Source: Eledone cirrhosa (Eukaryota). From it: a stretch of 64,000 bases of DNA. Of the stretch, positions 1 to 64,000 are shown piece after piece. The translations under genes and the position numbers were made by a program. Within the stretch, counting starts at the first letter, position 1. Each line of letters begins with the position of its first letter. Location of the stretch: the NCBI GenBank assembly GCA_964016885.1, contig OZ024745.1, positions 13,454,001 through 13,518,000 of the forward strand. The letters run 5' to 3'. A model generated the notes under the pieces. The model searched no databases. It saw only the letters and a program-made list of their open reading frames with translations, and had not been told where the DNA came from.

Positions 1-3000
1 TATATATGCAGGGGAGAGTGTATGTATGGGTATATGGGCAGGGGAGAGTGTATGTATGTGTATAGGTGCAGGGTAGAGTGTATGTATGTGTATAGGTGCA
101 GTGTAGAGTGTATGTATGTGTATAGGTGCAGGCGAGGGTGTATGTATGTGTATAGGTGCAGGGGAGAGTGTATGTATGTGTATAGGTGCAGGGGAGAGTG
201 TATGTATGTGTATAGATGCAGGGTAGAGTGTATGTATGTGTATAGGTGCAGGGGATAGTGTATGTATGTGTATAGGTGCAGGGTAGAGTGTATGTATGTG
301 TATAGGTGCAGAGTAGAGTGTATGTATGTGTATATGTGCAGGGGAGAGTGTATGTATGTGTATATGTGCAGGGGAGAGTGTATGTATGTGTATAGGTGCA
401 GGGGAGAGTGTATGTATGTGTATAGGTGCAGGGGAGAGTGTATGTATGTGTATAGGTGCAGGGTAGAGTGTATGTATGTGTATATGTGCAGGGTAGTGTG
501 TATGTATGTGTATAGATGCAGGGGAGAGTGTATGTATGTGTATAGCTGCAGGGTAGAGTGTATGTATGTGTATAGGTGCAGGGGAGAGTGTATGTATGTG
601 TATAGCTGCAGGGTAGAGTGTATGTATGTGTATATGTGCAGGGTAGTGTGTATGTATGTGTATAGATGCAGGGGAGAGTGTATGTATGTGTATAGGTGCA
701 GGGGAGAGTGTATGTATGTATATAGGTGCAGGGGAGAGTGTATGTATGTGTATAGCTGCAGGGTAGAGTGTATGTATGTGTATAGGTGCAGGGGAGAGTG
801 TATGTATGTATATAGGTGCAGGGGAGAGTGTATGTATGTGTATAGCTGCAGGGTAGAGTGTATGTATGTGTATAGCTGCAGGGTAGAGTGTATGTATGTG
901 TATATGTGCAGGGTAGTGTGTATGTATGTGTATAGATGCAGGGGAGAGTGTATGTATGTGTATAGGTGCAGGGGAGAGTGTATGTATGTATATAGGTGCA
1001 GGGGAGAGTGTATGTATGTGTATAGCTGCAGGGTAGAGTGTATGTATGTGTATATGTGCAGGGTAGTGTGTATGTATGTGTATAGATGCAGGGGAGAGTG
1101 TATGTAAGTGTATAGGTGCAGGGTAGAGTGTATGTATGTGTATAGGTGCAGGGTAGAGTGTATGTATGTGTATATGTGCAGGGGTGAGTGTATGTATGTG
1201 TATAGGTGCAGAGGAGAGTGTATGTATGTGTATAGGTGCAGGGTAGAGTGTATGTAAGTGTATAGGTGCAGGGTAGAGTGTATGTATGTGTATAGGTGCA
1301 GGAGAGAGTGTATGTATGTGTATAGGTGCAGGGGAGAGTGTATGTATGTGTATATGTGCAGGGGAGAGTGTATGTATGTGTATATGTGCAGGGGAGAGTG
1401 TATGTATGTGTATATGTGCAGGGGAGAGTGTATGTATGTGTATAGGTGCAGGGTAGAGTGTATGTATATGTATAGGTGCAGGGTAGAGTGTATGTAAGTG
1501 TATAGGTGCAGGGTAGAGTGTATGTATGTGTATAGGTGCAGGGGAGAGTGTATGTAAGTGTATAGGTGCAGGGTAGAGTGTATGTATGTGTATAGGTGCA
1601 GGGGAGAGTGTATGTATGTGTATAGGTGCAGGGTAGAGTGTATGTATGTGTATAGGTGCAGGGGAGAGTGTATGTATGTGTATAGGTGCAGGGTAGAGTG
1701 TATGTAAGTGTATAGGTGCAGGGTAGAGTGTATGTATGTGTATAGGTGCAGGGGAGAGTGTATGTAAGTGTATAGGTGCAGGGTAGAGTGTATGTATGTG
1801 TATAGGTGCAGGGGAGAGTGTATGTATGTGTATAGGTGCAGGGTAGAGTGTATGTAAGTGTATAGGTGCAGGGTAGAGTGTATGTATGTGTATAGGTGCA
1901 GGGGAGAGTGTATGTATGTGTATAGGTGCAGGGTAGAGTGTATGTAAGTGTATAGGTGCAGGGTAGAGTGTATGTATGTGTATAGGTGCAGGGGAGAGTG
2001 TATGTATGTGTATAGGTGCAGGGTAGAGTGTATGTATGTGTATATGTGCAGGGTAGAGTGTATGTATGTGTATAGGTGCAGGGGAGAGTGTATGTATGTG
2101 TATATGTACAGGGGAGAGAGTATGTATGTGTATATGTGCAGGGGAGAGTGTATGTATGTGTATAGCTGCAGGGTAGAGTGTATGTATGTGTATATGTGCA
2201 GGGGAGAGTGTATGTATGTGTATATGTGCAGGGGAGAGTGTATGTATGTGTATAGGTGCAGGGTAGAGTGTATGTATGTGTATAGGTGCAGGGTAGAGTG
2301 TATGTAAGTGTATAGGTGCAGGGTAGAGTGTATATATGTGTATATGTGCAGGGGAGAGTGTATGTATGTGTATATGTGCAGGGTAGAGTGTATGTATGTG
2401 TATAGGTGCAGGGGAGAGTGTATGTATGTGTATATGTGCAGGGTAGTGTGTATGTAAGTGTATATGTGCAGGGGAGAGTGTATGTATGTGTATAGGTGCA
2501 GGGGAGAGTGTATGTATGTGTATATGTGCAGGGGAGAGTGTATGTATGTGTATAGGTGCAGGGTAGAGTGTATGTATGTGTATAGGTGCAGGGGAGAGTG
2601 TATGTATGTGTATAGGTGCAGGGGAGAGTGTATGTATGTGTATATGTGCAGGGGAGAGTGTATGTATGTGTATAGGTGCAGGGTAGAGTGTATGTATGTG
2701 TATAGGTGCAGGGTAGAGTGTATGTATGTGTATATGTTCAGGGGAGAGTGTATGTATGTGTATAGGTGCAGGGGAGAGTGTATGTATGTGTATATGTGCA
2801 GGGGAGAGTTTATGTATGTGTATAGGTGCAGGGTAGAGTGTATGTATGTGTATAGGTGCAGGGGAGAGTGTATGTATGGGTATATGGGCAGGGGAGAGTG
2901 TATGTATGTGTATAGGTGCAGGGTAGAGTGTATGTATGTGTATAGGTGCAGTGTAGAGTGTATGTATGTGTATAGGTGCAGGCGAGGGTGTATGTATGTG

Positions 3001-4745
3001 TATAGGTGCAGGGGAGAGTGTATGTATGTGTATAGGTGCAGGGGAGAGTGTATGTATGTGTATAGATGCAGGGTAGAGTGTATGTATGTGTATAGGTGCA
3101 GGGGAGAGTGTATGTATGTGTATATGTGCAGGGGAGAGTGTATGTATGTGTATATGTGCAGGGGAGAGTGTATGTATGTGTATAGGTGCAGGGGAGAGTG
3201 TATGTATGTATATAGCTGCAGGGTAGAGTGTATGTATGTGTATAGATGCAGGGGAGAGTGTATGTATGTGTATAGATGCAGGGGAGAGTGTATGTATGTG
3301 TATAGGTGCAGGGTAGAGTGTATGTAAGTGTATATGTGCAGGGTAGAGTGTATGTATGTGTATATGTGCAGGGGAGAGTGTATGTATGTGTATAGGTGCA
3401 GGGTAGAGTGTATGTATGTGTATAGGTGCAGGGGAGAGTGTATGTATGTGTATAGGTGCAGGGTAGAGTGTATGTATGTGTATATGTGCAGGGGAGAGTG
3501 TATGTATGTGTAAATATGCAGGGTAGAGTGTATGTATGTGTATATGTGCAGGGGAGAGTGTATGTATGTGTAAATATGCAGGGGAGAGTGTATGTATGTG
3601 TATAGGTGCAGGGTAGAGTGTATGTAAGTGTATAGGTGCAGGGGAGAGTGTATGTATGTGTATAGGTGCAGGGTAGAGTGTATGTATGTGTATAGGTGCA
3701 GGGGAGAGTGTATGTATGTGTATAGGTGCAGGGTAGAGTGTATGTATGTGTATATGTGCAGGGGAGAGTGTATGTATGTGTATATGTGCAGGGGAGAGTG
3801 TATGTATGTGTATAGGTGCAGGGTAGAGTGTATGTATGTGTATAGGTGCAGGGTAGAGTGTATGTATGTGTATATGTGCAGGGGAGAGTGTATGTATGTG
3901 TATATGTGCAGGGGAGAGTGTATGTATGTGTATAGGTGCAGGGGAGAGTGTATGTATGTGTATATGTGCAGGGGAGAGTGTATGTATGTGTATAGGTGCA
4001 GGGTAGAGTGTATGTATGTGTATAGGTGCAGGGGAGAGTGTATGTATGTGTATAGGTGCAGGGTAGAGTGTATGTATGTGTATAGGTGCAGGGGAGAGTG
4101 TATGTATGTGTATAGGTGCAGGGTAGAGTGTATGTATGTGTATAGGTGCAGGGGAGAGTGTATGTATGTGTATATGTGCAGGGTAGAGTGTATGTATGTG
4201 TATAGGTGCAGGGTAGAGTGTATGTATGTGTATAGATGCAGGGGAGAGTGTATGTATGTGTATAGGTGCAGGGTAGAGTGTATGTATGTGTATGGGTGTA
4301 GGGTAGAGTGTATGTATGTGTATATGTGCAGGGGAGAGTGTATGTATGTGTATAGGTGCAGGGGAGAGTATATGTATGTGTATAGGTGCAGGGGAGAGTG
4401 TATGTATGTGTATAGGTGCAGGGGAGAGTGTATGTATGTGTATATGTGCAGGGGAGAGTGTATGTATGTGTATATGTGCAGGGTAGAGTGTATGTATGTG
4501 TATAGGTGCAGGGTAGAGTGTATGTATGTGTATATGTGTAGGGTAGAGTGTATGTATGTGTATAGGTGCAGGGTAGAGTGTATGTAAGTGTATAGGTGCA
4601 GGGTAGAGTGTATGTATGTGTATAGGTGCAGGGTAGAGTCTATGTATGTGTATAGGTGCAGGGGAGAGTGTATGTAAGTGTATATGTGCAGGGGAGAGTG
4701 TATGTATGTGTATACGTGCAGGGGAGAGTGTATGTAAGTGTATAT
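1..4745. repeat. 30-bp tandem satellite, consensus TATAGGTGCAGGG(G/T)AGAGTGTATGTATGTG; continues past window start
   Basis: Exact 30-bp periodicity with point variants and no indels over about 158 units. Confidence 0.98.
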
Positions 4746-5258
4746 GTATTTCATGTATTTGTATCAATTCTAAACACAATTAATTGCCAGCAAATTTCTC
4801 TAGTTTCAAATAAATTAAAAAAAAATCCTGGTATAGGTAATTAAGAGGTGTAGAACACGTGATTGTTAAATTGGAGATCCGTGAATAATTAAGAGAAAAT
4901 AAGAGGAAACATCTGAGTTATTTAGTCGAACCAAGATCATTACTTTTCTAATAACATGTCTCATTTTGCAGGTCATTTCATATATTTTCTCAATTAGAAT
5001 TTTATCGATTCTTTTATATTGTTTACTTTCTACCTCATGTCTGCCTGTCAGTATGTCTGTCTGTCTATCTGTCTGTCTGTCTTTGATAGTAGACGTCTTT
5101 CATATCGGCTCTTCGATTTGGAATTTTTACCTGGAATATTTGTGAGTGCATTATTTAAATTGTTTTTTTATTATTGACTCTAACCCCTAGTCTGGGACTG
5201 TAGACGTAGGGTAAATATATTTTCACCCCTTTTGGGGTGAAAAATATTTAATTAAAAA

Positions 5259-6600
5259 ATGTTTATCGATATCGTTGAAAACGATATCTCCGTATTGGAA
5301 GCTAACGCCACGCCTACCAAAAAAATAAGCGAGAAAGAGGGAACAACAGTTCAAACTGTTGAACAGCCCCTCCTCTCCAATGAAAAAAAAAAGAATATTA
5401 ATTCGAATGAAAACCTAAATTTTGAAGAAAAAAATAACACCACAAATAATGAAACCAACAACATTACAACAACAAGCAACAAAGACAACAAAATTTCTTT
5501 TGCCCAAACGGTCAGGAAAGCTATCGAATACAAGCCCATAGATATTACTAACGCTAAGCAAAACTTGCTAGATGCCAGAAAATACGTATCTTTTGGGGAG
5601 GATGGTTCTTTACGATCAACTCTCCAGAAGAAGTTCGCCAACAGGTATATAGGAATACCATAACCTTCAGAACGATATCCAACACAACTAGAAAGCCAGC
5701 TCAATTGACAGAAATCAAATTGAGCTGGTATTGAAAGACATTAAAGAAAACATACTTTTTATTGAAAGAGGAAAGCTGTATGCCAGCATTATGGTCCGAA
5801 TGAAGGACGAAATGCTGACGCAAAAATGCTCGGTGGCACCTATAGTGTCACCACAATACACCTTCTTCCCCACGTATAAAGGAAGAAGAACTCAGAGACT
5901 AAGAATGTGGAGTCCAACGCCAGAAGTTAACATCTGGTCCGTCTTGACAGGATTTACGGACCTAGAAAAGGACATCCTTATATCAGCAGGGGAGTCCACC
6001 AGTGGACTGTTCGGGGGGAAAAGTCTGGAGGTTCTCTTACAGATGACACCTGAGAGAATCGCCGGAATACCCGAGCGAGTCCTACTGGGTGGGTGAACCT
6101 TCATAAATATTACGGTGGAAGGCAGGAGACCCTCATGTTACCACTGTGCTGGCAGAGGTCACCTGAGGACGGCCTGCCCTCTACTAACAACAAAAAACAC
6201 CACAACAACAACAAAAACAACCAGCACCACCACCACAAAAACAACAAAATACACTACCATCACCACCACAACGACAACAAAAACCAACAACACCACCTCC
6301 ACCACCACCACAACAACAACAACAACATCAACAACAGCTCAAGAAAACAACCCAAAACACGGTCCCACCCAGCCCCTCCCCACAGAACACAAATACAAAA
6401 ACACACGCAGTTCATACACAACCCGGAGATATACCCCTCCCTTCCAATACGGAAGAGGAGCTCATATCGTCGGAAGATGAGGGGGCTCCCTTCCAAAAAG
6501 TGAAAAGAAAAAAACGTACACACACCACACAAACAAAAATAACCCCACCTGACAACACAACACAGACAACAAAACGCAAACTCACTCAAGAACAACAAGG
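5259..6600 (+). pseudogene. Tx1 element A ORF1 (gag-like, zinc knuckle), frameshifted
   Basis: ORFs 5259-5663, 5731-6096 and 6115-6480 align piecewise to ORF1 of element B (NKISFAQT, YTFFPTY, VEGRRPSCY). Confidence 0.85.
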
Positions 6601-9600
6601 AGGTGGGGTGGGGTTGTCGTTCTGCTGCAAAAACATCTGGGTCTCGCTACACAGACGGTACACTTGGACCCGGAGGGTCGACTCGTGGTTCTGGACCTTG
6701 GCAATGGTGAAGGCGAAGCTTTTATGCTTGTCGCCGTATACACCCCTTTTGGGGCAATGCGGTCGGACTTCTTCCATCGTCTGGAGACTTTTCTAGGGAC
6801 GTCCCGCTCCTTGCTTTTAGTGGGGGACTGGAATGGTATCCTAGATGCACGTTGGGACTATGTAGGGGCATGTCCCGATAGAGGGGGGTGTAACAGCCTT
6901 AAGGGGTTAATCGGCCGATTTGACCTGGCCGATAGATACCGACTAGATTTTCCGACTGTGCCAACCTGGACTTGGTCAAATAACAGTGGTCAATCTAGAT
7001 CGTACCTAGATAGGTTCTTAGTTAGAATTAAGGATAGGGACTTTTTAAGTTGTCCAGAAATGCTCATGGTGGGCTATTCAGACCACAAGTTAGTGACCTG
7101 CGTAGCCCACCTTGATAGAACGCATAGGCAGGGGCCCGGTTACTGGAAGCTCAACTTGTCCTTACCGGCAAGTAGAGCTTACAGGGACCGGATTAGAACC
7201 TTACTTAAGGAGCGGTTGACGGGCGCCATCGTCAACAGCAGGTGGTGGGGCTCTCTAAAAAGAGAGATTAGAGTAGTTTCAATAGGAGTTAGTAAGGAGT
7301 TAGCCTCAGATAGAAATAGGAAGGAAAGGGAGTTGGTAGTTAATGTTGAAGAGGCAATGAGAAGCGGCAACGTGGCCAGAGTGCAAGCGTCGAGAACGGT
7401 CTTGAAAGTTCTTCGACGCGAAACACGAAGGCTGCGTTGTCCGAAGCAAAATACGTGCTCTGGGAAACGAGGGGACCAAAGCTGTTAGCTGGGCCCGCGT
7501 GACAGAAGCGAAAAGTGGGATTAAATCCACTATCCGGTCTTTGCGAGACCAGGATGGACGGTTGATCCTTGAACCTAAGCAAATGTGCGAGGCCTTTCAA
7601 AGGCACTTTGACCGATTGTTCGGGAGGGGCGGGGGGCCGGTTGGGGATGTGGATTTCGGTCCATACCTCGACGGCCTGCCGCGTCTTTCGGACAAGGAGG
7701 CGAAGTCCTGCGACGGGCCGATCTCAGCTGTTGAAATAGGGGACGTGCTGAGCCTATGCGGCAAACGCAAATCTCCAGGGCTCGATGGTCTGCCCTACGA
7801 ACTATATATTAATATGCCGGACTTGTTCCCCGATCTCCTCGAGGCGGTCTACTGCAACTGGCAACAGAACGGGAGAATTTCCTGTTCTGTGACCAAGGGC
7901 GTAGTCTCGCTAGTGAGGAAGGACAAGAACAAGGGGGATGACATTAGTAATTTTAGGCCCATAACTCTGCTAAATGCAGAGTTAAAAATTTTGGCCAAGG
8001 TGTTAGCGAAGAGGTTGGCGCTTGTCGTGGGGAGCCTGGTGGGAGATGCGCAGACATGCGCTATCCCGTCCAGGTCCATCCGCGACAACCTCCACCTCAT
8101 GCGATACATCATAGAGAGGGTTGGGAACGAACCCGGCTTTGGTGGGGCCCTGATAAATTTAGATCAGTCTAAAGCGTTCGATAGGGTGGACCATGGTTAC
8201 CTGGATGCGGTGCTAGCGGCGACTGGGTTCGGACTCGTTTTCAGGGGCTGGATCACTGCCATGCACAGCAGCCGCATCTGCTCTAGAGTTAAGGTGAACG
8301 GCTACCTTTCGGAGCCGTTCGAAATCACCCGCTCCATCCGACAGGGGTGCCCTCTCTCCTCCCTTCTGTGTGTATTGGCTCTCGAGCCACTACTGCGGAA
8401 GTTGGAGTTGTTGCAGGGCATCCCTTTGGAACCAGGATTGCGCAAAGCGGTGTCGGCCTATGCCGATGACGTAACAGTAATGGTGTCGACCACCTCGGAA
8501 ATCGAGGCAATCGGCACCTTACTGGAGGAGTACGAAAGGTTGACAGGGGCTAAGCTGAACGGGACAAGTCAGTCGCTTTGCAACTCGGCGAGTGGAGGGG
8601 CAAAGCGATGTCGTCCGACGGTATCGTCGGACGGTGGACGGAGGGCCCGGTGAAGTTGCTTGGGTTTGGTTCGGACCGGACCTCCAGGTGGAGAAAAACT
8701 GGGGTGAGGTGACGAATAGGGTGTTTGCACTGACCCAGAAGTGGGCCGAGTGCAAACTATCCCTGAAAGGTCGGGCGGAGGTGGCGAACGCTTACATAGC
8801 GTCCGTCATCTATTACCGCTTGACTGTCGTGCCTTGCCCGGGTGAGATCCTCACCAAAATGGAGCGCGCCCTCTTTTATTTCCTTTGGAAGAAGAGGTCC
8901 CCTCTGGTGAGGAGTTCCATCTGCTGTCAACACCCTTTGAAAGGAGGGCTGGGATGCCGTGGCTAAAAATGCGTAAACACGCATTGAGGCTAAGGCACCT
9001 CCAGGTATTCCTCACCGGTCAACCGGTGTGGGCCCCGTTTGTGAGGCGAGCCTTCCCGAGGCTCGTCTCGCTCACCGAGCTGCAGTCCTGGGTGAAGCAA
9101 AGACCGAGAAAACTGGGCAACTGGCACACCGAGCGTGCCCAGGCGCTCACGGCTCTCTGGCAGGCGGACCCGGCTATCGATGGTGACTCCACCTCGTCAT
9201 TCTATAGAGGGCTGGTAGTTAGCAGGTGCGACGACGCCCTCGGAGAAACCCTAGGCATGGAGGAGGACGAACTGGCCAGTCTATTCGGTAGAACTTTCGG
9301 CCCGGGACCTATGGACAACTTCCATAAGTCCTTGGCCTGGCAGTGCTACCGAGGGGCTCTGCCCGTTCGGGATAAGCTCTACAGACACGGGCGCGCGGGT
9401 AGGGACCCATCGAAAAAGATCTGTTCCAGATGCGTGCGCGACGAGAAAACCGTTGCGCACGCATTGGTGCACTTCCCGGGCGTTTCCGATCTGTGGGGCT
9501 ATGTCGAACAACTGCTGTCACGGGTGGGACCAATTAGGTTGACCACCGAGTCCATTGTAACGATCAAGCCGCCTCCTCCCTTCAAAAATGAAGGAGAGGC

Positions 9601-9838
9601 GGTCTTCCTCTGTGTAATAGCCATGGTAAAAGAGGTTATATGGTGGACGCGTCTGAAAGGGCTGAGGTGGGACACCTTTCTTTCCGGCCAACAACTGGTC
9701 CTTTTCTTCCGATACCATTTCGGAAGAAGGATCAGGATGGAGAGAGAGGTGCTCCACTCCAGCCAGTTTTATGAAAGGTGGGTGAAAGTTGCGAGGATGG
9801 CCCGTGTAAATGGGCCTTCTCTCTACCTCAGCCTGTAG
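6601..9838 (+). pseudogene. Tx1 element A ORF2 (APE-RT-Cys domain), N-terminally deleted and frameshifted
   Basis: Pieces 6664-7488, 7499-8653, 8592-8966 and 8885-9838 are collinear with the intact ORF2 at 37811-41230. Confidence 0.92.
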
Positions 9839-10086
9839 GTGGAACAGGAAGAAGGGAGCACCCTCTCTTTGTGCTCCCGTGGAGAAGGGTCACACACTTT
9901 TTTTCGGGGGTGTGTGTGACCCCAAAACGATCCCTCCCTATTGAGGACGTTCTTGTTACTATTTTGTTTGTTATATTTTTCTTACTCGATTTTTATGTAA
10001 ACTCCCCCCACCCATGTACATGTCCCTTTCTTTTGTGCCCTAGTGGCAAATAAACAGAAATTTGTCTGTCTTTCTTTCCTCCCGCC

Positions 10087-10088
<2 letters not shown>

Positions 10089-10157
<69 letters not shown>
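10089..10157. repeat. (CT)n microsatellite between tail-to-tail LINEs
   Basis: Pure CT run. Confidence 0.97.
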
Positions 10158-10161
<4 letters not shown>

Positions 10162-13100
10162 GAAGGGGGGAGGCGGCTTGATCATTACAATAGACTCGGT
10201 GGTCAACCGGATCGGTCCCACCCTTGACAGCAGTTGTTCGACATAGCCCCACAGATCAGCTACGCCCGAGCAGTGTACCAATGCGTGTGCAACGGTTTCC
10301 TCGTCGCACACGCATCTGGGACAGATCTTTTTGGCGGGGTCCCTACCCGGGCGCCCGTGTCTGCAGAGCCTTTCTCGAACGGGTAAAGCCCCTCGGTAGC
10401 ACTGCCAGGCCAGGGACTTCTGGAAGTTGTCCATAGGTCCCGGGCTGAATGTCCTACCGAACAGGCTGGCCAGTTCGTCCTCCTCCATGTCTAGGGCTTC
10501 TCCGAGGGCGTCGTCGCACCTGCTGCGTACCAGCCCTCTATAGAATGTTGCGGTGGAGTCTCCACTGATAACCGGATCCGCCTGCCAGAGGGCGGTGAGC
10601 GCCTGGCCACACTCAGTGTGCCAGGTGCCCAGTTTTCTCGGTCTTTGCTTGACCCAGGATTGCAGCTCGGTGAGTGAGACGAGTCTGGGAAAGGTTCGTC
10701 TCACAAACGAGGCCCACACCGGTTGTCCGGTGAGGAATACGTAGAGGTGCCGTAGCCTTAATGCGTGTTTACGCATCATTAGCCACGGCATCCCCAGCCC
10801 TCCTTTCGAAGGGGGTTGACAGCAGATGGATCTCCTCACCATGGGAGCCCGCCTCTTCCAAAGGAATTGGAAGAGCGCGCGCTCCATCTTGGTGAGGGTT
10901 TCCCTTGGGCAGGGCACTACGGTCAGGCGGTAGTAGATGACGGACGCTATATAAGTGTTCGCCACCTCCGCCCGACCTTTCAGGGATAGTTTGCAACTGG
11001 CCCACTTCTGGGTCAGTGCAAACACCCTGTTCGTAACCTCCGCCCAGTTTTTCTCCACCTGGAGGTCCGGTCCGAACCAGACCCCGAGCAACTTCACCGG
11101 GCCCTCCGTCCAGCGTCCGACGACGCCATCGGAGGGCATCGGTCTGCCCCTCCACATGCCGAGTTGCAAACCGATCGACTTGTCCCGGTTCAGCTTAGCC
11201 CCTGTGAACCTTTCGTACTCCTCCAGTAAGGTGCCGACCGCCTCGATTTCGGAGGCCGTCGACACCATTACTGTCACATCATCGGCGTAGGCTGACACCG
11301 CTTTCCGCAATCCCGGTTCCAAAGGGATGCCCTGCAACAACTCCAACTTCCGCAGTAGTGGCTCGAGAGTCAACACATACAGAAGGGAGGAGAGAGGGCA
11401 CCCTTGTCGGATGGACCGCGCGATTTTGAACGGCTCCGAGAGGTAGCCGTTCACCTTGACCCTAGAGCAGATGCGGCTGCTGTGCATAGCAGTGATCCAG
11501 CCCCTGAAAACGGGTCCGAAGCCTGCCGCCGCTAGCACCGCATCCAGGTAACCATGGTCGACCCTATCGAACGCCTTAGATTGATCCAAGTTGATCAGAG
11601 CCCCACCAAAGCCGGGTTCGTTCCCAACCCTCTCTATGATGTATCGCATGAGGTGGAGGTTGTCATGGATGGACCTGGACGGGATAGCGCATGTCTGCGC
11701 ATCTCCCACCAGGTTGCCCACGACAAGCGCCAACCTCTTTGCTAGCACCTTGGCCAAAATCTGTAACTCTGTATTTAGCAGAGTTATGGGCCTGAAGTTA
11801 CTTATTTCGTCCCCCTTGTTCTCGTCCTTCCTCACTAGCGTGACTACGCCCTTGGTCACAGTACAGGGAATTCTCCCGTTCTGTTGCCAGTTGCAGTAGA
11901 CCGCCTCGAGGAGATCGGGGAACAAGTCCGGCATAGCTAGATATAATTCGTAAGGAAGACCATCGAGACCCGGGGATTTGCGTTTGCCGCATTGGCTCAG
12001 CACGTCCTCTATCTCAGCGGCCGAAATCGGCTCCTCGCAGGACTTCGCCTCCCTGTCCGAGAGGCGCGGCAGGCCGTCGAGGTATGGACCGAAGTCCACG
12101 TTCCCAACCGGCTCCCCGCCCCTCCCGAACAGTCGGGCAAAGTGCCTTTGAAAGGCCTCACACATCTGCTTAGGCTCAAGAATCGCCCGTCCATCCAGGT
12201 CTCGCAAAGACCGGATGGTGGATTTAGTTCCACTGTTGGCCTCTGTCACGCGGGCCCAGCTAACAGCTTTGGCCCCCTCGTTCCCTAGAGCACGTATTTT
12301 ACTTCGGACAACGCAGCCTTCGTGCTTCGCGTCGAAAAACTGGCTCAAAGCCGTTCTCGACGCTAGCACTCTGGCCACGTCGCCGCTTCTAATTGCCTCT
12401 TCTACTTTATCTATTAGCTCCCTTTCCTTCCTATTCCTATCCGCAGCTAGAACCTTACTAAATTCAATCGAGACTACTCTAATCTCTCTCTTTAGAGATA
12501 CCCACCACCTGCTGTTGACGATCGCTCCAGTCAACCGTTCCTTAACTAACGTACTAATCCGATTCCTGTAGGCTCTACTTGCCGGCAAGGACAAGTTGAG
12601 CTTCCAGTAACCGGGGCCCTGTCTATGCGTTCTATCAAGGTTGACCATGCAGGTCACCAACTTGTGGTCTGAATAGCCAACCATGAGCATTTCTGGACAA
12701 CTTAAAAAGTCCCTGTCCTTATTTCTAACTAAAAATCTATCTAGGTACGATCTAGATGATCCGCTGCGATTTGACCAAGACCAGGTTGGCACCGTCGGAA
12801 AATCTAGTCGAAATCTATTGGCCAGGTCAAATCGGCCGAGTAACCCCTTGAGGCTGTTGCACCCCTCTCTATCGGGACATGCCCCTGCATAGTCCCAACG
12901 TGCATCCAGGATACCATTCCAATCCCCCACTAAAAGCAGGGAACGGGACGTCCCTAGAAAAGACTCCAGACGCTGGAAAAAGTCGGGCCGCTCTGTCCCA
13001 AAAGGGGCATATGCGGCTATCAGCCTAAAGGCACTACCTTCACCACTGCCAGTCGACCCCCTGGGTCCAAGTGAACTATCTGTGTTGCAAGGCCCATATG

Positions 13101-13328
13101 TTTTTGCAGCAGAACGACAACCCCACCCCCACCTCCGGGCTGACAGAGAGATGCGTGCATCTCAAAGTCGTCAAAGGTGGGGGCTAGCTGTCGCATACTG
13201 CTGATCCGGGCCTCGCAGATAACCATCACATTTATAGATTGTGACCTGAGGTCATTTAGAAGCATTGCTTGCTTCCAAGACGAGCCCAGGCCACGCGCAT
13301 TTAGACACCCTACTCTTAGCACAGCCAT
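10158..13328 (-). pseudogene. Tx1 element B ORF2 (APE + RT), one frameshift near 13040, C-terminus truncated
   Basis: ORFs 13020-13352 and 9982-12930; KSPGLDGLPYE, QGCPLS, YADD, CPRC..ETVAHALVHC. Confidence 0.92.
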
Positions 13329-13352
13329 GTTGGTGGTAAAGAGAAAAGGCAC

Positions 13353-15010
13353 TTACCTCTCTGCGTCCCGGGAAACGGGCCGCTCAATTTCCATGCTGGT
13401 TGGGGATGGGTTGTTGGGTGGGGTGGTGGTTTGTGGAAGTGAAGGGGCATCGGTGTGTTGTGGGGTTGGGGTGTTTGTCGTTGAGTGGGTGTCTGGGTGG
13501 GGTGGGGGGGGTGAAATTTTTTAGGAGGACGCGGTTGATTGGTTTGGCGCAGGGGGGGCCCACGTCCTCCGTGAAATTTATTTTCAGTGTTTTGTACAAG
13601 TGCATTGGGACTTTTATCATTTTCAAATGAGGTAGTCCCACAGCAGTTATAAAGTTTGGCCCTTCAGTTTGGACCGAAGGGTTTGCTGAAATTGTTTTCC
13701 GTAATTCTTTGTTGTTTGTGTTCGTGTATGTGTATTGTAAGGTCTTTTTTTGTGTAGCAGTTAGTGTTGTGTGACAGGGATGGGTGGTTTGTGTGTAGTT
13801 TGTGTTCTCTTGGGGGGGGGGGGGTTAAAGTTAACATGTGTGTCTGTGGTGCGTCTCCTCTTCTTTCTTTTTACTTGTTGGAAGGGATCTTTTTCGTCTT
13901 GCGACGAAAGAGGTTCGTCTTCCTTGTTGGGTGGGAGGGGTATGTTTTCTGGTAGTGTTTGCGGTGTGCGTGTTTTTGTATTTGTTTTGGGTGGGGAGGG
14001 ATTGGGTGGGACAGTATTCTGTGTTATTTTTTCACGTGTTTGTTGTTGTTGTTGTTGTGGTGGTGGTGGTGGGGTTGTTGGTTTTTGTTGTTGTTGTGGT
14101 TGTTTTTGTTGTTGTAGTTGGGGTGGTGTTGGTGTTGGTAGCAGTGTTTTTTTCTGTGTGAGCTGGGGACAGGCAGCCCTCAGGTGACCTCTATTGCCAC
14201 AGAGGTAACAGGAGGGACGCCTACCCTCCACAATAATGTTGAGGTGGGTACGGTCATCCAGCATGACGCGCTCAGGGATTTGGGCGATGCGTTCTGGCCT
14301 TATTTGGGTCAGAACTTCGAGGCTCGTTCCACTGAACGCGTCGCCGGATGCCTTCCCTATTGAGATGAGGTTGTCCTCGTCTAAATTGAGGAAACCGGTT
14401 AGTAACCACCAGTAGTTTATGTTTGGGGTGATGGTGGTTATCCATATCCTCTGGGTTTTTTTACCCATGTAGGTGGGGAAGAAGGTGTAGTGTGTGGACC
14501 GAATTGGCGACACAGAGTATTTTTTTGCCGCCAATTCGTCTTTCATCAATATGGATAAACTCCCATAGAGTTTATCCTTTTGTATGAAAGTGATGTCTCT
14601 CATCGCGTCTTTCAAGACTAACTGAATTTCCGCTTGAGATGGTTGCGCTGGTTTCTTTGTTTTATTTAAAATTGTTCGGAATACGACAGTTCGTAATTCC
14701 GTCTGTCTTTTTAGCTCCGGAGGTGAATGTATAGAAAACGAACCGTTTTCGCCAAAAGACACATATTTCTTGGCTTTTTCCAGCATTTCTTTTGCTTTTG
14801 AAATATCTTCCAGCACATAAGCGACTGATAATTTAGCCGTTTGTGCAAAAGATATTTTGTTTTCGTTTTGGATATTAGTATTGTTTTGTTTCTCGTCGTT
14901 TGAGTTGTTTTCATCTTTGTTGTTGTTGCTGTTGTTGTTGTCTTTCTCGTTTCGTGTGTGGATACTTGTGACGTTTGTGTTGTTGTTGTTTTTGTTGTCT
15001 TTATTGTTGC

Positions 15011-15041
<31 letters not shown>

Positions 15042-15230
15042 GTTGTTTTCAAATTCTTGTGTAGTTGTGGCTACATCTAGTGGTCGGTCAACAGGTGAAG
15101 ACAATTCTTCCTCTCTCTGACCTCTGCCTTTGGCATCTGCTGCTGTGACAGTGGCAGGGGGAAGCTGTGAGTATGACTTCCCCTTTCCTTCTTTGATTGA
15201 TGGTGAAGATGCTTCAGCCATTTTTCTCAA
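13353..15230 (-). pseudogene. Tx1 element B ORF1 (CCHC knuckle, Pro/Gln-rich tail), frameshifted in C-terminal part
   Basis: 489-aa ORF with CYLCGNRGHLRAAC; downstream pieces (YKTLKINF..DVG) match the element C ORF1 C-terminus; ends ...RDAER-TAA. Confidence 0.85.
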
Positions 15231-15449
15231 AATAGGGTTTTTCGAAGTTTTTCGAAAGATAAAATGTTAACAATACTATTTCGCCCAAAGGCGCAGAATA
15301 TTTTGAGAGACCGACCAGATCAAAATTTGACCTGGCAGTCCCTCTACAAAATGGTACAAAAATGAAAGTTTACAGTTTACAATTTCCGTATGAATTTAAA
15401 CAAAAACTTACCGAGCGAGCTCAGCACATGTGTCCATCGTAGAGAGATA

Positions 15450-18082
15450 TAAATATAGATAGTGGTGGAGAGACATATAGCGAAAGGAAACGGTGCGAAT
15501 GAAAAATTAACAAATAAAGACAAAAAATATAATAAATAATAAATAAAAATAAAGCATGATCAAAATACAAGAAATGAGAAAATTTTAAAATAAAGGCATG
15601 ATCAAAATAAACTGAAATTAAAAGGGGGGTAAACAGGTGGTGGAAGGGTGTGGGGTGAGTAGGGGTGGTGGCGGGTGGAGTGGGGAGAGGGAGACGGGGT
15701 GTCCGAGCGTGGAGGGCTGAAGGTGGTGTGTGTGGTTAGGTGTGCGTGTGTGTGTGTGTGTGTGTATGTGAAAGTGAGGGTTGGGGGAAGAACGGGGTTG
15801 CATGTTCAGGAAGGTGTGTGTGGGGGGTGTTTTTGTGGGTCGGAGTGTCTGTGCGTGTGTGGATAGGGGGTGGGGGGAGAGGAATCAGGAGGCTGAGGGT
15901 GTAAATATGTGGTGGGAAGCACGTGTGTGTGGTTTAAGCGTGTTGTGGGTGTGGGTGGCGTGTGGATAAAAAAAATTTTGGGGGGTGTGTGTGTGGGTGA
16001 GTTATATAGGTGATGGTGTAAGAGGATGGTTGAAAAGTTGGTAAGTTCCACGGATGTTTGGAGATTTTGGTTAGAAGTCAATATCGCGTGTGGGTAATCC
16101 AAGAAGCGGTGGTCGGAAGAGGAGAGATGTGGGGTGCGCGCGCAACAGGAAGTGGTCAGCAGTGGGAGTGCTGTGGTCAGTTGGTGCTGAGAGAGTGGTC
16201 GGAAGGGCATAGCAGCAGTCGGCGGAATGGTAGGGAGGCGAGGATGGGTAGGTGTGAGAGTTGGAGTGAGGAGGGTGTGTGTGTGTGTGTGTGTGTGTGT
16301 ATTAGTAGGGGTGTTAGTGGGATGAGTGAGTGTGGAGCGGGGAGAGAAGGGTGTGTGTGGTTCTATGGAGGGAGTGTGGTGTACTGGTGTGTGTGTAGTT
16401 TGGTAAAGAGGTGTTAGTGGGTGTTAGTATACGGGAGGTGGGGAGGGGTGGAATGCAGGTGTGAGTGGGGGTTAGTGGGGGTAGGGTGTGTAGAGTTGGT
16501 GGTGTACGAGGGTGTGTGGGTACGTGTGCGTGGGGTTGGAGGGTGTTAGTGATGTTAGTTGCGTGTGGGGTGGGTGGTGTAAGTGGGTGCGTGTGTGCGT
16601 GTGATAAGGAGGGGGAGGAGGAGAAGAGGGGAGGGAAGGGATGTTAGTATGTTAGTTGGGGAAGGGTGGTCAGATGAGGGGTGGAGTGGAGGTGTTAGTA
16701 TTGTTAGTGTGGGGTGGGCGGTGAAAAGGAGGGGTGTGTTAGTGGTGTTAGTGGGGGATAAGTGTGGGGGGAGGGGGCGGGCGAACGCTAAAGGAATAAG
16801 GGTGGGAGTTCAGGCCGGGGGGAGTGTGGGTCTGTAAGATGAAGATAGTGCGTTGTTCGACCGTAAGGCGATGGGCGGGTGTTCCCTGGCACTGGAGTAG
16901 GCCACAGACTGTGAGATGGCGTGCGGAGTGTCCAGGGCCACCAAAGTGGCGGGCGATGGGGGAACTGCCCCCGAGACGAATATCCCGGAGGTGCTCCGTG
17001 ACTCGGTCCGCCAGGCGACGTCCCGTCTGTCCGACATAAGTCGCGCTGCACTCCGTGCAACGAAGTCCGTAGACTAGGTTAGAGGAGGTGCAGCGGAAGG
17101 CATGCCGGACCGAGAGAGGGTGCCGTTGGGACCCTGGAAGGTGGTGGTGTTGGTGATGTGGGGACAGGTGTTGCAGCGGGGCCTAGAACAGGGGAAGGAA
17201 CCGGGGGGGAACCGGAGCGTGGGTTGGGGGGTAGGGAGCTGTGGACGAGGAGGGTGCGGAGATTGCGTGCGCGTTTGAAGGAGGGGAGTGGTGGGGTTGG
17301 GAAGATGTGGGAGGTGGAGGGGTCGGACTGGAGGCGTCGGAAGAGGCGGCGGATGGTGCGGTGGAGGGGTAAGGTGGAGGGGTGGTAGGTGATGGGGAAG
17401 GGGAGACGGTGGGTGGGTCTGCGGTGGCATGGGGTGAGGGTGGTGGAGCGGGGGATAGCACGGGCGCGGGTGAGAGTGGTGTGGACGAGAGAGGGGGGTA
17501 ACCTCTGCGGATGAAATGGCTGACTAGGGAAAGGGCCTGGGACTCGAAGTCAGCATCTCGGCTACAGAGGCGGCGGATCCTGAGAAGTTGGGAGTAGGGA
17601 ATGGAGAGTTTAGTGTGGGTGGGGTGGGAAGAGGTGAAGTCGAGGTAAGAGTGGGAGTCGGTGGGTTTGAAGAAGACGGAGGTGACGAGGGAGTGGTGGG
17701 AGGGGTCGAAGGCGACGGAGATGTCCAAGAAGTGGACGTGGATGGTGGAGATAGAGGTGGTGAAGTGGAGGGAGGGGTGGAAGGAGCAGAAGAAGGAGAG
17801 AAAGGAGTCGAGCTGTACTCGGGTGAGGGTCGTGGCTCCGATACAGTCCTCAATGTAACGACCGTACAGTTCGGGCGTGGGGCCGGTGTACTGGGCAAAG
17901 ATTTGGGCCTCAACATGGCCAACAAAAAGGTTGGCATAGTTCGGGCCCATTCTGTGCCCATGGCTACCCCCGTGACCTGTTGGTAAAACTGACCCGAGAA
18001 GGAGAAACAATTTAGGGTGAGGACCAGCTCGGCGAGGCGAAGGAGGGTGGGGGTGGAGGGAATGAGGGAGGGGCGAAGGTCG
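15450..18082 (-). mobile_element. Penelope-like element (Penelope/Poseidon type), 5'-truncated, with long C-rich 3' region
   Basis: RT: MGPNYANLFVG, YGRYIEDC, FLDISV, SSHPTHTKLSIPYSQLLRIRRLCS; linker PCSRPRCNTCPHI; GIY-YIG read on minus near 17075-16980 (LVYGLRCTECSATYVGQTGRRLADRVTEH). 3' boundary uncertain. Confidence 0.88.
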
Positions 18083-18148
18083 ATATATATATATATAAAA
18101 TAAAATAAAATAAATAAATCAAATGTTTAAAATTTGGCTTCGTTTATT

Positions 18149-18203
18149 ACTGCTATATATATTTCGGTGATAGCCATCTTTGGCTGTGACTTCTTCAGGC
18201 AGT
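18149..18203 (-). ncRNA. Type I hammerhead ribozyme, left-arm copy (first stem II pair mismatched)
   Basis: Minus strand: ACTGC-CTGAAGA-agtcacAGCCAaagaTGGCTatcacc-GAAA-TATATA-TA-GCAGT. Confidence 0.8.
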
Positions 18204-19439
18204 CCGAATTGGTGTGGTAGAGACGAGTACACATGTTGTTGAGGTGTTTAACATTGTCAATACTCTGATATGCCCAGTTCCTTGTTGGGTTGTTATTTCA
18301 CTGAGGAACTGGAATCATATGAATTTAAACAAACGCATTTCAGCGTCAAAGGACATCTTCTCCTCCCATTGGTCAGTTGTGAGAACATTCCTCAGTCAAA
18401 AGTCTATAGAAATTCCTTCTGAGGCGAGGCAATCTGTAGTGGTTGTTCTTGTTATTGTTAAGTACATCTGACCTCTACTCTTATGTTGGTAGTGGTGTTG
18501 GTGTTGGAGTCAGCTCAAAAAAATGATAAAGTGGTAGAAGGAATAAGATAGTAAAGGAACAAAATAAAATAAGATAATCAAATAAAATGTGTGTGTGTTA
18601 TACCCAATCTCAATGTTAGAAAGATTTGTAAGGTCACTCCTCCAATTGGTCTGTTGTGAGAGCATTCCTCAGTCAAAAGTCTATAGAAATTCTTTCTGGG
18701 GTGAGGCTACCTGTAGTGTTTGTTTTAGCTATTGTTAAGTACATCTGACCTCTACCCTTATTTTGGTAGTGGTGTTGGTGCTGTGGTCAGCCTAGGTCTT
18801 GCTGCTGCTGACATTTAGAAGTATCTGTGTGTGTTTCTTCATCCATCCAGCCACCATTTCTCGTGGTGGTGGTGGAGGAGGGCTGTGCCATGCATATGAA
18901 GAAATAGAAGGCAATAAAATGAAGAAAACCGAAAATAAATAATAAATAGAAAATATATGAAAAATTAATGAAAAATAAAAATGAAGATTCAAATAAGATA
19001 AAATGTGTGTGTGCTATAACCAATCTCAAAGTCAGAAAGATGTTGGATAAAGTGGCAGGAGGAACAAGATGGTGGTGTGTGTGTGTGTGAGGGGGGTGGG
19101 GTGCCAAGCATATGAAGAAATAGAAGGCAATAAAGCGAATAAAACAGAAAACAAATGAAAAATAAATGAAAAATAAAATAATGAAGATTCAAGTAAAATA
19201 AAATGTGTGTGTGTTATAAAGATGTTGGCCAAATTAGAAAGGCTGTGTCAGAATCTATCTCTAGGCTATCGTGGTGTCTGCTCAGCCTGGGTGGGTCCCT
19301 ATGGCTTGAGGGGAGTTCCCAACCTATGGTGCTGTTACTGCCCATATAGCTTGAGGGAGGTCCGGCCAAGAGGTGTCTACATGTTCTGGAGAAGTCCCTA
19401 TAGCTTGAGGGGAGTTCACATCTCAGTGTGTTGTTACTG

Positions 19440-21010
19440 TCCATAAAGCTTGAGGAAGGTCCCGGCCCTGAGGTGTCTGCATGTCCCGAAGAAGTCTGTT
19501 CTGAGTTTTATCAGGCGGCTTCCACCTATTAGTCTCTCAAGGGTCTAGTTCAGACATATTTTGCATATGCCAGATCCCCCTTTATCGGGTGGTACTTTCC
19601 TGATTATGGACCAAGCCAGAGAGTACGGGGTCCTGTCCAGCTTAAGCTTCCAGATCAGGTCGGAAAGAGCCATACTTTTCCTTTTGGCCTCCTTATTGAA
19701 GGAATGGCGATGGTTATACCAACGGTCTTTAAAGCTCGTTGATGTGGCTCCTATGTAGAGGTGTTCGGAGTTGGGGATTTTAACCCTACATCCGTATATT
19801 AGGTTCTTCTTAAGGCATTCATTACTAAGGGGACATGATTCGGGGTTTCTGCAGTTGCAGAGGATGGTCGACCTCTGCGTTCCTAGTGTGGCGTTCCCGT
19901 TACGTGTTACATGGTGGTCTTCCCCCGGGTACGGTGGGGGGTCCCCAGGTCTGTTTGAGTTTATTGGGTGGGCACTGGGTCCCCCCTACTCTCCTTCCAC
20001 ATGGTTCTGCAGGGTGCTTATATTGCTATCTTCTGGTTGTGTGTGGTTTTTTAAGCCTACTCCTGTTGATGCTAGCTATGTGTTGGGCCAGATTTCTGGT
20101 GGTGGAATACGAGAGCTTCACAGTGTGTCTGTTGAAGATCTTGTGGTATCTATGGTCCCTCGAGAAGCATTTATCAAGTGCTCCAAAGAATGATCGGGCC
20201 AAGATGTTCTTTAGGGCCGCTGAGTAGGGTGGGTTGTACCACGTGATTTTTCTGCGTCTACTCCTATATGGGTGGGTTGGGGGCGTCGTGAGTTGTTGGA
20301 GAGTTGTTGGGTTGCTGGTGGTTCCCGCATTGTTGCTTCCCCCTTGGGCGCTATGTGTTTTGCTATCTTCACGGCCCGAATCTGTGGGGGTGCTTGTTGC
20401 CCGCGCTGGGAGATCCACTGTGGGGTGGTCCCTCCGTTACCCCCCCCCCCCCCCACCTGTCGTGCGATTGGGGTCGTCGGGCCCGGGGTGGTTAGCATCA
20501 CCCCTGAGACTTCTACTCATATTGGGTTTCTTCTCATGGTTAAGCGTACTCGTCACCATCGCCCGTGTGGTGGTGTCGGGCTCATGGTGCTTATTTGTTT
20601 CTGTTCTGCCTGTATTGTTAGGGTTCGCCCCCTCCCGGGTGTGGGTGTCCGTTGGGCCATCCCCATCCCGGCGCCTCGGACTATATGTTATATTTTGGCC
20701 ATGTGCCGCCTTATTTAGAACTGCGTTGTAATATTCCGCGTTGCTATCGAAGATTTCCTTATTTGCGGACAGGCTGGAGATCCTGTCCGAGACACTCTTC
20801 ACCACGGCTTTGGTTATGGATCTAGGGTGGTTTGACTTCGCGTTCACATACACAAGTTTCTCGTTGGGCTTGTGGTAGGGGTAGTATTGCTCGGTGTTCA
20901 GGTTTAGGGTGGTGTCTAGGAAGTTAACTACCTTTCTATTTGGGTCTAGTTCGATACTGAGCCCCTGGTTCTTAAAGAAATAGCGAATACGCCTCTTCAT
21001 TCCCTCCAAC
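19440..21010 (-). pseudogene. RT thumb plus GIY-YIG endonuclease of the Neptune-like element, 5'-truncated and frameshifted
   Basis: ORFs 20437-21033 and 20026-20418, plus manual translation of 19870-19520. Confidence 0.85.
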
Positions 21011-22611
21011 ATAGTGGTGCTGTGTAACAACACACTGAGATGTGAACTCCCCTCAAACTATAGGGACTTCTCCAGAACATGTAGACACCTCTTGGCCGGA
21101 CCTCCCTCAAGCCATATGGGCAGTAACTACACCAAAGGTTGGGAACTCCCCTCAAGCCATAGGGACCCACCCAGGCTGAGCAGACACCATGATAGCCTAG
21201 AGATTGATTCTGACACAGCCTTTCTAATTTGGCCAACATCTTTATAACACACACACATTTTATTTTACTTGAATCTTCATTTTTTTATTTTTCATTTATT
21301 TTTCATTTGTTTTCTGTTTTCTTCACTTTATTGCCTTCTATTTCTTCATATGCATGCACCCCACCCCACCCCCAACCCCACCACCACCACCACCACCACG
21401 AGAAATGGTGGCAGGATGGATGAAAAAAACACACATATACTTCTTAATGTCAGCAGCAGCAAAACCTTGGCTGACCGCAGCACCAACACCACTACCTAAA
21501 TAAGGGTAGAGGTTAGATGTACTTAACAATAGCAAAAACAAACACTACAGGTAGCCTCACCCCAGAAAGAATTTCTATAGACTTTTGACTGAGAAATGCT
21601 CTCACAACTGACCAATGGGAGGAGTGACCTTGCAAATCTTTCTAACGTTGAGATTGGTTATAACACACACACATTTTATTTGATTAGCTTATTTTGTTTT
21701 ATTCTTTTACCATCTTGTTCCTCCTGCCACTTTATCCAACATCTTTCTGACTTTGAGATTGGTTATAGCACACACACATTTTATCTTATTTGAATCTTCA
21801 TTTTTAATTTTCATTTTTCATTTTTCACTTTTCATTAATTTTTCATTTATTTTCTATTTATTATTTATTTTCGGTTTTCTTCATTTTATTGCCTTCTATT
21901 TCTTCATATGCATGGCACAGCTCCCCCTCCCCCTCGACCACCACCACCACGAGAAATGGTGGCTGGATGGATGAAGAAACACACACAGATACTTCTAAAT
22001 ATCAGCAGAGCAGCAAGACCTAGGCTGACCACAGCACCAACACCACTACCAAAATAAGAGTAGAGGTCAGATGTACTTAACAATAGCTAAAACAAACACT
22101 ACAGGTAGCCTCACCCCAGAAAGAATTTCTATAGACTTTTGACTGAGGAATGCTCTCACAACTTACCAATGGGAGGAGTGACCTTATAAATCTTTCTAAC
22201 ATTGAGATTGGGTATAACACACACACATTTTATTTGATTATCTTATTTTATTTTGTTCCTTTACCATCTTATTCCTTCTACCACTTTATCATTTTTTTTA
22301 GCTGACTCCAACACCAACACCACTATCAACATAAGAGTAGAGGTCAGATGTACTTAACAATAACAAGAACAACCACTACAGATTGCCTCACCTCAGAAGG
22401 AATTTCTATAGACTTTTGACTGAGGAATGTTCTCACAACTGACCAATGGGAGGAGAAGATGTCCTTTGACGCTGAAATGCGTTTGTTTAAATTCATATGA
22501 TTCCAGTTCCTCAGTGAAATAACAACCCAACAAGGAACTGGGCATATCAGAGTATTGACAAAGTTAAACACCTCAACAACATGTGTACTCGTCTCTACCA
22601 CACTAATTCGG

Positions 22612-22666
22612 ACTGCCTGAAGAGGTCACAGCCAAAGATGGCTATCACCGAAATATATATAGCAGT
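22612..22666 (+). ncRNA. Type I hammerhead ribozyme with intact core and palindromic minimal stem III
   Basis: Stem I ACTGC/GCAGT, CTGAAGA, stem II GGT..AGCCA/TGGCT..ACC, GAAA, TATATA, cleavage triplet AUA. Confidence 0.88.
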
Positions 22667-22813
22667 AATAAACGAAGCCAAATTTTAAACATTTGATTTA
22701 TTTATTTTAGTTTGTTTTACATTACTCCGGAGTAACCAAACCAACCTGCGCACTTCGCCGAGTGCTCCAATCTGCATACTGAGGTGTTGGTATACAACCA
22801 ACATATACTCAAA

Positions 22814-22853
<40 letters not shown>

Positions 22854-23452
22854 AAACGGAGTTAAAGACTATGTGTACTTCTATATATATATACTAATAT
22901 ATATATATATATATATATATACTGATATGTATATATAAGTATATATATATATATATATATATATAGTGGGGAGCGCTACATCATCTATATGATGTGGAAA
23001 ATATTCCACCAATATTACCCAAATGATGTTGTCATCACCTTTAAAATCCATCCAGGACTTGGTCCTTATGGTATCCGCCCACTACAAAAATCAAACTCGT
23101 ATTTCATAATAACTATATGACACAACTACTACACCTCAACTGGTACCGCTCTCTTTAATATCTTACCAAAATACACCAAGACTGAAAAAGATCCCATAAT
23201 ATTTAAAAGTTTACTGGACAAATCCCGGATAAACCTCTTACACCCGGATATGTCTCTGAGTATAACAACTCTTTACTAGTGTGGGATACGGTGTCCAAAA
23301 TATGGGTAGGTTGTGAACCCATCATCTGAAAGACTTCTTCATCAGGGGGTGCTGTTAAGTTAGTCATGGCCTGGGCGAACACTGGCCGGAACCTATCAAG
23401 ATTATATATATATATATATATTAAAAAGTAGAGGTGTAACACACGAGTTTTG

Positions 23453-23552
23453 ATATATTAGTAAAAGGAAAAGAAAATGCTGACAGTATACTTATTCCTA
23501 ATTAAACTATTTTTCACTGGGAAAAATTTGTCACCATTTTCTTTTCCTTTTA

Positions 23553-23560
<8 letters not shown>
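23453..23560. repeat. Short fold-back (about 32-bp arms) in (TA)n context
   Basis: TATATTAGTAAAAGGAAAAGAAAATGCTGACA ... TGTCACCATTTTCTTTTCCTTTTACTAATATA, one mismatch. Confidence 0.8.
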
Positions 23561-23612
<52 letters not shown>

Positions 23613-23616
<4 letters not shown>

Positions 23617-23967
23617 CTTGACCGACCAGTCTGTCGGACGTCCATTCAGCGCCGCTGGTCACAGCACGCCGTCCATTCCTCTCTGGATCGTGTTTTCCTC
23701 ATCCATGTATTTCCAATCGTATTCTTAAAATTGTAACTCCACCCTCGTGGAGGCCTTCCGAGTGGTCGTTTCCGCTCGCGCGGGTACCACTCGGCAACTG
23801 CTCGGGTCCACTGATTATCGGCTAACCGGGCGTCGTGTCCAGTCCATCTGAACTTGCTGCGCATATATTCCGTGATGACGTCCCTCACGCCGCACTTCTG
23901 TCTGATGACTTCGCTCCTGATGTGCTCTCTCAACGAGATTCCTAGCATTGATCTCTCCATGGCTCTT

Positions 23968-23970
<3 letters not shown>
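23613..23970 (-). mobile_element. RTE-clade LINE 3' fragment inside (TA)n
   Basis: QRAMERSMLGISLREHIRS...RWTGHDAR...WYPRERKRPLGRPP; TA tracts on both sides. Confidence 0.88.
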
Positions 23971-24002
<32 letters not shown>

Positions 24003-24487
24003 AATATGAATTAGCGAGAATCGTATTTCGACTTTGGAATTAGCGAAAAACAACTTCCAAGATGTGTCGCAAGCACTCAATAATTCTGACGAACCAGAGC
24101 TACAACATACGTTAAAGGCCAAACACACTGAGACGATGGTTAAACCGTCATCCGCGCAGCCATAGAAACGACCAAGTAATTCGGGTCAAACAAATAAAAA
24201 AAATGTGATTGAAAAAATTTACCCGGACCCCTGGAAGGTTGGTAAAATCCAGCATTTGGGTTTCTGCGACTCCTAAATCAAGTACTGTCCGCTTAGACAA
24301 ATAATGTTAGGCTTCTGGTAAGATGATTGAACAAGGAATTCACTTTCTCAATAGGTTTTAGTTCAAGTGCCAGGCGAAGGAATGACGGTTACCGATACCC
24401 ACGTGGGGCTCGACAAGGGAGGCAACCCTTATTTTTGGCGGATGAAATTCAGTATGTGTTTATTATTGCAAAAATGCAAAATATCAC

Positions 24488-24552
<65 letters not shown>

Positions 24553-24555
<3 letters not shown>

Positions 24556-24748
24556 TTAAATAAAAACAAAACAATAACAATAACAAAGAGTGCAGTACGA
24601 ACAGTGTTGGTATTAGGTTCACGCTTGAGAGTGTGGGGGACGACGTTTCGAGCATAAACCCTTCATCAGGAGAAAGGTGGGAAGGAAAAGAGTTCCGAGG
24701 GTGTGAGGAGTGGTGGAAAGAGTTTAAAAAGGAGGGGGATTAAAAGGT
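24553..24748 (-). mobile_element. Penelope pLTR-like fragment with minimal hammerhead motif (about 24640-24675)
   Basis: Minus strand: CTGATGA-A-GGGTttatGCTC-GAAA-CG-TC; stem I poorly paired; flanked by (TA)n. Confidence 0.65.
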
Positions 24749-24793
<45 letters not shown>

Positions 24794-25039
24794 GGGGGGT
24801 GGGGAGAGAGAATTAGATTTCACCTCGGTGGGATTTGATCTCAGAACGTAAAGAGCCGGAACAAATCCAGCAAAGTATTTTGTCGGACTTGCTAAACAAT
24901 CCACAGCTTTTTAATGGTTTTTAATTTAGGTTGAGGTAAAAAGTGTGGCGGGAGGAGGGCGGTTAAGTCGATTAAATCGATTCTAGTACTTGACTGGTAT
25001 TTTGTATCATCAACCTCGGGATCAATCAAATAAAATACC

Positions 25040-25440
25040 ACCTAAGCTATCTTCAATTCGGTATTCATACCAACCCTTACCTATGGTCATGAATCTTGGT
25101 AAAGACCGAAAGAATACGATCACAAGCGGCTGAAATGGTTTTTCCCTGAAGGGTCTTTGGAGTAACATTACTTGATAGAGTGCGTAACTCAGAGATCAGA
25201 GAGTTGCTTCATGTAGAGCCGCTACTTCTCCGAATTGAGAGATCACAGCTCCGATACTATGGACCTTTGGCTAGAATGTCTCAGAAAAGAATCGTTGGAC
25301 AGATTTTACAAGCAAAACCGACCGGTAGGAGACCCAGGGGTAGACCTCGAGCAAGATGGTTGAATAACATCCATGAGCTTGGCTGGTCACACTTGGGGAT
25401 CCAACCGGATCAGTTTGGAGGCGGTTGCTTCTGACAGGAC
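25040..25440 (+). mobile_element. Degenerate RTE/RTE-X LINE 3' fragment
   Basis: RNSEIRELLHVEPLLLRIERSQLRYYG..GRRPRGRPRARW. Confidence 0.8.
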
Positions 25441-25475
25441 CCGCTTTAGCAAATTAATATTTTTACAGTTGATAT

Positions 25476-25609
25476 GTATTTCTATTTCCTGTTTTACCAT
25501 TAATGATGTCATGTAACGAACATTACAGCAATAATTCTTGTCAACAGAAGACATAACGTTCAGTTAAGACACCGTACACAGAGAACCAGATTTTATAATA
25601 CCCCTCTCT
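25476..25609 (-). other. Conserved 134-bp TATA-plus-hairpin element, copy 1
   Basis: Reverse complement of 58410-58543 with 2 mismatches; function unknown. Confidence 0.7.
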
Positions 25610-25695
25610 CTCCACCTCTCACACAGTCTCTTTCTCTCTTTCTCACTCAGTCTCTCATTTTCTCTCTCTCTACCCCCTCTCTCTCTCTCTCTACC

Positions 25696-25764
<69 letters not shown>

Positions 25765-26066
25765 GCATGTGAACATGTACAATTTTAATTGAAATTTATA
25801 ATTGTTAATTTTTCATTACCAACCCATCACATATCTAAACAACTCAACTGTAATATTATCTTTTTTTTTTAATATTTAATATTTTATATGCATTGGATGA
25901 TGTGATGATAATGATGATGATAATAATGTTTGACATATAATATTAATAACAATTAATAACCATTATAATTATAAGGACATTTTCTCGAATATTTGATTTT
26001 TTTATATACATTTATTTATTGATGTATTTGATTTTTTTACTGCATTGGATGAGATGATAATAATAA

Positions 26067-26410
26067 TTGTTTCTACTTTTGGCACAAGGCCAGCAATTAC
26101 CCAGTGCATTACTGGTACTTTATTTTATCGACCCCGTAAGGATGAAAGGCAAAGTTAACCTCGGCGGGATTTGAACTCAGAATGGCAAGGGCCGTAACTC
26201 TATACGTCAAAGCATGGCGTCCGACCCGAGATGATAATAATAATAATTGTTTGTTTCTACTTTAGACACAAGGCCAACAATTTGGGGGGAGGGGAAAGTC
26301 GATTAAATCGAACCCAGTGTACTACTGGTACTTTATTTTATCGACCCCTGTAAGGATGAAAGGGAAAGCTAACCTCGGCGGGATTTGAATTCAGAACGTA
26401 AAGGGACGTA
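26067..26410 (-). mobile_element. Two adjacent partial tRNA-derived SINEs (family 1)
   Basis: B-box GAGTTCAAATCC and core CTTT(G/C)CCTTTCATCCTTAC(G/A)GGGTCGATAAAATAAAGTACCAG on the minus strand. Confidence 0.85.
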
Positions 26411-26543
26411 TTTGTTTTATTTGCCACAAATACTTCGGATGAAAGAATAACAACAATTTCTAACATAATATTAATTATGATTTCTTTGTTGACAATGTTT
26501 GTAAAAACAAGTAAACATTGAGGACAGCAAGTGACGAGACAGA

Positions 26544-26810
<267 letters not shown>

Positions 26811-27049
26811 AGGGGTGGGAGCATGCGTGTAAAAACAAAACAACAAAGCAAAGAGAAAATTAAAATTAATTTCCCCGAAAAGATAGAGACTTCTGAGGGG
26901 GAGACGTGGATAAACCTCACCAAAAACCACGGTCACTCAAACCCCTAGAGCAAGTGTCCCCATCCTAATAGCCCCCCCCCCCCACCCCAATATACAAGTG
27001 TATACTCAGAATAGGCTCATATACTCGGATCATACTTGTCACTACCCTG

Positions 27050-27775
27050 ACTTTCAAGTGAAACTTGAAGAAGTTGATGAGGATTTGGTGAAAGAGGAAA
27101 GTGTTTTTCTTCAGCCCTTTCAGTGGCGACTATCATACGTCATCTTTCAACATGGCAACTAGAGAGATAAAACTGTCTGCCTTTCCCTCCTAAAAGGAAG
27201 ACGTTGGAGCAATCTTCAAGATAGACTCAGCTGATAGCCGGACCCATCATATATGAGACAGCAGGTGTTCGACATAAACTTACAAGTCAGCAATGCTCGA
27301 ACACTGGACAAGTGCGCGCAGGGTGGCTTTGTCACCTTGGTGATGGCATTTCCATGTCTAAAGAGTTTATATGGAACAGGCAATGCTCTCTGGTAGTACT
27401 GCCAGGCCAATAATTGCTATAAGTTATCCATGGTTCATGGATCTAAGGTCCTCTGGAAATGAGTGACTAGTTGATTTTCGTTGACGTCCGGAGTCTCCTC
27501 AAGAACATCGTCGCCTTTAACTACACCTAACCCTCTATATAACACCAAGATTGAGTTTCCACCAATCGTACTGCCTGATTAGCAGAAGACTGTGAACGCA
27601 TGAACACATTCCAGTTTCCAAGGATTCCCTCTCGGTCTTCACTCGACCCAGAACTGCAGCTCTGTCAAGGAGATGAGCTGAGTAAACATTTCAAGCCAAT
27701 GGTGACCACAGTTGCTCACCACCATGGAAAAGCGGAAAATGTCGCAGCTTCAGCGCATGTCTGTGCATCATTAAC
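27050..27775 (-). mobile_element. Old, degenerate Tx1-clade ORF2 3' fragment
   Basis: LAWQYYQRALPVPYKLFRHG resembles LAWQCYREALPVRDKLYRHG in element C. Confidence 0.75.
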
Positions 27776-27811
27776 CGATATAATATTAATTAATAATTAT
27801 AATAATTATAA

Positions 27812-28002
27812 TTGTTTCTATGTTTGGCACAAGGCCAACAATTATCCCAGTGTATGACTGGTACTTTATTTTATCGACTCCCGTAAGGATGAAAGGCAAA
27901 GTTAACCTCGGCGGGATTTCAACTCAGACCATAAAGGGCCGTAACTCTTTGCTGCAAAGCATGGTGTCTGACCCTCTACCGATACTGCCAATACACCGCC
28001 CT
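27812..28002 (-). mobile_element. tRNA-derived SINE (family 1), near full-length
   Basis: Head AGGGCGGTGTATTGGCAGTATCGG, B-box, shared core. Confidence 0.85.
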
Positions 28003-28016
28003 TATTATAGTAATTA

Positions 28017-28186
28017 CTAGCAGAATGGCCTGGCGTTGCTCGGGATTTGCTCTAGGGTTCTTATATATTTGATATATATTTATCCTTATCGAGCCCCGTG
28101 AAATAAATACGTTTGTTTATATTTTGTTATTGTGTATGCAAAAATATCTGTACACGAATATATAATTATATATATATATATGTATA

Positions 28187-28222
<36 letters not shown>

Positions 28223-28459
28223 TGTAACGTTTTTCGAAATATTTGCGTTCACAGATTGATTTTTTTAGTTTCAGAAGATTCCGTTAAGGGTGAAAGCAGC
28301 AATTCATAGCTAAACTTTAATCTGTTATTTATATATATATATATATATATATATTAAAATAACAGATTAAAGATATTTGCTCTACGGTTCTTATATATTT
28401 GATATATATTTATCCTTATCGAGCCCTCTTTGGATTTTAGTCTTCAAATTTATTATTAT

Positions 28460-28538
<79 letters not shown>

Positions 28539-28996
28539 TAACAGATTAAAGTTTAACAGATTAAAGTTTCGCTGCTTTCACCCTTAACGGAATCTTCTGA
28601 AACTAAAAATATCAATCTGTGAACGCAAATATTTCGAAAAACGTTACACACTATATATATATATATACACTATATATATATACATATATACACACACACA
28701 CAGCGTCATGATGTCGTAATGCAGACAGCCAGACATACAGACAGATATTATAAGGGCGCAACGTTATATCTATGCATCTATCTAAAAAGAAAGACTAAGA
28801 ATTATAGAGTGAGATCGCTTTTTCGCCTAATGCGGTCCCTACGGCATTGAAAATTTGAAATACTTTTTGCTCAAAACACTCACACGACCATAAGTATTAC
28901 ATGTGTAAAGTTTGAAAACAATCGGTTGGGTGGTTCTCGAGTTTTAGGGAGTCAGACAGACAAACAGACAGACATTCTCTGTTTTAGATATATAGA
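28017..28996 (-). mobile_element. Non-autonomous Helitron 1
   Basis: Minus strand begins TC-TATATA with a (CTGT)n tract and ends with an imperfect GC hairpin (28029-28044) then CTAG followed by T. Confidence 0.72.
28180..28690. repeat. Nested inverted repeats carrying a degenerate hammerhead (about 28267-28316, +)
   Basis: 28217-28300 is the reverse complement of 28571-28653; AGTTT-CAGAAGA-TTCCGTTAAGGGT-GAAAGC...GCT-AAACT. Confidence 0.7.
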
Positions 28997-29925
28997 CTAG
29001 CAGAAAACCACCCGGTGGGCGGTTTTCTGCTAGCAAATCTAGTGTATATACTGATATTGTTGAGATTTGGATGAGAAATGTTTTCGGCACCACATGTTCA
29101 CCGTCTCTCGGTGTGTCTTTTATGCATGTATAAATATATATGTTATCTATACGGTGAAATCTTTGAAATAAATATATGTTAAAACGAAAAAGGAGAAAAT
29201 AAATAACTGGCGGTTAGAAAAAAATATTCCTATGAAATTTTAATCATACCATTAGGTGTGAATAAGGAAATATTTTTTTATTGTCAAAACAAATGTTCAA
29301 AATTTTTTGAATTATTTCCAATTTTTTCATGAAATTGAACACTGGACATTGGCTGCTGGAAATGGAAATTAAATCGTATTTAATTGTATTTAAATTTCTA
29401 ACCTTATTTCATTATTTATATTTTTTCAATAAGAAATAAAAAAAAACAACAAAAATTGAAGAAAAAAATTGAACAAATCAAACGTAGGTTATGGAACTGC
29501 GCAATCTGATTAATAAATTACCTCATCAGCAGCAAATTTCTTTAAATGGTCCTTATTATCAGCAGCAACAACCACAAATTCAATGGCAACCTTCTTCAAA
29601 CCACAAATTCAATGGCAACCTTCTTCGCATGGTGTCAAGTCAGAACCGCCTCGAACTGGTTACTTCTGGCTTGTGCAAGGTGTCTCTATAGCAACCAGCG
29701 ATTCCCTCGGCCTCAGTGACCAAAGTCAGTGGAGAGGGGAAGTAATATTTCTGTAGCACGTGTTTTAGCGTCTATTCACTCTCTCTCTCTCTCCCTCTCT
29801 CCCTCCCGCTATCCCCCTCTCGTAGTCTGTCTCTTTCTTTCACTCTCACTCTCTCTCTACGCACGTGTTTCCACTGTCGGACAGACAGACAGACAGAGAA
29901 ATTGCTGGTTATATATATAAGTAGA
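28997..29925 (-). mobile_element. Non-autonomous Helitron 2, head-to-tail with Helitron 1
   Basis: A|TC start at 29925, (CTGT)n tract, terminal hairpin and CTAG at 28997-29000. Confidence 0.72.
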
Positions 29926-30847
29926 TAATAATTATAATTTTGACTAATGGTTAAAATTAATTAATAAATGAGAGAAATAAAAGGTTTATAAAAAATATAA
30001 AACAGATTCCCATAAATTCACTTAACAGATTCTTTGCCTTTGATTTCTCACTTGTTATGGTATTATTGTTTTTAACCCCAGGTCAACTCTGATCAAGTAA
30101 GCCTGTCATCAGAATTCGTCCAACCGTGGTTAAGCCATTTTTTGGAAATCTCTTAAGATTACGTTATCAAATGCATCATTCCCTTATAAGGAGAGCGGTG
30201 TGTAATTTAAGAGATATTTGGCAGTTCTAGCAGATTTTATAGACCACACAGAGAGACTCTGTGTAATGTATACTGATGTTGTTATCTCAAAACATTCTCT
30301 TCAATACTAACTAGATCACCTACGAGATTGCATGTTATACAATGTAATAATGTCTTCCTTCTTTCCTTATTCCATTTGATATTTCATACCTAATTTGTGG
30401 AAACATATACATTGAAGTTTTGTTGTTTCTCAATTGATATCTAATCTCGTTTGTTATATGTTTGTAATAACTCCTCTTTGTACCGGTATTGTACACTGAT
30501 TACTCAAAGGACGATTCTGCAGAAAACCTAGAAGGTTCTTTGTGAAGAATATAAAACAAAAACAACAAAAAACAAAACCAAAGAATTGCTAAGGAAGCTA
30601 TTAGAAACGTTATATCTGTATTGATGAATGTCAATTAACCTGAGGTCAATATTTGCATTGGTAAAACTGTTTTGTAAAGAATCAGTAGATCCAGAGAATT
30701 AGGAGGATGAGAGGGCCAGAATCTGGATTCTGACAACAGATAACAAAATATTTGTTGTTTTTGTTTAACCACGAATAAGACCTGACCTAGAAGACCTTTC
30801 ATCAAAAACATGGCAGCCATGTTTTCAGACAATAATGAATATAGGAT

Positions 30848-31186
30848 TACGAGGGCTGGATGAAAATTTCATAGGCGGACCAAGATACTCTCATGGAATG
30901 ACCAATTGAGGTTTATTTTTCAACATAGTCTCTGGAAAGAAACAATGCAGTTATTAATAAGAAGAGTTGAAATTAATGCATACAAGATTTCACAGCTCTA
31001 GCACCACTCCTTCATAGGCTAAAAATGTCATAGACGGACTAAGATACTCTCATGGAATGACTAATTGGGGTTTATTTTTCAAAATAGGCATTGGAAAGAA
31101 ACAATGTAGTTATTAATAAGGAGATTTCACGGCCTTAGCATCACTCCTTTATAGTTAGTCAATGAACTTTTCAGCCGACCCTCGCA
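30848..31186. mobile_element. Tc1/mariner-type MITE or internally deleted element
   Basis: Imperfect TIRs TACGAGGGCTGGATGAAAATTTCAT / ATGAACTTTTCAGCCGACCCTCGCA; internal direct duplication. Confidence 0.72.
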
Positions 31187-31404
31187 TATTATCTAGTATA
31201 ACCTTCCTTTTTAGAGACATTTAGTGTGATTTAGTTGCTATCTCTTGCAATTTAAGTGACTCCGTACAGGATTTCTTATAGTATAGACAGAATATAGTGC
31301 TGCTGCTACTGTTGTTTTTGTTCTTTAATCTAGGTTCGTCTTGATTTAGCAGAACAATAATCAAAGATTTTATAGCAGTGGCCTTCCTTCAAACTTTCTA
31401 TCTA

Positions 31405-31650
31405 TTTAGGGCGGGTAAAATTCCCGAGATCCATGGACGAGTTCTCTCCAGCGGTCTCTGTCCCTCATTATCGCTGCGATGTTCTGTGCTTCCAACAGAC
31501 CAGTGTCTGTCCTTAGGGCATCAACATATGTTAACCTCGGTCTTCCTCTTCCAGTGTGTCCATACAGGGGCTTCCACAGGAGCACTGAGTGCAGTGTCAA
31601 CTCTGGATGTCGGTGAGCATGTCCAGCTAACCACAGTCTCCTCTGTGTCA
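31405..31650 (-). mobile_element. RTE-like LINE 3' fragment
   Basis: RRLWLAGHAHRHPE..LLWKP..GRGRPRLTYVD..MRDRDRWR. Confidence 0.8.
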
Positions 31651-31664
31651 CTTTATATAAGAAT

Positions 31665-31678
31665 ATGTGTTTGTGCAC

Positions 31679-31748
<70 letters not shown>

Positions 31749-31875
31749 TATGTGTGTTTGTGTGTGTTTGTGTGCGTATGTGTGTTTGTGTGCGTATGTG
31801 TGTTTGTGTGCGTGTTTGTTTGTGTGGGTGTGTTTGTGTGCGTATGTGTGTATGGGTGTGTGTTTGTGTGTGTGA
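31665..31875. repeat. (TG)n and degenerate TG-rich simple repeat
   Basis: Direct inspection. Confidence 0.95.
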
Positions 31876-31954
31876 GTTCGAGTACGTCAAATCGGACCAA
31901 GTAAACAATGTTTCCATTGAACTTTCCGTTACTGATATTATATACCGGTCGCAG

Positions 31955-32063
31955 AAAGAGAAAAGTGAATTAAAGTGTCTGGCTCAAAGACATAACGCAT
32001 CGCCCGGTCTGTTAATCGAACTCACAACCTCACGATTCTCAAGCCAATTGTCTAACCACTAAG
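31955..32063 (-). mobile_element. CORE/MIR-like tRNA SINE fragment (family 2)
   Basis: AAGTGTCTGGCTCAAAG...GAACTCACAACC...CTAACCAC; matches 59760-59876. Confidence 0.65.
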
Positions 32064-32079
32064 TTATTGTGTCTGTTCA

Positions 32080-32535
32080 ATAGACGATGGGACAGTAAGG
32101 TGCTCTGTAAAGACGGTGGGACAGTAAGGTGCTCTGTAAAGACGATGGGACAGTAAGGTGCTCTGTAAAGACGATGGGACAGTAAGGTGTTCAATTGACG
32201 ATGGGACAGTAAGGTGTTCAATTGACGATGGGGCAGTAAGGTGTTCAATTGACGATGGGGCAGTAAGGTGTTCAATAGACAATGGGACAGTAAGGTGTTC
32301 AATAGACGATGGGGCAGTAAGGTGTTCAATTGACGATGGGACAGTAAGGTGTTCAATTGACGATGGGACAGTAAGGTGTTCAATTGACGATGGGACAGTA
32401 AGGTGTTCAATTGACGATGGGGCAGTAAGGTGTTCAAAAGACAATGGGACAGTAAGGTGTTCTGTAAAGACGGTGGGACAGTAAGGTGTTCAATAGACAA
32501 TGGGACAGTAAGATATTTAATAGACGATGGGACAT
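32080..32535. repeat. 27-bp minisatellite GACGATGGGACAGTAAGGTGTTCAAT(A/T)
   Basis: About 16 tandem units, some 28-bp variants. Confidence 0.95.
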
Positions 32536-33299
32536 ACCTTTGATGACATGTTGATGAGAGATGAAGATCTGAGCAAGAGGGTTCGAATGTGTGAGAAATC
32601 GATAGAAATCCAAGAAGACAACAGTAAACCACATTTCAAACCCACCGAGATCTGATAGTGGGTACATCCATGACGGAACATTATTAAAGGAAAGTTGGAT
32701 TAAACTGGTAGAAATACTGAAAGTTGGGCTAAACTGGTAGAAATACAAGCAATTCGGCTAAACTGATATAAATACTAAAAAATGGGATGAGATGACATAA
32801 ATACTAAAGGTTGGGTTCAATTGGTGTAAATACTGAAAGGTATGATAACCTAATGAATCCTTGAAACAGAAATATGTGAATCATAGAGAAACGGAAGAAA
32901 AACCACTTACAATGGATTGAAGGAGAGATAACATTAATACATGATTAGTGAGAAGATGAGATATTATAGAAAGGATGATATAAAAAGAATGTAGGGTGAT
33001 AATATGAAGGAAAAAAGAATAGCTAGGTTTGGAGGTACCAGAACACCGCAGACATTAAAACACAAAAAATATAGACAATTCCAATCTAGAGTTCAGTATG
33101 ATATAAAAAAGAAAAGTGATTACTTTTCTTATTAAAAAAGGCAAGAAATTAATTTTCTTATTAATAAGAAATACATGTTATTAACATTGATAGGGAAGTT
33201 AAAGTAGAGATCACATTGATATTGAATTACTTTTTGAATGACGGGAGAAACAGAGGCTTCGAGCATATCTAACTCAAAGACTCTCATTCTAATGACACT

Positions 33300-34430
33300 A
33301 AATAAATATTTTCCCTCTAGTGTTCTCTGAGCTACTGCAGCCATCAGCATCTGCCCCCCATATCGAGGACATGTATATCACTTCAACTCTCTCTCAAGTT
33401 ATCGTCCTCAGTGCCTTTAATGTTCTCAGTTCCTCGCGTCACATACTCACCCCATACAGATGCCATTGGCGTAGAAAGCAAATCTTTCACAATCCACAAC
33501 ACTCCACGTTAATTGTATTCATCCCAGACCGTTTCCCAAACACTGCAAATGCTCTTGATCTCTTTCTCGCCGCGAAGCCCAAGCTCTAACGGATCATAAC
33601 TGACTCTGCATCTATCGGATCGTCTGACCACTGCTTTATCGCCACTACCCACCTCATATCCATATATTATGTAACGTTACCCATCTCATACACCCCATGG
33701 TTCTTCAATTCATCCGATTAAGCTGTATCTTCGTCAATTAGTCAGCAGTACATCACCCCTGAGTCATCAGAAACTATTAGAGGGGTAACTGAAACAGTTA
33801 TTTTAGGCGTCTCTCCATAAATTTTCATACAATCTAAACCTAAGTAATAATTCCCTTATATGTGCGCTGCAGCAATTCAAGCAAAAACTCGGTCCTCAAT
33901 ACTTGGAAACGTCACATCTGCAAGGTGGATGGTTTATACTTAGCACCACATCTCAAGAAAAACTATCAACCACAACACATATGTTTCCGTGAATTGTACA
34001 GCCCATATACCCTCCCACCATCCCACCAACAGCAGTCAATCCTTGTAGAGTCCTTTAATATAAGCAAAACTTCTGTGGAGACAACCTCTACATTTGGCGA
34101 CTACTTTGCATCCAAATCCACATTGCACACACTCGGAAAACACACTTGTCTGGAAAACTGTCCATTTCTACTCCACTAGGTTTAGCGCCACGCACACATA
34201 CACACAAAGTGGGGGAGTGCCCCTGGTCGCTTCAAACCAACAAAACCATGGGCTCAGACAATATCTCTTCCACTACTCTCAAACAATGCGTTCCAGAATT
34301 AACGTCTGTTCTCATTACAATAATAGCCCGCCCCACCTATCTCTCCTCACGGAATATACCCCGGTATTTGGAAACATGCTACATTTAAAAATAGGACAAC
34401 TTTTCTAACCCTGCTAACTATCGTCCTAAC
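33300..34430 (+). mobile_element. Highly degenerate CR1/Jockey-group LINE (APE and start of RT)
   Basis: FIPDRFPNTANALDLFL, IGSSDHC and SNPANYRP remnants. Confidence 0.55.
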
Positions 34431-34721
34431 GTAAAACACTTCCAGCTTCTGACAGATGATAGAAACCCTTATTTTTAGCATTTGAATCTCTTTTCCTCCT
34501 TAATAAACACAACAGATACGACTTTCGTGAAACCTGATGTAATGAAGATCTACACTGGTTCACCAGTGGATACTCTCTGTGGAGAAATATTCTGAAAACA
34601 GTGTCAAGTGTACTTAACAACATGAAAGCTCTACTGAGATACATATACACCGCGTTCTTACAGGGATGTAGAGGTAACTGGGATCGTAGCGAGACAATTT
34701 TTATCAGACAGAAATAAAAAC

Positions 34722-34880
34722 AGTGGTGAAGTGGCAGAATCGTTCGAGCGTCGAACAAAATGCTGTGCAGTATTTGTTCCGGCGCTTTACGTTCTGAGTT
34801 CAAATCCTACTGAGGTAAACTTTACATTTCATCCATTCGAAGTCGGTAAATTAAAGAACTGGGTCCAATTCGATCGACTT
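34722..34880 (+). mobile_element. tRNA-derived SINE (family 1), diverged
   Basis: TGGCAGAATCGTT A-box, GAGTTCAAATCC B-box, core. Confidence 0.75.
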
Positions 34881-35245
34881 TCACCTTTCTTTAGATGACT
34901 GGGTTTATTCCTAAATACTATATTTTCTATTATACTGTATATTTTTACATATTGTATGCAGGGTCATATACACTATAGCAGTGGGGGTATATATGCCAAA
35001 TATCTAGTCCAGACAGATAACGTTGTGGGATCGGAGTTTAGAGCTGGGATCTACACGTCCCCGTGGTTCTGGATGATTAAGGTTAAGGGATCATAACGTC
35101 TGACTGAACACTAAACAACAACAACAACAACAACAACAACAGTGGAGTATACATGACACATACTTCATTTCACCAGATGGAAAATCACAAGACTCACAAT
35201 GGAGAACTAATTTAATTTATTCAATGTTAAGTTTAAGGATGATAT

Positions 35246-35321
35246 AATTATTTCATAAATTAACATTAATATTTCTCTGATTATAATCAGAGAAATATTA
35301 ATGTTAATTTATGAAATAATT
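35246..35321. repeat. Perfect 76-bp AT-rich palindrome with no spacer
   Basis: 38-bp arms centred on TTA|TAA at 35283/35284. Confidence 0.92.
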
Positions 35322-35501
35322 GTAAAAGGAAATATATTAAGTGAATCTAGGTTATTTCTTTGATATAAAAATCGAGAAATTTCTTTATCTAGAAATTTTG
35401 GTTAAGAATCATTTCAAGTGGTTTGACCAAAGAGAAACTGATTGTGTTAATAATTGAGTTGATAATTAATATCTGCTCCTACACATCACTTCTTCTTCTT
35501 C

Positions 35502-35554
<53 letters not shown>

Positions 35555-35767
35555 TTTATTGGCGACCTACGTAGTAAATCGTATCATCGTGAGCTCCGCA
35601 AAGGTTTGTTATTTCCGTTTGTTAAAAATTGTCATTTATGGAAAATTTTATTGTTAACTGTTTATAAGCGCACATACATTGTTTTCCGAAAAGGACACCC
35701 AAAAAGATTGGGGCCTTGTGCCCAAAATTTAAACTTTTATTATTATCAAAAAAATTTCTTTGAAAAA

Positions 35768-37776
35768 ATGGCTAATTCAACTCTGCACGAAGCAGCTGAA
35801 AGCCTTCCTCACAAATTAACACCTCACACCGACACCACCATTGTAAATGTTACTACGTTTGCCAACACAAAAAAAAATATAAGCACTAGCAATATTTTAA
35901 ATTTGTCTCAGGCAGACATTCATTTCCCGCCATTACCAATGACTGCAGGTGTTAAAGCCTCCACCACCACCACCACCACTGCGACAACCACCACCATCAC
36001 CACCACCGCGACAACAGAAACAAAAGAAGAAAAAAATAAATTAACTCGTGATGTCGAAATGAAATCAAGCAAAATGGACTCTTCCCCACCAAAGACGACT
36101 GACGTCACCACCACCACAACTGAAACTAAAATTAATATTAACGATAGCAACAACAACAACAATGACATTATAAAAACCCCCCTCAGTTTCGCCAGAGTAG
36201 CAAAACAGTTCGAAGCATTTACGGTAACTCAGGAGGATTTAGAAAATGCCAAACAAATGGTAAAGAAAGATGGGTACAGGGTCAGCCTCACCCCCCCCCC
36301 CCCCCACACACACACACACCTAATAAAATGGAGCATCGGCGCCTATGCACCGTGTCGTATAGAACAATAAATACAAAATCGCGCCGAGTGGAACGGGCAT
36401 CCGAGTCCCAAATCCAAAAAGCTTTGGGACATGTGTGGGCAAGAAAAACCCACATCAGACGTGGGCAAAAGTATGGAACCGTGGACGTGTTCTTTGAAAC
36501 ACCAGAGGAGGCTAGAGAACACTCCATGGCCCCATTAAGAAGTGACGACTTCACACTCGTCCGAAGCTATTGTGGCCAGAGACTCGTAAAGATCAGGGTG
36601 ACCCACGTTCCACCGGCCATCGAAATTCCCTGGCTAATAGCGGCTGTCCTCGCCGGCATCGAAGCCAACACGAAAATAATAGCAATAGCAAAAGAAAAGC
36701 AGGAGAACTGGTCCGGATCTGGGATGGAGCTCCTGATCCAAGCGGACCAAAAAAGCATTGAGGAGATCCCAGAGGTAATAGACCTCACTGACGGCAGCCA
36801 CCTCACGGTAATTGTCGAGGGCAGAAGACCTAGGTGTGTCGTTTGTGGTGAAGGAACCCACCTAAGGGCTTTCTGCCCTCAGGCTAAAAGGTTGAGGCCA
36901 CCTCTCCTACCCACCCCAGTGACACAACCATCAACACCACCAGTAGCAGAGATGGCAGCAACAACTGTAGTAGCAACAACAGAAGCAACTATAACAGCAA
37001 CAACCCCAGCAACAGTAGAAAAACCAACACCACCACCACCACCAGCAAAACCAACACCACCACCACCCAACGCTCCAGAACTAGCACCAGCGCCTACACC
37101 ATCCACCACGCCACAACCAAAACTAACGGCTGTGGAGGATTTTCCACTCCCCGGCCTATCACAACTGGAGACAGATTGTGACGACGAGGAGTGGGAAACG
37201 ATATCCGGAAAAAAAAAAAGAAACCAAAAAAGAAAAAATTCTCTTCCTTCCCCCTCCAAAAACAAAATACAGAGGGAAACAAATAAATTAAGAAACAAAA
37301 ACGTTAGGACAGATATGCCACCATCCACACCAGCATCACCAACCCCATCAACCCAAACACCAACACCATCACCATCATTAACCCCAACACCACCATCACC
37401 TACACCACAAAAGTCACCAAAATGCGAAACAGAAACAAACCCACAACAAACGCAAACAAAACAAAACAACCAAAACGATACACACTACACAGCATTAAAT
37501 TTGAACAACAAGCAATTATTACACTACATCCAACACAACACCAGCATCACAGAAAAAGACTACACAACAACCCCAAAATTCACACCACCTCCACACATAC
37601 AAATCACTCGCATCACACAGAAAACGTACATGACACTAAAACAAAAATTCCCCAAAGACATCGGAGACTTCCGACAAGCACTCTCCAGGAGGATTTATAA
37701 GGACATCCTTCCTGAGGAGGCCACAAGCAGTGAAAAGGATGGAAAAACCGTCCTTCCCCTACGAGAAGTAAGGTAA
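35768..37776 (+). pseudogene. Tx1 element C ORF1, single frameshift at a poly-C/(CA)n tract near 36290-36320
   Basis: MANSTL.. frame joins the 482-aa frame containing CVVCGEGTHLRAFC. Confidence 0.82.
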
Positions 37777-37810
37777 GTGGTCTTTCCCATCTTTTCCACT
37801 CCTTTTCAAC

Positions 37811-40800
37811 ATGACCTCACTCAGAATAGGCAGCATAAATGCGCGTGGCTTGGGGTCGTCATGGAAGCAGGGCCACCTGCTCAACGACCTCAGGTCACTA
37901 AACATAGATGTAGTGGCCATCAGCGAGACCAGAATCTCCGAAGCACAGGCTTTCGCACCGATCTTCGGCGGCTACGATGTGTACGCATCTCCCAGCCGTC
38001 CGGGATCGGGGGGAGGAGTTGCTGTGCTTTTTCGGAGAGGTTTGGATCTTGCCATACGGGCCATCTTCCTGGACCCAGAAGGTAAGTTGGTGGTGCTGGA
38101 CGTGACCAGCGGAGACGGGCAAGCTTTCAGGTTAGTGGCCGTCTATGCCCCGACAGGAGCAGGGCGGCCTGATTTCTTCCGGCGTCTGGAGACCTTTCTT
38201 GGAACGTCCCGCTCTTTAGTGTTAGTGGGCGACTGGAACGGGATCTTAGATGCACGCTGGGATTGTGTGGGATTAGTGGATAGGGAAGGAGGGTGCAAGA
38301 GTCTCACCAACCTGCTCAGACGTTTTGAACTGTCTGACAGGTACCGAATGGATTTCCCGAATGTACCAGTGTGGACTTGGACAAATCGCATAGGGTCATC
38401 CAGATCATATCTAGATAGAGTATTTTGTAGGGAAATAGATAGGTCTAGCATAGGCTGTCCACAATTCAAGATAGTCAGCTACACGGACCACAAATTCGTG
38501 ATCTGTGTGCTTGACTTAGATAGGCTTCATAGACGAGGACCCGGCTACTGGAAGCTAAACGCGTCCTTACCAGCGCGCAAGGCCTACAGAGACCGGATTA
38601 GCGAACTAGTTAAGCGGGCGTTGACGGGGGCCATCGTCAACAACAAGTGGTGGTTTGCTCTGAAAAGAGCAATTAGAATAGAGTCCATTAGGTTTAGTAA
38701 GACTTTAGCAATAGAGAAAAATAGAGCAGAGGGAGAATTAGTTAGAAAATTAGATGAGGCGCTTAGCAAAGGCATCGCGACCGACGTACTTGCGGCGAAA
38801 TTGGCCCTTGACCAATTCTTCAATGCAAAGCACGAAGGCTGCGTTGTCAGAGCTAGGGTGCGTGCTCTCAGACACGGGGGGACGAAAGCCGTTCAATGGG
38901 CCCGAGTGGCGGAGGCGCGTCGTGGCAACAAAGCCACGATCCGGTCTTTGGTGGACCACGACGGGCGCATGCTACTCGATCCCGGGAAAATGTGTGAAGC
39001 TTTTCAGCGACACTCCGCTCAACTGTTCGGGGGCAGTGGCGGGCCGGATCGAGGGATGGACTTTAGTGTCTACCTCGACGGACTGCCGCGGCTTTCGGCC
39101 ACTGAGGCGGAGTGTTGCGAAAAGCCGATAACAACCGCGGAAGTACGGGATGCAATGACTAGTTGCACAAGGGGTAAATCGCCTGGTTTGGATGGTCTGC
39201 CCTATGAACTTTACGTACAAATGCCAAACTTGTTCGGAGGCCTCTTGGCGGACGTCTACTGCAACTGGCAACAGAACGGGAGAATATCCAGCTCTGTGAG
39301 CCGAGGAGCGGTGGCGCTGCTGAGAAAGGATCCGAACAAGGGGGATAACATAGATAATTTTAGGCCCATAACTCTGCTAAACACAGAGTTCAAGATTTTG
39401 GCCAAGGTGCTAGCAAAGAGGTTGGCGCTTGTCGTTGGTGGTCTGGTGGGAGAGGCACAGACATGCGCCATTCCCGACAGATCCATCCACGACAACCTCC
39501 ACCTCATGCGATACATCGTAGAGAGGGTAGCTAGGGAACCTGGCACGGGTGGGTCTTTGATCAATTTAGATCAGTCGAAAGCCTTCGATAGGGTCGACCA
39601 TCGTTACCTAACGGCAGTCCTGAGGGCGGCTGGCTTTGGGCCCGTCTTCAGCGGCTGGATCGCTGCCATGCACAGCGACATCTGCTCTGTAGTGAGAGTG
39701 AACGGTCACCTTTCGGAACCGTTCAACATCATGCGCTCGGTCCGCCAAGGATGTCCCCTCTCGTCTCTATTGTACGTATTGACTCTCGAGCCATTACTGC
39801 ACAAACTGGAGACGTTGAGGGGGGTCCCGCGCGAACTAGGATGCGGAAGATCCGTGTCAGCATATGCCGACGATGTCACCGTAGTGGTGTCGAACGCCAA
39901 ACACATCGAGGCGATCGGCACTACACTAAGAGAATACGAATCGGTGACAGGAGCAATGATCAACCAGGAAAAGTCAGTGGGCCTGCAGCTCGGCACCTGG
40001 AGAGGCAGGTCCATGCCGTCCAACAGCGTCGTCGGGCGCTGGACGGACGGACCGGTTAAATTGCTAGGGGTCTGGTTCGGTCCAGACCTCCAGACGGACA
40101 AAAACTGGGACGAGGTGACGAGCAGGGTGGCTTCTCTCACCCAGAAATGGGCCGAGAGGAAGCTATCCCTGAAAGGTCGAGCGGAGGTGGCGAATGCGTA
40201 CATCGCATCCGTCATCTACTACCGCCTGACCGTCGTACCTTGTCCTATGCCCCGCCTGACTGCGCTGGAGCGTTTGCTCTTTCGCTTCTTGTGGAAGGGA
40301 CGCGCTCCGATGGTTAGGCGGTCCATCTGCTGTCAACACCCGCTACGTGGAGGGCTGGGCATGCCGTGGCTGATGATGCGCAGACACGCGCTCAGGCTAC
40401 GACATCTCCACCTCTTCCTCGACGGTGATCAGGTGTGGTCGCCGTTTGCAAGACACGTTTTTCCCCAGCTCGTCTCCTTGACGGAGCTGCAGTCCTGGGT
40501 CAAGCGAAGACCGAGAGGGAGCGCTTGGAGACTGGAATGTCTTCAGGCGCTCACAGCCCTCGACCAATCGGGCAATGTGATCGGTGGAAACTCCACCTTG
40601 GCGTTCTATAGGGGATTAGTGGAGGGGAAGAGCGACGACGTACTTGGAGAAACTCTAGGCGTCGACGAAAATCAACTAGCCAATCTCTTCGGAAGGACTT
40701 TCGGGCCGGGGCCTATGGACAACTTCCAGAAATCCCTGGCCTGGCAGTGCTACCGAGAAGCTTTGCCAGTTCGGGATAAACTCTACAGGCATGGAGGTGC

Positions 40801-41230
40801 CGTCAGCCGGGCATGTCCGAGATGCGCGCAGGGCGACGAAACCGTCCTGCACGCACTCGTCCAGTGTCCGAGCATTGCTGACTTGTGGGTTTATGTCGAA
40901 CACCTGCTGTCACGTGTAGGATGGATCCAGCTATCAGCTGAGTCCATCGTGAGGATTGCCCCGCCCCCTTCCTTTAGCCTGGAAGGGCAGGCAGTTTTTA
41001 TCTGTCTGGTGGCCATGGCGAAAGAGATAGTATGGTGGACACGTTTGAAAGGGCTGAAGACGAGCACTTACCTCTTCGGTGATGCCCTGATTAACTTTTT
41101 CAAATTTCATTTGAAAAGGAAAATCAGGGTAGAGAGGGAAGTGCTCTCTTCCCAGCATTTTGTTGAAAGATGGGTGAGAGAAGCAAGTATGGCCCGAATG
41201 AATGGGCCTTCTCTGAGTATGTGTCTGTAA
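37811..41230 (+). CDS. Tx1 ORF2 polyprotein: APE endonuclease, reverse transcriptase, C-terminal Cys/His domain (1139 aa, intact)
   Basis: INARGLG, AISET, GDWN, SYLDR, TDHK; KSPGLDG, DQSKAFDRV, QGCPLS, YADD; CPRC..ETVLHALVQC. Confidence 0.96.
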   Translation: MTSLRIGSINARGLGSSWKQGHLLNDLRSLNIDVVAISETRISEAQAFAPIFGGYDVYASPSRPGSGGGVAVLFRRGLDLAIRAIFLDPEGKLVVLDVTSGDGQAFRLVAVYAPTGAGRPDFFRRLETFLGTSRSLVLVGDWNGILDARWDCVGLVDREGGCKSLTNLLRRFELSDRYRMDFPNVPVWTWTNRIGSSRSYLDRVFCREIDRSSIGCPQFKIVSYTDHKFVICVLDLDRLHRRGPGYWKLNASLPARKAYRDRISELVKRALTGAIVNNKWWFALKRAIRIESIRFSKTLAIEKNRAEGELVRKLDEALSKGIATDVLAAKLALDQFFNAKHEGCVVRARVRALRHGGTKAVQWARVAEARRGNKATIRSLVDHDGRMLLDPGKMCEAFQRHSAQLFGGSGGPDRGMDFSVYLDGLPRLSATEAECCEKPITTAEVRDAMTSCTRGKSPGLDGLPYELYVQMPNLFGGLLADVYCNWQQNGRISSSVSRGAVALLRKDPNKGDNIDNFRPITLLNTEFKILAKVLAKRLALVVGGLVGEAQTCAIPDRSIHDNLHLMRYIVERVAREPGTGGSLINLDQSKAFDRVDHRYLTAVLRAAGFGPVFSGWIAAMHSDICSVVRVNGHLSEPFNIMRSVRQGCPLSSLLYVLTLEPLLHKLETLRGVPRELGCGRSVSAYADDVTVVVSNAKHIEAIGTTLREYESVTGAMINQEKSVGLQLGTWRGRSMPSNSVVGRWTDGPVKLLGVWFGPDLQTDKNWDEVTSRVASLTQKWAERKLSLKGRAEVANAYIASVIYYRLTVVPCPMPRLTALERLLFRFLWKGRAPMVRRSICCQHPLRGGLGMPWLMMRRHALRLRHLHLFLDGDQVWSPFARHVFPQLVSLTELQSWVKRRPRGSAWRLECLQALTALDQSGNVIGGNSTLAFYRGLVEGKSDDVLGETLGVDENQLANLFGRTFGPGPMDNFQKSLAWQCYREALPVRDKLYRHGGAVSRACPRCAQGDETVLHALVQCPSIADLWVYVEHLLSRVGWIQLSAESIVRIAPPPSFSLEGQAVFICLVAMAKEIVWWTRLKGLKTSTYLFGDALINFFKFHLKRKIRVEREVLSSQHFVERWVREASMARMNGPSLSMCL

Positions 41231-41472
41231 ATTAAAGGTGGAAAACTGGGAGAGGGCACTTGCCCTGGTGGTCAGGGCCACTGTGGTCTTTTAATGGGCT
41301 TTCTCCACAAATGTCCCTTGGAAGTCTCCCCCCTATTGGGGAATTTTTCTTTGTTATTTTATTTCAACCTCTGTTTTTTTACACGCAGAAATGCCCATTT
41401 GTACCGTCCTGTATTGTCCTGTACTGTCCTTAATGTCTACTTTATGTGAACCCTTGTGGTTAATAAAGAAAA

Positions 41473-41473
<1 letters not shown>

Positions 41474-41528
<55 letters not shown>
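41474..41528. repeat. (TTA)n shared by the 3' ends of elements C and D
   Basis: Direct inspection. Confidence 0.95.
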
Positions 41529-41529
<1 letters not shown>

Positions 41530-44500
41530 AGTTGCATTTATCTTGCTTTATGTTCATACGAGTTATCACCAAGTCACAACCAGTGACCTCAAGAGACAAC
41601 AAGGTCCGCCATGTTCAAGAAAGAACATACATACTCACACATGCATCTTTAGTGTTTAGACTTGTGATGTACTTATATTGACAGAATCTTCCTTAGTATA
41701 TGGGCAGTTCCCATTAGTACTATCTTTTGTATTTCTCCTATACGCAGGTTTCCTGGGACTTGCGATAAGTAATCATTAGACCCCTTAGGTATCATTCCCA
41801 GAGCGCCTACAACCACTGGTATTATTTTAGTTCTCAATTTCCACATTTTTCAAATTTCTATCTCCAGGTCCTTATACTTGCTCAATTTTTCAAATGTTTT
41901 TATAGATACATTCTTGTCTATTGGAACAGACATATCAATTAGCAGGTATACCCTCTTTTTGAAGTCCTTCAATATTATATCAGGTCTATTTGCATCTATT
42001 TTTCGGTCTGTTTGGATGCTAAAGTTCCACAAGATTGAGATGTGATCTTTTTCAAGTATGGGCGGTGGTTGATGCTCCCACCAATTCTTTTGATGGGGCA
42101 GGTCAAAATGCTTACACATTATCCAATGTATGTATTGTGCAGCTCTGTCATGCCTGTTTAGGTATTCGGTTGGAGCTATAGGACTGCACATTGAAATTAT
42201 ATGGTCAATGGTCTCTGGTTGTTTTTTGCATACACGGCATAATGGGCTGCATCCATTTTTTATTATGTTGGCTTGGTAATTTTTTGTTGGCAGACACTGA
42301 TCTTGTGCTGATATAATCAGTCCTTCAGTCTCCGATTTCAGTCCAGAGGATGCCAACCACTGATGGGTTAAAGTTTTGTCAACATCAGGATTGTTAGCTC
42401 GCTCTGGGTATTTTCCATACAGAGGCTTTTCTTGCCATTTCTTAGCCAGTTTATGTAGCAGTTCTTTCTTTGCAGTTACTTTTACCTGCTTTGCTTTTTC
42501 TGTGTTTTCCATTTCAGCAGTAAATGGGACTTCTGAAATTTGTAGTCCATTACTGTATCTTTTTGCATCTTTTGTAATGGAATATGATCTTTTGATGCTT
42601 TCGTGTTTCAAAACGAGTTTGATCATCCAATCATATGATTCCCTTAGATATGTAGATAATCCAATTGTTGCAGTTTTCAACGCAATGTCTAACTGGATTA
42701 ACCCACGTCCTCCTTTTTTTCCTAGGGAGATATATTCTATCTATATCTGCCTTAGGGTGATGCATTCTGTGCATGGTTAAGAGTTTTCGAATTTTTGTAT
42801 CGAGCCTACGGATCTCTGTGCTTGACGAGTTGATGACATTGTAACTGTAGGTTACTACTGGTATGGCAAGCGTGTTTATGGCATCGATCCTATTCCTTGC
42901 ATTCAATTCCGTTCTTAAGATTGCTCTTACTCTGCGGTAACATTCCTTCCTTATCCTTTCCCTCATTGTCGAGTGCTTGATTCCGTCTCCTTCACAAACA
43001 CCTAGATATTTGTAAGTTTTTTCTTGATCAAGTTCTCTTATCACGTTCCCCCGATCAAGATTAATGTCTGAACTCTTCAGCAGCTTTCCTCTGGTGAACG
43101 TTGCTTTGGCGCATTTGTCTAGTCCAAACTCCATTTTAATGTCATCACTGAACTGCTCCACAGTGGATAATAGCCCTTGCAATTGTTCATCATTTTTTGC
43201 AAATAGTTTCAGGTCATCCATGTAGAACAAGTGATTAATGGTTTTGTCATAGACTTTATATCCATGTTTTGTTTCATTGAGCATTTTACTTAATGGTATA
43301 AGTGCGATGCAGAATAAAGGCGGTGATAAAGAGTCACCCTGAAAAATTCCACAATTAATATTAACTTATCCAGCTTCCAGTGATTTTGTTTCACTATTCA
43401 AAAGGAGTGTCGTTTTCCATGTCTTCATACTGAATGACAAAAACCTCCTGACAACGGGGGATATTTTGAAAATCTCTAAACATTTTTCAATCCAACTGTG
43501 TGGCAAACTATCGAATGCTTTTTTATAATCTATCCAAGCAATCGATAGATTTTTGTGTCTATTATGACAATCTTCCAGTATCATTTTGTTAACCAGAAGC
43601 TGATCCTTACAGCCATATGAGCCTCGTTTACACCCTTTCTGCTCAATGGGAAATAGGTCATTTGTTATCAGGTGGTCATATGTGTATTCAGTTAGGACTG
43701 ATGTTAAAATTTTATACATTGTGGTCAAGCAAGTTATCGGTCTGTAATTTTTGGGATTGTTTGTCTCATCATTCTTCGGAAGCAGGAATGTAATGCCGTT
43801 AACTAGCCATGATGGTATCTTTTCTGGCTCCTTAACTATTTCATTGTAAAGTTGGGCTAACAGCTCATGAGACTCCGTGAAGGCATTTATCCAAAAGTTT
43901 TGTATTTTGTCTTTTCCTGGGGATTTCCATTTGCTGGTTTTTCTTAGAGCCAAGCGCAACTGTTCAACTGTTATATTTTCCCATATTTGTTCCTCAAGGT
44001 GAGCTGTATCTTTCATTTGTCTGTCTATCCATGGGGCATGTATGTTATGAACTTTTTCTTCGGCCCAGATCTTTTCCCAGAATTCTTGCACTTCCTCCTT
44101 GGGTGGTATTGATTTAGCAGTTATTGTTGACTTACCAATTTTTCTGTAGAAGTTTCTTTGGTTGTTTTTGAACATATTATTGTCCTTATAGAATCTAGAT
44201 CGTTTTTCAAAGCGCCTTATACGAGCAGCTTTGGCCGACACTTTTTGTTTGATTATTTCTATCAGCATGTCTATGTCACTTGTTGATTTTATACTGTACT
44301 TTTTTTTCAATTTTCTAAGTTTAGTTTGTTTAACATGTTCACCTACTTTATAGTTTGTTAAAATTTCTATGTCAGATCGGAGAAGGTTTATTTGGCGGTT
44401 GATGTTCTCTTGCCAAGTAGATTTCTTGTGGGAATTCCTTTGTTTTTTCATCTTCACTCCACATAAGTGAGTGGTGACTTTAGCCGATGCATAATAGAGA

Positions 44501-45485
44501 TGATTTAAATCAGTAATGTTTAGTTTGTTTGTGATGATAATGTTTTTGAGAATTATGTTAGTCTTGTGTATTATCTTTTGGTTCTGTTTGGAGTTCTGGA
44601 TCTTAGGGAGGGTGTCTCGTTGCCCCATGTCAGATTCTTTCATTTTCATCCATTCGATCATAATTTCATCCTTCAAGTTGGCAAGTTCATTCTCATTCAT
44701 TTCTTTATCATTTACGATCTCATTATTTTCATTTGGAGTTTCATCTTGAGCATGCACTCCCTCCACTTTTTCGATCCTTTCTTTAATTTGTTCTGTTGCC
44801 AGTGATTCCGCCCCAACCCTGGGATTCGAAGTGTTACAATTTACCTCGTTTTCACTGACACGTTTCATTTTCCCTTCGCCGACTTTGTGCTAATAGCTTG
44901 ATCTGATCAATTTCTATATCAGTTAGTAACTTTTTTCTTACAATATTTCTTCGTATATTGGCTAGTTTGTTGCTGTCAATATAGCCTCTGTTTTCGGGAT
45001 GTTTCTTTTTCCAGTTGATATATGTCTGTTCTGTATTCGATGTATTTGATGGGTAGTACATGGCAGTGTAGAAAGCCTCATGGACTTCTTTATTATCTTC
45101 CCTTGACCATTGTTCTCTCTTTTTCTTTGGATTTCTTGGTGGTGCGCATGGAGGGCCAACAGTAGGAGTATTCCGGTTATGGGAGGTCTCCAGCTCCGAA
45201 GTGATGGGAAGGTTTGAACCATTAGCTGATTTTTCGACCCCAGTCTGGTTCCTCTCTGAGGGCGCGGCCCTTTTTTACCCGGGTGACGGCCGATCCGGTA
45301 TGAGATTTTATCATTAGACATTTACTTTATTTTGTCGCGTTTTATCCTTATCCGCCAAGGGGTAATCATTTCGTGTTACCACTTCTAGAACGAGTGTCAA
45401 CCAAGACTAGAGGGGTCGTTCTCCCCTAGAGACACGGCTATTCCCCGCCGGCCGCCATCCCGGTATTTCTTGGTCACGGGGTTTT
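41529..45485 (-). mobile_element. R4/Dong-like non-LTR retrotransposon D (RT + restriction-like endonuclease), near full-length, frameshifted
   Basis: [83 protein letters not shown]; stop at about 41673; (TAA)n tail. Confidence 0.92.
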
Positions 45486-46077
45486 CTTTTTGTTTTGTTT
45501 TTTAAATTGTTATTATTATGAGTGGTTCCTTAATGTGAGCATTGCGTGGCTTAAGAATGAAATTATTAATAATTGTCTCCACTCCAGGCACAAGGCCAGC
45601 AATCACCCAGTGCATTACAATAATATAATATACTTTTTACTGAAGTTGCCTGTTATTGTTGTTGGCTATGTCGGTGGTGGTGCTGGGGATTTTTATATTG
45701 TTGGTGAGGAAGGGGTGAGCTAGCAGTGCCATAGTTGTTGATGTTGACGTTTGGCCGGTGGCCAGGTCACTAAGTCAATCTATTTATATCTTTTGCTAGC
45801 TTCTCCCTTGTCTAGTGATACCGCCACCTTCCCCTTTCTCTCTCAAGTTAACAGGGGAATAGTGGAGGTAGCAATGAAGGAGTGGTGGCGGCAGTGATGG
45901 GATAGTGGTAGCAATGATGGATGGGTGGGGTGGTGGCGGCGGTGGCTTTGACGTTACTGAGTTTTGTGATATGTAGTATATATGAGTGTGTGTCGCGTAT
46001 GTTTAATATATATTGTGTTGACATATTCCCGTAAAATTGGGATCAAACATTTTTTTTTAAAAACTTGAGACAATAAT

Positions 46078-46268
46078 TGTTTCTACTTTAGACACAAGGC
46101 CAGCAAATACCCAGTGCATTACTGGTACTTTATTTTATCGACCCCGTAAGGATGAAAGGCAAAGTCAACCTCGGCGGGATTTGAACTCAGATCGTAAAGA
46201 GACGTAACTATGCTGGAAAGCATGGCGTCCGACCCTCCACCGATACTGCCAATCCACCGCCCTAAAAC
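46078..46268 (-). mobile_element. tRNA-derived SINE (family 1) with 25-bp TSD
   Basis: TTTTTTAAAAACTTGAGACAATAAT at 46053-46077 and 46269-46293. Confidence 0.9.
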
Positions 46269-46674
46269 TTTTTTAAAAACTTGAGACAATAATAATAGTA
46301 ATTATTATTATGATGCTGGGATTGGTGGTGGTGGTGGTGAAATTGCCGTTATCTGGCTGTTATATTTAGTGTGATGGGGTAGGTGGAGTATCAAGTTTCT
46401 GGTGTTGGTGAAATTGCTGTTATTTGGCTGTTCTATATAGTGTAGACAGAGGGTGTTTTCTTCCATTTATAACCATTTTCTTTTTTGAATGCAAAATATA
46501 TAATACAAAATTGAATATTTGAGCGATATAACAATATAATATGGATCCGAAATTTGATGGGGCTTGACTCGGTGGTTTATACAACATTTGTACTAAGAAT
46601 TGTTATTTCACAATTGATTTAAATATGTTAAAAATCAAAAACTTACGCGAGCGATTTCATGACCTTCTACCACT

Positions 46675-46887
46675 TGGTGGTCAGGGTCATTGTGGCCTTT
46701 TACTGGGCTTTCTCCACAAATGTCCCTCCGAAGTCTCCCCCCTATTGGGGAATTTTTCATTGTTATTTTTTGTTACATCCTCTGTTTTTGTTTTTTACAC
46801 GCAGAAATGCCCATTTGTACCGTCCTGTATTGTCCTGCACTGTCCTTAATGTCTACTTTATGTAAACCCTTGTGGTTAATAAAGAAA

Positions 46888-46889
<2 letters not shown>
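46675..46889 (+). mobile_element. 5'-truncated 3' UTR copy of the Tx1 element C family
   Basis: Matches about 41267-41473; followed by (TTA)n. Confidence 0.9.
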
Positions 46890-46934
<45 letters not shown>

Positions 46935-46948
46935 GTTGTTATTGTTAT

Positions 46949-48900
46949 TCCTTGAATCTCAGTCATTGATGTTGGTTAACTGGAGAGTCCGTTGGATTGA
47001 ATATCAAGCCACTACCTGCAGCCTCAGATATTCAGGACGTATCGGAGGGTTCTTGCTGCTCCAAGCAAGCATGCCTTTTGAAGCGTTCCAAAAAGCGTGA
47101 AGGGGCCGATTTTCTTTAACCATCCCTGGAAACCTTTGGAGATAGTCCCCAGTGCGCCTATGACAATCGGGATCACTTTGACTTCATGGCAGTTCCAAAT
47201 CCTTTTCACCTCCCACTTTAGGTCCTGGTATCGGTTAATTTTCTCCCTCTCCTTCTGTTGCACTCTCGTGTCGAACGGGCAGGCCACATCCACAATCAGG
47301 CACGATCTTTTTTCTTTGTCCACAACCACCAGGTCAGGTCTATTGTGTTCCAGTTTTTTGTCCGTCTGTATCCTAAAATCCCACAGCACCTTCACCTGAC
47401 TGTTCTCCATCACCGCATCTGGCTTATGCTCATACCATTTCTCAGAATGTGGTAGATTGTTTACTTTGCACAGGTGCCAGTGGATCACCCTGCCCATCAC
47501 ATCGTGTCTCCAGCCCTTATAGTGGGTCTGGGCTAGGTGTTTACATTCGGACACAATGTGAGCCACAGTCTCCTCTCTCTCTCCACAGATCCTGCACAGT
47601 GGGCTAGCCTCCTCCTTGTAGATATGGTGCTTCAACCACTTCGTTTTGAGGGCCTGCTCCTGCGCAGCCATTAGCATTCCTTCTGTAGCCTTTTTGAGGT
47701 CTCCTCTTCTCAACCAGTTCCATGTCTGTGGATCTCTAAATTCAGTTTTCTCAAAGAAGGTACTATGAAGGGATTTTCCCTTAAGGCTGCTCTTCCTCCT
47801 TGATGTTATTTCCTCCTTGGGCATCCCCTGGCCTACTGTCCCCTCCTTCAGTACAGTTCTGAGCATTGGCTCCTTACTATAGGTCACGTATTTGTATAGG
47901 TTGTTTTTCTCCATCTGAACACAGTCCTCTATGCTGATAAGACCTCTTCCACCCTCAGATCTCCTTAGGTAGAGTCTATCGACATCACTCCTCTTGTGGA
48001 ACATGTTGTAGATAGTCAATAGCTTCCTAGTCTTCCTATCCATTTCTTTTTGTTCAGCAACATTCCATCTCAGAATTCCCGCACTGTACCTAATAATAGA
48101 CACAGCTCGGGAATTTACTGCGCTTATGGCATTTCTGCTGTTCAGATGTGACTTCAATACGCTCCTTACTCTCCGAATGTATTCAGTTCTTAACAATTCC
48201 TTCATTTTTTTGTTCTTTATGCCATCAGCCTCCAGAACGCCCAAATACTTGTATCCTTCCTCAGAGTCAATTTCCTTTATCATCTCACCTGTTGGTATCT
48301 GGATCCCGTTACTTCTGCTCAACCTACCCCTCTTCATCACAATGACTCCACATTTACCAATACCAAACTGCATACATATATCACTGCTGAAAATACGGAC
48401 AGTGTCAACAAGCACATCCAACTCCTTCTCACTTTTCCTGAAGAGCTTAAGATCGTCCATGAAGAGGAGGTGATTGATGGTAAGCTCTCCCCTTCCCAAC
48501 TTGTATCCTGCTCTCACTTTTCGCAGCACAATGGTTAAGGGCATCAGGGCAAGGACAAACAACAGAGGGGACAGGCTATCTCCCTGGAAGATACCTCTCT
48601 TGATCTTCACGCTTCCCAAGGATACTCCAGTTGATGTCAACTCTGTCTCCCAGGACCCCATACTCCTGCCCAGCAACTGTCTGATGTTATCTGCCACCCT
48701 GAAGATCTCCAGGCTTTTGGTGATCCAGGAATGAGGCACCATGTCAAATGCCTTTCTGTAGTCTATCCATCCCATGGCAAGATCAGTGTGTCTCCTCCTG
48801 CAATTCCCCATTACCATCTTATCAATAAGCAACTGGTCCTTTGTACCACGTGACTTCTTTCGGCATCCTTTCTGTTCGTCCGGTAACAAGTTGTTTGTGT
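46949..48900 (-). mobile_element. R4/Dong-like element E, 5'-truncated, with an uninterrupted 621-aa RT-RLE frame (47024-48889)
   Basis: [40 protein letters not shown]. Confidence 0.93.
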
Positions 48901-48902
48901 GT

Positions 48903-51900
48903 TATTATTATTCTTTGAGTCTCAGTCATTGATGTTAGTTAACTGGAAAGTTTGTTGAAATGAATATCAAGCCACTACCTGCAGCCTCAGATATTCAGGA
49001 CGTATCGGAGGGTTCTTGCTGTTCCCAGCAAGCATGCCTTTTGAAGCGTTCCAAAAAGCGTGGCGGGGCCAATTTTCTTTAACCATCCCTGAAAACTTTT
49101 TGAGATAGTACCTAGTGCGCCTATGACAATCGGGATCACTTTGACTTCATGGCAGTTCCAAATCCTTTTTACCTCCCACTTTAAGTTCTGGTATCGGTTA
49201 ATTTTCTCCCTCTCCTTCTCTTGCACTCTCGTGTCGAATGGGCAGGCCACATCCACAATCAGGCACGATCTTTTTTCTTTGTCCAAAACCACCAGGTCAG
49301 GTCTATTGTGTTCCAGTTTCTTGTCCGTCTGTATCCTAAAATCCCACAGCACCTTCACCTGATCATTTTCTATCACCGACTCTGGCTTATGCTCATACCA
49401 CTTCTCAGAATGTTTACTTTGCATAGGTGCCAGTGGATCACCCTGCCCATCACATCATGTCTCCAGCCCTTATAGTGAGTCTGGGCTAGGTGTTTACACT
49501 CGGATACAATGTGAGCCACAGTCTCCTCTCTCTCTCCACAGATCCTGCACAGTGGGCTAGCCTCCTCCTTGTAAATATGGTGTTTCAACCACTTCGTTTT
49601 GAGGGCCTGCTCTTGCGCAGCCATTAACATTCCTTCTCTAGCCTTTTTAAGGTCTCCTCTTTTCAACCAGTTCCATGTCTGTGGATCTCTGAATTCAGTT
49701 TCTCAAAGAAGGTACTATGAAGGGATGTTTCATGAAGGCTGCTCTTTCTCCTTGATGTTATTTCCTCCTTGGACATCCCCTGGTCTATTGTCCTCTCCTT
49801 CAGTACAGTTCTGAGCATTGGCTCCTTACTATCAGTCACGTATTTGTGTAGGTTGTTTTTCTCTATCTGAACACAGTCCTCTATGCTGATAAGACCTCTT
49901 CCACCTTCAGATCTCCTTAAGTAGAGTCTATCGACATCACTCCTCTTGTGGAACATGTAGTAGATAGTCAATAGCTTCCTAGTCTTCCTATCCATTTCTT
50001 TTTGTTCAGCAACATTCCATCTCAGAATTCCCGCACTGTACCTAATAATAGACATAGCTCGGGAATTTACTGCACTTATGGCATTCCTACCTTTCAGATG
50101 TGACTTTAATACGCTCCTTACTCTTCGAATGTATTCAGTTCTTATCAATTCCTTCATTTTTTTGTTCTTGATGTCATCAGCCTCCAGAACACCCAAATAC
50201 TTGTATCCTTCTTCAGTGTCAATTTCCTTTATCATCTTACCTGTTGGTACCTGGATTCCGTTACTTCTGCTCAATTTACCCCTCTTCGTTACAAGGACTC
50301 CACACTTACTAATACCAAATTGCATACATATATCATTGCTGAAAATACGGACAGTGTCAACAAGCACATCCAACTCCTTCTCACTCTTCCCGAAGAGCTT
50401 AAGATCGTCCATGAAGAGGAGGTGATTGATGGTAAGCCCTCCCTTTCCCAACCTGTATCCTGCTCTCACTTTTCGCATTATACTGGTCAGGGGCATCAGG
50501 GCAAGGACAAACAACAGAGGGGACAGACTATCTCCCTGGAAGATACCTCTCTTGATCTTCACGCTTCCCAAGGATTCTCCAACTGATGTTAACTCTGTTT
50601 CCCAGGACTTCATACTTTTGCCCAACAACTGTCTGATGTTATCTGCCACCCTGAAGATCTCCAGGCTTTTGGTGATCCAAGAGGCACCATGTCAAATGCC
50701 TTTTTGTAGTCTATCCTTCCTCTTGCAATTCCTCATTACCATCTTATCAATAAGTAACTGGTCCTTTGTATCACGGGACTTCTTTCGGCATCCTTTCTGT
50801 TCGTCCGGTAACAAGTTGTTTGTGTGGAGGTGATGGTAGATTTCCTCAGACATAATGCTTGTCAACAGTTTCCACATTACGGACAGACATGTGATAGGTC
50901 TATAGTTGGTAACATCATTACCCTTGATTCGGTCTTTCATTATCAGAACTGTGGTACCTTTTGTCAACCACTCTGGTACCTCACCTGACATCAAGCAGTC
51001 ATTGAACATGGTTGTCAGTTTCGGGTGGAGGGATGTTATATTTTTTACCCCATACCCCTGCACACCATCTGGGCCTGGTGATTTCCAGTTGGTTAGTTTT
51101 TTGGCCTGCCCCTTAAGAGTTTCAACTGTGATACTCAAATCAGTTTGTTGATGTGCCTGTTCACTAATCTCCTTCTGTACTGTCTCAATCCACACTGCCT
51201 GGTCATTATGTTTAACATCCTGCTCCCATATTCCTCTCCAGAATGTTTTAGTTTGTTCCGCCTCAGGGATCAAGTCGTTGCCTCTTTCTTTCCCTTCAAG
51301 CTGTCCAAACAGCATCTTCTGGTTGTTGTCAAACATGCGGTTCTGTCTATACTGACTGACTCTGTTCTCGTATCGCCTGATTTTTGCACTCTTTGCTACA
51401 ATGCGTTGCTTCAGTTCCTCTATGATAATATTTAGCTTTTTCCTCCTACTGTTGTACTTTATTTCCAGTCTATTTTTAGTGTCTATGTTTTTTAGTGTCC
51501 CATTCAGTAGGGACTCAAGCTTTCCAATGTCATTTCTCATTTCCCTGATTTGACCACTCAGTCGTTTCTTCCACCAAGGCTCACATCTTTCTTGTTTGTT
51601 ATTTCCTCTCGCTTTTATACCAAGTAATTTCCTCACCGTATTTGCTGTTGCTTTGAGGATATTGTTGCACTGGTGAAGACTCCTCGCCTCAAGGTATGGG
51701 ATGACTTTGTTTACCTTAGCTGTTGTTTCTTTTAACTTTTTCCTGTCTACAAATCTTAGGTTCATAGGTTTCCCACTATCATTGTTCAATTCATCTACCA
51801 CTAAGTTTAGGATATCAACCAAATCTTGTCCTAGCCCGTCAGCATTCATCTCCTCAGTGGCCGTATCTCTGTTCCAGGTATTATTTATTTCAGCATTCAG

Positions 51901-52440
51901 ATCATTGTCTGCTTCGGGTGGTTCCTCCGTTCTCTCGACCTCTTCACCTTCATTTCCCACTGGCTCGTTTGCCTGGCATACTCCACTCCTCATTTCCAAG
52001 CTAATCTCTCTGCTCAGTTCCAGCTCGCTTATCCACCCATTAGTTCTTATTACCCGAGCCTGCCCGGCCAATTTCTGTTCATCCAATTTAAATAGACCAA
52101 TCTCGTTCCAGATGTTATGCATCCGTTTCCTATAGCCTTTCTCCTTGGGGTTACTCTTCAGGTAACATTGCATAACAGTTCTATTCAATTCTTTCGTCCA
52201 GTTGGTTCTGGTCCCTTTCCTTCTTCTTCTTCCTCCGACACCAGCAGTATTTGATTGACAGCCAGGTCCCTGCTGCTGAGCCAGGGAGCACCTGTTGGGT
52301 GAGAGTCTGTCACATGACATTCTAGTCTCCACTTCACTGTTATTCAAACTGTTTAGGTTCGACATTTAAACACTCTTATCGAGGATTGGCGAATGTATAA
52401 CCACCGCTGATTTCATCACCTCCGGTGATTTCGTCACTCC
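48903..52440 (-). mobile_element. R4/Dong-like element F, near full-length, frameshifted, same family as E
   Basis: ORFs 50692-52365, 49663-50649, 49373-49666 and 48987-49424; short (TAA)n tail at 48902-48911; 5' boundary approximate. Confidence 0.92.
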
Positions 52441-53117
52441 CGGTGATTTGTGTGTGGCATTATCACGCTGTAGACAAACATAAATAAACAAACAAACAAA
52501 CAGGCAAAAAAAAACCCAAAATGAATAAGCATAAGTTTCATTGTAATGTAATGTTTGAATGTCTGACTTAGTTTTTCCTTTCCCTTCTCTGTCTGTCTGT
52601 TTGTTTTTCTCTTCATTTTTCTTTTCTTTACGTTTTTCGTTGTTGCTGTGCTGCTTTGATTTTGATTTTGTTTTTTTGATTTTGACCGGGTCATCAATTC
52701 AGTCTATTTATATATTTTGATGCCTTCCTCTTTTAGTGGGGACACTACGATGTAGCAGGAGGTAGTGGGAGAGAATAGCGGCGGTAGTGATAATGAGGCA
52801 GTGGTGGTGGTGGTGGTGGTGGTGGTACTGTGCTAGTAGTACCTAGCAGGAGGTAGTGGGAGAGAATAGCGGCGGTAGCGATAATGAGGCAGTGGTGGTG
52901 GTGATGTGATCGTAGTACTGTAGTGATGGTGTTGAAGTTGAAGTAGAAATAGAGGTTGAGGCAACTTGACCAGAGTTTTTAGCGTGGTAGTGGTGGTGGT
53001 GGTGTTGGTGGTGAAATTATCTTTAGCTATTTAGCTATTTAGTCATTTTGCCATTTTCCTCCTTTTCGACTCCAACATTCCTGATCCAAAATTAAATATT
53101 AATATTGTTTATTAATA

Positions 53118-53408
53118 TTGTCTAGTGATACCGCCACCTTCCCCTTTCGTAAGTTAACAGAAGGTAATGGGGGAACAGCGGTGGTAGCAATGAAGGAGTG
53201 GTGGCGGCGGTGATGGGATAGTGGTAGCAATGATTGATGGGTGGTGGCGGTGGTGACTATAGTGATGGCGTTGTCGTTACTGAGTTTTGTTGAATAGACT
53301 GTAGTTTTGTTTGATCGGTGAATCTATGCGGTTAGTCGCGAATGTTTAATATATGTGTTGACATATTTTCTTAATATTGGAATTAAACATTTTGTGAAAA
53401 CTTGAGAC
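53118..53408 (+). repeat. Diverged direct duplicate of 45808-46071
   Basis: Shared TTGTCTAGTGATACCGCCACCTTCCCCTTTC ... AAAACTTGAGAC. Confidence 0.85.
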
Positions 53409-53732
53409 TCCCAGCATTTTGTTGAAAGATGGGTGAGAGAAGCAAGTATGGCCCGAATGAATGGGCCTTCTCTGAGTATGTGTCTGTAAATTAAAGGTGG
53501 AAAACTGGGAGAGGGCACTTGCCCTGGTGGTCAGGGTCACTGTGGTCTTTTAATGGGCTTTCTCCACATATGTCCCTCGGAAGTCTCCCCCCTATTGGGG
53601 AATTTTTCTTTGTTATTTTATTTCATCCTCTGTTTTTTTTACACGCAGAAATGCCTATTTGTACCGTCCTGTATTGTCCTGTACTGTCCTTAATGTCTAC
53701 TTTATGTAAACCCTTGTGGTTAATAAAGAAAA

Positions 53733-53733
<1 letters not shown>
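53409..53733 (+). mobile_element. 5'-truncated copy of the Tx1 element C 3' end
   Basis: Near-identical to about 41150-41473; followed by (TTA)n. Confidence 0.92.
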
Positions 53734-53781
<48 letters not shown>

Positions 53782-53899
53782 GCCCCCCCCCAACTTCCCT
53801 CATCATCATCATCAACAATTTTCTATCACTTCCCCAACATTAATCCCGCCACTACAACACTCACTACAGCCAATCAGTTATACTACTGTCTCCCCTTAG

Positions 53900-54392
53900 C
53901 AACCACCACTATATACCACTACCACTACTATATCACCACTACTACCATCACCACTACCACTACTACCATCACCACTACCACTACTACCACCACCACTATA
54001 TACCACTACCACTACTACCATCACCACTACCATCACCACTACAACTACTACCATCACCACTACCTCTATATAACCACTACCCCTACTACCATTACCACTA
54101 CCTCTATATAACCACTACCACTACTACCATCACCACTACCATCATCACTACCACCACTACCATCACCACTACCTCTATATAACCACTACCACTACTACCA
54201 TCACCACTACCATCACCACTACAACTACTACCATCACCACTACCTCTATATAACCACTACCACTACTACCATCACCACTACCATCACCACTACCACCACT
54301 ACCATCACCACTACCTCTATATAACCACTACCACTACTACCATCACCACTACCATCACCACTACTACTATCTTCACTCTCACTACTACCATC
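53900..54392. repeat. (CACTAC/CATCAC)-based simple repeat with recurring CTCTATATAA unit
   Basis: Direct inspection. Confidence 0.9.
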
Positions 54393-54743
54393 ATTGATGG
54401 TGAGGTTGTTGATGATGGCGGTGGGTGTCTTGTCAATGAGGGTATGTGTGTGTGTGGGGGGGGGGGGGGGTTTATATATATAATTCGTTAGTGTCTCTCC
54501 AGGAACATGTATATTTATATTGAAGATATTGTAATGGTTGCCGCTGTTGTTGAAGACAATGTAAGGAGGATGTGATTATATTGCGGGGGGGGGGGTCGTT
54601 AAGTGCAGATTAGAAATAGAACAGTGGAAACTAGAGTAAAGAAAAGCACCTGTTTACACTTTTACCTTATATTGCAATGTATCGTATACTAAAATATATA
54701 GGTAAAGTTTGTAGATCTTGATTGTCATTTTAATACTGACGAC

Positions 54744-54774
<31 letters not shown>

Positions 54775-54779
<5 letters not shown>

Positions 54780-55150
54780 AACGAGTAGGACCCCGACGGC
54801 TGAGCTCAAGCCGTTTCGACGGCTAATTCTGGACTAAATGAAAATTTTTATCCTGGTATATGAATAGCCGAGCTTCCACAAATTGCCATGATAGAATTAT
54901 GTGTCTCAACAACAAACTTTTGACCAATCCTTGTGACAATCACTTTTACCATATATGGAATTACCCCCTGAGAAGCTCGGCTATTCATATACCAGGATAA
55001 AAATGTTCATTTAGTCCAGAATTAGCCGTCGAAATGGCTTGAGCTCAGCCGTCGGGGTCCTACTCGTTCCTATTACCCACTCTACTACCCTAAGTATTGA
55101 GTACTTTGGTGCGTTATGGTCCACCTGGTTCCTTACCACATTTCCTTCGT
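54775..55150 (+). mobile_element. Fold-back element (102-bp arms 54775-54876 and 54972-55073), probably Penelope pLTR-derived
   Basis: Arms differ at 2 positions; (TA)n on both sides; contains a hammerhead. Confidence 0.8.
54963..55058 (+). ncRNA. Type I hammerhead ribozyme with one lesion in the CUGANGA box
   Basis: Stem I ACCCC/GGGGT; CTGAGAA; stem II CGGCTA/TAGCCG; GAAA; stem III (C/T)GGCT/AGCCG; GUC site. Confidence 0.75.
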
Positions 55151-55176
55151 TATATATATATATATATATATATATA

Positions 55177-55374
55177 GTGGTGGAACACTGGAAGGTAATA
55201 TCCGTAGTGATAGAGCACTCAGTCCATGGGACGAGTTAGGTAGAAGTGGTTACACAACAGTTAGTTCACCATACCGAGAACAATTGTTTCACCTTAGCGG
55301 ATCCTCAGCTAAGGTTCCGCTAAGGTGAAACAATTGTTCTCGGTATGGTGAACTAACTGTTGTGTAACCACTTC

Positions 55375-55376
<2 letters not shown>
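55177..55376 (-). mobile_element. Fold-back element with perfect 61-bp arms (55241-55301 and 55316-55376)
   Basis: Exact reverse complement with a 14-nt loop; (TA)n on both sides. Confidence 0.82.
55273..55315 (-). ncRNA. Minimal hammerhead ribozyme candidate
   Basis: Minus strand: ACCTTAG-CTGAGGA-TCCGCTAAGGT-GAAA-CAATTG-TT-CTCGGT; palindromic stem III ACAATTGT; weak stems I and II. Confidence 0.65.
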
Positions 55377-55419
<43 letters not shown>

Positions 55420-55423
<4 letters not shown>

Positions 55424-55578
55424 ATAATAATAGAGTTGAAGACCAAAATCCAAAGAGGGCTCGATAAGGATAAATATATATCAAATATATAAGAACCGTA
55501 GAGCAAACATTTATTAAAATAACAGATTAAAGTTTAAGCAAAGAATTTGCGTAAACTTTAATCTGTTATTTTAATAAA

Positions 55579-55580
<2 letters not shown>
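55420..55580 (-). mobile_element. Fold-back fragment (29-bp arms 55508-55536 and 55552-55580), same family as 28300-28460
   Basis: 55435-55507 is the near reverse complement of about 28375-28447. Confidence 0.78.
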
Positions 55581-55612
<32 letters not shown>

Positions 55613-55619
55613 TCAGCTT

Positions 55620-56230
55620 CTACTACAACGTAATATAATATCTGTATACAAATACAACGGTGGGTCCACCCACAGCCCCGGTGGACAGAATGGAGAAGGC
55701 GTTTCCCCGGAGGACGGCAAGGGAGACGCGCTGGAAAGGCCACTCCAACTCGCGGGGCTCACACCTGGGGCTGGCCAGCTCAGCGCCTATGGTGGTGAGT
55801 AAGGAGGTAGCCCTGGGGCCGAGGACACCAGAAGTCTCCACTGCCAGGGGTACGACCACAAACCTGTCGGAGAGCGACCGGTATTTGAGGAGTTTGGCCC
55901 CCTCAGTCCGACGTGCAGCAGAACCTGGGTCAGTCGCAGACTGCACCAGGTTGCGGCTGCAGAAAGTGTCGGTGCAAGTGGCATCCCAGACGAGGGGTTT
56001 GCCACCACGCAACGGGAAGATGGTCATGCCATCTGGCCTTTTGCTGTCCCCTCGATCCAGTCCCACCGGCTCGAGCTGGGAAGGGAAGCCTGCAGCATCC
56101 AAGCCATGCTTATGACCTCGCTGAGGGCAGCATGGCGTGGAATGCGGCTGGCACTGTGGTGACAGGAAAGCGGGTGGAGGCCGAAAGAGTCCACGGTGGA
56201 ACCGCAGCGACATTGGTGTGGCTGGCAGAT
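55620..56230 (-). mobile_element. CRE-clade-like non-LTR 3' fragment (RLE domain)
   Basis: [51 protein letters not shown]; 3' end at (TA)n; short duplicate at about 56470-56512. Confidence 0.82.
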
Positions 56231-57211
56231 CCGGAAACAGACTCAGGGAAACACCGATTCGCAGGCTATAGTGTGTTCGTTTTTTACGCGAAGATGTGTT
56301 CGTGAACGCGGTGCGTTAAGCAAATTCGCGTAATGCAAGTCTAATTGCATAGTAAGAACCTTTGTTAAGTTATGTTCCAAACACCAACTTAATAATACAT
56401 CAGAGTGTGAGTGATGCGTGTCTTGGATGTACATGATAAAATGACAAGTCAGTTAATCATATTGATGGCCACTCCACAACCCCGGCGGACAGAATGGAGA
56501 AGGCGTTTCCCCACATCATAATTCTGATGAATAAAAAAATTTAAAACCACACGCGTTATAGCGTGTTATTCGCGTAAACTGAATATTTAATGATATTTTT
56601 TTCAAGAGGCGTTAAAACGAATCAGCGACTTCAAGTTGGAGTAAAAAGCGAACAGACTGTATATAATAGATTTACAAGACAAAAACGGAGTTTTGGAGTT
56701 ACCTTTCGACATGCTAGAAACAGCAACTAAATCTCACTCACACCTGACTTTATTATCTAAAGGAAGTAAACGTTTGATAATATATTCCAATCTAACCCAT
56801 GCTAGCATGGAGAATGGGCGTTAAACGATGATGATGATGATGATGATGATGATGATATACTACACCTGGAAGAAGGGTGACCTGGAGCTAAACAACAACA
56901 GCTACAACAACACTAATTTAGTCAACAAGAAAGTCTATGAATACGAAATAACAACCAAGTTTGCCTCAAACTACACTTTATATCTTAGAAAGAAAAGATA
57001 CATTGTATAATAAAGTCTAGATAGATTATGTCTCAAATGTCTTCTAAGGGGGGTAAGTCTGGTTAAACAACTAATATTTTTAGTTGTCAAGTTTCCAGTA
57101 TTTGGTCCTCATATCTTCTTTAGTCTAAATATATTCAGATATCTTCATATTTCTCTTAATCTACCGATACCTTACATTCTTTACCAAATACTTTTACTAA
57201 TACAAATATTG

Positions 57212-57345
57212 GTTTTTATTTAGGTAAAAAGACTAAGTACCGGGGGGAGGGGAAAATCGATTAAATCGACACAAAACGTAAAAGGACGTAACTCTATACC
57301 ATAAAGTCCGACGCTCTACTGATTCTACTGCCAATCTACGGTCCT
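57212..57345 (-). mobile_element. Internally deleted SINE with 20-bp TSD
   Basis: TTTTACTAATACAAATATTG at 57192-57211 and 57346-57365. Confidence 0.75.
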
Positions 57346-58409
57346 TTTTACTAATACAAATATTGATCTCTATTTTAATTGACATTCATAAATACAGAAA
57401 TGATGAGCATTGCTGCTAATTCCGTTACAAATTCTTTCTGGTTCTGTTTTTAACAAGGAACCTTCTAGGATTTCTACAAAATCTTCTTCATATCGTCGTC
57501 CACTTTCGGTGTACAATACCTGTAGAAAGCGGAGTTATTACAAACACATAACAAACGTGATTAAATATCAATTGAGAAACAAACAAACGAAATCTTCGGT
57601 GGATATGTTTCCACTAATTTAAAATATGAAATAGAAGGAGAAAGAAGGAGAGAGATTTCGTTTAACATGTAATCTGGTCGCGTGATCTACTTAGTACCGA
57701 CAAGAAGACCAGCGGACATTGTAGATCACATGGAGCTTCTGTGTGGTTGTTTGACCACCTAGAAAGACAACAATCATCCCTCGTATTAGGGGAATAGCTA
57801 CCGTTGAAAAATTGTTGATCTGCTTGATTAGAGCCGACCTGGGGCTAAATAATATCATCAAAAGCCACCACATCAACTACTACAGCTACTACTACAACAT
57901 CAAGTGGGGAATAAAAAGGAGAGAATTTGTTTTAAGCGAATATATTTTATATTTGTATAAACCTCTCATTTTTCTCACTAAATTTTTTTAACCAATGTTC
58001 TAGAAAATATTCCAATTTATAACTACTATAATTATTATTTTTCTTATTATTCAATGTTAAGAATGATTAAAAATTATTGTTGTTGTTGTTATTATCATCA
58101 TCATCAACAACATCATCGCAAATGCACGCAAGAAACCAAATACGTGGACAATAAACAAAAATAAATAAACATCTGTATGAAATTTAAAAAAAAAAGATAA
58201 TATTACAGTTGAGTGTTTTAGATATGTGATGGGTTGGTAATGAAAACTTAACAATTATAAATTTCAATTAAAATTTCAGATGTTGGAGAGAGAGAGGACT
58301 GAGTGAGTGAGAAAAAGAGAGACAGACCGAGTGAGAAAGAGAGAAGGGGTAGAGAGAGAAAAAAGTGAGAGACTGAGTGAGAAAGAGAGAGAGAGAGAAA
58401 GGGGTGGAC

Positions 58410-58543
58410 AGAGAGGGGTATTATAAAATTTGGTTCTCTGTGTACGGTGTCTTAACTGAACGTTATGTCTTCTGTTGACGAGAATTATTGCTGTAATGTT
58501 CGTTACATGACATCATTAATGGTAAAACAGGAAATAGAAATAC
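58410..58543 (+). promoter_or_regulatory. Conserved 134-bp element, copy 2: TATAAAA (58422-58428), hairpin (58446-58514), ATG-GTAAAA
   Basis: 132/134 identity to the inverted copy at 25476-25609; promoter role is inferred. Confidence 0.45.
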
Positions 58544-58984
58544 TGAGAGTGAATTGATTATTGAGAAGCAGGGCGGAGGTCAGTCGATATATCGGGCCCG
58601 GGTGGCCAGAGAAGGACACGTGAATATCAGACCCTACTTTCTGAAGTAAACCCTCAACCATCTTTAATTATTAGACGAGATGTCCTTCCTCCGAGGGACC
58701 TGGAAGTTATCTATACTGTGAACACAATCAATAGATTATTCTAAGTTCTTTTACAATATCGAAGTAGGACACAACATATATAAGGGGGCCGGCAGCGAAC
58801 GGTCGGGGCCGAACAGAGGCCAGTAACTCTTCTACTACGTTCTATCTTCTAGTAAAACAAGAAACAGAATTCTTCTTCTTCTTCCTCTCCTCCTCATCCT
58901 CCACCCCCTCCTCATACCCTTCCAAGGTTTCAACTGATCATCTGTTGCTCATGGTGATTTCATCCCGAATTTTCAACTTTGCAG

Positions 58985-59620
58985 AAAATTGTTGGCCTTG
59001 TACCTAAATGAGAACCCATTATTTTGTCAACTTTGCCTTTCATCCTTACGGGGTCGATAAAATAAAGTACCAGTAATGTACTGCTAATTGCTGGCCTTGT
59101 GCCTAAAGTAGAAACAATTATTTTGTCAGGGAGGGAAGAGACGTGTTCGTGGGTCTTTTCAGAACTCACGCGACTGATGGGAGAGAATAAGGAACGTTTC
59201 TTAAACTGAACAGGTGACCTTAATGCTTGCAAGAAAATGAACTCTAGTAAAGGCGCTCAAATGTCAGGTGAAAGTGTTAAACTAGGTGGCAGGTTAAGTC
59301 TGCTACTTAAGTAAGCCGCAGCGGGATTTTGAACTCTGAACGCAAAGAGCCGGAAGAAATATCACACGGTCTCTCATCCAACGCCCTAACAATTGCACCA
59401 AACCTCCACCCTAAACTGGTGCATTATTTTGTCGACCTCGAAAGAGTGAGACAGAGAGAGAGAGAGAATCGGCCCTAGTACTTGACTGGTACGACCTCGA
59501 ATGAATGAAAGGTAAAGTTGACCTCGGCAACATTTGAACTGAGAGAGTAAGGAGCCAAAACAAATACCACAAATTACTCTATCTGACGTTCTTACAACTC
59601 TGCCAATTCGTCGCCATTGT
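58985..59620. mobile_element. Cluster of partial family-1 SINEs in both orientations
   Basis: Core motif at 59025-59120 (+); degenerate copies at 59320-59615 (-). Confidence 0.7.
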
Positions 59621-59699
59621 ATGTGTGTGTGTGACAGCTCACACCTATGCAGGTTTAGCTGGCCTCCTCCAAGGTATATCTCGTTGGAGGTGTCTTGGG

Positions 59700-59876
59700 T
59701 AATTTAATGATAGGGACCCCAGTCTTATCATCTCATTTCTATAGCTGAGTAAACTGGAGCAAGGTGAAATAAAGTGTCTTGCTCAAGGGAACAACACATC
59801 ACCCGGTCCGAGAACTGAACTCACAACCTTTCGATTGCAAGCCCAATGCTCTAACCACCAAGCCATGCGCCTTCAC
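59700..59876 (-). mobile_element. CORE/MIR-like tRNA SINE (family 2)
   Basis: tRNA-like head on minus (GGCGCATGGCTTGGTGGTTAGAGC) and AAGTGTCTTGCTCAAGG core. Confidence 0.75.
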
Positions 59877-60204
59877 TGTCGCCATTAAACTAAGTAAAAG
59901 ATTACCAAAGAAACAAAATATATTTTTATAAACATTTAAGGGCGCAGGTCCTAATTCCGGAAATTGGGACCTTCACACATTTGATCTGAATGGGGTAGAT
60001 GGAATGTTTGCGGGTGTTGATGACAGAAATATCCAATTTCTGGTAGTGGTGGTGGTGGTGGTGGGGGGGGGGTTTACCGAAGACACACGCGTAATATTTA
60101 CTTTTTATAACATGTTTTATTGGTTTGTCTGATAAACACACTAAACATGGACTGTATTAAGGACATACATACTATCTGAAGGACATGCATGCTATCACCT
60201 TGCC

Positions 60205-60320
60205 ATTCTGAGTTCAAATCCCACCGAGGTTAACTTTGCCTTTCATCCTTACGGGGTCGATAAAATAAAGTACCAGTAATGTACTGGATAATTGCTGGCC
60301 TTGTGCCAAAAGTAGAAACA
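60205..60320 (+). mobile_element. Family-1 SINE lacking its 5' end
   Basis: GAGTTCAAATCCCACCGAGGTTAACTTTGCCTTTCATCCTTACGGGGTCG. Confidence 0.85.
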
Positions 60321-60639
60321 AATATATTATTTATCATTAATTGTGACTGCTTATTTCGAAATGATATCTCAAAAACATCGTCTAGATTCGCCTCTCATTA
60401 TTGATAACAAACATTATATAACATCGTTGTTTACATTTACATTTTCCTACAATCAACAATAATCAAGATTCGATATTCGCTGATTTGTTCTTCAGCCAAT
60501 AAAAAGACAGAAAATGATAATAAAAAACCTGCACCAATTTCTTATTTCAAAAGTTCTTATTTCTTATTGATTCCAGTTGAGAGGTTCTGTCTGTAAGTCA
60601 ACTCTGATTAACAGTTATGTCACTAATTCATCTATATTG

Positions 60640-63600
60640 GGTGGTGTAGTGGTGTGGTGCTGTGGAGGTGTGGTGGTGTGGTGGTGTGGTGGTGTGGAGG
60701 TGTGGTAGTGTGGTGGTGTGGAGGTGTGGTGGTGTGGTGGTGTGGTGGTGTGGAGGTGTGGTGGTGTGGTGGTGTGGTGGTGTGGAGGTGTGGTGGTGTG
60801 GTGGTGTGGTGGTGTGGTGGTGTGGCGTGGTGGTGTGGTGGTGTAGTGTGGTGGTGAGGTGGTCTGGTGGTGTGCTGGTGTGCTGGTGTGGTGGAGTGGT
60901 GGTGTGGTGGTGTGGTGGTGTGGTGGTGTGGTGTGGGGGTGTGGTAGTGTGGGGGGGGGGGGGGTAGTGTGGTGGTCTGGTGGTCTGGTGGTGTGGTGGT
61001 GTGGTGGTGTGGTGGTGTGGTGGTGTGGTGGTGTGGTGTGGTGGTATGGTAGTGTGGTGGTGTGGTGGTGTGGTGGTGTGGTGTGGTGGTGTGGTAGTGT
61101 GGTGGTCTGGTGGTGTGGTGGTGTGGTGGTGTGGTGGTGTGGTGTGGTGGTGTGGTGGTCTGGTGGTGTGGTGGTGTAGTGGTGTGGTGGTGTGGTGGTG
61201 TGGTGGTCTGGTGGTGTGGTGGTGTGGTGGTGTGGTGGTGTGGTGGTGTGGTGGTGTGGCGGTGTGCTGGTGTGGTGGTGTGGTGGTGTGGTGGTGTGGT
61301 GTGGTGGTGTGGTGGTGTGGTGTGGTGGTGTGGTAGTGTCCTGGTGTGGTGGTGTGGTGGTGTGGTGGTGTGGTGGTGTGGTAGTGTGGTGGTGTGGTGG
61401 TGTGGTGGTGTGGTGGTGTGGTGGTGGTGTGGTGTGGTGTGGTGGTATGGTGGTGTGGTGGTGTGGTGGTGTGGTGGTGTGGTGTGGTGGTGTGGTGGTG
61501 TGGTGGTGTGGCGGTGTGCTGGTGTGGTGGTGTGGTGGTGTGGTGGTGTGGTGGTGTGGTGGTGTGGTGTGGTGGTGTGGTAGTGTGGTGGTGTGGTGGC
61601 CTGGTGGTGTGGTGGTGTGGTGGTGTGGTGGTGTGGTAGTGTGGTGGTGTGGTGGTGTGGTGGTGTGGTGGTGTGGTGGTGTGGTGATGTGGTGGTGTGG
61701 TGTGGTGGTGTGGTGGTGTGGTGTGGTGGTGTGGTGGTGTGGTGGTGTGGCGGTGTGCTGGTGTGGTGGTGTGGTGGTGTGGTGGTGTGGTGTGGTGGTG
61801 TGGTAGTGTGGTGGTGTGGTGGTGTGGTGGTGTGGTGGTGTGGTGATGTGGTGTGGTGGTGTGGTAGTGTGGTGGTCTGGTGGTCTGGTGGTGTGGTGGT
61901 GTGGTGGTCTGGTGGTGTGGTGGTGTGTTGGTGTGGTAGTGTGGTGGTGTGGTAGTGTGGTGGTGTGGTGGTGTGGTGGTGTGGTGGTGTGGTGGTGTGG
62001 TGTGGTGGTGTGGTAGTGTGGTGGTGTGATGGTGTGGTGGTGTGGTGGTGTGGTGGTCTGGTGGTGTGGTGGTGTGGTGGTGTTGAGGTGTGGTGGTGTG
62101 GTGTGGTAGTGTGGTGGTGTGGTGGTGTGGTAGTGTGGTGGTGTGGTGGTGTGGTGGTGTGGTGGTGTGGCGGTGTGCTGGTGTGGTGGTGTGGTGGTGT
62201 GGTGGTGTGGTGTGGTGGTGTGGTAGTGTGGTGGTCTGGTGGTGTGGTGGTGTGGTGGTGTAGTGGTGTGGTGGTGTGGTGGTGTGGTGGTCTGGTGGTG
62301 TGGTGGTGTGGTGGTGTGGTGGTGTGGTGGTGTGGTGTTGTGGTGTGGTAGTGTGGTGGTGTGGTGGTGTGGTGGTGCGGTGGTGTGGTGGTGTGGTGTG
62401 GTGTGGTGGTGTGGTGGTGTGGTGGTGTGGTGGTGTGGTGGTGTGGCGGTGTGCTGGTGTAGTGGTGTGGTGGTGTGGTGGTGTGGTGTGGTGGTGTGGC
62501 GGTGTGCTGGTGTAGTGGTGTGGTGGTGTGGTGGTGTGGTGTGGTGGTGTGGTAGTGTGGTGGTCTGGTGGTGTGGTGGTGTGGTGGTGTGGTGGTGTGG
62601 TGGTGTGGTGGTGTGGTGTGGTGGTGTGGTAGTGTGATGGTGTGGTGGTGTGGTGGTGTGGTGGTGTGGTAGTGTGGTGGTGTGGTGGTGTGGTGGTGTG
62701 GTGGTGTGGTGGTGTGGTGGTGTGGAGGTGTGGTAGTGTGGTGGTGTGGTGGTGTGGTGGTGTGGAGGTGTGGTGGTGTGGTGGTGTGGTGGTGTGGTGG
62801 TGTGGTGTGGTGGTGTGGTGGTGTGGTGGTGTGGTGGTGTGGTGTGGTGGTGTGGTAGTGTGGTGGTGTGGTGGTGTGGTGGTGTGGTGGTGTGGTGTGG
62901 TGGTGTAGTAGTGTGGTGGTCTGGTGGTCTGGTGGTGTGGTGGTCTGGTGGTCTGGTGGTGTGGTGGTGTGGTGGTCTGGTAGTGTGGTGGTGTGGTAGT
63001 GTGGTGGTGTGGTGGTGTGGTGGTGTGGTGTGGTGGTGTGGTGGTGTGGTAGTGTGGTGGTGTGGTGGTGTGGTGGTGTGGTGTGGTGGTGTGGTAGTGT
63101 GGTGGTGTGGTGGTGTGGTGGTGTGCTGGTGTGGCGGTGTGCTGGTGTGGTGGTGTGGTGGTATGGTGGTGTGGTGTGGTGGTGTGGTAGTGTGGTGGTC
63201 TGGTGGTGTGGTGGTGTGGTGGTGTAGTGGTGTGGTGGTGTGGTGGTGTGGTAGTGTGGTGGTGTGGTAGTGTGGTGGTGTGGTGGTGTGGTGGTGTGGT
63301 GGTGTGGTGTGGTGGTGTGGTAGTGTGGTGGTGTGGTGGCCTGGTGGTGTGGTGGTGTGGTGGTGTGGTGGTGTGGTAGTGTGGTGGTGTGGTGGTCTGG
63401 TGGTGTGGTGGTGTGGTGGTGTGGTGGTGTGGTGGTGTGGTAGTGTGGTGGTGTGGTGGTGTGGTGGTGTGGTGGTGTGGCGGTGTGCTGGTGTGGTGGT
63501 GTGGTGGTGTGGTGTGGTGGTGTGGTAGTGTGGTGGTTTGGTGGTGTGGTGGTGTGGTGGTGTGGTGGTGTGGTGGTGTGGTGGTGTGGTGGTGTGGTGT

Positions 63601-64000
63601 GGTGGTGTGGTGGTGTGGTGTGGTGGTGTGGTGGTGTGGTGGTGTGGTGGTGTGGTGGTGTGGTGGTGTGGTGGTGTGGTGGTGTGGCGGTGTGGTGGTG
63701 TGGTGGTGTGGTGGTGTGGTGGTGTGGTGTGGTGGTGTGGTAGTGTGGTGGTCTGGTGGTGTGGTGTGGTGGTGTGGTGGTGTGGTGGTGTGGTGGTGTG
63801 GTGGTGTGGTGGTGTGGCGGTGTGGTGGTGTGGTGGTGTGGTGGTGTGGTGGTGTGGTGATGTGGTGGTGTGGTGTGGTGGTGTGGTAGTGTGGTGGTGT
63901 GATGGTGTGGTGGTGTGGTGGTGTGGTGGTGTGGCGGTGTGGTGGTGTGGTGGTGTGGTGGTGTGGTGGTGTGGTGGTGTGGTGGTGTGGTGTGGTGGTG
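60640..64000. repeat. G/T-rich satellite of 8-bp GGTGTGGT with 5-bp GGTGT units; continues past window end
   Basis: Direct inspection. Confidence 0.97.

Follow-up and report, generated by a model that had tools for sequence, protein, structure and literature searches.

Results

Three Fold-back Elements Lie in One (TA)n Tract

The window analyzed here, a 64,000-nucleotide stretch of Eledone cirrhosa DNA, holds at 54747-55610 three non-coding elements, E1, E2, and E3, which are parted by (TA)n and each carry an inverted copy of their own sequence, as the sequence-only reading had described. The (TA)n runs lie at 54747-54777 on the left, 55151-55176 between E1 and E2, 55380-55420 between E2 and E3, and 55582-55610 on the right; every element therefore has (TA)n on both flanks, which masks any target-site duplication. 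In all three of the elements a short, 5'-truncated inverted copy adjoins the forward copy head to head, joined 5' to 5', with both 3' ends facing (TA)n. The polarity given earlier had to be corrected, E1 lying on the plus strand and E2 and E3 on the minus strand, and a tail present on one side only of each element (77 nt in E1, 64 nt in E2, and 88 nt in E3) had been overlooked. Whole fold-back units measure only 160-370 bp and contain no ORF, and no tandem array was found over E1-E3 at the locus.

Arms of 102, 61, and 29 bp had been claimed. The value for E1 is correct, with 100 of 102 positions paired, whereas the arms of E2 and E3 extend to 68 and 35; the two arms differ at two positions in E1, two in E2, and one in E3. 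With the TA tracts taken out, 500 dinucleotide shuffles gave perfect inverted matches of at most 22 nt, whereas the longest in the real sequence reaches 61 nt. The three elements are indeed unrelated in sequence, since comparing the forward copies pairwise revealed no significant likeness (p = 0.43-0.87, 1000 shuffles). A kinship between E2 and the family-3 copy at 28.2 kb (p = 0.012, one of 15 pairs) was rejected, p rising to 0.65 with the core letters masked; the only word common to the two is a 9-of-10 match in loop II.

Hammerheads at the locus were called by motif scans and pairing by eye. An Rfam search of the window at E ≤ 1 returned five matches, all under gathering score, and no hammerhead among them; a match to MIR6217, under its cut-off, reflects a hairpin only.

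E1 comprises a tailless inverted copy of the family-1 3' end (54775-54876, minus strand), which stops at the short end, and a forward copy on the plus strand (54877-55150), a 5'-truncated family-1 3' end that runs past the family short end at 55073 into the 77-nt tail (55074-55150). The arms are 54775-54876 and 54972-55073, the inverted copy being 5'-truncated at the match to 54972. A type I hammerhead can be assigned at 54963-55058 (+), with stem I formed by 54963-67 and 55054-58, the core CUGAGAA at 54968-74, a long helix II, GAAA at 55031-34, and a predicted cut after GUC at 55053. The inverted arm had been said to begin inside a CUGANGA box at 54972; the position is right, but the box (54968-54974) reads CUGAGAA. 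The core of this copy has a C3/A8 mismatch, where many other family-1 copies have U3-A8, a pair known as a natural, active hammerhead covariant (cited passages of PMC3088659 and PMC4209133). The claim that the antisense arm interferes with the ribozyme held up in folding calculations: the first stem I pair had a probability of 0.44 in the absence of the arm but of about 1e-82 in its presence, and the arm would block the hammerhead fold in any read-through RNA.

E2 reads on the minus strand. Its forward copy (55241-55310) carries the core CUGAGGA (55308-55302), GAAA (55290-55287), a palindromic helix III, and a predicted cut after 55279, and passes the family short end at 55241 into a 64-nt tail (55177-55240, minus strand). 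The inverted copy (55309-55376, plus strand) is 68 nt long with substitutions at 55311 and 55315. A 14-nt loop consisting of the stem I 5' strand plus CUGAGGA had been proposed for E2; we find instead a loopless palindrome with 68-bp arms centered on AGCT (55307-55310), and beyond AG the supposed loop is inverted arm with its two substitutions. Loose ends behind 55310 give the family-2 stem I as CGAG paired with CUCG, of which E2 retains AG only, and the family-2 core is consensus by motif and pairing (CUGAGGA/CUGAAGA).

In E3, also on the minus strand, the forward copy (55508-55547) lacks a core: it starts in helix III of the hammerhead-like motif of family 3 and reaches the short end at 55509-55512, beyond which lies an 88-nt tail (55421-55508, minus strand). 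Its inverted copy (55546-55580, plus strand) is 35 nt long with one substitution, at 55551; the arms, 55508-55542 and 55546-55580, enclose a 3-nt loop and differ by one mismatch. E3 had been recognized as the stem III/stem I end of the family found near 28 kb, and it does hold helix III, the cut site, and the stem I 3' strand. The arm was thought to start about at the cleavage site, which we could not reproduce: the fold lies in helix III at an AATT palindrome (55544-55547), and the predicted cut is 7 nt farther downstream. At 55508/55580 both arms carry the same rare letter, at odds with 99.5% of the family depth in run X1 (1,053,439 of 1,058,198), and so are likely to derive from one template.

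By motif and pairing, family 3 has a hammerhead-like motif with U4A: both copies at 28 kb and the loose-end consensus of three runs read CAGAAGA. For another substitution at the same position, U4C, much reduced activity in vitro is described (PMC3088659, in the part cited); U4A is not mentioned there. No copy at the locus, whether E1, E2, or E3, is seen to carry a complete consensus ribozyme. The sequence-only reading had held that a family consensus lacking a cleaving core would speak against it, and half of this was found, with C3/A8 in the E1 copy and U4A in family 3.

Related Units Elsewhere in the Window

Family 3 recurs near 28 kb as pieces at 28220-28330 (+) and 28533-28651 (-) and as a unit at 28355-28462 made of an inverted stub of about 19 nt and a tail-only forward copy. 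In this unit the forward copy starts 3' of the entire hammerhead and the inverted copy starts 3 nt past the predicted cut. Across 28190-28670 two family-3 copies stand tail to tail; their 5' ends match exactly and the TA flank is mirrored (97 nt, 99%), and one of the two has a 15-nt direct duplication beginning near the predicted cut site. The cluster is hosted by an element at about 28010-29001 with a CTAG 3' end, a candidate non-autonomous Helitron. That element shares 51 nt at 98% (28046-28096) with the family-3 tail, and part of the read depth over the tail may stem from it.

A larger head-to-head unit at 18098-22816 has the same build as E1-E3 but is unrelated to their three families. It is flanked by (TA)n on both sides and contains RT/GIY-YIG ORF fragments at 19545-21057 (-), consensus type I hammerheads at 18198 (-) and 22617 (+), inverted arms of about 1 kb and 0.37 kb with 95% identity, and a tail of about 94 nt (about 22723-22816). 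Its protein matches are weak (GIY-YIG Pfam E 0.0012, under the cut-off; Atlas lead 0.94, 46% HTH_animal). A second broken RT/GIY-YIG ORF, at 16748-18118 (-), has a CX4CXXC linker and abuts (TA)n at 18083; according to the cited part of PMC8557442, this linker type belongs to Neptune and Nematis. A PDB sequence search with the RT fragment 17183-18118 gave no matches. At 23422-23555 a fourth small fold-back stub lies in (TA)n; its arms measure about 36 bp and its one-sided tail 33 nt, and a motif scan found no hammerhead core in it. Units of this build within the window differ from one another: in 18098-22816 the junction (21023/21024) is 1,593 nt from the hammerhead, 23422-23555 is coreless, and 28355-28462 has a tail-only forward copy.

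Other repeats were also noted. An un-inverted 3' stub with (TA)n flanks at 24553-24748 (-) carries a textbook minimal hammerhead (CUGAUGA...GAAACGUC). Beside the (TA)n of E1-E3, an ORF 3' end at 55611-56315 (-), whose Atlas relatives at 0.94 are unnamed eukaryotic proteins, resembles the restriction-like endonuclease end of a non-LTR retrotransposon and is perhaps a fourth insertion in the tract. A dispersed SINE-like family occurs at 24790-27950, 45560-46260, and 59020-60340, and resembles octopus SINEs. Two related LINE copies stand tail to tail at 8951-10794 (648-bp inverted repeat, 89%), with a third relative that has an open 1152-aa frame at 37772-41230.

E1-E3 Represent Three Abundant Families

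We compared 54700-55650 with four of 23 listed public sequencing runs at 80% likeness, skipping stretches at TA tracts. A total of 29,921 contigs of X1 and 44,169 of 12.5 million X21 reads were aligned, and the counts below come from the best 22 of 920 loose ends, the best 15 of 207 joints, and the best 40 of 304 substitutions. The elements belong to three abundant families, many copies of which stop exactly at the arm ends (55073, 55241, and 55509-55512) and continue into (TA)n. Among the best 22 of 920 loose ends, a (TA)n end behind 55073 is found in 75 contigs of X1, 2969 reads of X21, and two contigs of X5, one before 55241 in 62 contigs of X1 and one contig of X5, and ends at 55509-55512 in 65 contigs of X1 and in 1832 and 1533 reads of X21. 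Because short ends are followed by (TA)n in so many copies, each family has both a short end and a tailed long end. A further loose end, before 55067, was considered as a family end and taken to be a subfamily variant.

Native sequence continues upstream of the folds in family 2 in all four runs and in family 3 in three of the four. Among the same best 22 of 920 loose ends it is seen behind 55310 in 70 contigs of X1 and 1823 reads of X21, and behind 55546 in 170 contigs of X1 and 3852 reads of X21; the exact junctions of E1-E3 are absent from this set. In family 1, of which E1 is an unusually long copy with a forward part starting 86 nt upstream of its own hammerhead, depth is still about 21,500 at 54883, near that start. 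All three families thus run upstream past what is present at the locus, leaving the proposed non-autonomy unsupported. 5' truncation is variable: depth drops inward from the 3' end and the joints among the best 15 of 207 differ, with subfamily divergence contributing.

The U3 letter of the family-1 core (C>T at 54968) accounts for 91,152 of 173,706 of the depth in X1, 34 of 58 in X5, and 4.7 of 4.7 in X6. The C3/A8 form is common in the X21 organism, since only 77 of 464 X21 reads carry U3. In organism A, C3/A8 makes up about half or more of family-1 depth, and non-consensus cores are common in abundant families.

Several signals were set aside. Read-end piles in X21, a RAD-seq run, at 54839, 54959/62, 55009, 55020, and 55285 were attributed to restriction cuts rather than junctions (four of six on AATT in the window, among the best rows). 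Two opposite-strand joints to 55546 were also discounted, as the window's family-3 sequence ends there and the site is again AATT. A metagenome scan returned two bacterial-type loci of 68-70% GC that match a 21-nt seed only and were ascribed to chance; scans of viral and prokaryote collections gave no matches.

Inversion Set by the Ribozyme Core Is Not Supported

The sequence-only reading had proposed that the ribozyme fold or core sets the template switch. In two of the three elements the inverted copy does stop no more than 2 nt from the core box, but the junctions mark three different landmarks, picked after the fact: N7 of the core in E1, AGCT across the stem I/C3 border in E2, and AATT in helix III in E3. 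Other copies mostly read through the core or invert elsewhere. The end of the hammerhead is 15 nt from the short end in family 1, 32 nt in family 2, and 22 nt in family 3, and because the motif lies within 15-32 nt of the short end, arms long enough to be noticed tend to end inside it. An inversion point fixed by the ribozyme core is not supported.

The family-2 fold at AGCT recurs, with the family letter at 55315, in 17 contigs of X1 and in X21 reads from eight starts. It amounts to 454-867 of a coverage of 163,134 in X1 and 28-61 of 2,231 reads in X21, or 0.3-0.5% and 1.3-2.7% of the coverage that reaches the core. For family 1, 13 joints are found among the best 15 of 207. Their inverted 5' ends cluster at 55010-55026, a span of 17 nt within the 3' strand of the long helix II; the core lies 38-54 nt upstream of them and the predicted cut 28-44 nt downstream. 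Nine of the 13 also have forward 5' ends at 55009-55019. The two 5' ends are at most 11 nt apart in nine of these 13 joints, as well as in E2 and E3. Four of the 13 have a forward part that begins farther downstream than the inverted part does, so that the inverted part cannot be a self-copy of the forward part. Loop letters differ among the 14 contigs of the 54838-55010 joint.

Over 55022-55008, mirrored family-1 depth shrinks roughly tenfold (about 2.07 million to about 0.21 million), and X1 depth over the core is 4-8% of its value just downstream. The profile is not monotonic (about 72 thousand at 54986 and 174 thousand at 54968), and with 174-192 thousand across 54947-54968 there is no drop upstream of the core. 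The helix II cluster may be a real stall or annealing site, or it may reflect a subfamily with a shorter perfect helix II.

Discussion

We consider E1-E3 likely to be separate, aborted Penelope-like insertions in one (TA)n tract, each consisting of a tailed, truncated 3' end placed head to head with a shorter inverted copy. That they are stubs of Penelope-like elements in the first place is very probable. This assignment is structural, all four features on which it is based being present (an inverted copy, a one-sided tail, variable truncation, and a hammerhead) and no parent RT/GIY-YIG ORF being linked to the families by loose ends of 30 letters each. The earlier view was right in treating the elements as pieces of hammerhead-bearing retroelements that target (TA)n, and in linking them to Penelope-like elements. 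On this reading the locus adds three further families that show the known Penelope-like insertion pattern; both the architecture and the idea of self-priming have already been published. An adjacent inverted 5'-truncated copy, a tail often at one end only, and a bias towards (TA)n are described in the cited part of Craig et al. (2021, PMC8557442), and head-to-head inverted pLTRs with a tail on one, junction palindromes, and a microhomology 5' junction in that of Arkhipova et al. (2013, PMC3846280). The cited sections of Frangieh et al. (2024, PMC11167929) report that the Poseidon protein nicks and extends both strands of AT-rich DNA, that two internal start sites define the Poseidon tail, and that hammerhead mutants leave insertion unchanged in vitro.

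Under the Penelope-like reading, a GIY-YIG endonuclease would nick both strands of (TA)n, each nick would prime reverse transcription from either of two start sites inside the RNA, yielding the short end and the tail end, and both cDNAs would halt after tens to a few hundred bases. The 3' ends of the cDNAs would then join via a few complementary bases, with repair filling in the remainder; the bases joining two same-sense cDNAs could only come from self-complementary sequence, AGCT in E2 and AATT in E3. Junctions would fall in the hammerhead mainly because few copies are long and the motif starts at a distance of 15-32 nt from the short end; catalysis would play no part. The resulting stubs were probably dead on arrival. 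Some observations sit less easily with this account. The tails of 64-88 nt exceed the published 30-40 nt, although the ORF-bearing unit at 18098-22816 has one of about 94 nt; two of the three inverted ends are close to the core box; the tenfold drop in family-1 depth coincides with the cluster of listed joints; and 5' ends at most 11 nt apart, as in nine of the 13 best-listed family-1 joints and in E2 and E3, would suit snap-back equally.

Snap-back self-priming, in which a strand folds on a short palindrome and extends on itself, was proposed for Penelope in 2013 (in the Discussion of PMC3846280). It fits E2 and E3 as well as twin priming does: palindromes lie at the center of both, loops are near zero in nine of the 13 best-listed joints, and both E3 arms are likely from one template, given the rare letter at 55508/55580. 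Acting alone, it cannot produce a tailed copy that starts downstream of, or is shorter than, its partner, as seen in four of the 13 listed joints and in the units at 28.36 kb and 18.1-22.8 kb; as the general explanation we find it somewhat unlikely and lean towards twin priming with microhomology. Compatible with twin-primed Penelope-like insertion, the helices of the hammerhead RNA, rather than its chemistry, may decide where cDNAs stop and join, by stalling reverse transcription on entry into helix II and through paired strands that supply annealing bases. All 13 inverted and nine of the 13 forward 5' ends of the best-listed family-1 joints fall on the helix II 3' strand, next to the tenfold drop in mirrored depth between 55022 and 55008, and E3 folds in helix III. 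These joints are, however, the best-supported 15 of 207, with ends nearer (TA)n masked; the non-monotonic depth implies that subfamilies differ inside helix II, so that a subfamily with a shorter helix would mimic the joints; and the X21 read-end pile at AATT 55020 is a probable restriction cut. On balance we regard a role for the helices as unlikely. The stronger idea, that there is a class of non-autonomous ribozyme retroelements whose template switch is set by the catalytic core or the cut site, is highly improbable. In its favor, N7 of the core is where the inverted copy of E1 starts, the fold of E2 is placed at the stem I/C3 border, and further family-2 copies fold at AGCT too (17 contigs of X1 and eight X21 starts). 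Set against this, the three landmarks all differ; folding at the core accounts for just 0.3-2.7% of family-2 coverage; the 13 family-1 joints (among the best 15 of 207) all lie elsewhere, and depth does not drop upstream of the core; the 18098-22816 unit inverts 1.6 kb away; and Poseidon insertion in vitro is unaltered by hammerhead mutants (PMC11167929, cited part).

One or more of the families, family 3 above all, could instead be genuinely short, non-autonomous elements that have a fixed 5' end and are copied in this form. The family-3 copies at 28220 and 28651 share a 5' end, the family is abundant despite its CAGAAGA core (loose-end consensus of three runs), and pLTR-derived non-autonomous elements are known. 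Yet the shared 5' end may come from a single local inverted duplication, the mirror including the TA flank, and there are no tandem repeats of the non-LTR-retrozyme type and no shared fold-back junctions, which makes short elements quite unlikely. Inverted repeats in a TA setting also recall MITEs with terminal inverted repeats and TA duplications, or fold-back artifacts of assembly. Here the repeats are not terminal, a tail being present on one side, the arms measure 48-64 nt in the best-listed joints against 102 in E1, and single un-inverted copies exist; as for artifacts, the arms differ at two, two, and one sites and the same families fold back in public runs. Either explanation is barely credible.

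Our search of the literature, which covered few subscription papers, found no study mapping Penelope-like inversion junctions onto hammerhead helices. If the helix reading were true, short fold-back stubs would be a genome-wide footprint of the fold of the element RNA, and impaired cores such as C3/A8 and U4A would spread because only the fold matters. Abundant, young, and very short stubs provide many junctions near a known RNA fold and are useful for deciding between twin priming and snap-back. Such stubs also mimic MITEs and miRNA hairpins, as the MIR6217 match illustrates, and call for caution in annotation.

In LINE-1 twin priming, as reportedly set out by Ostertag and Kazazian in 2001, a 5' inversion arises from two primings with microhomology at the junction. 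The inverted part of LINE-1 is upstream sequence and the 3' end is not duplicated, whereas both copies in each of E1-E3 carry the 3' end. Closer are the endonuclease-positive Penelope-like insertions of Penelope/Poseidon, Neptune, Nematis, and Hydra, which, in the cited parts of PMC8557442 and PMC3846280, share with E1-E3 the head-to-head truncated copy, the one-sided tail, the junction palindrome or microhomology, microsatellite targets that hide duplications, and a hammerhead near the 3' end. E1-E3 differ from these published insertions in being ORF-less and in having tails of 64-88 rather than 30-40 nt. The origin of the inverted 5' ends and the purpose of the hammerhead are stated to be open in the cited passages of PMC8557442 and PMC11167929. 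With Poseidon of Anolis carolinensis studied in vitro (PMC11167929, in the part cited), the present elements have in common short and tailed 3' ends, AT-rich DNA, the use of both strands, and a hammerhead close upstream of the start sites, features that are known here from sequence alone.

Compared with known type I hammerheads, in the sources as cited, the motifs share the topology, the palindromic helix III (E2), and a U3-A8 core (family 1) as in the Cercyon elements of Schistosoma. They depart from these in several ways: the helix II region of family 1 spans 56 nt and its helix III is longer, U-U replaces the usual G10.1-C11.1 in families 2 and 3, and the cores of family 3 and of the E1 copy show U4A and C3/A8, respectively. 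The cited part of Cervera and De la Pena (2014) describes paired hammerheads 100-700 bp apart on opposite strands and ties lone motifs to truncated elements. Finally, the non-LTR retrozymes (bioRxiv 10.64898/2026.07.22.740005, in the sections cited) are likewise non-coding and pLTR-derived and carry a type I hammerhead, but they form head-to-tail tandems with one hammerhead per unit, whereas E1-E3 are single head-to-head stubs in which the motifs are broken or blocked.

Follow-up and report, generated by a model that had tools for sequence, protein, structure and literature searches.

Two copies of a 134-bp block, at positions 58410-58543 and, inverted, at 25476-25609 of a 64-kb stretch of DNA (the window, analysed at its full length), are almost identical and face away from each other. 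Judging from the layout of the sequence, the best explanation may be a duplicated Pol II promoter or first exon whose two copies were kept alike by constraint together with gene conversion, a reading that we hold tentatively and with somewhat less than even confidence. If it is correct, the block would mark where a duplicated, unannotated gene probably begins in a region filled with repeats. The underlying event, local concerted evolution of inverted paralogues, is of a known kind, and this instance of it would be new. On this reading, local homogenisation of inverted paralogues would mimic an ultraconserved RNA, a caution for scans that take paralogue identity as RNA function.

A near-identical block at the tip of an inverted duplication

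In the following, copy A is the plus-strand block at 58410-58543 and copy B the inverted block at 25476-25609 (minus strand). Comparison of copy A with the reverse complement of copy B gave 132/134 identical positions, and our recount agrees with the two differences reported in the first-pass annotation, which are located at 58430 (T in A, C in B) and 58480 (G in A, A in B). The identity of the block is significantly higher than that of the distal homologous block, which has 92 mismatches in 441 columns (Fisher p 1e-9). A 24-nt probe, searched with up to 3 mismatches, matched only copies A and B in the 64-kb window (0 matches expected from 100 shuffles), and no third copy was found there.

The block forms the tip of a head-to-head inverted duplication of at least 1.4 kb, the distal parts of which are 76-81% identical. 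The homology spans 57141-58543 on the side of copy A and 30708-25476 on the side of copy B, with 57141-57994 pairing with 30708-29948 and 57985-58543 pairing with 26050-25476. The two arms are separated by 26.4 kb, and arm B is interrupted by 3.9 kb of sequence without a counterpart in arm A (26050-29948), which contains SINE-like repeats and microsatellites. The distal arm of copy A (57141-57994, plus strand) aligns at 70-81% identity with that of copy B (29948-30708, minus strand). Within it, 57316-57790 is 81% identical to arm B (345 matches, 81 mismatches, 23 gaps) and 57890-57994 is 78% identical. An AT-rich and indel-rich homologous spacer follows (57985-58183, plus strand, about 76% identical to 25871-26050 in B), and next to it lies a second near-identical block, which aligns without gaps (58184-58274, plus strand, 88/91 identical to 25782-25872). 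Between this block and the 134-bp block there is a GA-rich microsatellite, the length of which differs between the copies (58285-58409 on the plus strand, 25610-25771 in B). The homology between A and B ends abruptly at 58543. Identity along the arm hence increases in steps, from 76-81% in the distal parts to 92% in a small island described below, then to 97% and finally to 98.5%.

The second block and the 134-bp block are indistinguishable in their mismatch counts (3/91 vs 2/134, p 0.40), whereas the two together differ strongly from the 76% identical spacer (5/225 vs 34/144 mismatches, p 7e-11), the step coinciding with the indel-rich zone. Gene conversion, which had been named as a fallback explanation only, is better supported than was assumed. 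The near-identical domain amounts to about 360 bp with 97-98% identity outside the slippage-prone GA tract, and the "diverged flank" adjoining the element is thus largely microsatellite. The earlier description of the flanks as clearly diverged is right for the distal and spacer parts (76-81%), but not for the second block with its three mismatches.

A conserved island is present further out in the arms, at 57509-57582 in A and 30496-30423 in B, where 68/74 positions (92%) are identical. Its mismatch count is lower than that of the rest of the distal block (6/74 vs 86/367, p 0.003, for a window that was picked after inspection), which suggests constraint outside the 134-bp element too. The island is located about 900 bp upstream of the TATA motif of copy A and is a candidate enhancer common to both arms.

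Predicted promoter and first exon

The sequence TATAAAA (58422-58428, plus strand), the ATG at 58519-58521 and the GT at 58522-58523 are all present as had been claimed. TATAAAA is the same in both copies, and 58422-58429 matches the TATA-type promoter motif TATAWAWR in A as well as in B; the chance of encountering a TATA-like motif on either strand of 134 nt is about 0.10. A Pol II start is expected 29-32 nt after a TATA box, which would place the start of transcription at 58451-58454, provided that the motif is a real TATA box.

It had been suggested that the block could be a first exon in which the ATG directly before the GT is the only coding element. The segment 58465-58521 (plus strand) contains in-frame ATGs at 58465, 58507 and 58519, is open for 19 codons without a stop and is followed by the possible donor GT at 58522, and an additional ATG at 58496 is out of frame with the one at 58519. 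As three ATGs thus precede 58519, two of them in frame, an ATG-only first exon is unlikely. In addition, ATG-GT-purine follows 3/43 other TATA-like sites in the window (5/45 if copies A and B are included). If the first exon is coding, it would more likely give 19 residues starting from 58465. The broader idea of two Pol II units that arose by duplication and point outward agrees with the anatomy of the locus, with its GA tract, TATA motif and identity rising towards the predicted start, but the products that had been proposed for such a unit are weakly supported.

A sensitive BLAST comparison of the regions downstream of copies A and B returned repeat matches only and no shared second exon; the gene body itself is consequently not seen. 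For the sense frame of B (58 aa), none of 10 candidates among proteins of 103-2000 aa reached E <= 10, the antisense frame at 58396-58512 (39 aa) had no protein match at E <= 0.001, and the ESM Atlas contained no usable match for the peptide frames, all of these being weak tests for frames of this kind. In a Pfam search with 294 frames running from stop to stop over 40 aa or more in 18100-35400 and 52400-60700, a set from which shorter and low-complexity frames had been dropped, no frame reached the cut-off and 8 had sub-threshold matches; the region 4800-18100 was covered by frames of at least 120 aa only.

A weak hairpin and an extended rod

The 69-nt hairpin described in the first-pass annotation is indeed the predicted minimum-energy fold of 58446-58514 on the plus strand (-16.7 kcal/mol), with about 19 well-supported pairs and a poorly ordered loop region of 26 nt. 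The opposite strand of 58447-58515 adopts a different, weak fold (-8.4), and the single difference inside the hairpin, 58480, is located in its terminal loop, so that the claims on strand and on loop position both hold. The hairpin is real but weak. Its z score is -1.80 for copy A and -2.70 for copy B (100 shuffles), the window 58447-58515 has a z score of -1.44 with 16/200 shuffles folding as well, and the whole 134 nt are close to the shuffled mean in A (z -0.01) and at -0.78 in B. Furthermore, 29/1748 GC-matched, overlapping control windows from the 64 kb equalled the 69-nt hairpin, using thresholds that were set from the element itself.

The pairing can be extended to an irregular rod of 110 nt (58429-58538, plus strand, predicted fold), in which 33 pairs lie beneath the loop region. 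These pairs have probabilities of 0.80-1.00 in copy B and of 0.41-0.94 in copy A, the z scores are -2.42 and -1.72, respectively, and 7/1296 control windows fold as well. Both A/B substitutions spare the rod, as position 58430 forms a G-U pair in A and a G-C pair in B and 58480 is in the loop. That the rod ends 5 nt before the A/B identity does, together with the pairing at 58430, is the strongest argument for an RNA. The second near-identical block, 58184-58274, has a weak fold (-9.0 kcal/mol).

The predicted start at 58451-58454 falls inside the 5' arm of the hairpin. The hairpin is lost from an RNA that begins at 58454, and the remaining sequences of A and B fold differently and no better than shuffles (z -0.61 and -0.07). 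A TATA-driven start within the 5' arm makes the TATA box and a pre-miRNA mutually exclusive, and the hairpin is likely incidental to a TATA-driven unit because its 5' arm would not be transcribed.

Comparison with microRNAs and other small RNAs

For each copy, 20 possible 5p starts were scored against the ranges of MirGeneDB 3.0, in which arms have a length of 20-27 nt with 19 +/- 1.6 pairs, loops have at least 8 nt and mollusc precursors are shorter than 80 nt (PMC11701709). With starts at 58446-58451, 16-19 arm pairs are formed, the loop has 15-27 nt and the precursor 61-71 nt, which places pairing and size within these ranges; starts at 58452-58456 give 14-16 arm pairs. Further criteria for canonical genes in MirGeneDB are reads from both arms, homogeneous 5' ends and 2-nt overhangs, as well as a second species for a family name. 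Starts at 58446-58453 have just 4-6 pairs within the 11 nt of the lower stem, due to a 7-nt 3' bulge (58515-58521) at the would-be Drosha cut. Below that cut, a canonical lower stem is continuous and about 11 bp long.

The basal UG, apical UGUG and CNNC motifs are common, but not obligatory, processing motifs. A basal UG at -14 is found only for starts 58445, 58453 and 58455, among which 58453 has 15 arm pairs; no register that forms at least 14 arm pairs has a CNNC; and the sole UGUG, at 58439, lies 5' of the arm and not in the loop. In no register are well-paired arms and an unbroken lower stem found together. A 3p arm that may begin at 58485 starts like what we take to be the seed of a known miRNA family, for which no Rfam match provides backing.

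Among novel octopus miRNA families, 94 genes fall into 90 families, nearly all with a single gene, which indicates that duplicated novel octopus miRNAs are rare (PMC9699675). By ranges and gene counts, the element resembles novel coleoid microRNA genes in hairpin length, arm pairing and strand asymmetry, which are within the curated ranges in one register (PMC9699675, PMC11701709). It differs from them in its broken lower stem, in having neither CNNC nor an apical UGUG, in its weak fold and in having two paralogues that are invariant well past the arms. The earlier proposal of a pre-miRNA thus loses ground through the position of the predicted start, the 4-6 lower-stem pairs and the missing CNNC; the results lend no support to a new microRNA, although there could be one.

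Rfam covariance models had no match in the 64 kb, a search of 58150-58750 alone returned 2 matches at E 4.2 and 9.2, far under the gathering threshold, and no tRNA was found. Judged by the usual sequence patterns, the block contains no hammerhead core, iron-responsive loop, C/D box, Sm site, 3' box or poly(A) signal. Two further classes were rejected. Pol III type-3 RNAs (U6, Y and vault type) end at a T-run terminator, and there is no run of 4 Ts on the TATA strand in 58410-58620 or the equivalent region of B, the first T-runs being located 205 and 158 nt past the block in A and B, respectively. C/D box snoRNAs have a C box followed by a D box, and RTGATGA is found on neither strand.

Copy number

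To estimate how abundant the element is, DNA contigs of the same species, from a single sample with two DNA-like runs, were compared with 57340-58980 at a likeness of 80%. The summed contig depth, which is a rough measure from filtered records and not a copy number, was 4.1 and about 21 on the element, compared with 4.6-5.1 on a single distal contig and 100-760 on repeat bins. Depth arithmetic leads to 2.6-3.7 copies, with the caveat that contig depth is not a true copy count. Among the contig pieces listed for the element, all have the letters of either A or B. A piece of 113 nt stops precisely at 58543, the point from which A and B are no longer alike. The low depth argues against a high-copy repeat, and for nothing beyond that. 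A high copy number had been named as an outcome that would speak against a functional unit; with 2 copies in the window and a depth of 4-21 vs 100-760 on repeats, the element is probably not such a repeat. Two runs from other organisms (5% shared words) covered simple-repeat bins but not the element, which has no bearing on conservation. The 24-nt probe had no match in a scan of JGI metagenomes, and in the literature the exact probe was absent from main texts (searched in DNA letters), while a search by topic produced no account of the element.

A proposed duplicated promoter, homogenised by constraint and gene conversion

We propose that an old duplication of the foldback type would have set two promoters back to back, and that retroelements would later have filled the 26 kb between the promoters and the 3.9 kb inside arm B. 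Binding sites may have kept the promoter-proximal part alike enough for non-allelic conversion to continue there. The conversion tract would be limited by the indel-rich zone before 58184 on one side and by the end of homology at 58543 on the other, and it would have removed differences even at sites without promoter constraint. The predicted transcript would start near 58451-58454 and be spliced at or near 58522 to exons outside the window, so that about 90 first transcribed bases would be included in the shared near-identical end. Identity islands that rise towards the GA tract and the TATA motif are, as we read the alignment, the expected trace of a duplicated promoter.

Constraint on the promoter alone would probably not be sufficient. 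Between TATA and the predicted start, and over the 16 nt that begin at 58528, only 1/39 sites differ in total (p 0.001 at a background of 21%), which is explained by a uniform conversion tract and not by promoter constraint alone. A local identity well above that of the flanks over a few hundred bp is what a non-allelic conversion tract looks like, and the 360-bp domain has this form. The length of the domain is in line with gene conversion tracts in human duplicates, which have a mean length of 250 bp, and conversion fades as duplicates diverge (10.1101/135152). As conversion fades with divergence, constraint would be needed to sustain it, which leads to the combined reading. The same observation also speaks against conversion, since the arms are about 20-25% diverged, and with two sequences and no outgroup conversion is not separable from very strong selection. 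In addition, the fit of the rod to the block would be a coincidence if the block is a promoter, and this counts against the promoter reading.

Drosophila promoters of the Hsp70/amylase type have a layout of GAGA plus TATA. Like the Hsp70 and amylase pairs, the two copies described here are inverted, have a GA-rich tract upstream of TATA and maintain identity near the gene; unlike in these pairs, in which coding regions are homogenised, sharing ends about 90 nt past the predicted start and there is no coding homology. Hsp70 and amylase are named as concertedly evolving inverted pairs in a study on an inverted Dlx pair from Capitella teleta, in which a 150-bp tract covers the most conserved part and the adjoining intron (PMC3199776). 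Similar to the Dlx pair, our copies are linked inverted paralogues in a lophotrochozoan with near-identity over about 150 bp and divergence in the rest. The Dlx tract is, however, located in the homeobox of tail-to-tail genes (PMC3199776), whereas here it is non-coding, head-to-head and without a gene body.

Alternative explanations

The duplicated promoter has to be weighed against readings in which the invariance is due to an RNA product or to no function at all. A lineage-specific structured RNA gene, that is a non-canonical pre-miRNA or another small RNA, would be released as the rod 58429-58538 by cleavage of a longer transcript that begins further upstream; both copies would stay invariant through selection on the RNA, and the TATA-like motif would be incidental. 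We regard this as unlikely, though several features favour it: the rod coincides closely with the invariant stretch 3' of TATA, with the spacer pairing with the 3' end, its pair probabilities in B are 0.80-1.00, the substitutions amount to one in the loop and one G-U/G-C exchange, the fold is strand-asymmetric with z scores of -2.4 to -2.7 for B, and starts at 58446-58450 give 16-19 pairs and a precursor of 63-71 nt, within the MirGeneDB ranges (PMC11701709). It is weakened by z scores that are just -1.4 to -1.8 in copy A and close to 0 when the block is folded as a whole, by the 29/1748 control windows that match the hairpin, by the 7-nt bulge at the would-be Drosha site, the absence of CNNC, the UGUG outside the loop and the lack of an Rfam match, and by the fact that novel octopus miRNA families are nearly all single-gene (PMC9699675). 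Moreover, it leaves the equally conserved 58184-58274, with its weak fold, and the almost invariant loop unexplained. A more specific version, rather unlikely in our view and based on the fold model, is that the block might encode a lineage-specific 110-nt rod RNA outside Rfam families and canonical Drosha geometry, present in two to four copies, whose fold would set the 3' edge of conservation and be spared by both substitutions. Such a rod might represent either a microRNA precursor of non-canonical type or a new class of small RNA in a cephalopod-like genome. If it is a real RNA, a lineage already noted for innovation in its RNAs would gain a small RNA that is both duplicated and non-canonical. 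Neutral homogenisation, to which we give only a small chance, slightly above that of the 110-nt rod RNA, would mean that, a few million years ago, a conversion event or else a secondary duplication copied about 360 bp between non-functional or dead paralogous regions, the motifs being there by chance. The uniform 97-98% identity over both blocks with boundaries at heterologies is consistent with this, as are the other inverted duplications in the window, the absence of a host gene of a known family and the fact that TATA, a hairpin and ATG-GT are each common by chance. On the other hand, the conserved distal island suggests constraint on both copies, the gradient ends at the same place as TATA and the GA tract, and conversion is unlikely to begin at 20-25% divergence unless something held the copies alike (10.1101/135152).

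The block could also be a duplicated enhancer rather than a promoter, with dense binding sites constraining the DNA and targets outside the window, which we consider improbable. Sites that we take to be CRE/AP-1-like (58508) and an ETS-like core (58529) are found in the block, and the conservation islands lack a coding signal, but short motifs arise by chance, near-total invariance over 134 nt is above the usual constraint at the level of sites, and TATA plus the GA tract favour a promoter. That the block is the terminus of a transposable element, either extinct or present in few copies (a MITE, a Helitron-type element or an LTR piece), is very improbable: the abrupt stop of homology, the repeat-rich surroundings and the internal microsatellite would fit, yet there are 2 copies in the window, the contig depth at 80% likeness is low, the homology is an indel-rich 1.4 kb with a gradient instead of uniform decay, and no clean terminal repeat or target-site duplication was seen by inspection. 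A solo LTR at 58544 was likewise rejected, as inspection revealed no target-site duplication and one contig per run covers the site. Families of snRNA genes have a long shared 5' flank and a short shared 3' flank, which the present arrangement recalls, and a short Pol II gene of the spliced-leader or snRNA kind, with an exon ending in ATG before a GTA donor and homology ending soon after, is the least probable of the readings, hardly more than a token candidate. WWG followed by GTA at 58519-58524 corresponds to the SL exon end described in PMC3795323, and if the RNA were 58454-58516 its size would be U7-like (PMC5054213), so that a short unit and the WWG-GTA junction are shared with SL RNA and U7 snRNA genes. 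Against this, no Sm site (AT4-6G) is present on either strand of either copy, the exon would be 68 nt long instead of 22-25 or 36-39 nt (PMC3795323), and the copies are 33 kb apart and not arrayed in tandem. The U7 Sm motif RUUUNUCYNG and the histone-pairing UCUUU box (motifs from PMC5054213) are absent, and there is neither a 3' box nor a T-run terminator.

Genomic surroundings

Immediately downstream of copy A, the region 58544-58870 (plus strand) has no homologue downstream of copy B or elsewhere in the window and is covered by one contig per run. With a GC-box-like motif near 58570 and another, TATA-like one at 58777-58784, it may be a further unit resembling a promoter. Within it, 58852-58869 is a 16/18 copy of the last purine-rich stretch of the element (58522-58539); a diverged tandem copy or a target-site duplication was rejected as its origin, since 6/300 shuffles reach an equal score and the sequence of B carries on in the same way as the first copy. 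On the other side, 25 nt past the end of B, 25150-25450 (plus strand) is a probable 3' fragment of a LINE, which we assume to be of the RTE type from a peptide motif and which has no Pfam match.

The long frames in the window are retroelement-like, with reverse transcriptase in 5/14 frames scanned. The earlier attribution to a cephalopod would be in keeping with the SINEs of octopuses. An inverted pair of endonuclease/reverse-transcriptase LINEs is located at 5800-9598 and 14546-10147 (88.6% identity over 3 kb), and a third LINE at 36166-41230 is 71% identical and contains a 1152-aa frame with endonuclease, RT and zf-RVT domains. An inverted repeat of about 1 kb with internal repeats (18093-19073 and 22722-21709, 95-98% identity) encloses a fragment at 19548-19985 with a weak GIY-YIG match (E 0.0012), and this element (18093-22722) is presumably Penelope-like. 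Satellites occur downstream of both copies, at 7-4744 and 60640-64000, consisting of a 30-bp unit repeated 158 times and an 8-bp unit repeated 432 times, G/T-rich on the plus strand; owing to its composition, the 30-bp satellite on the side of B has no stop in any of the three minus frames and was not taken as an exon for that reason. Near-perfect palindromes or long inverted repeats were noticed by eye at about 55247-55374, 54778-55071 and 35252-35318, the first two beside TA runs, and appear MITE-like. Lastly, tandem pieces of a reverse-transcriptase element at 46933-48901 and 48895-50826 are 92% identical, and a 373-bp direct copy (98%) of a LINE 3' end with a TAT tail is found at 41150-41521 and 53409-53781.
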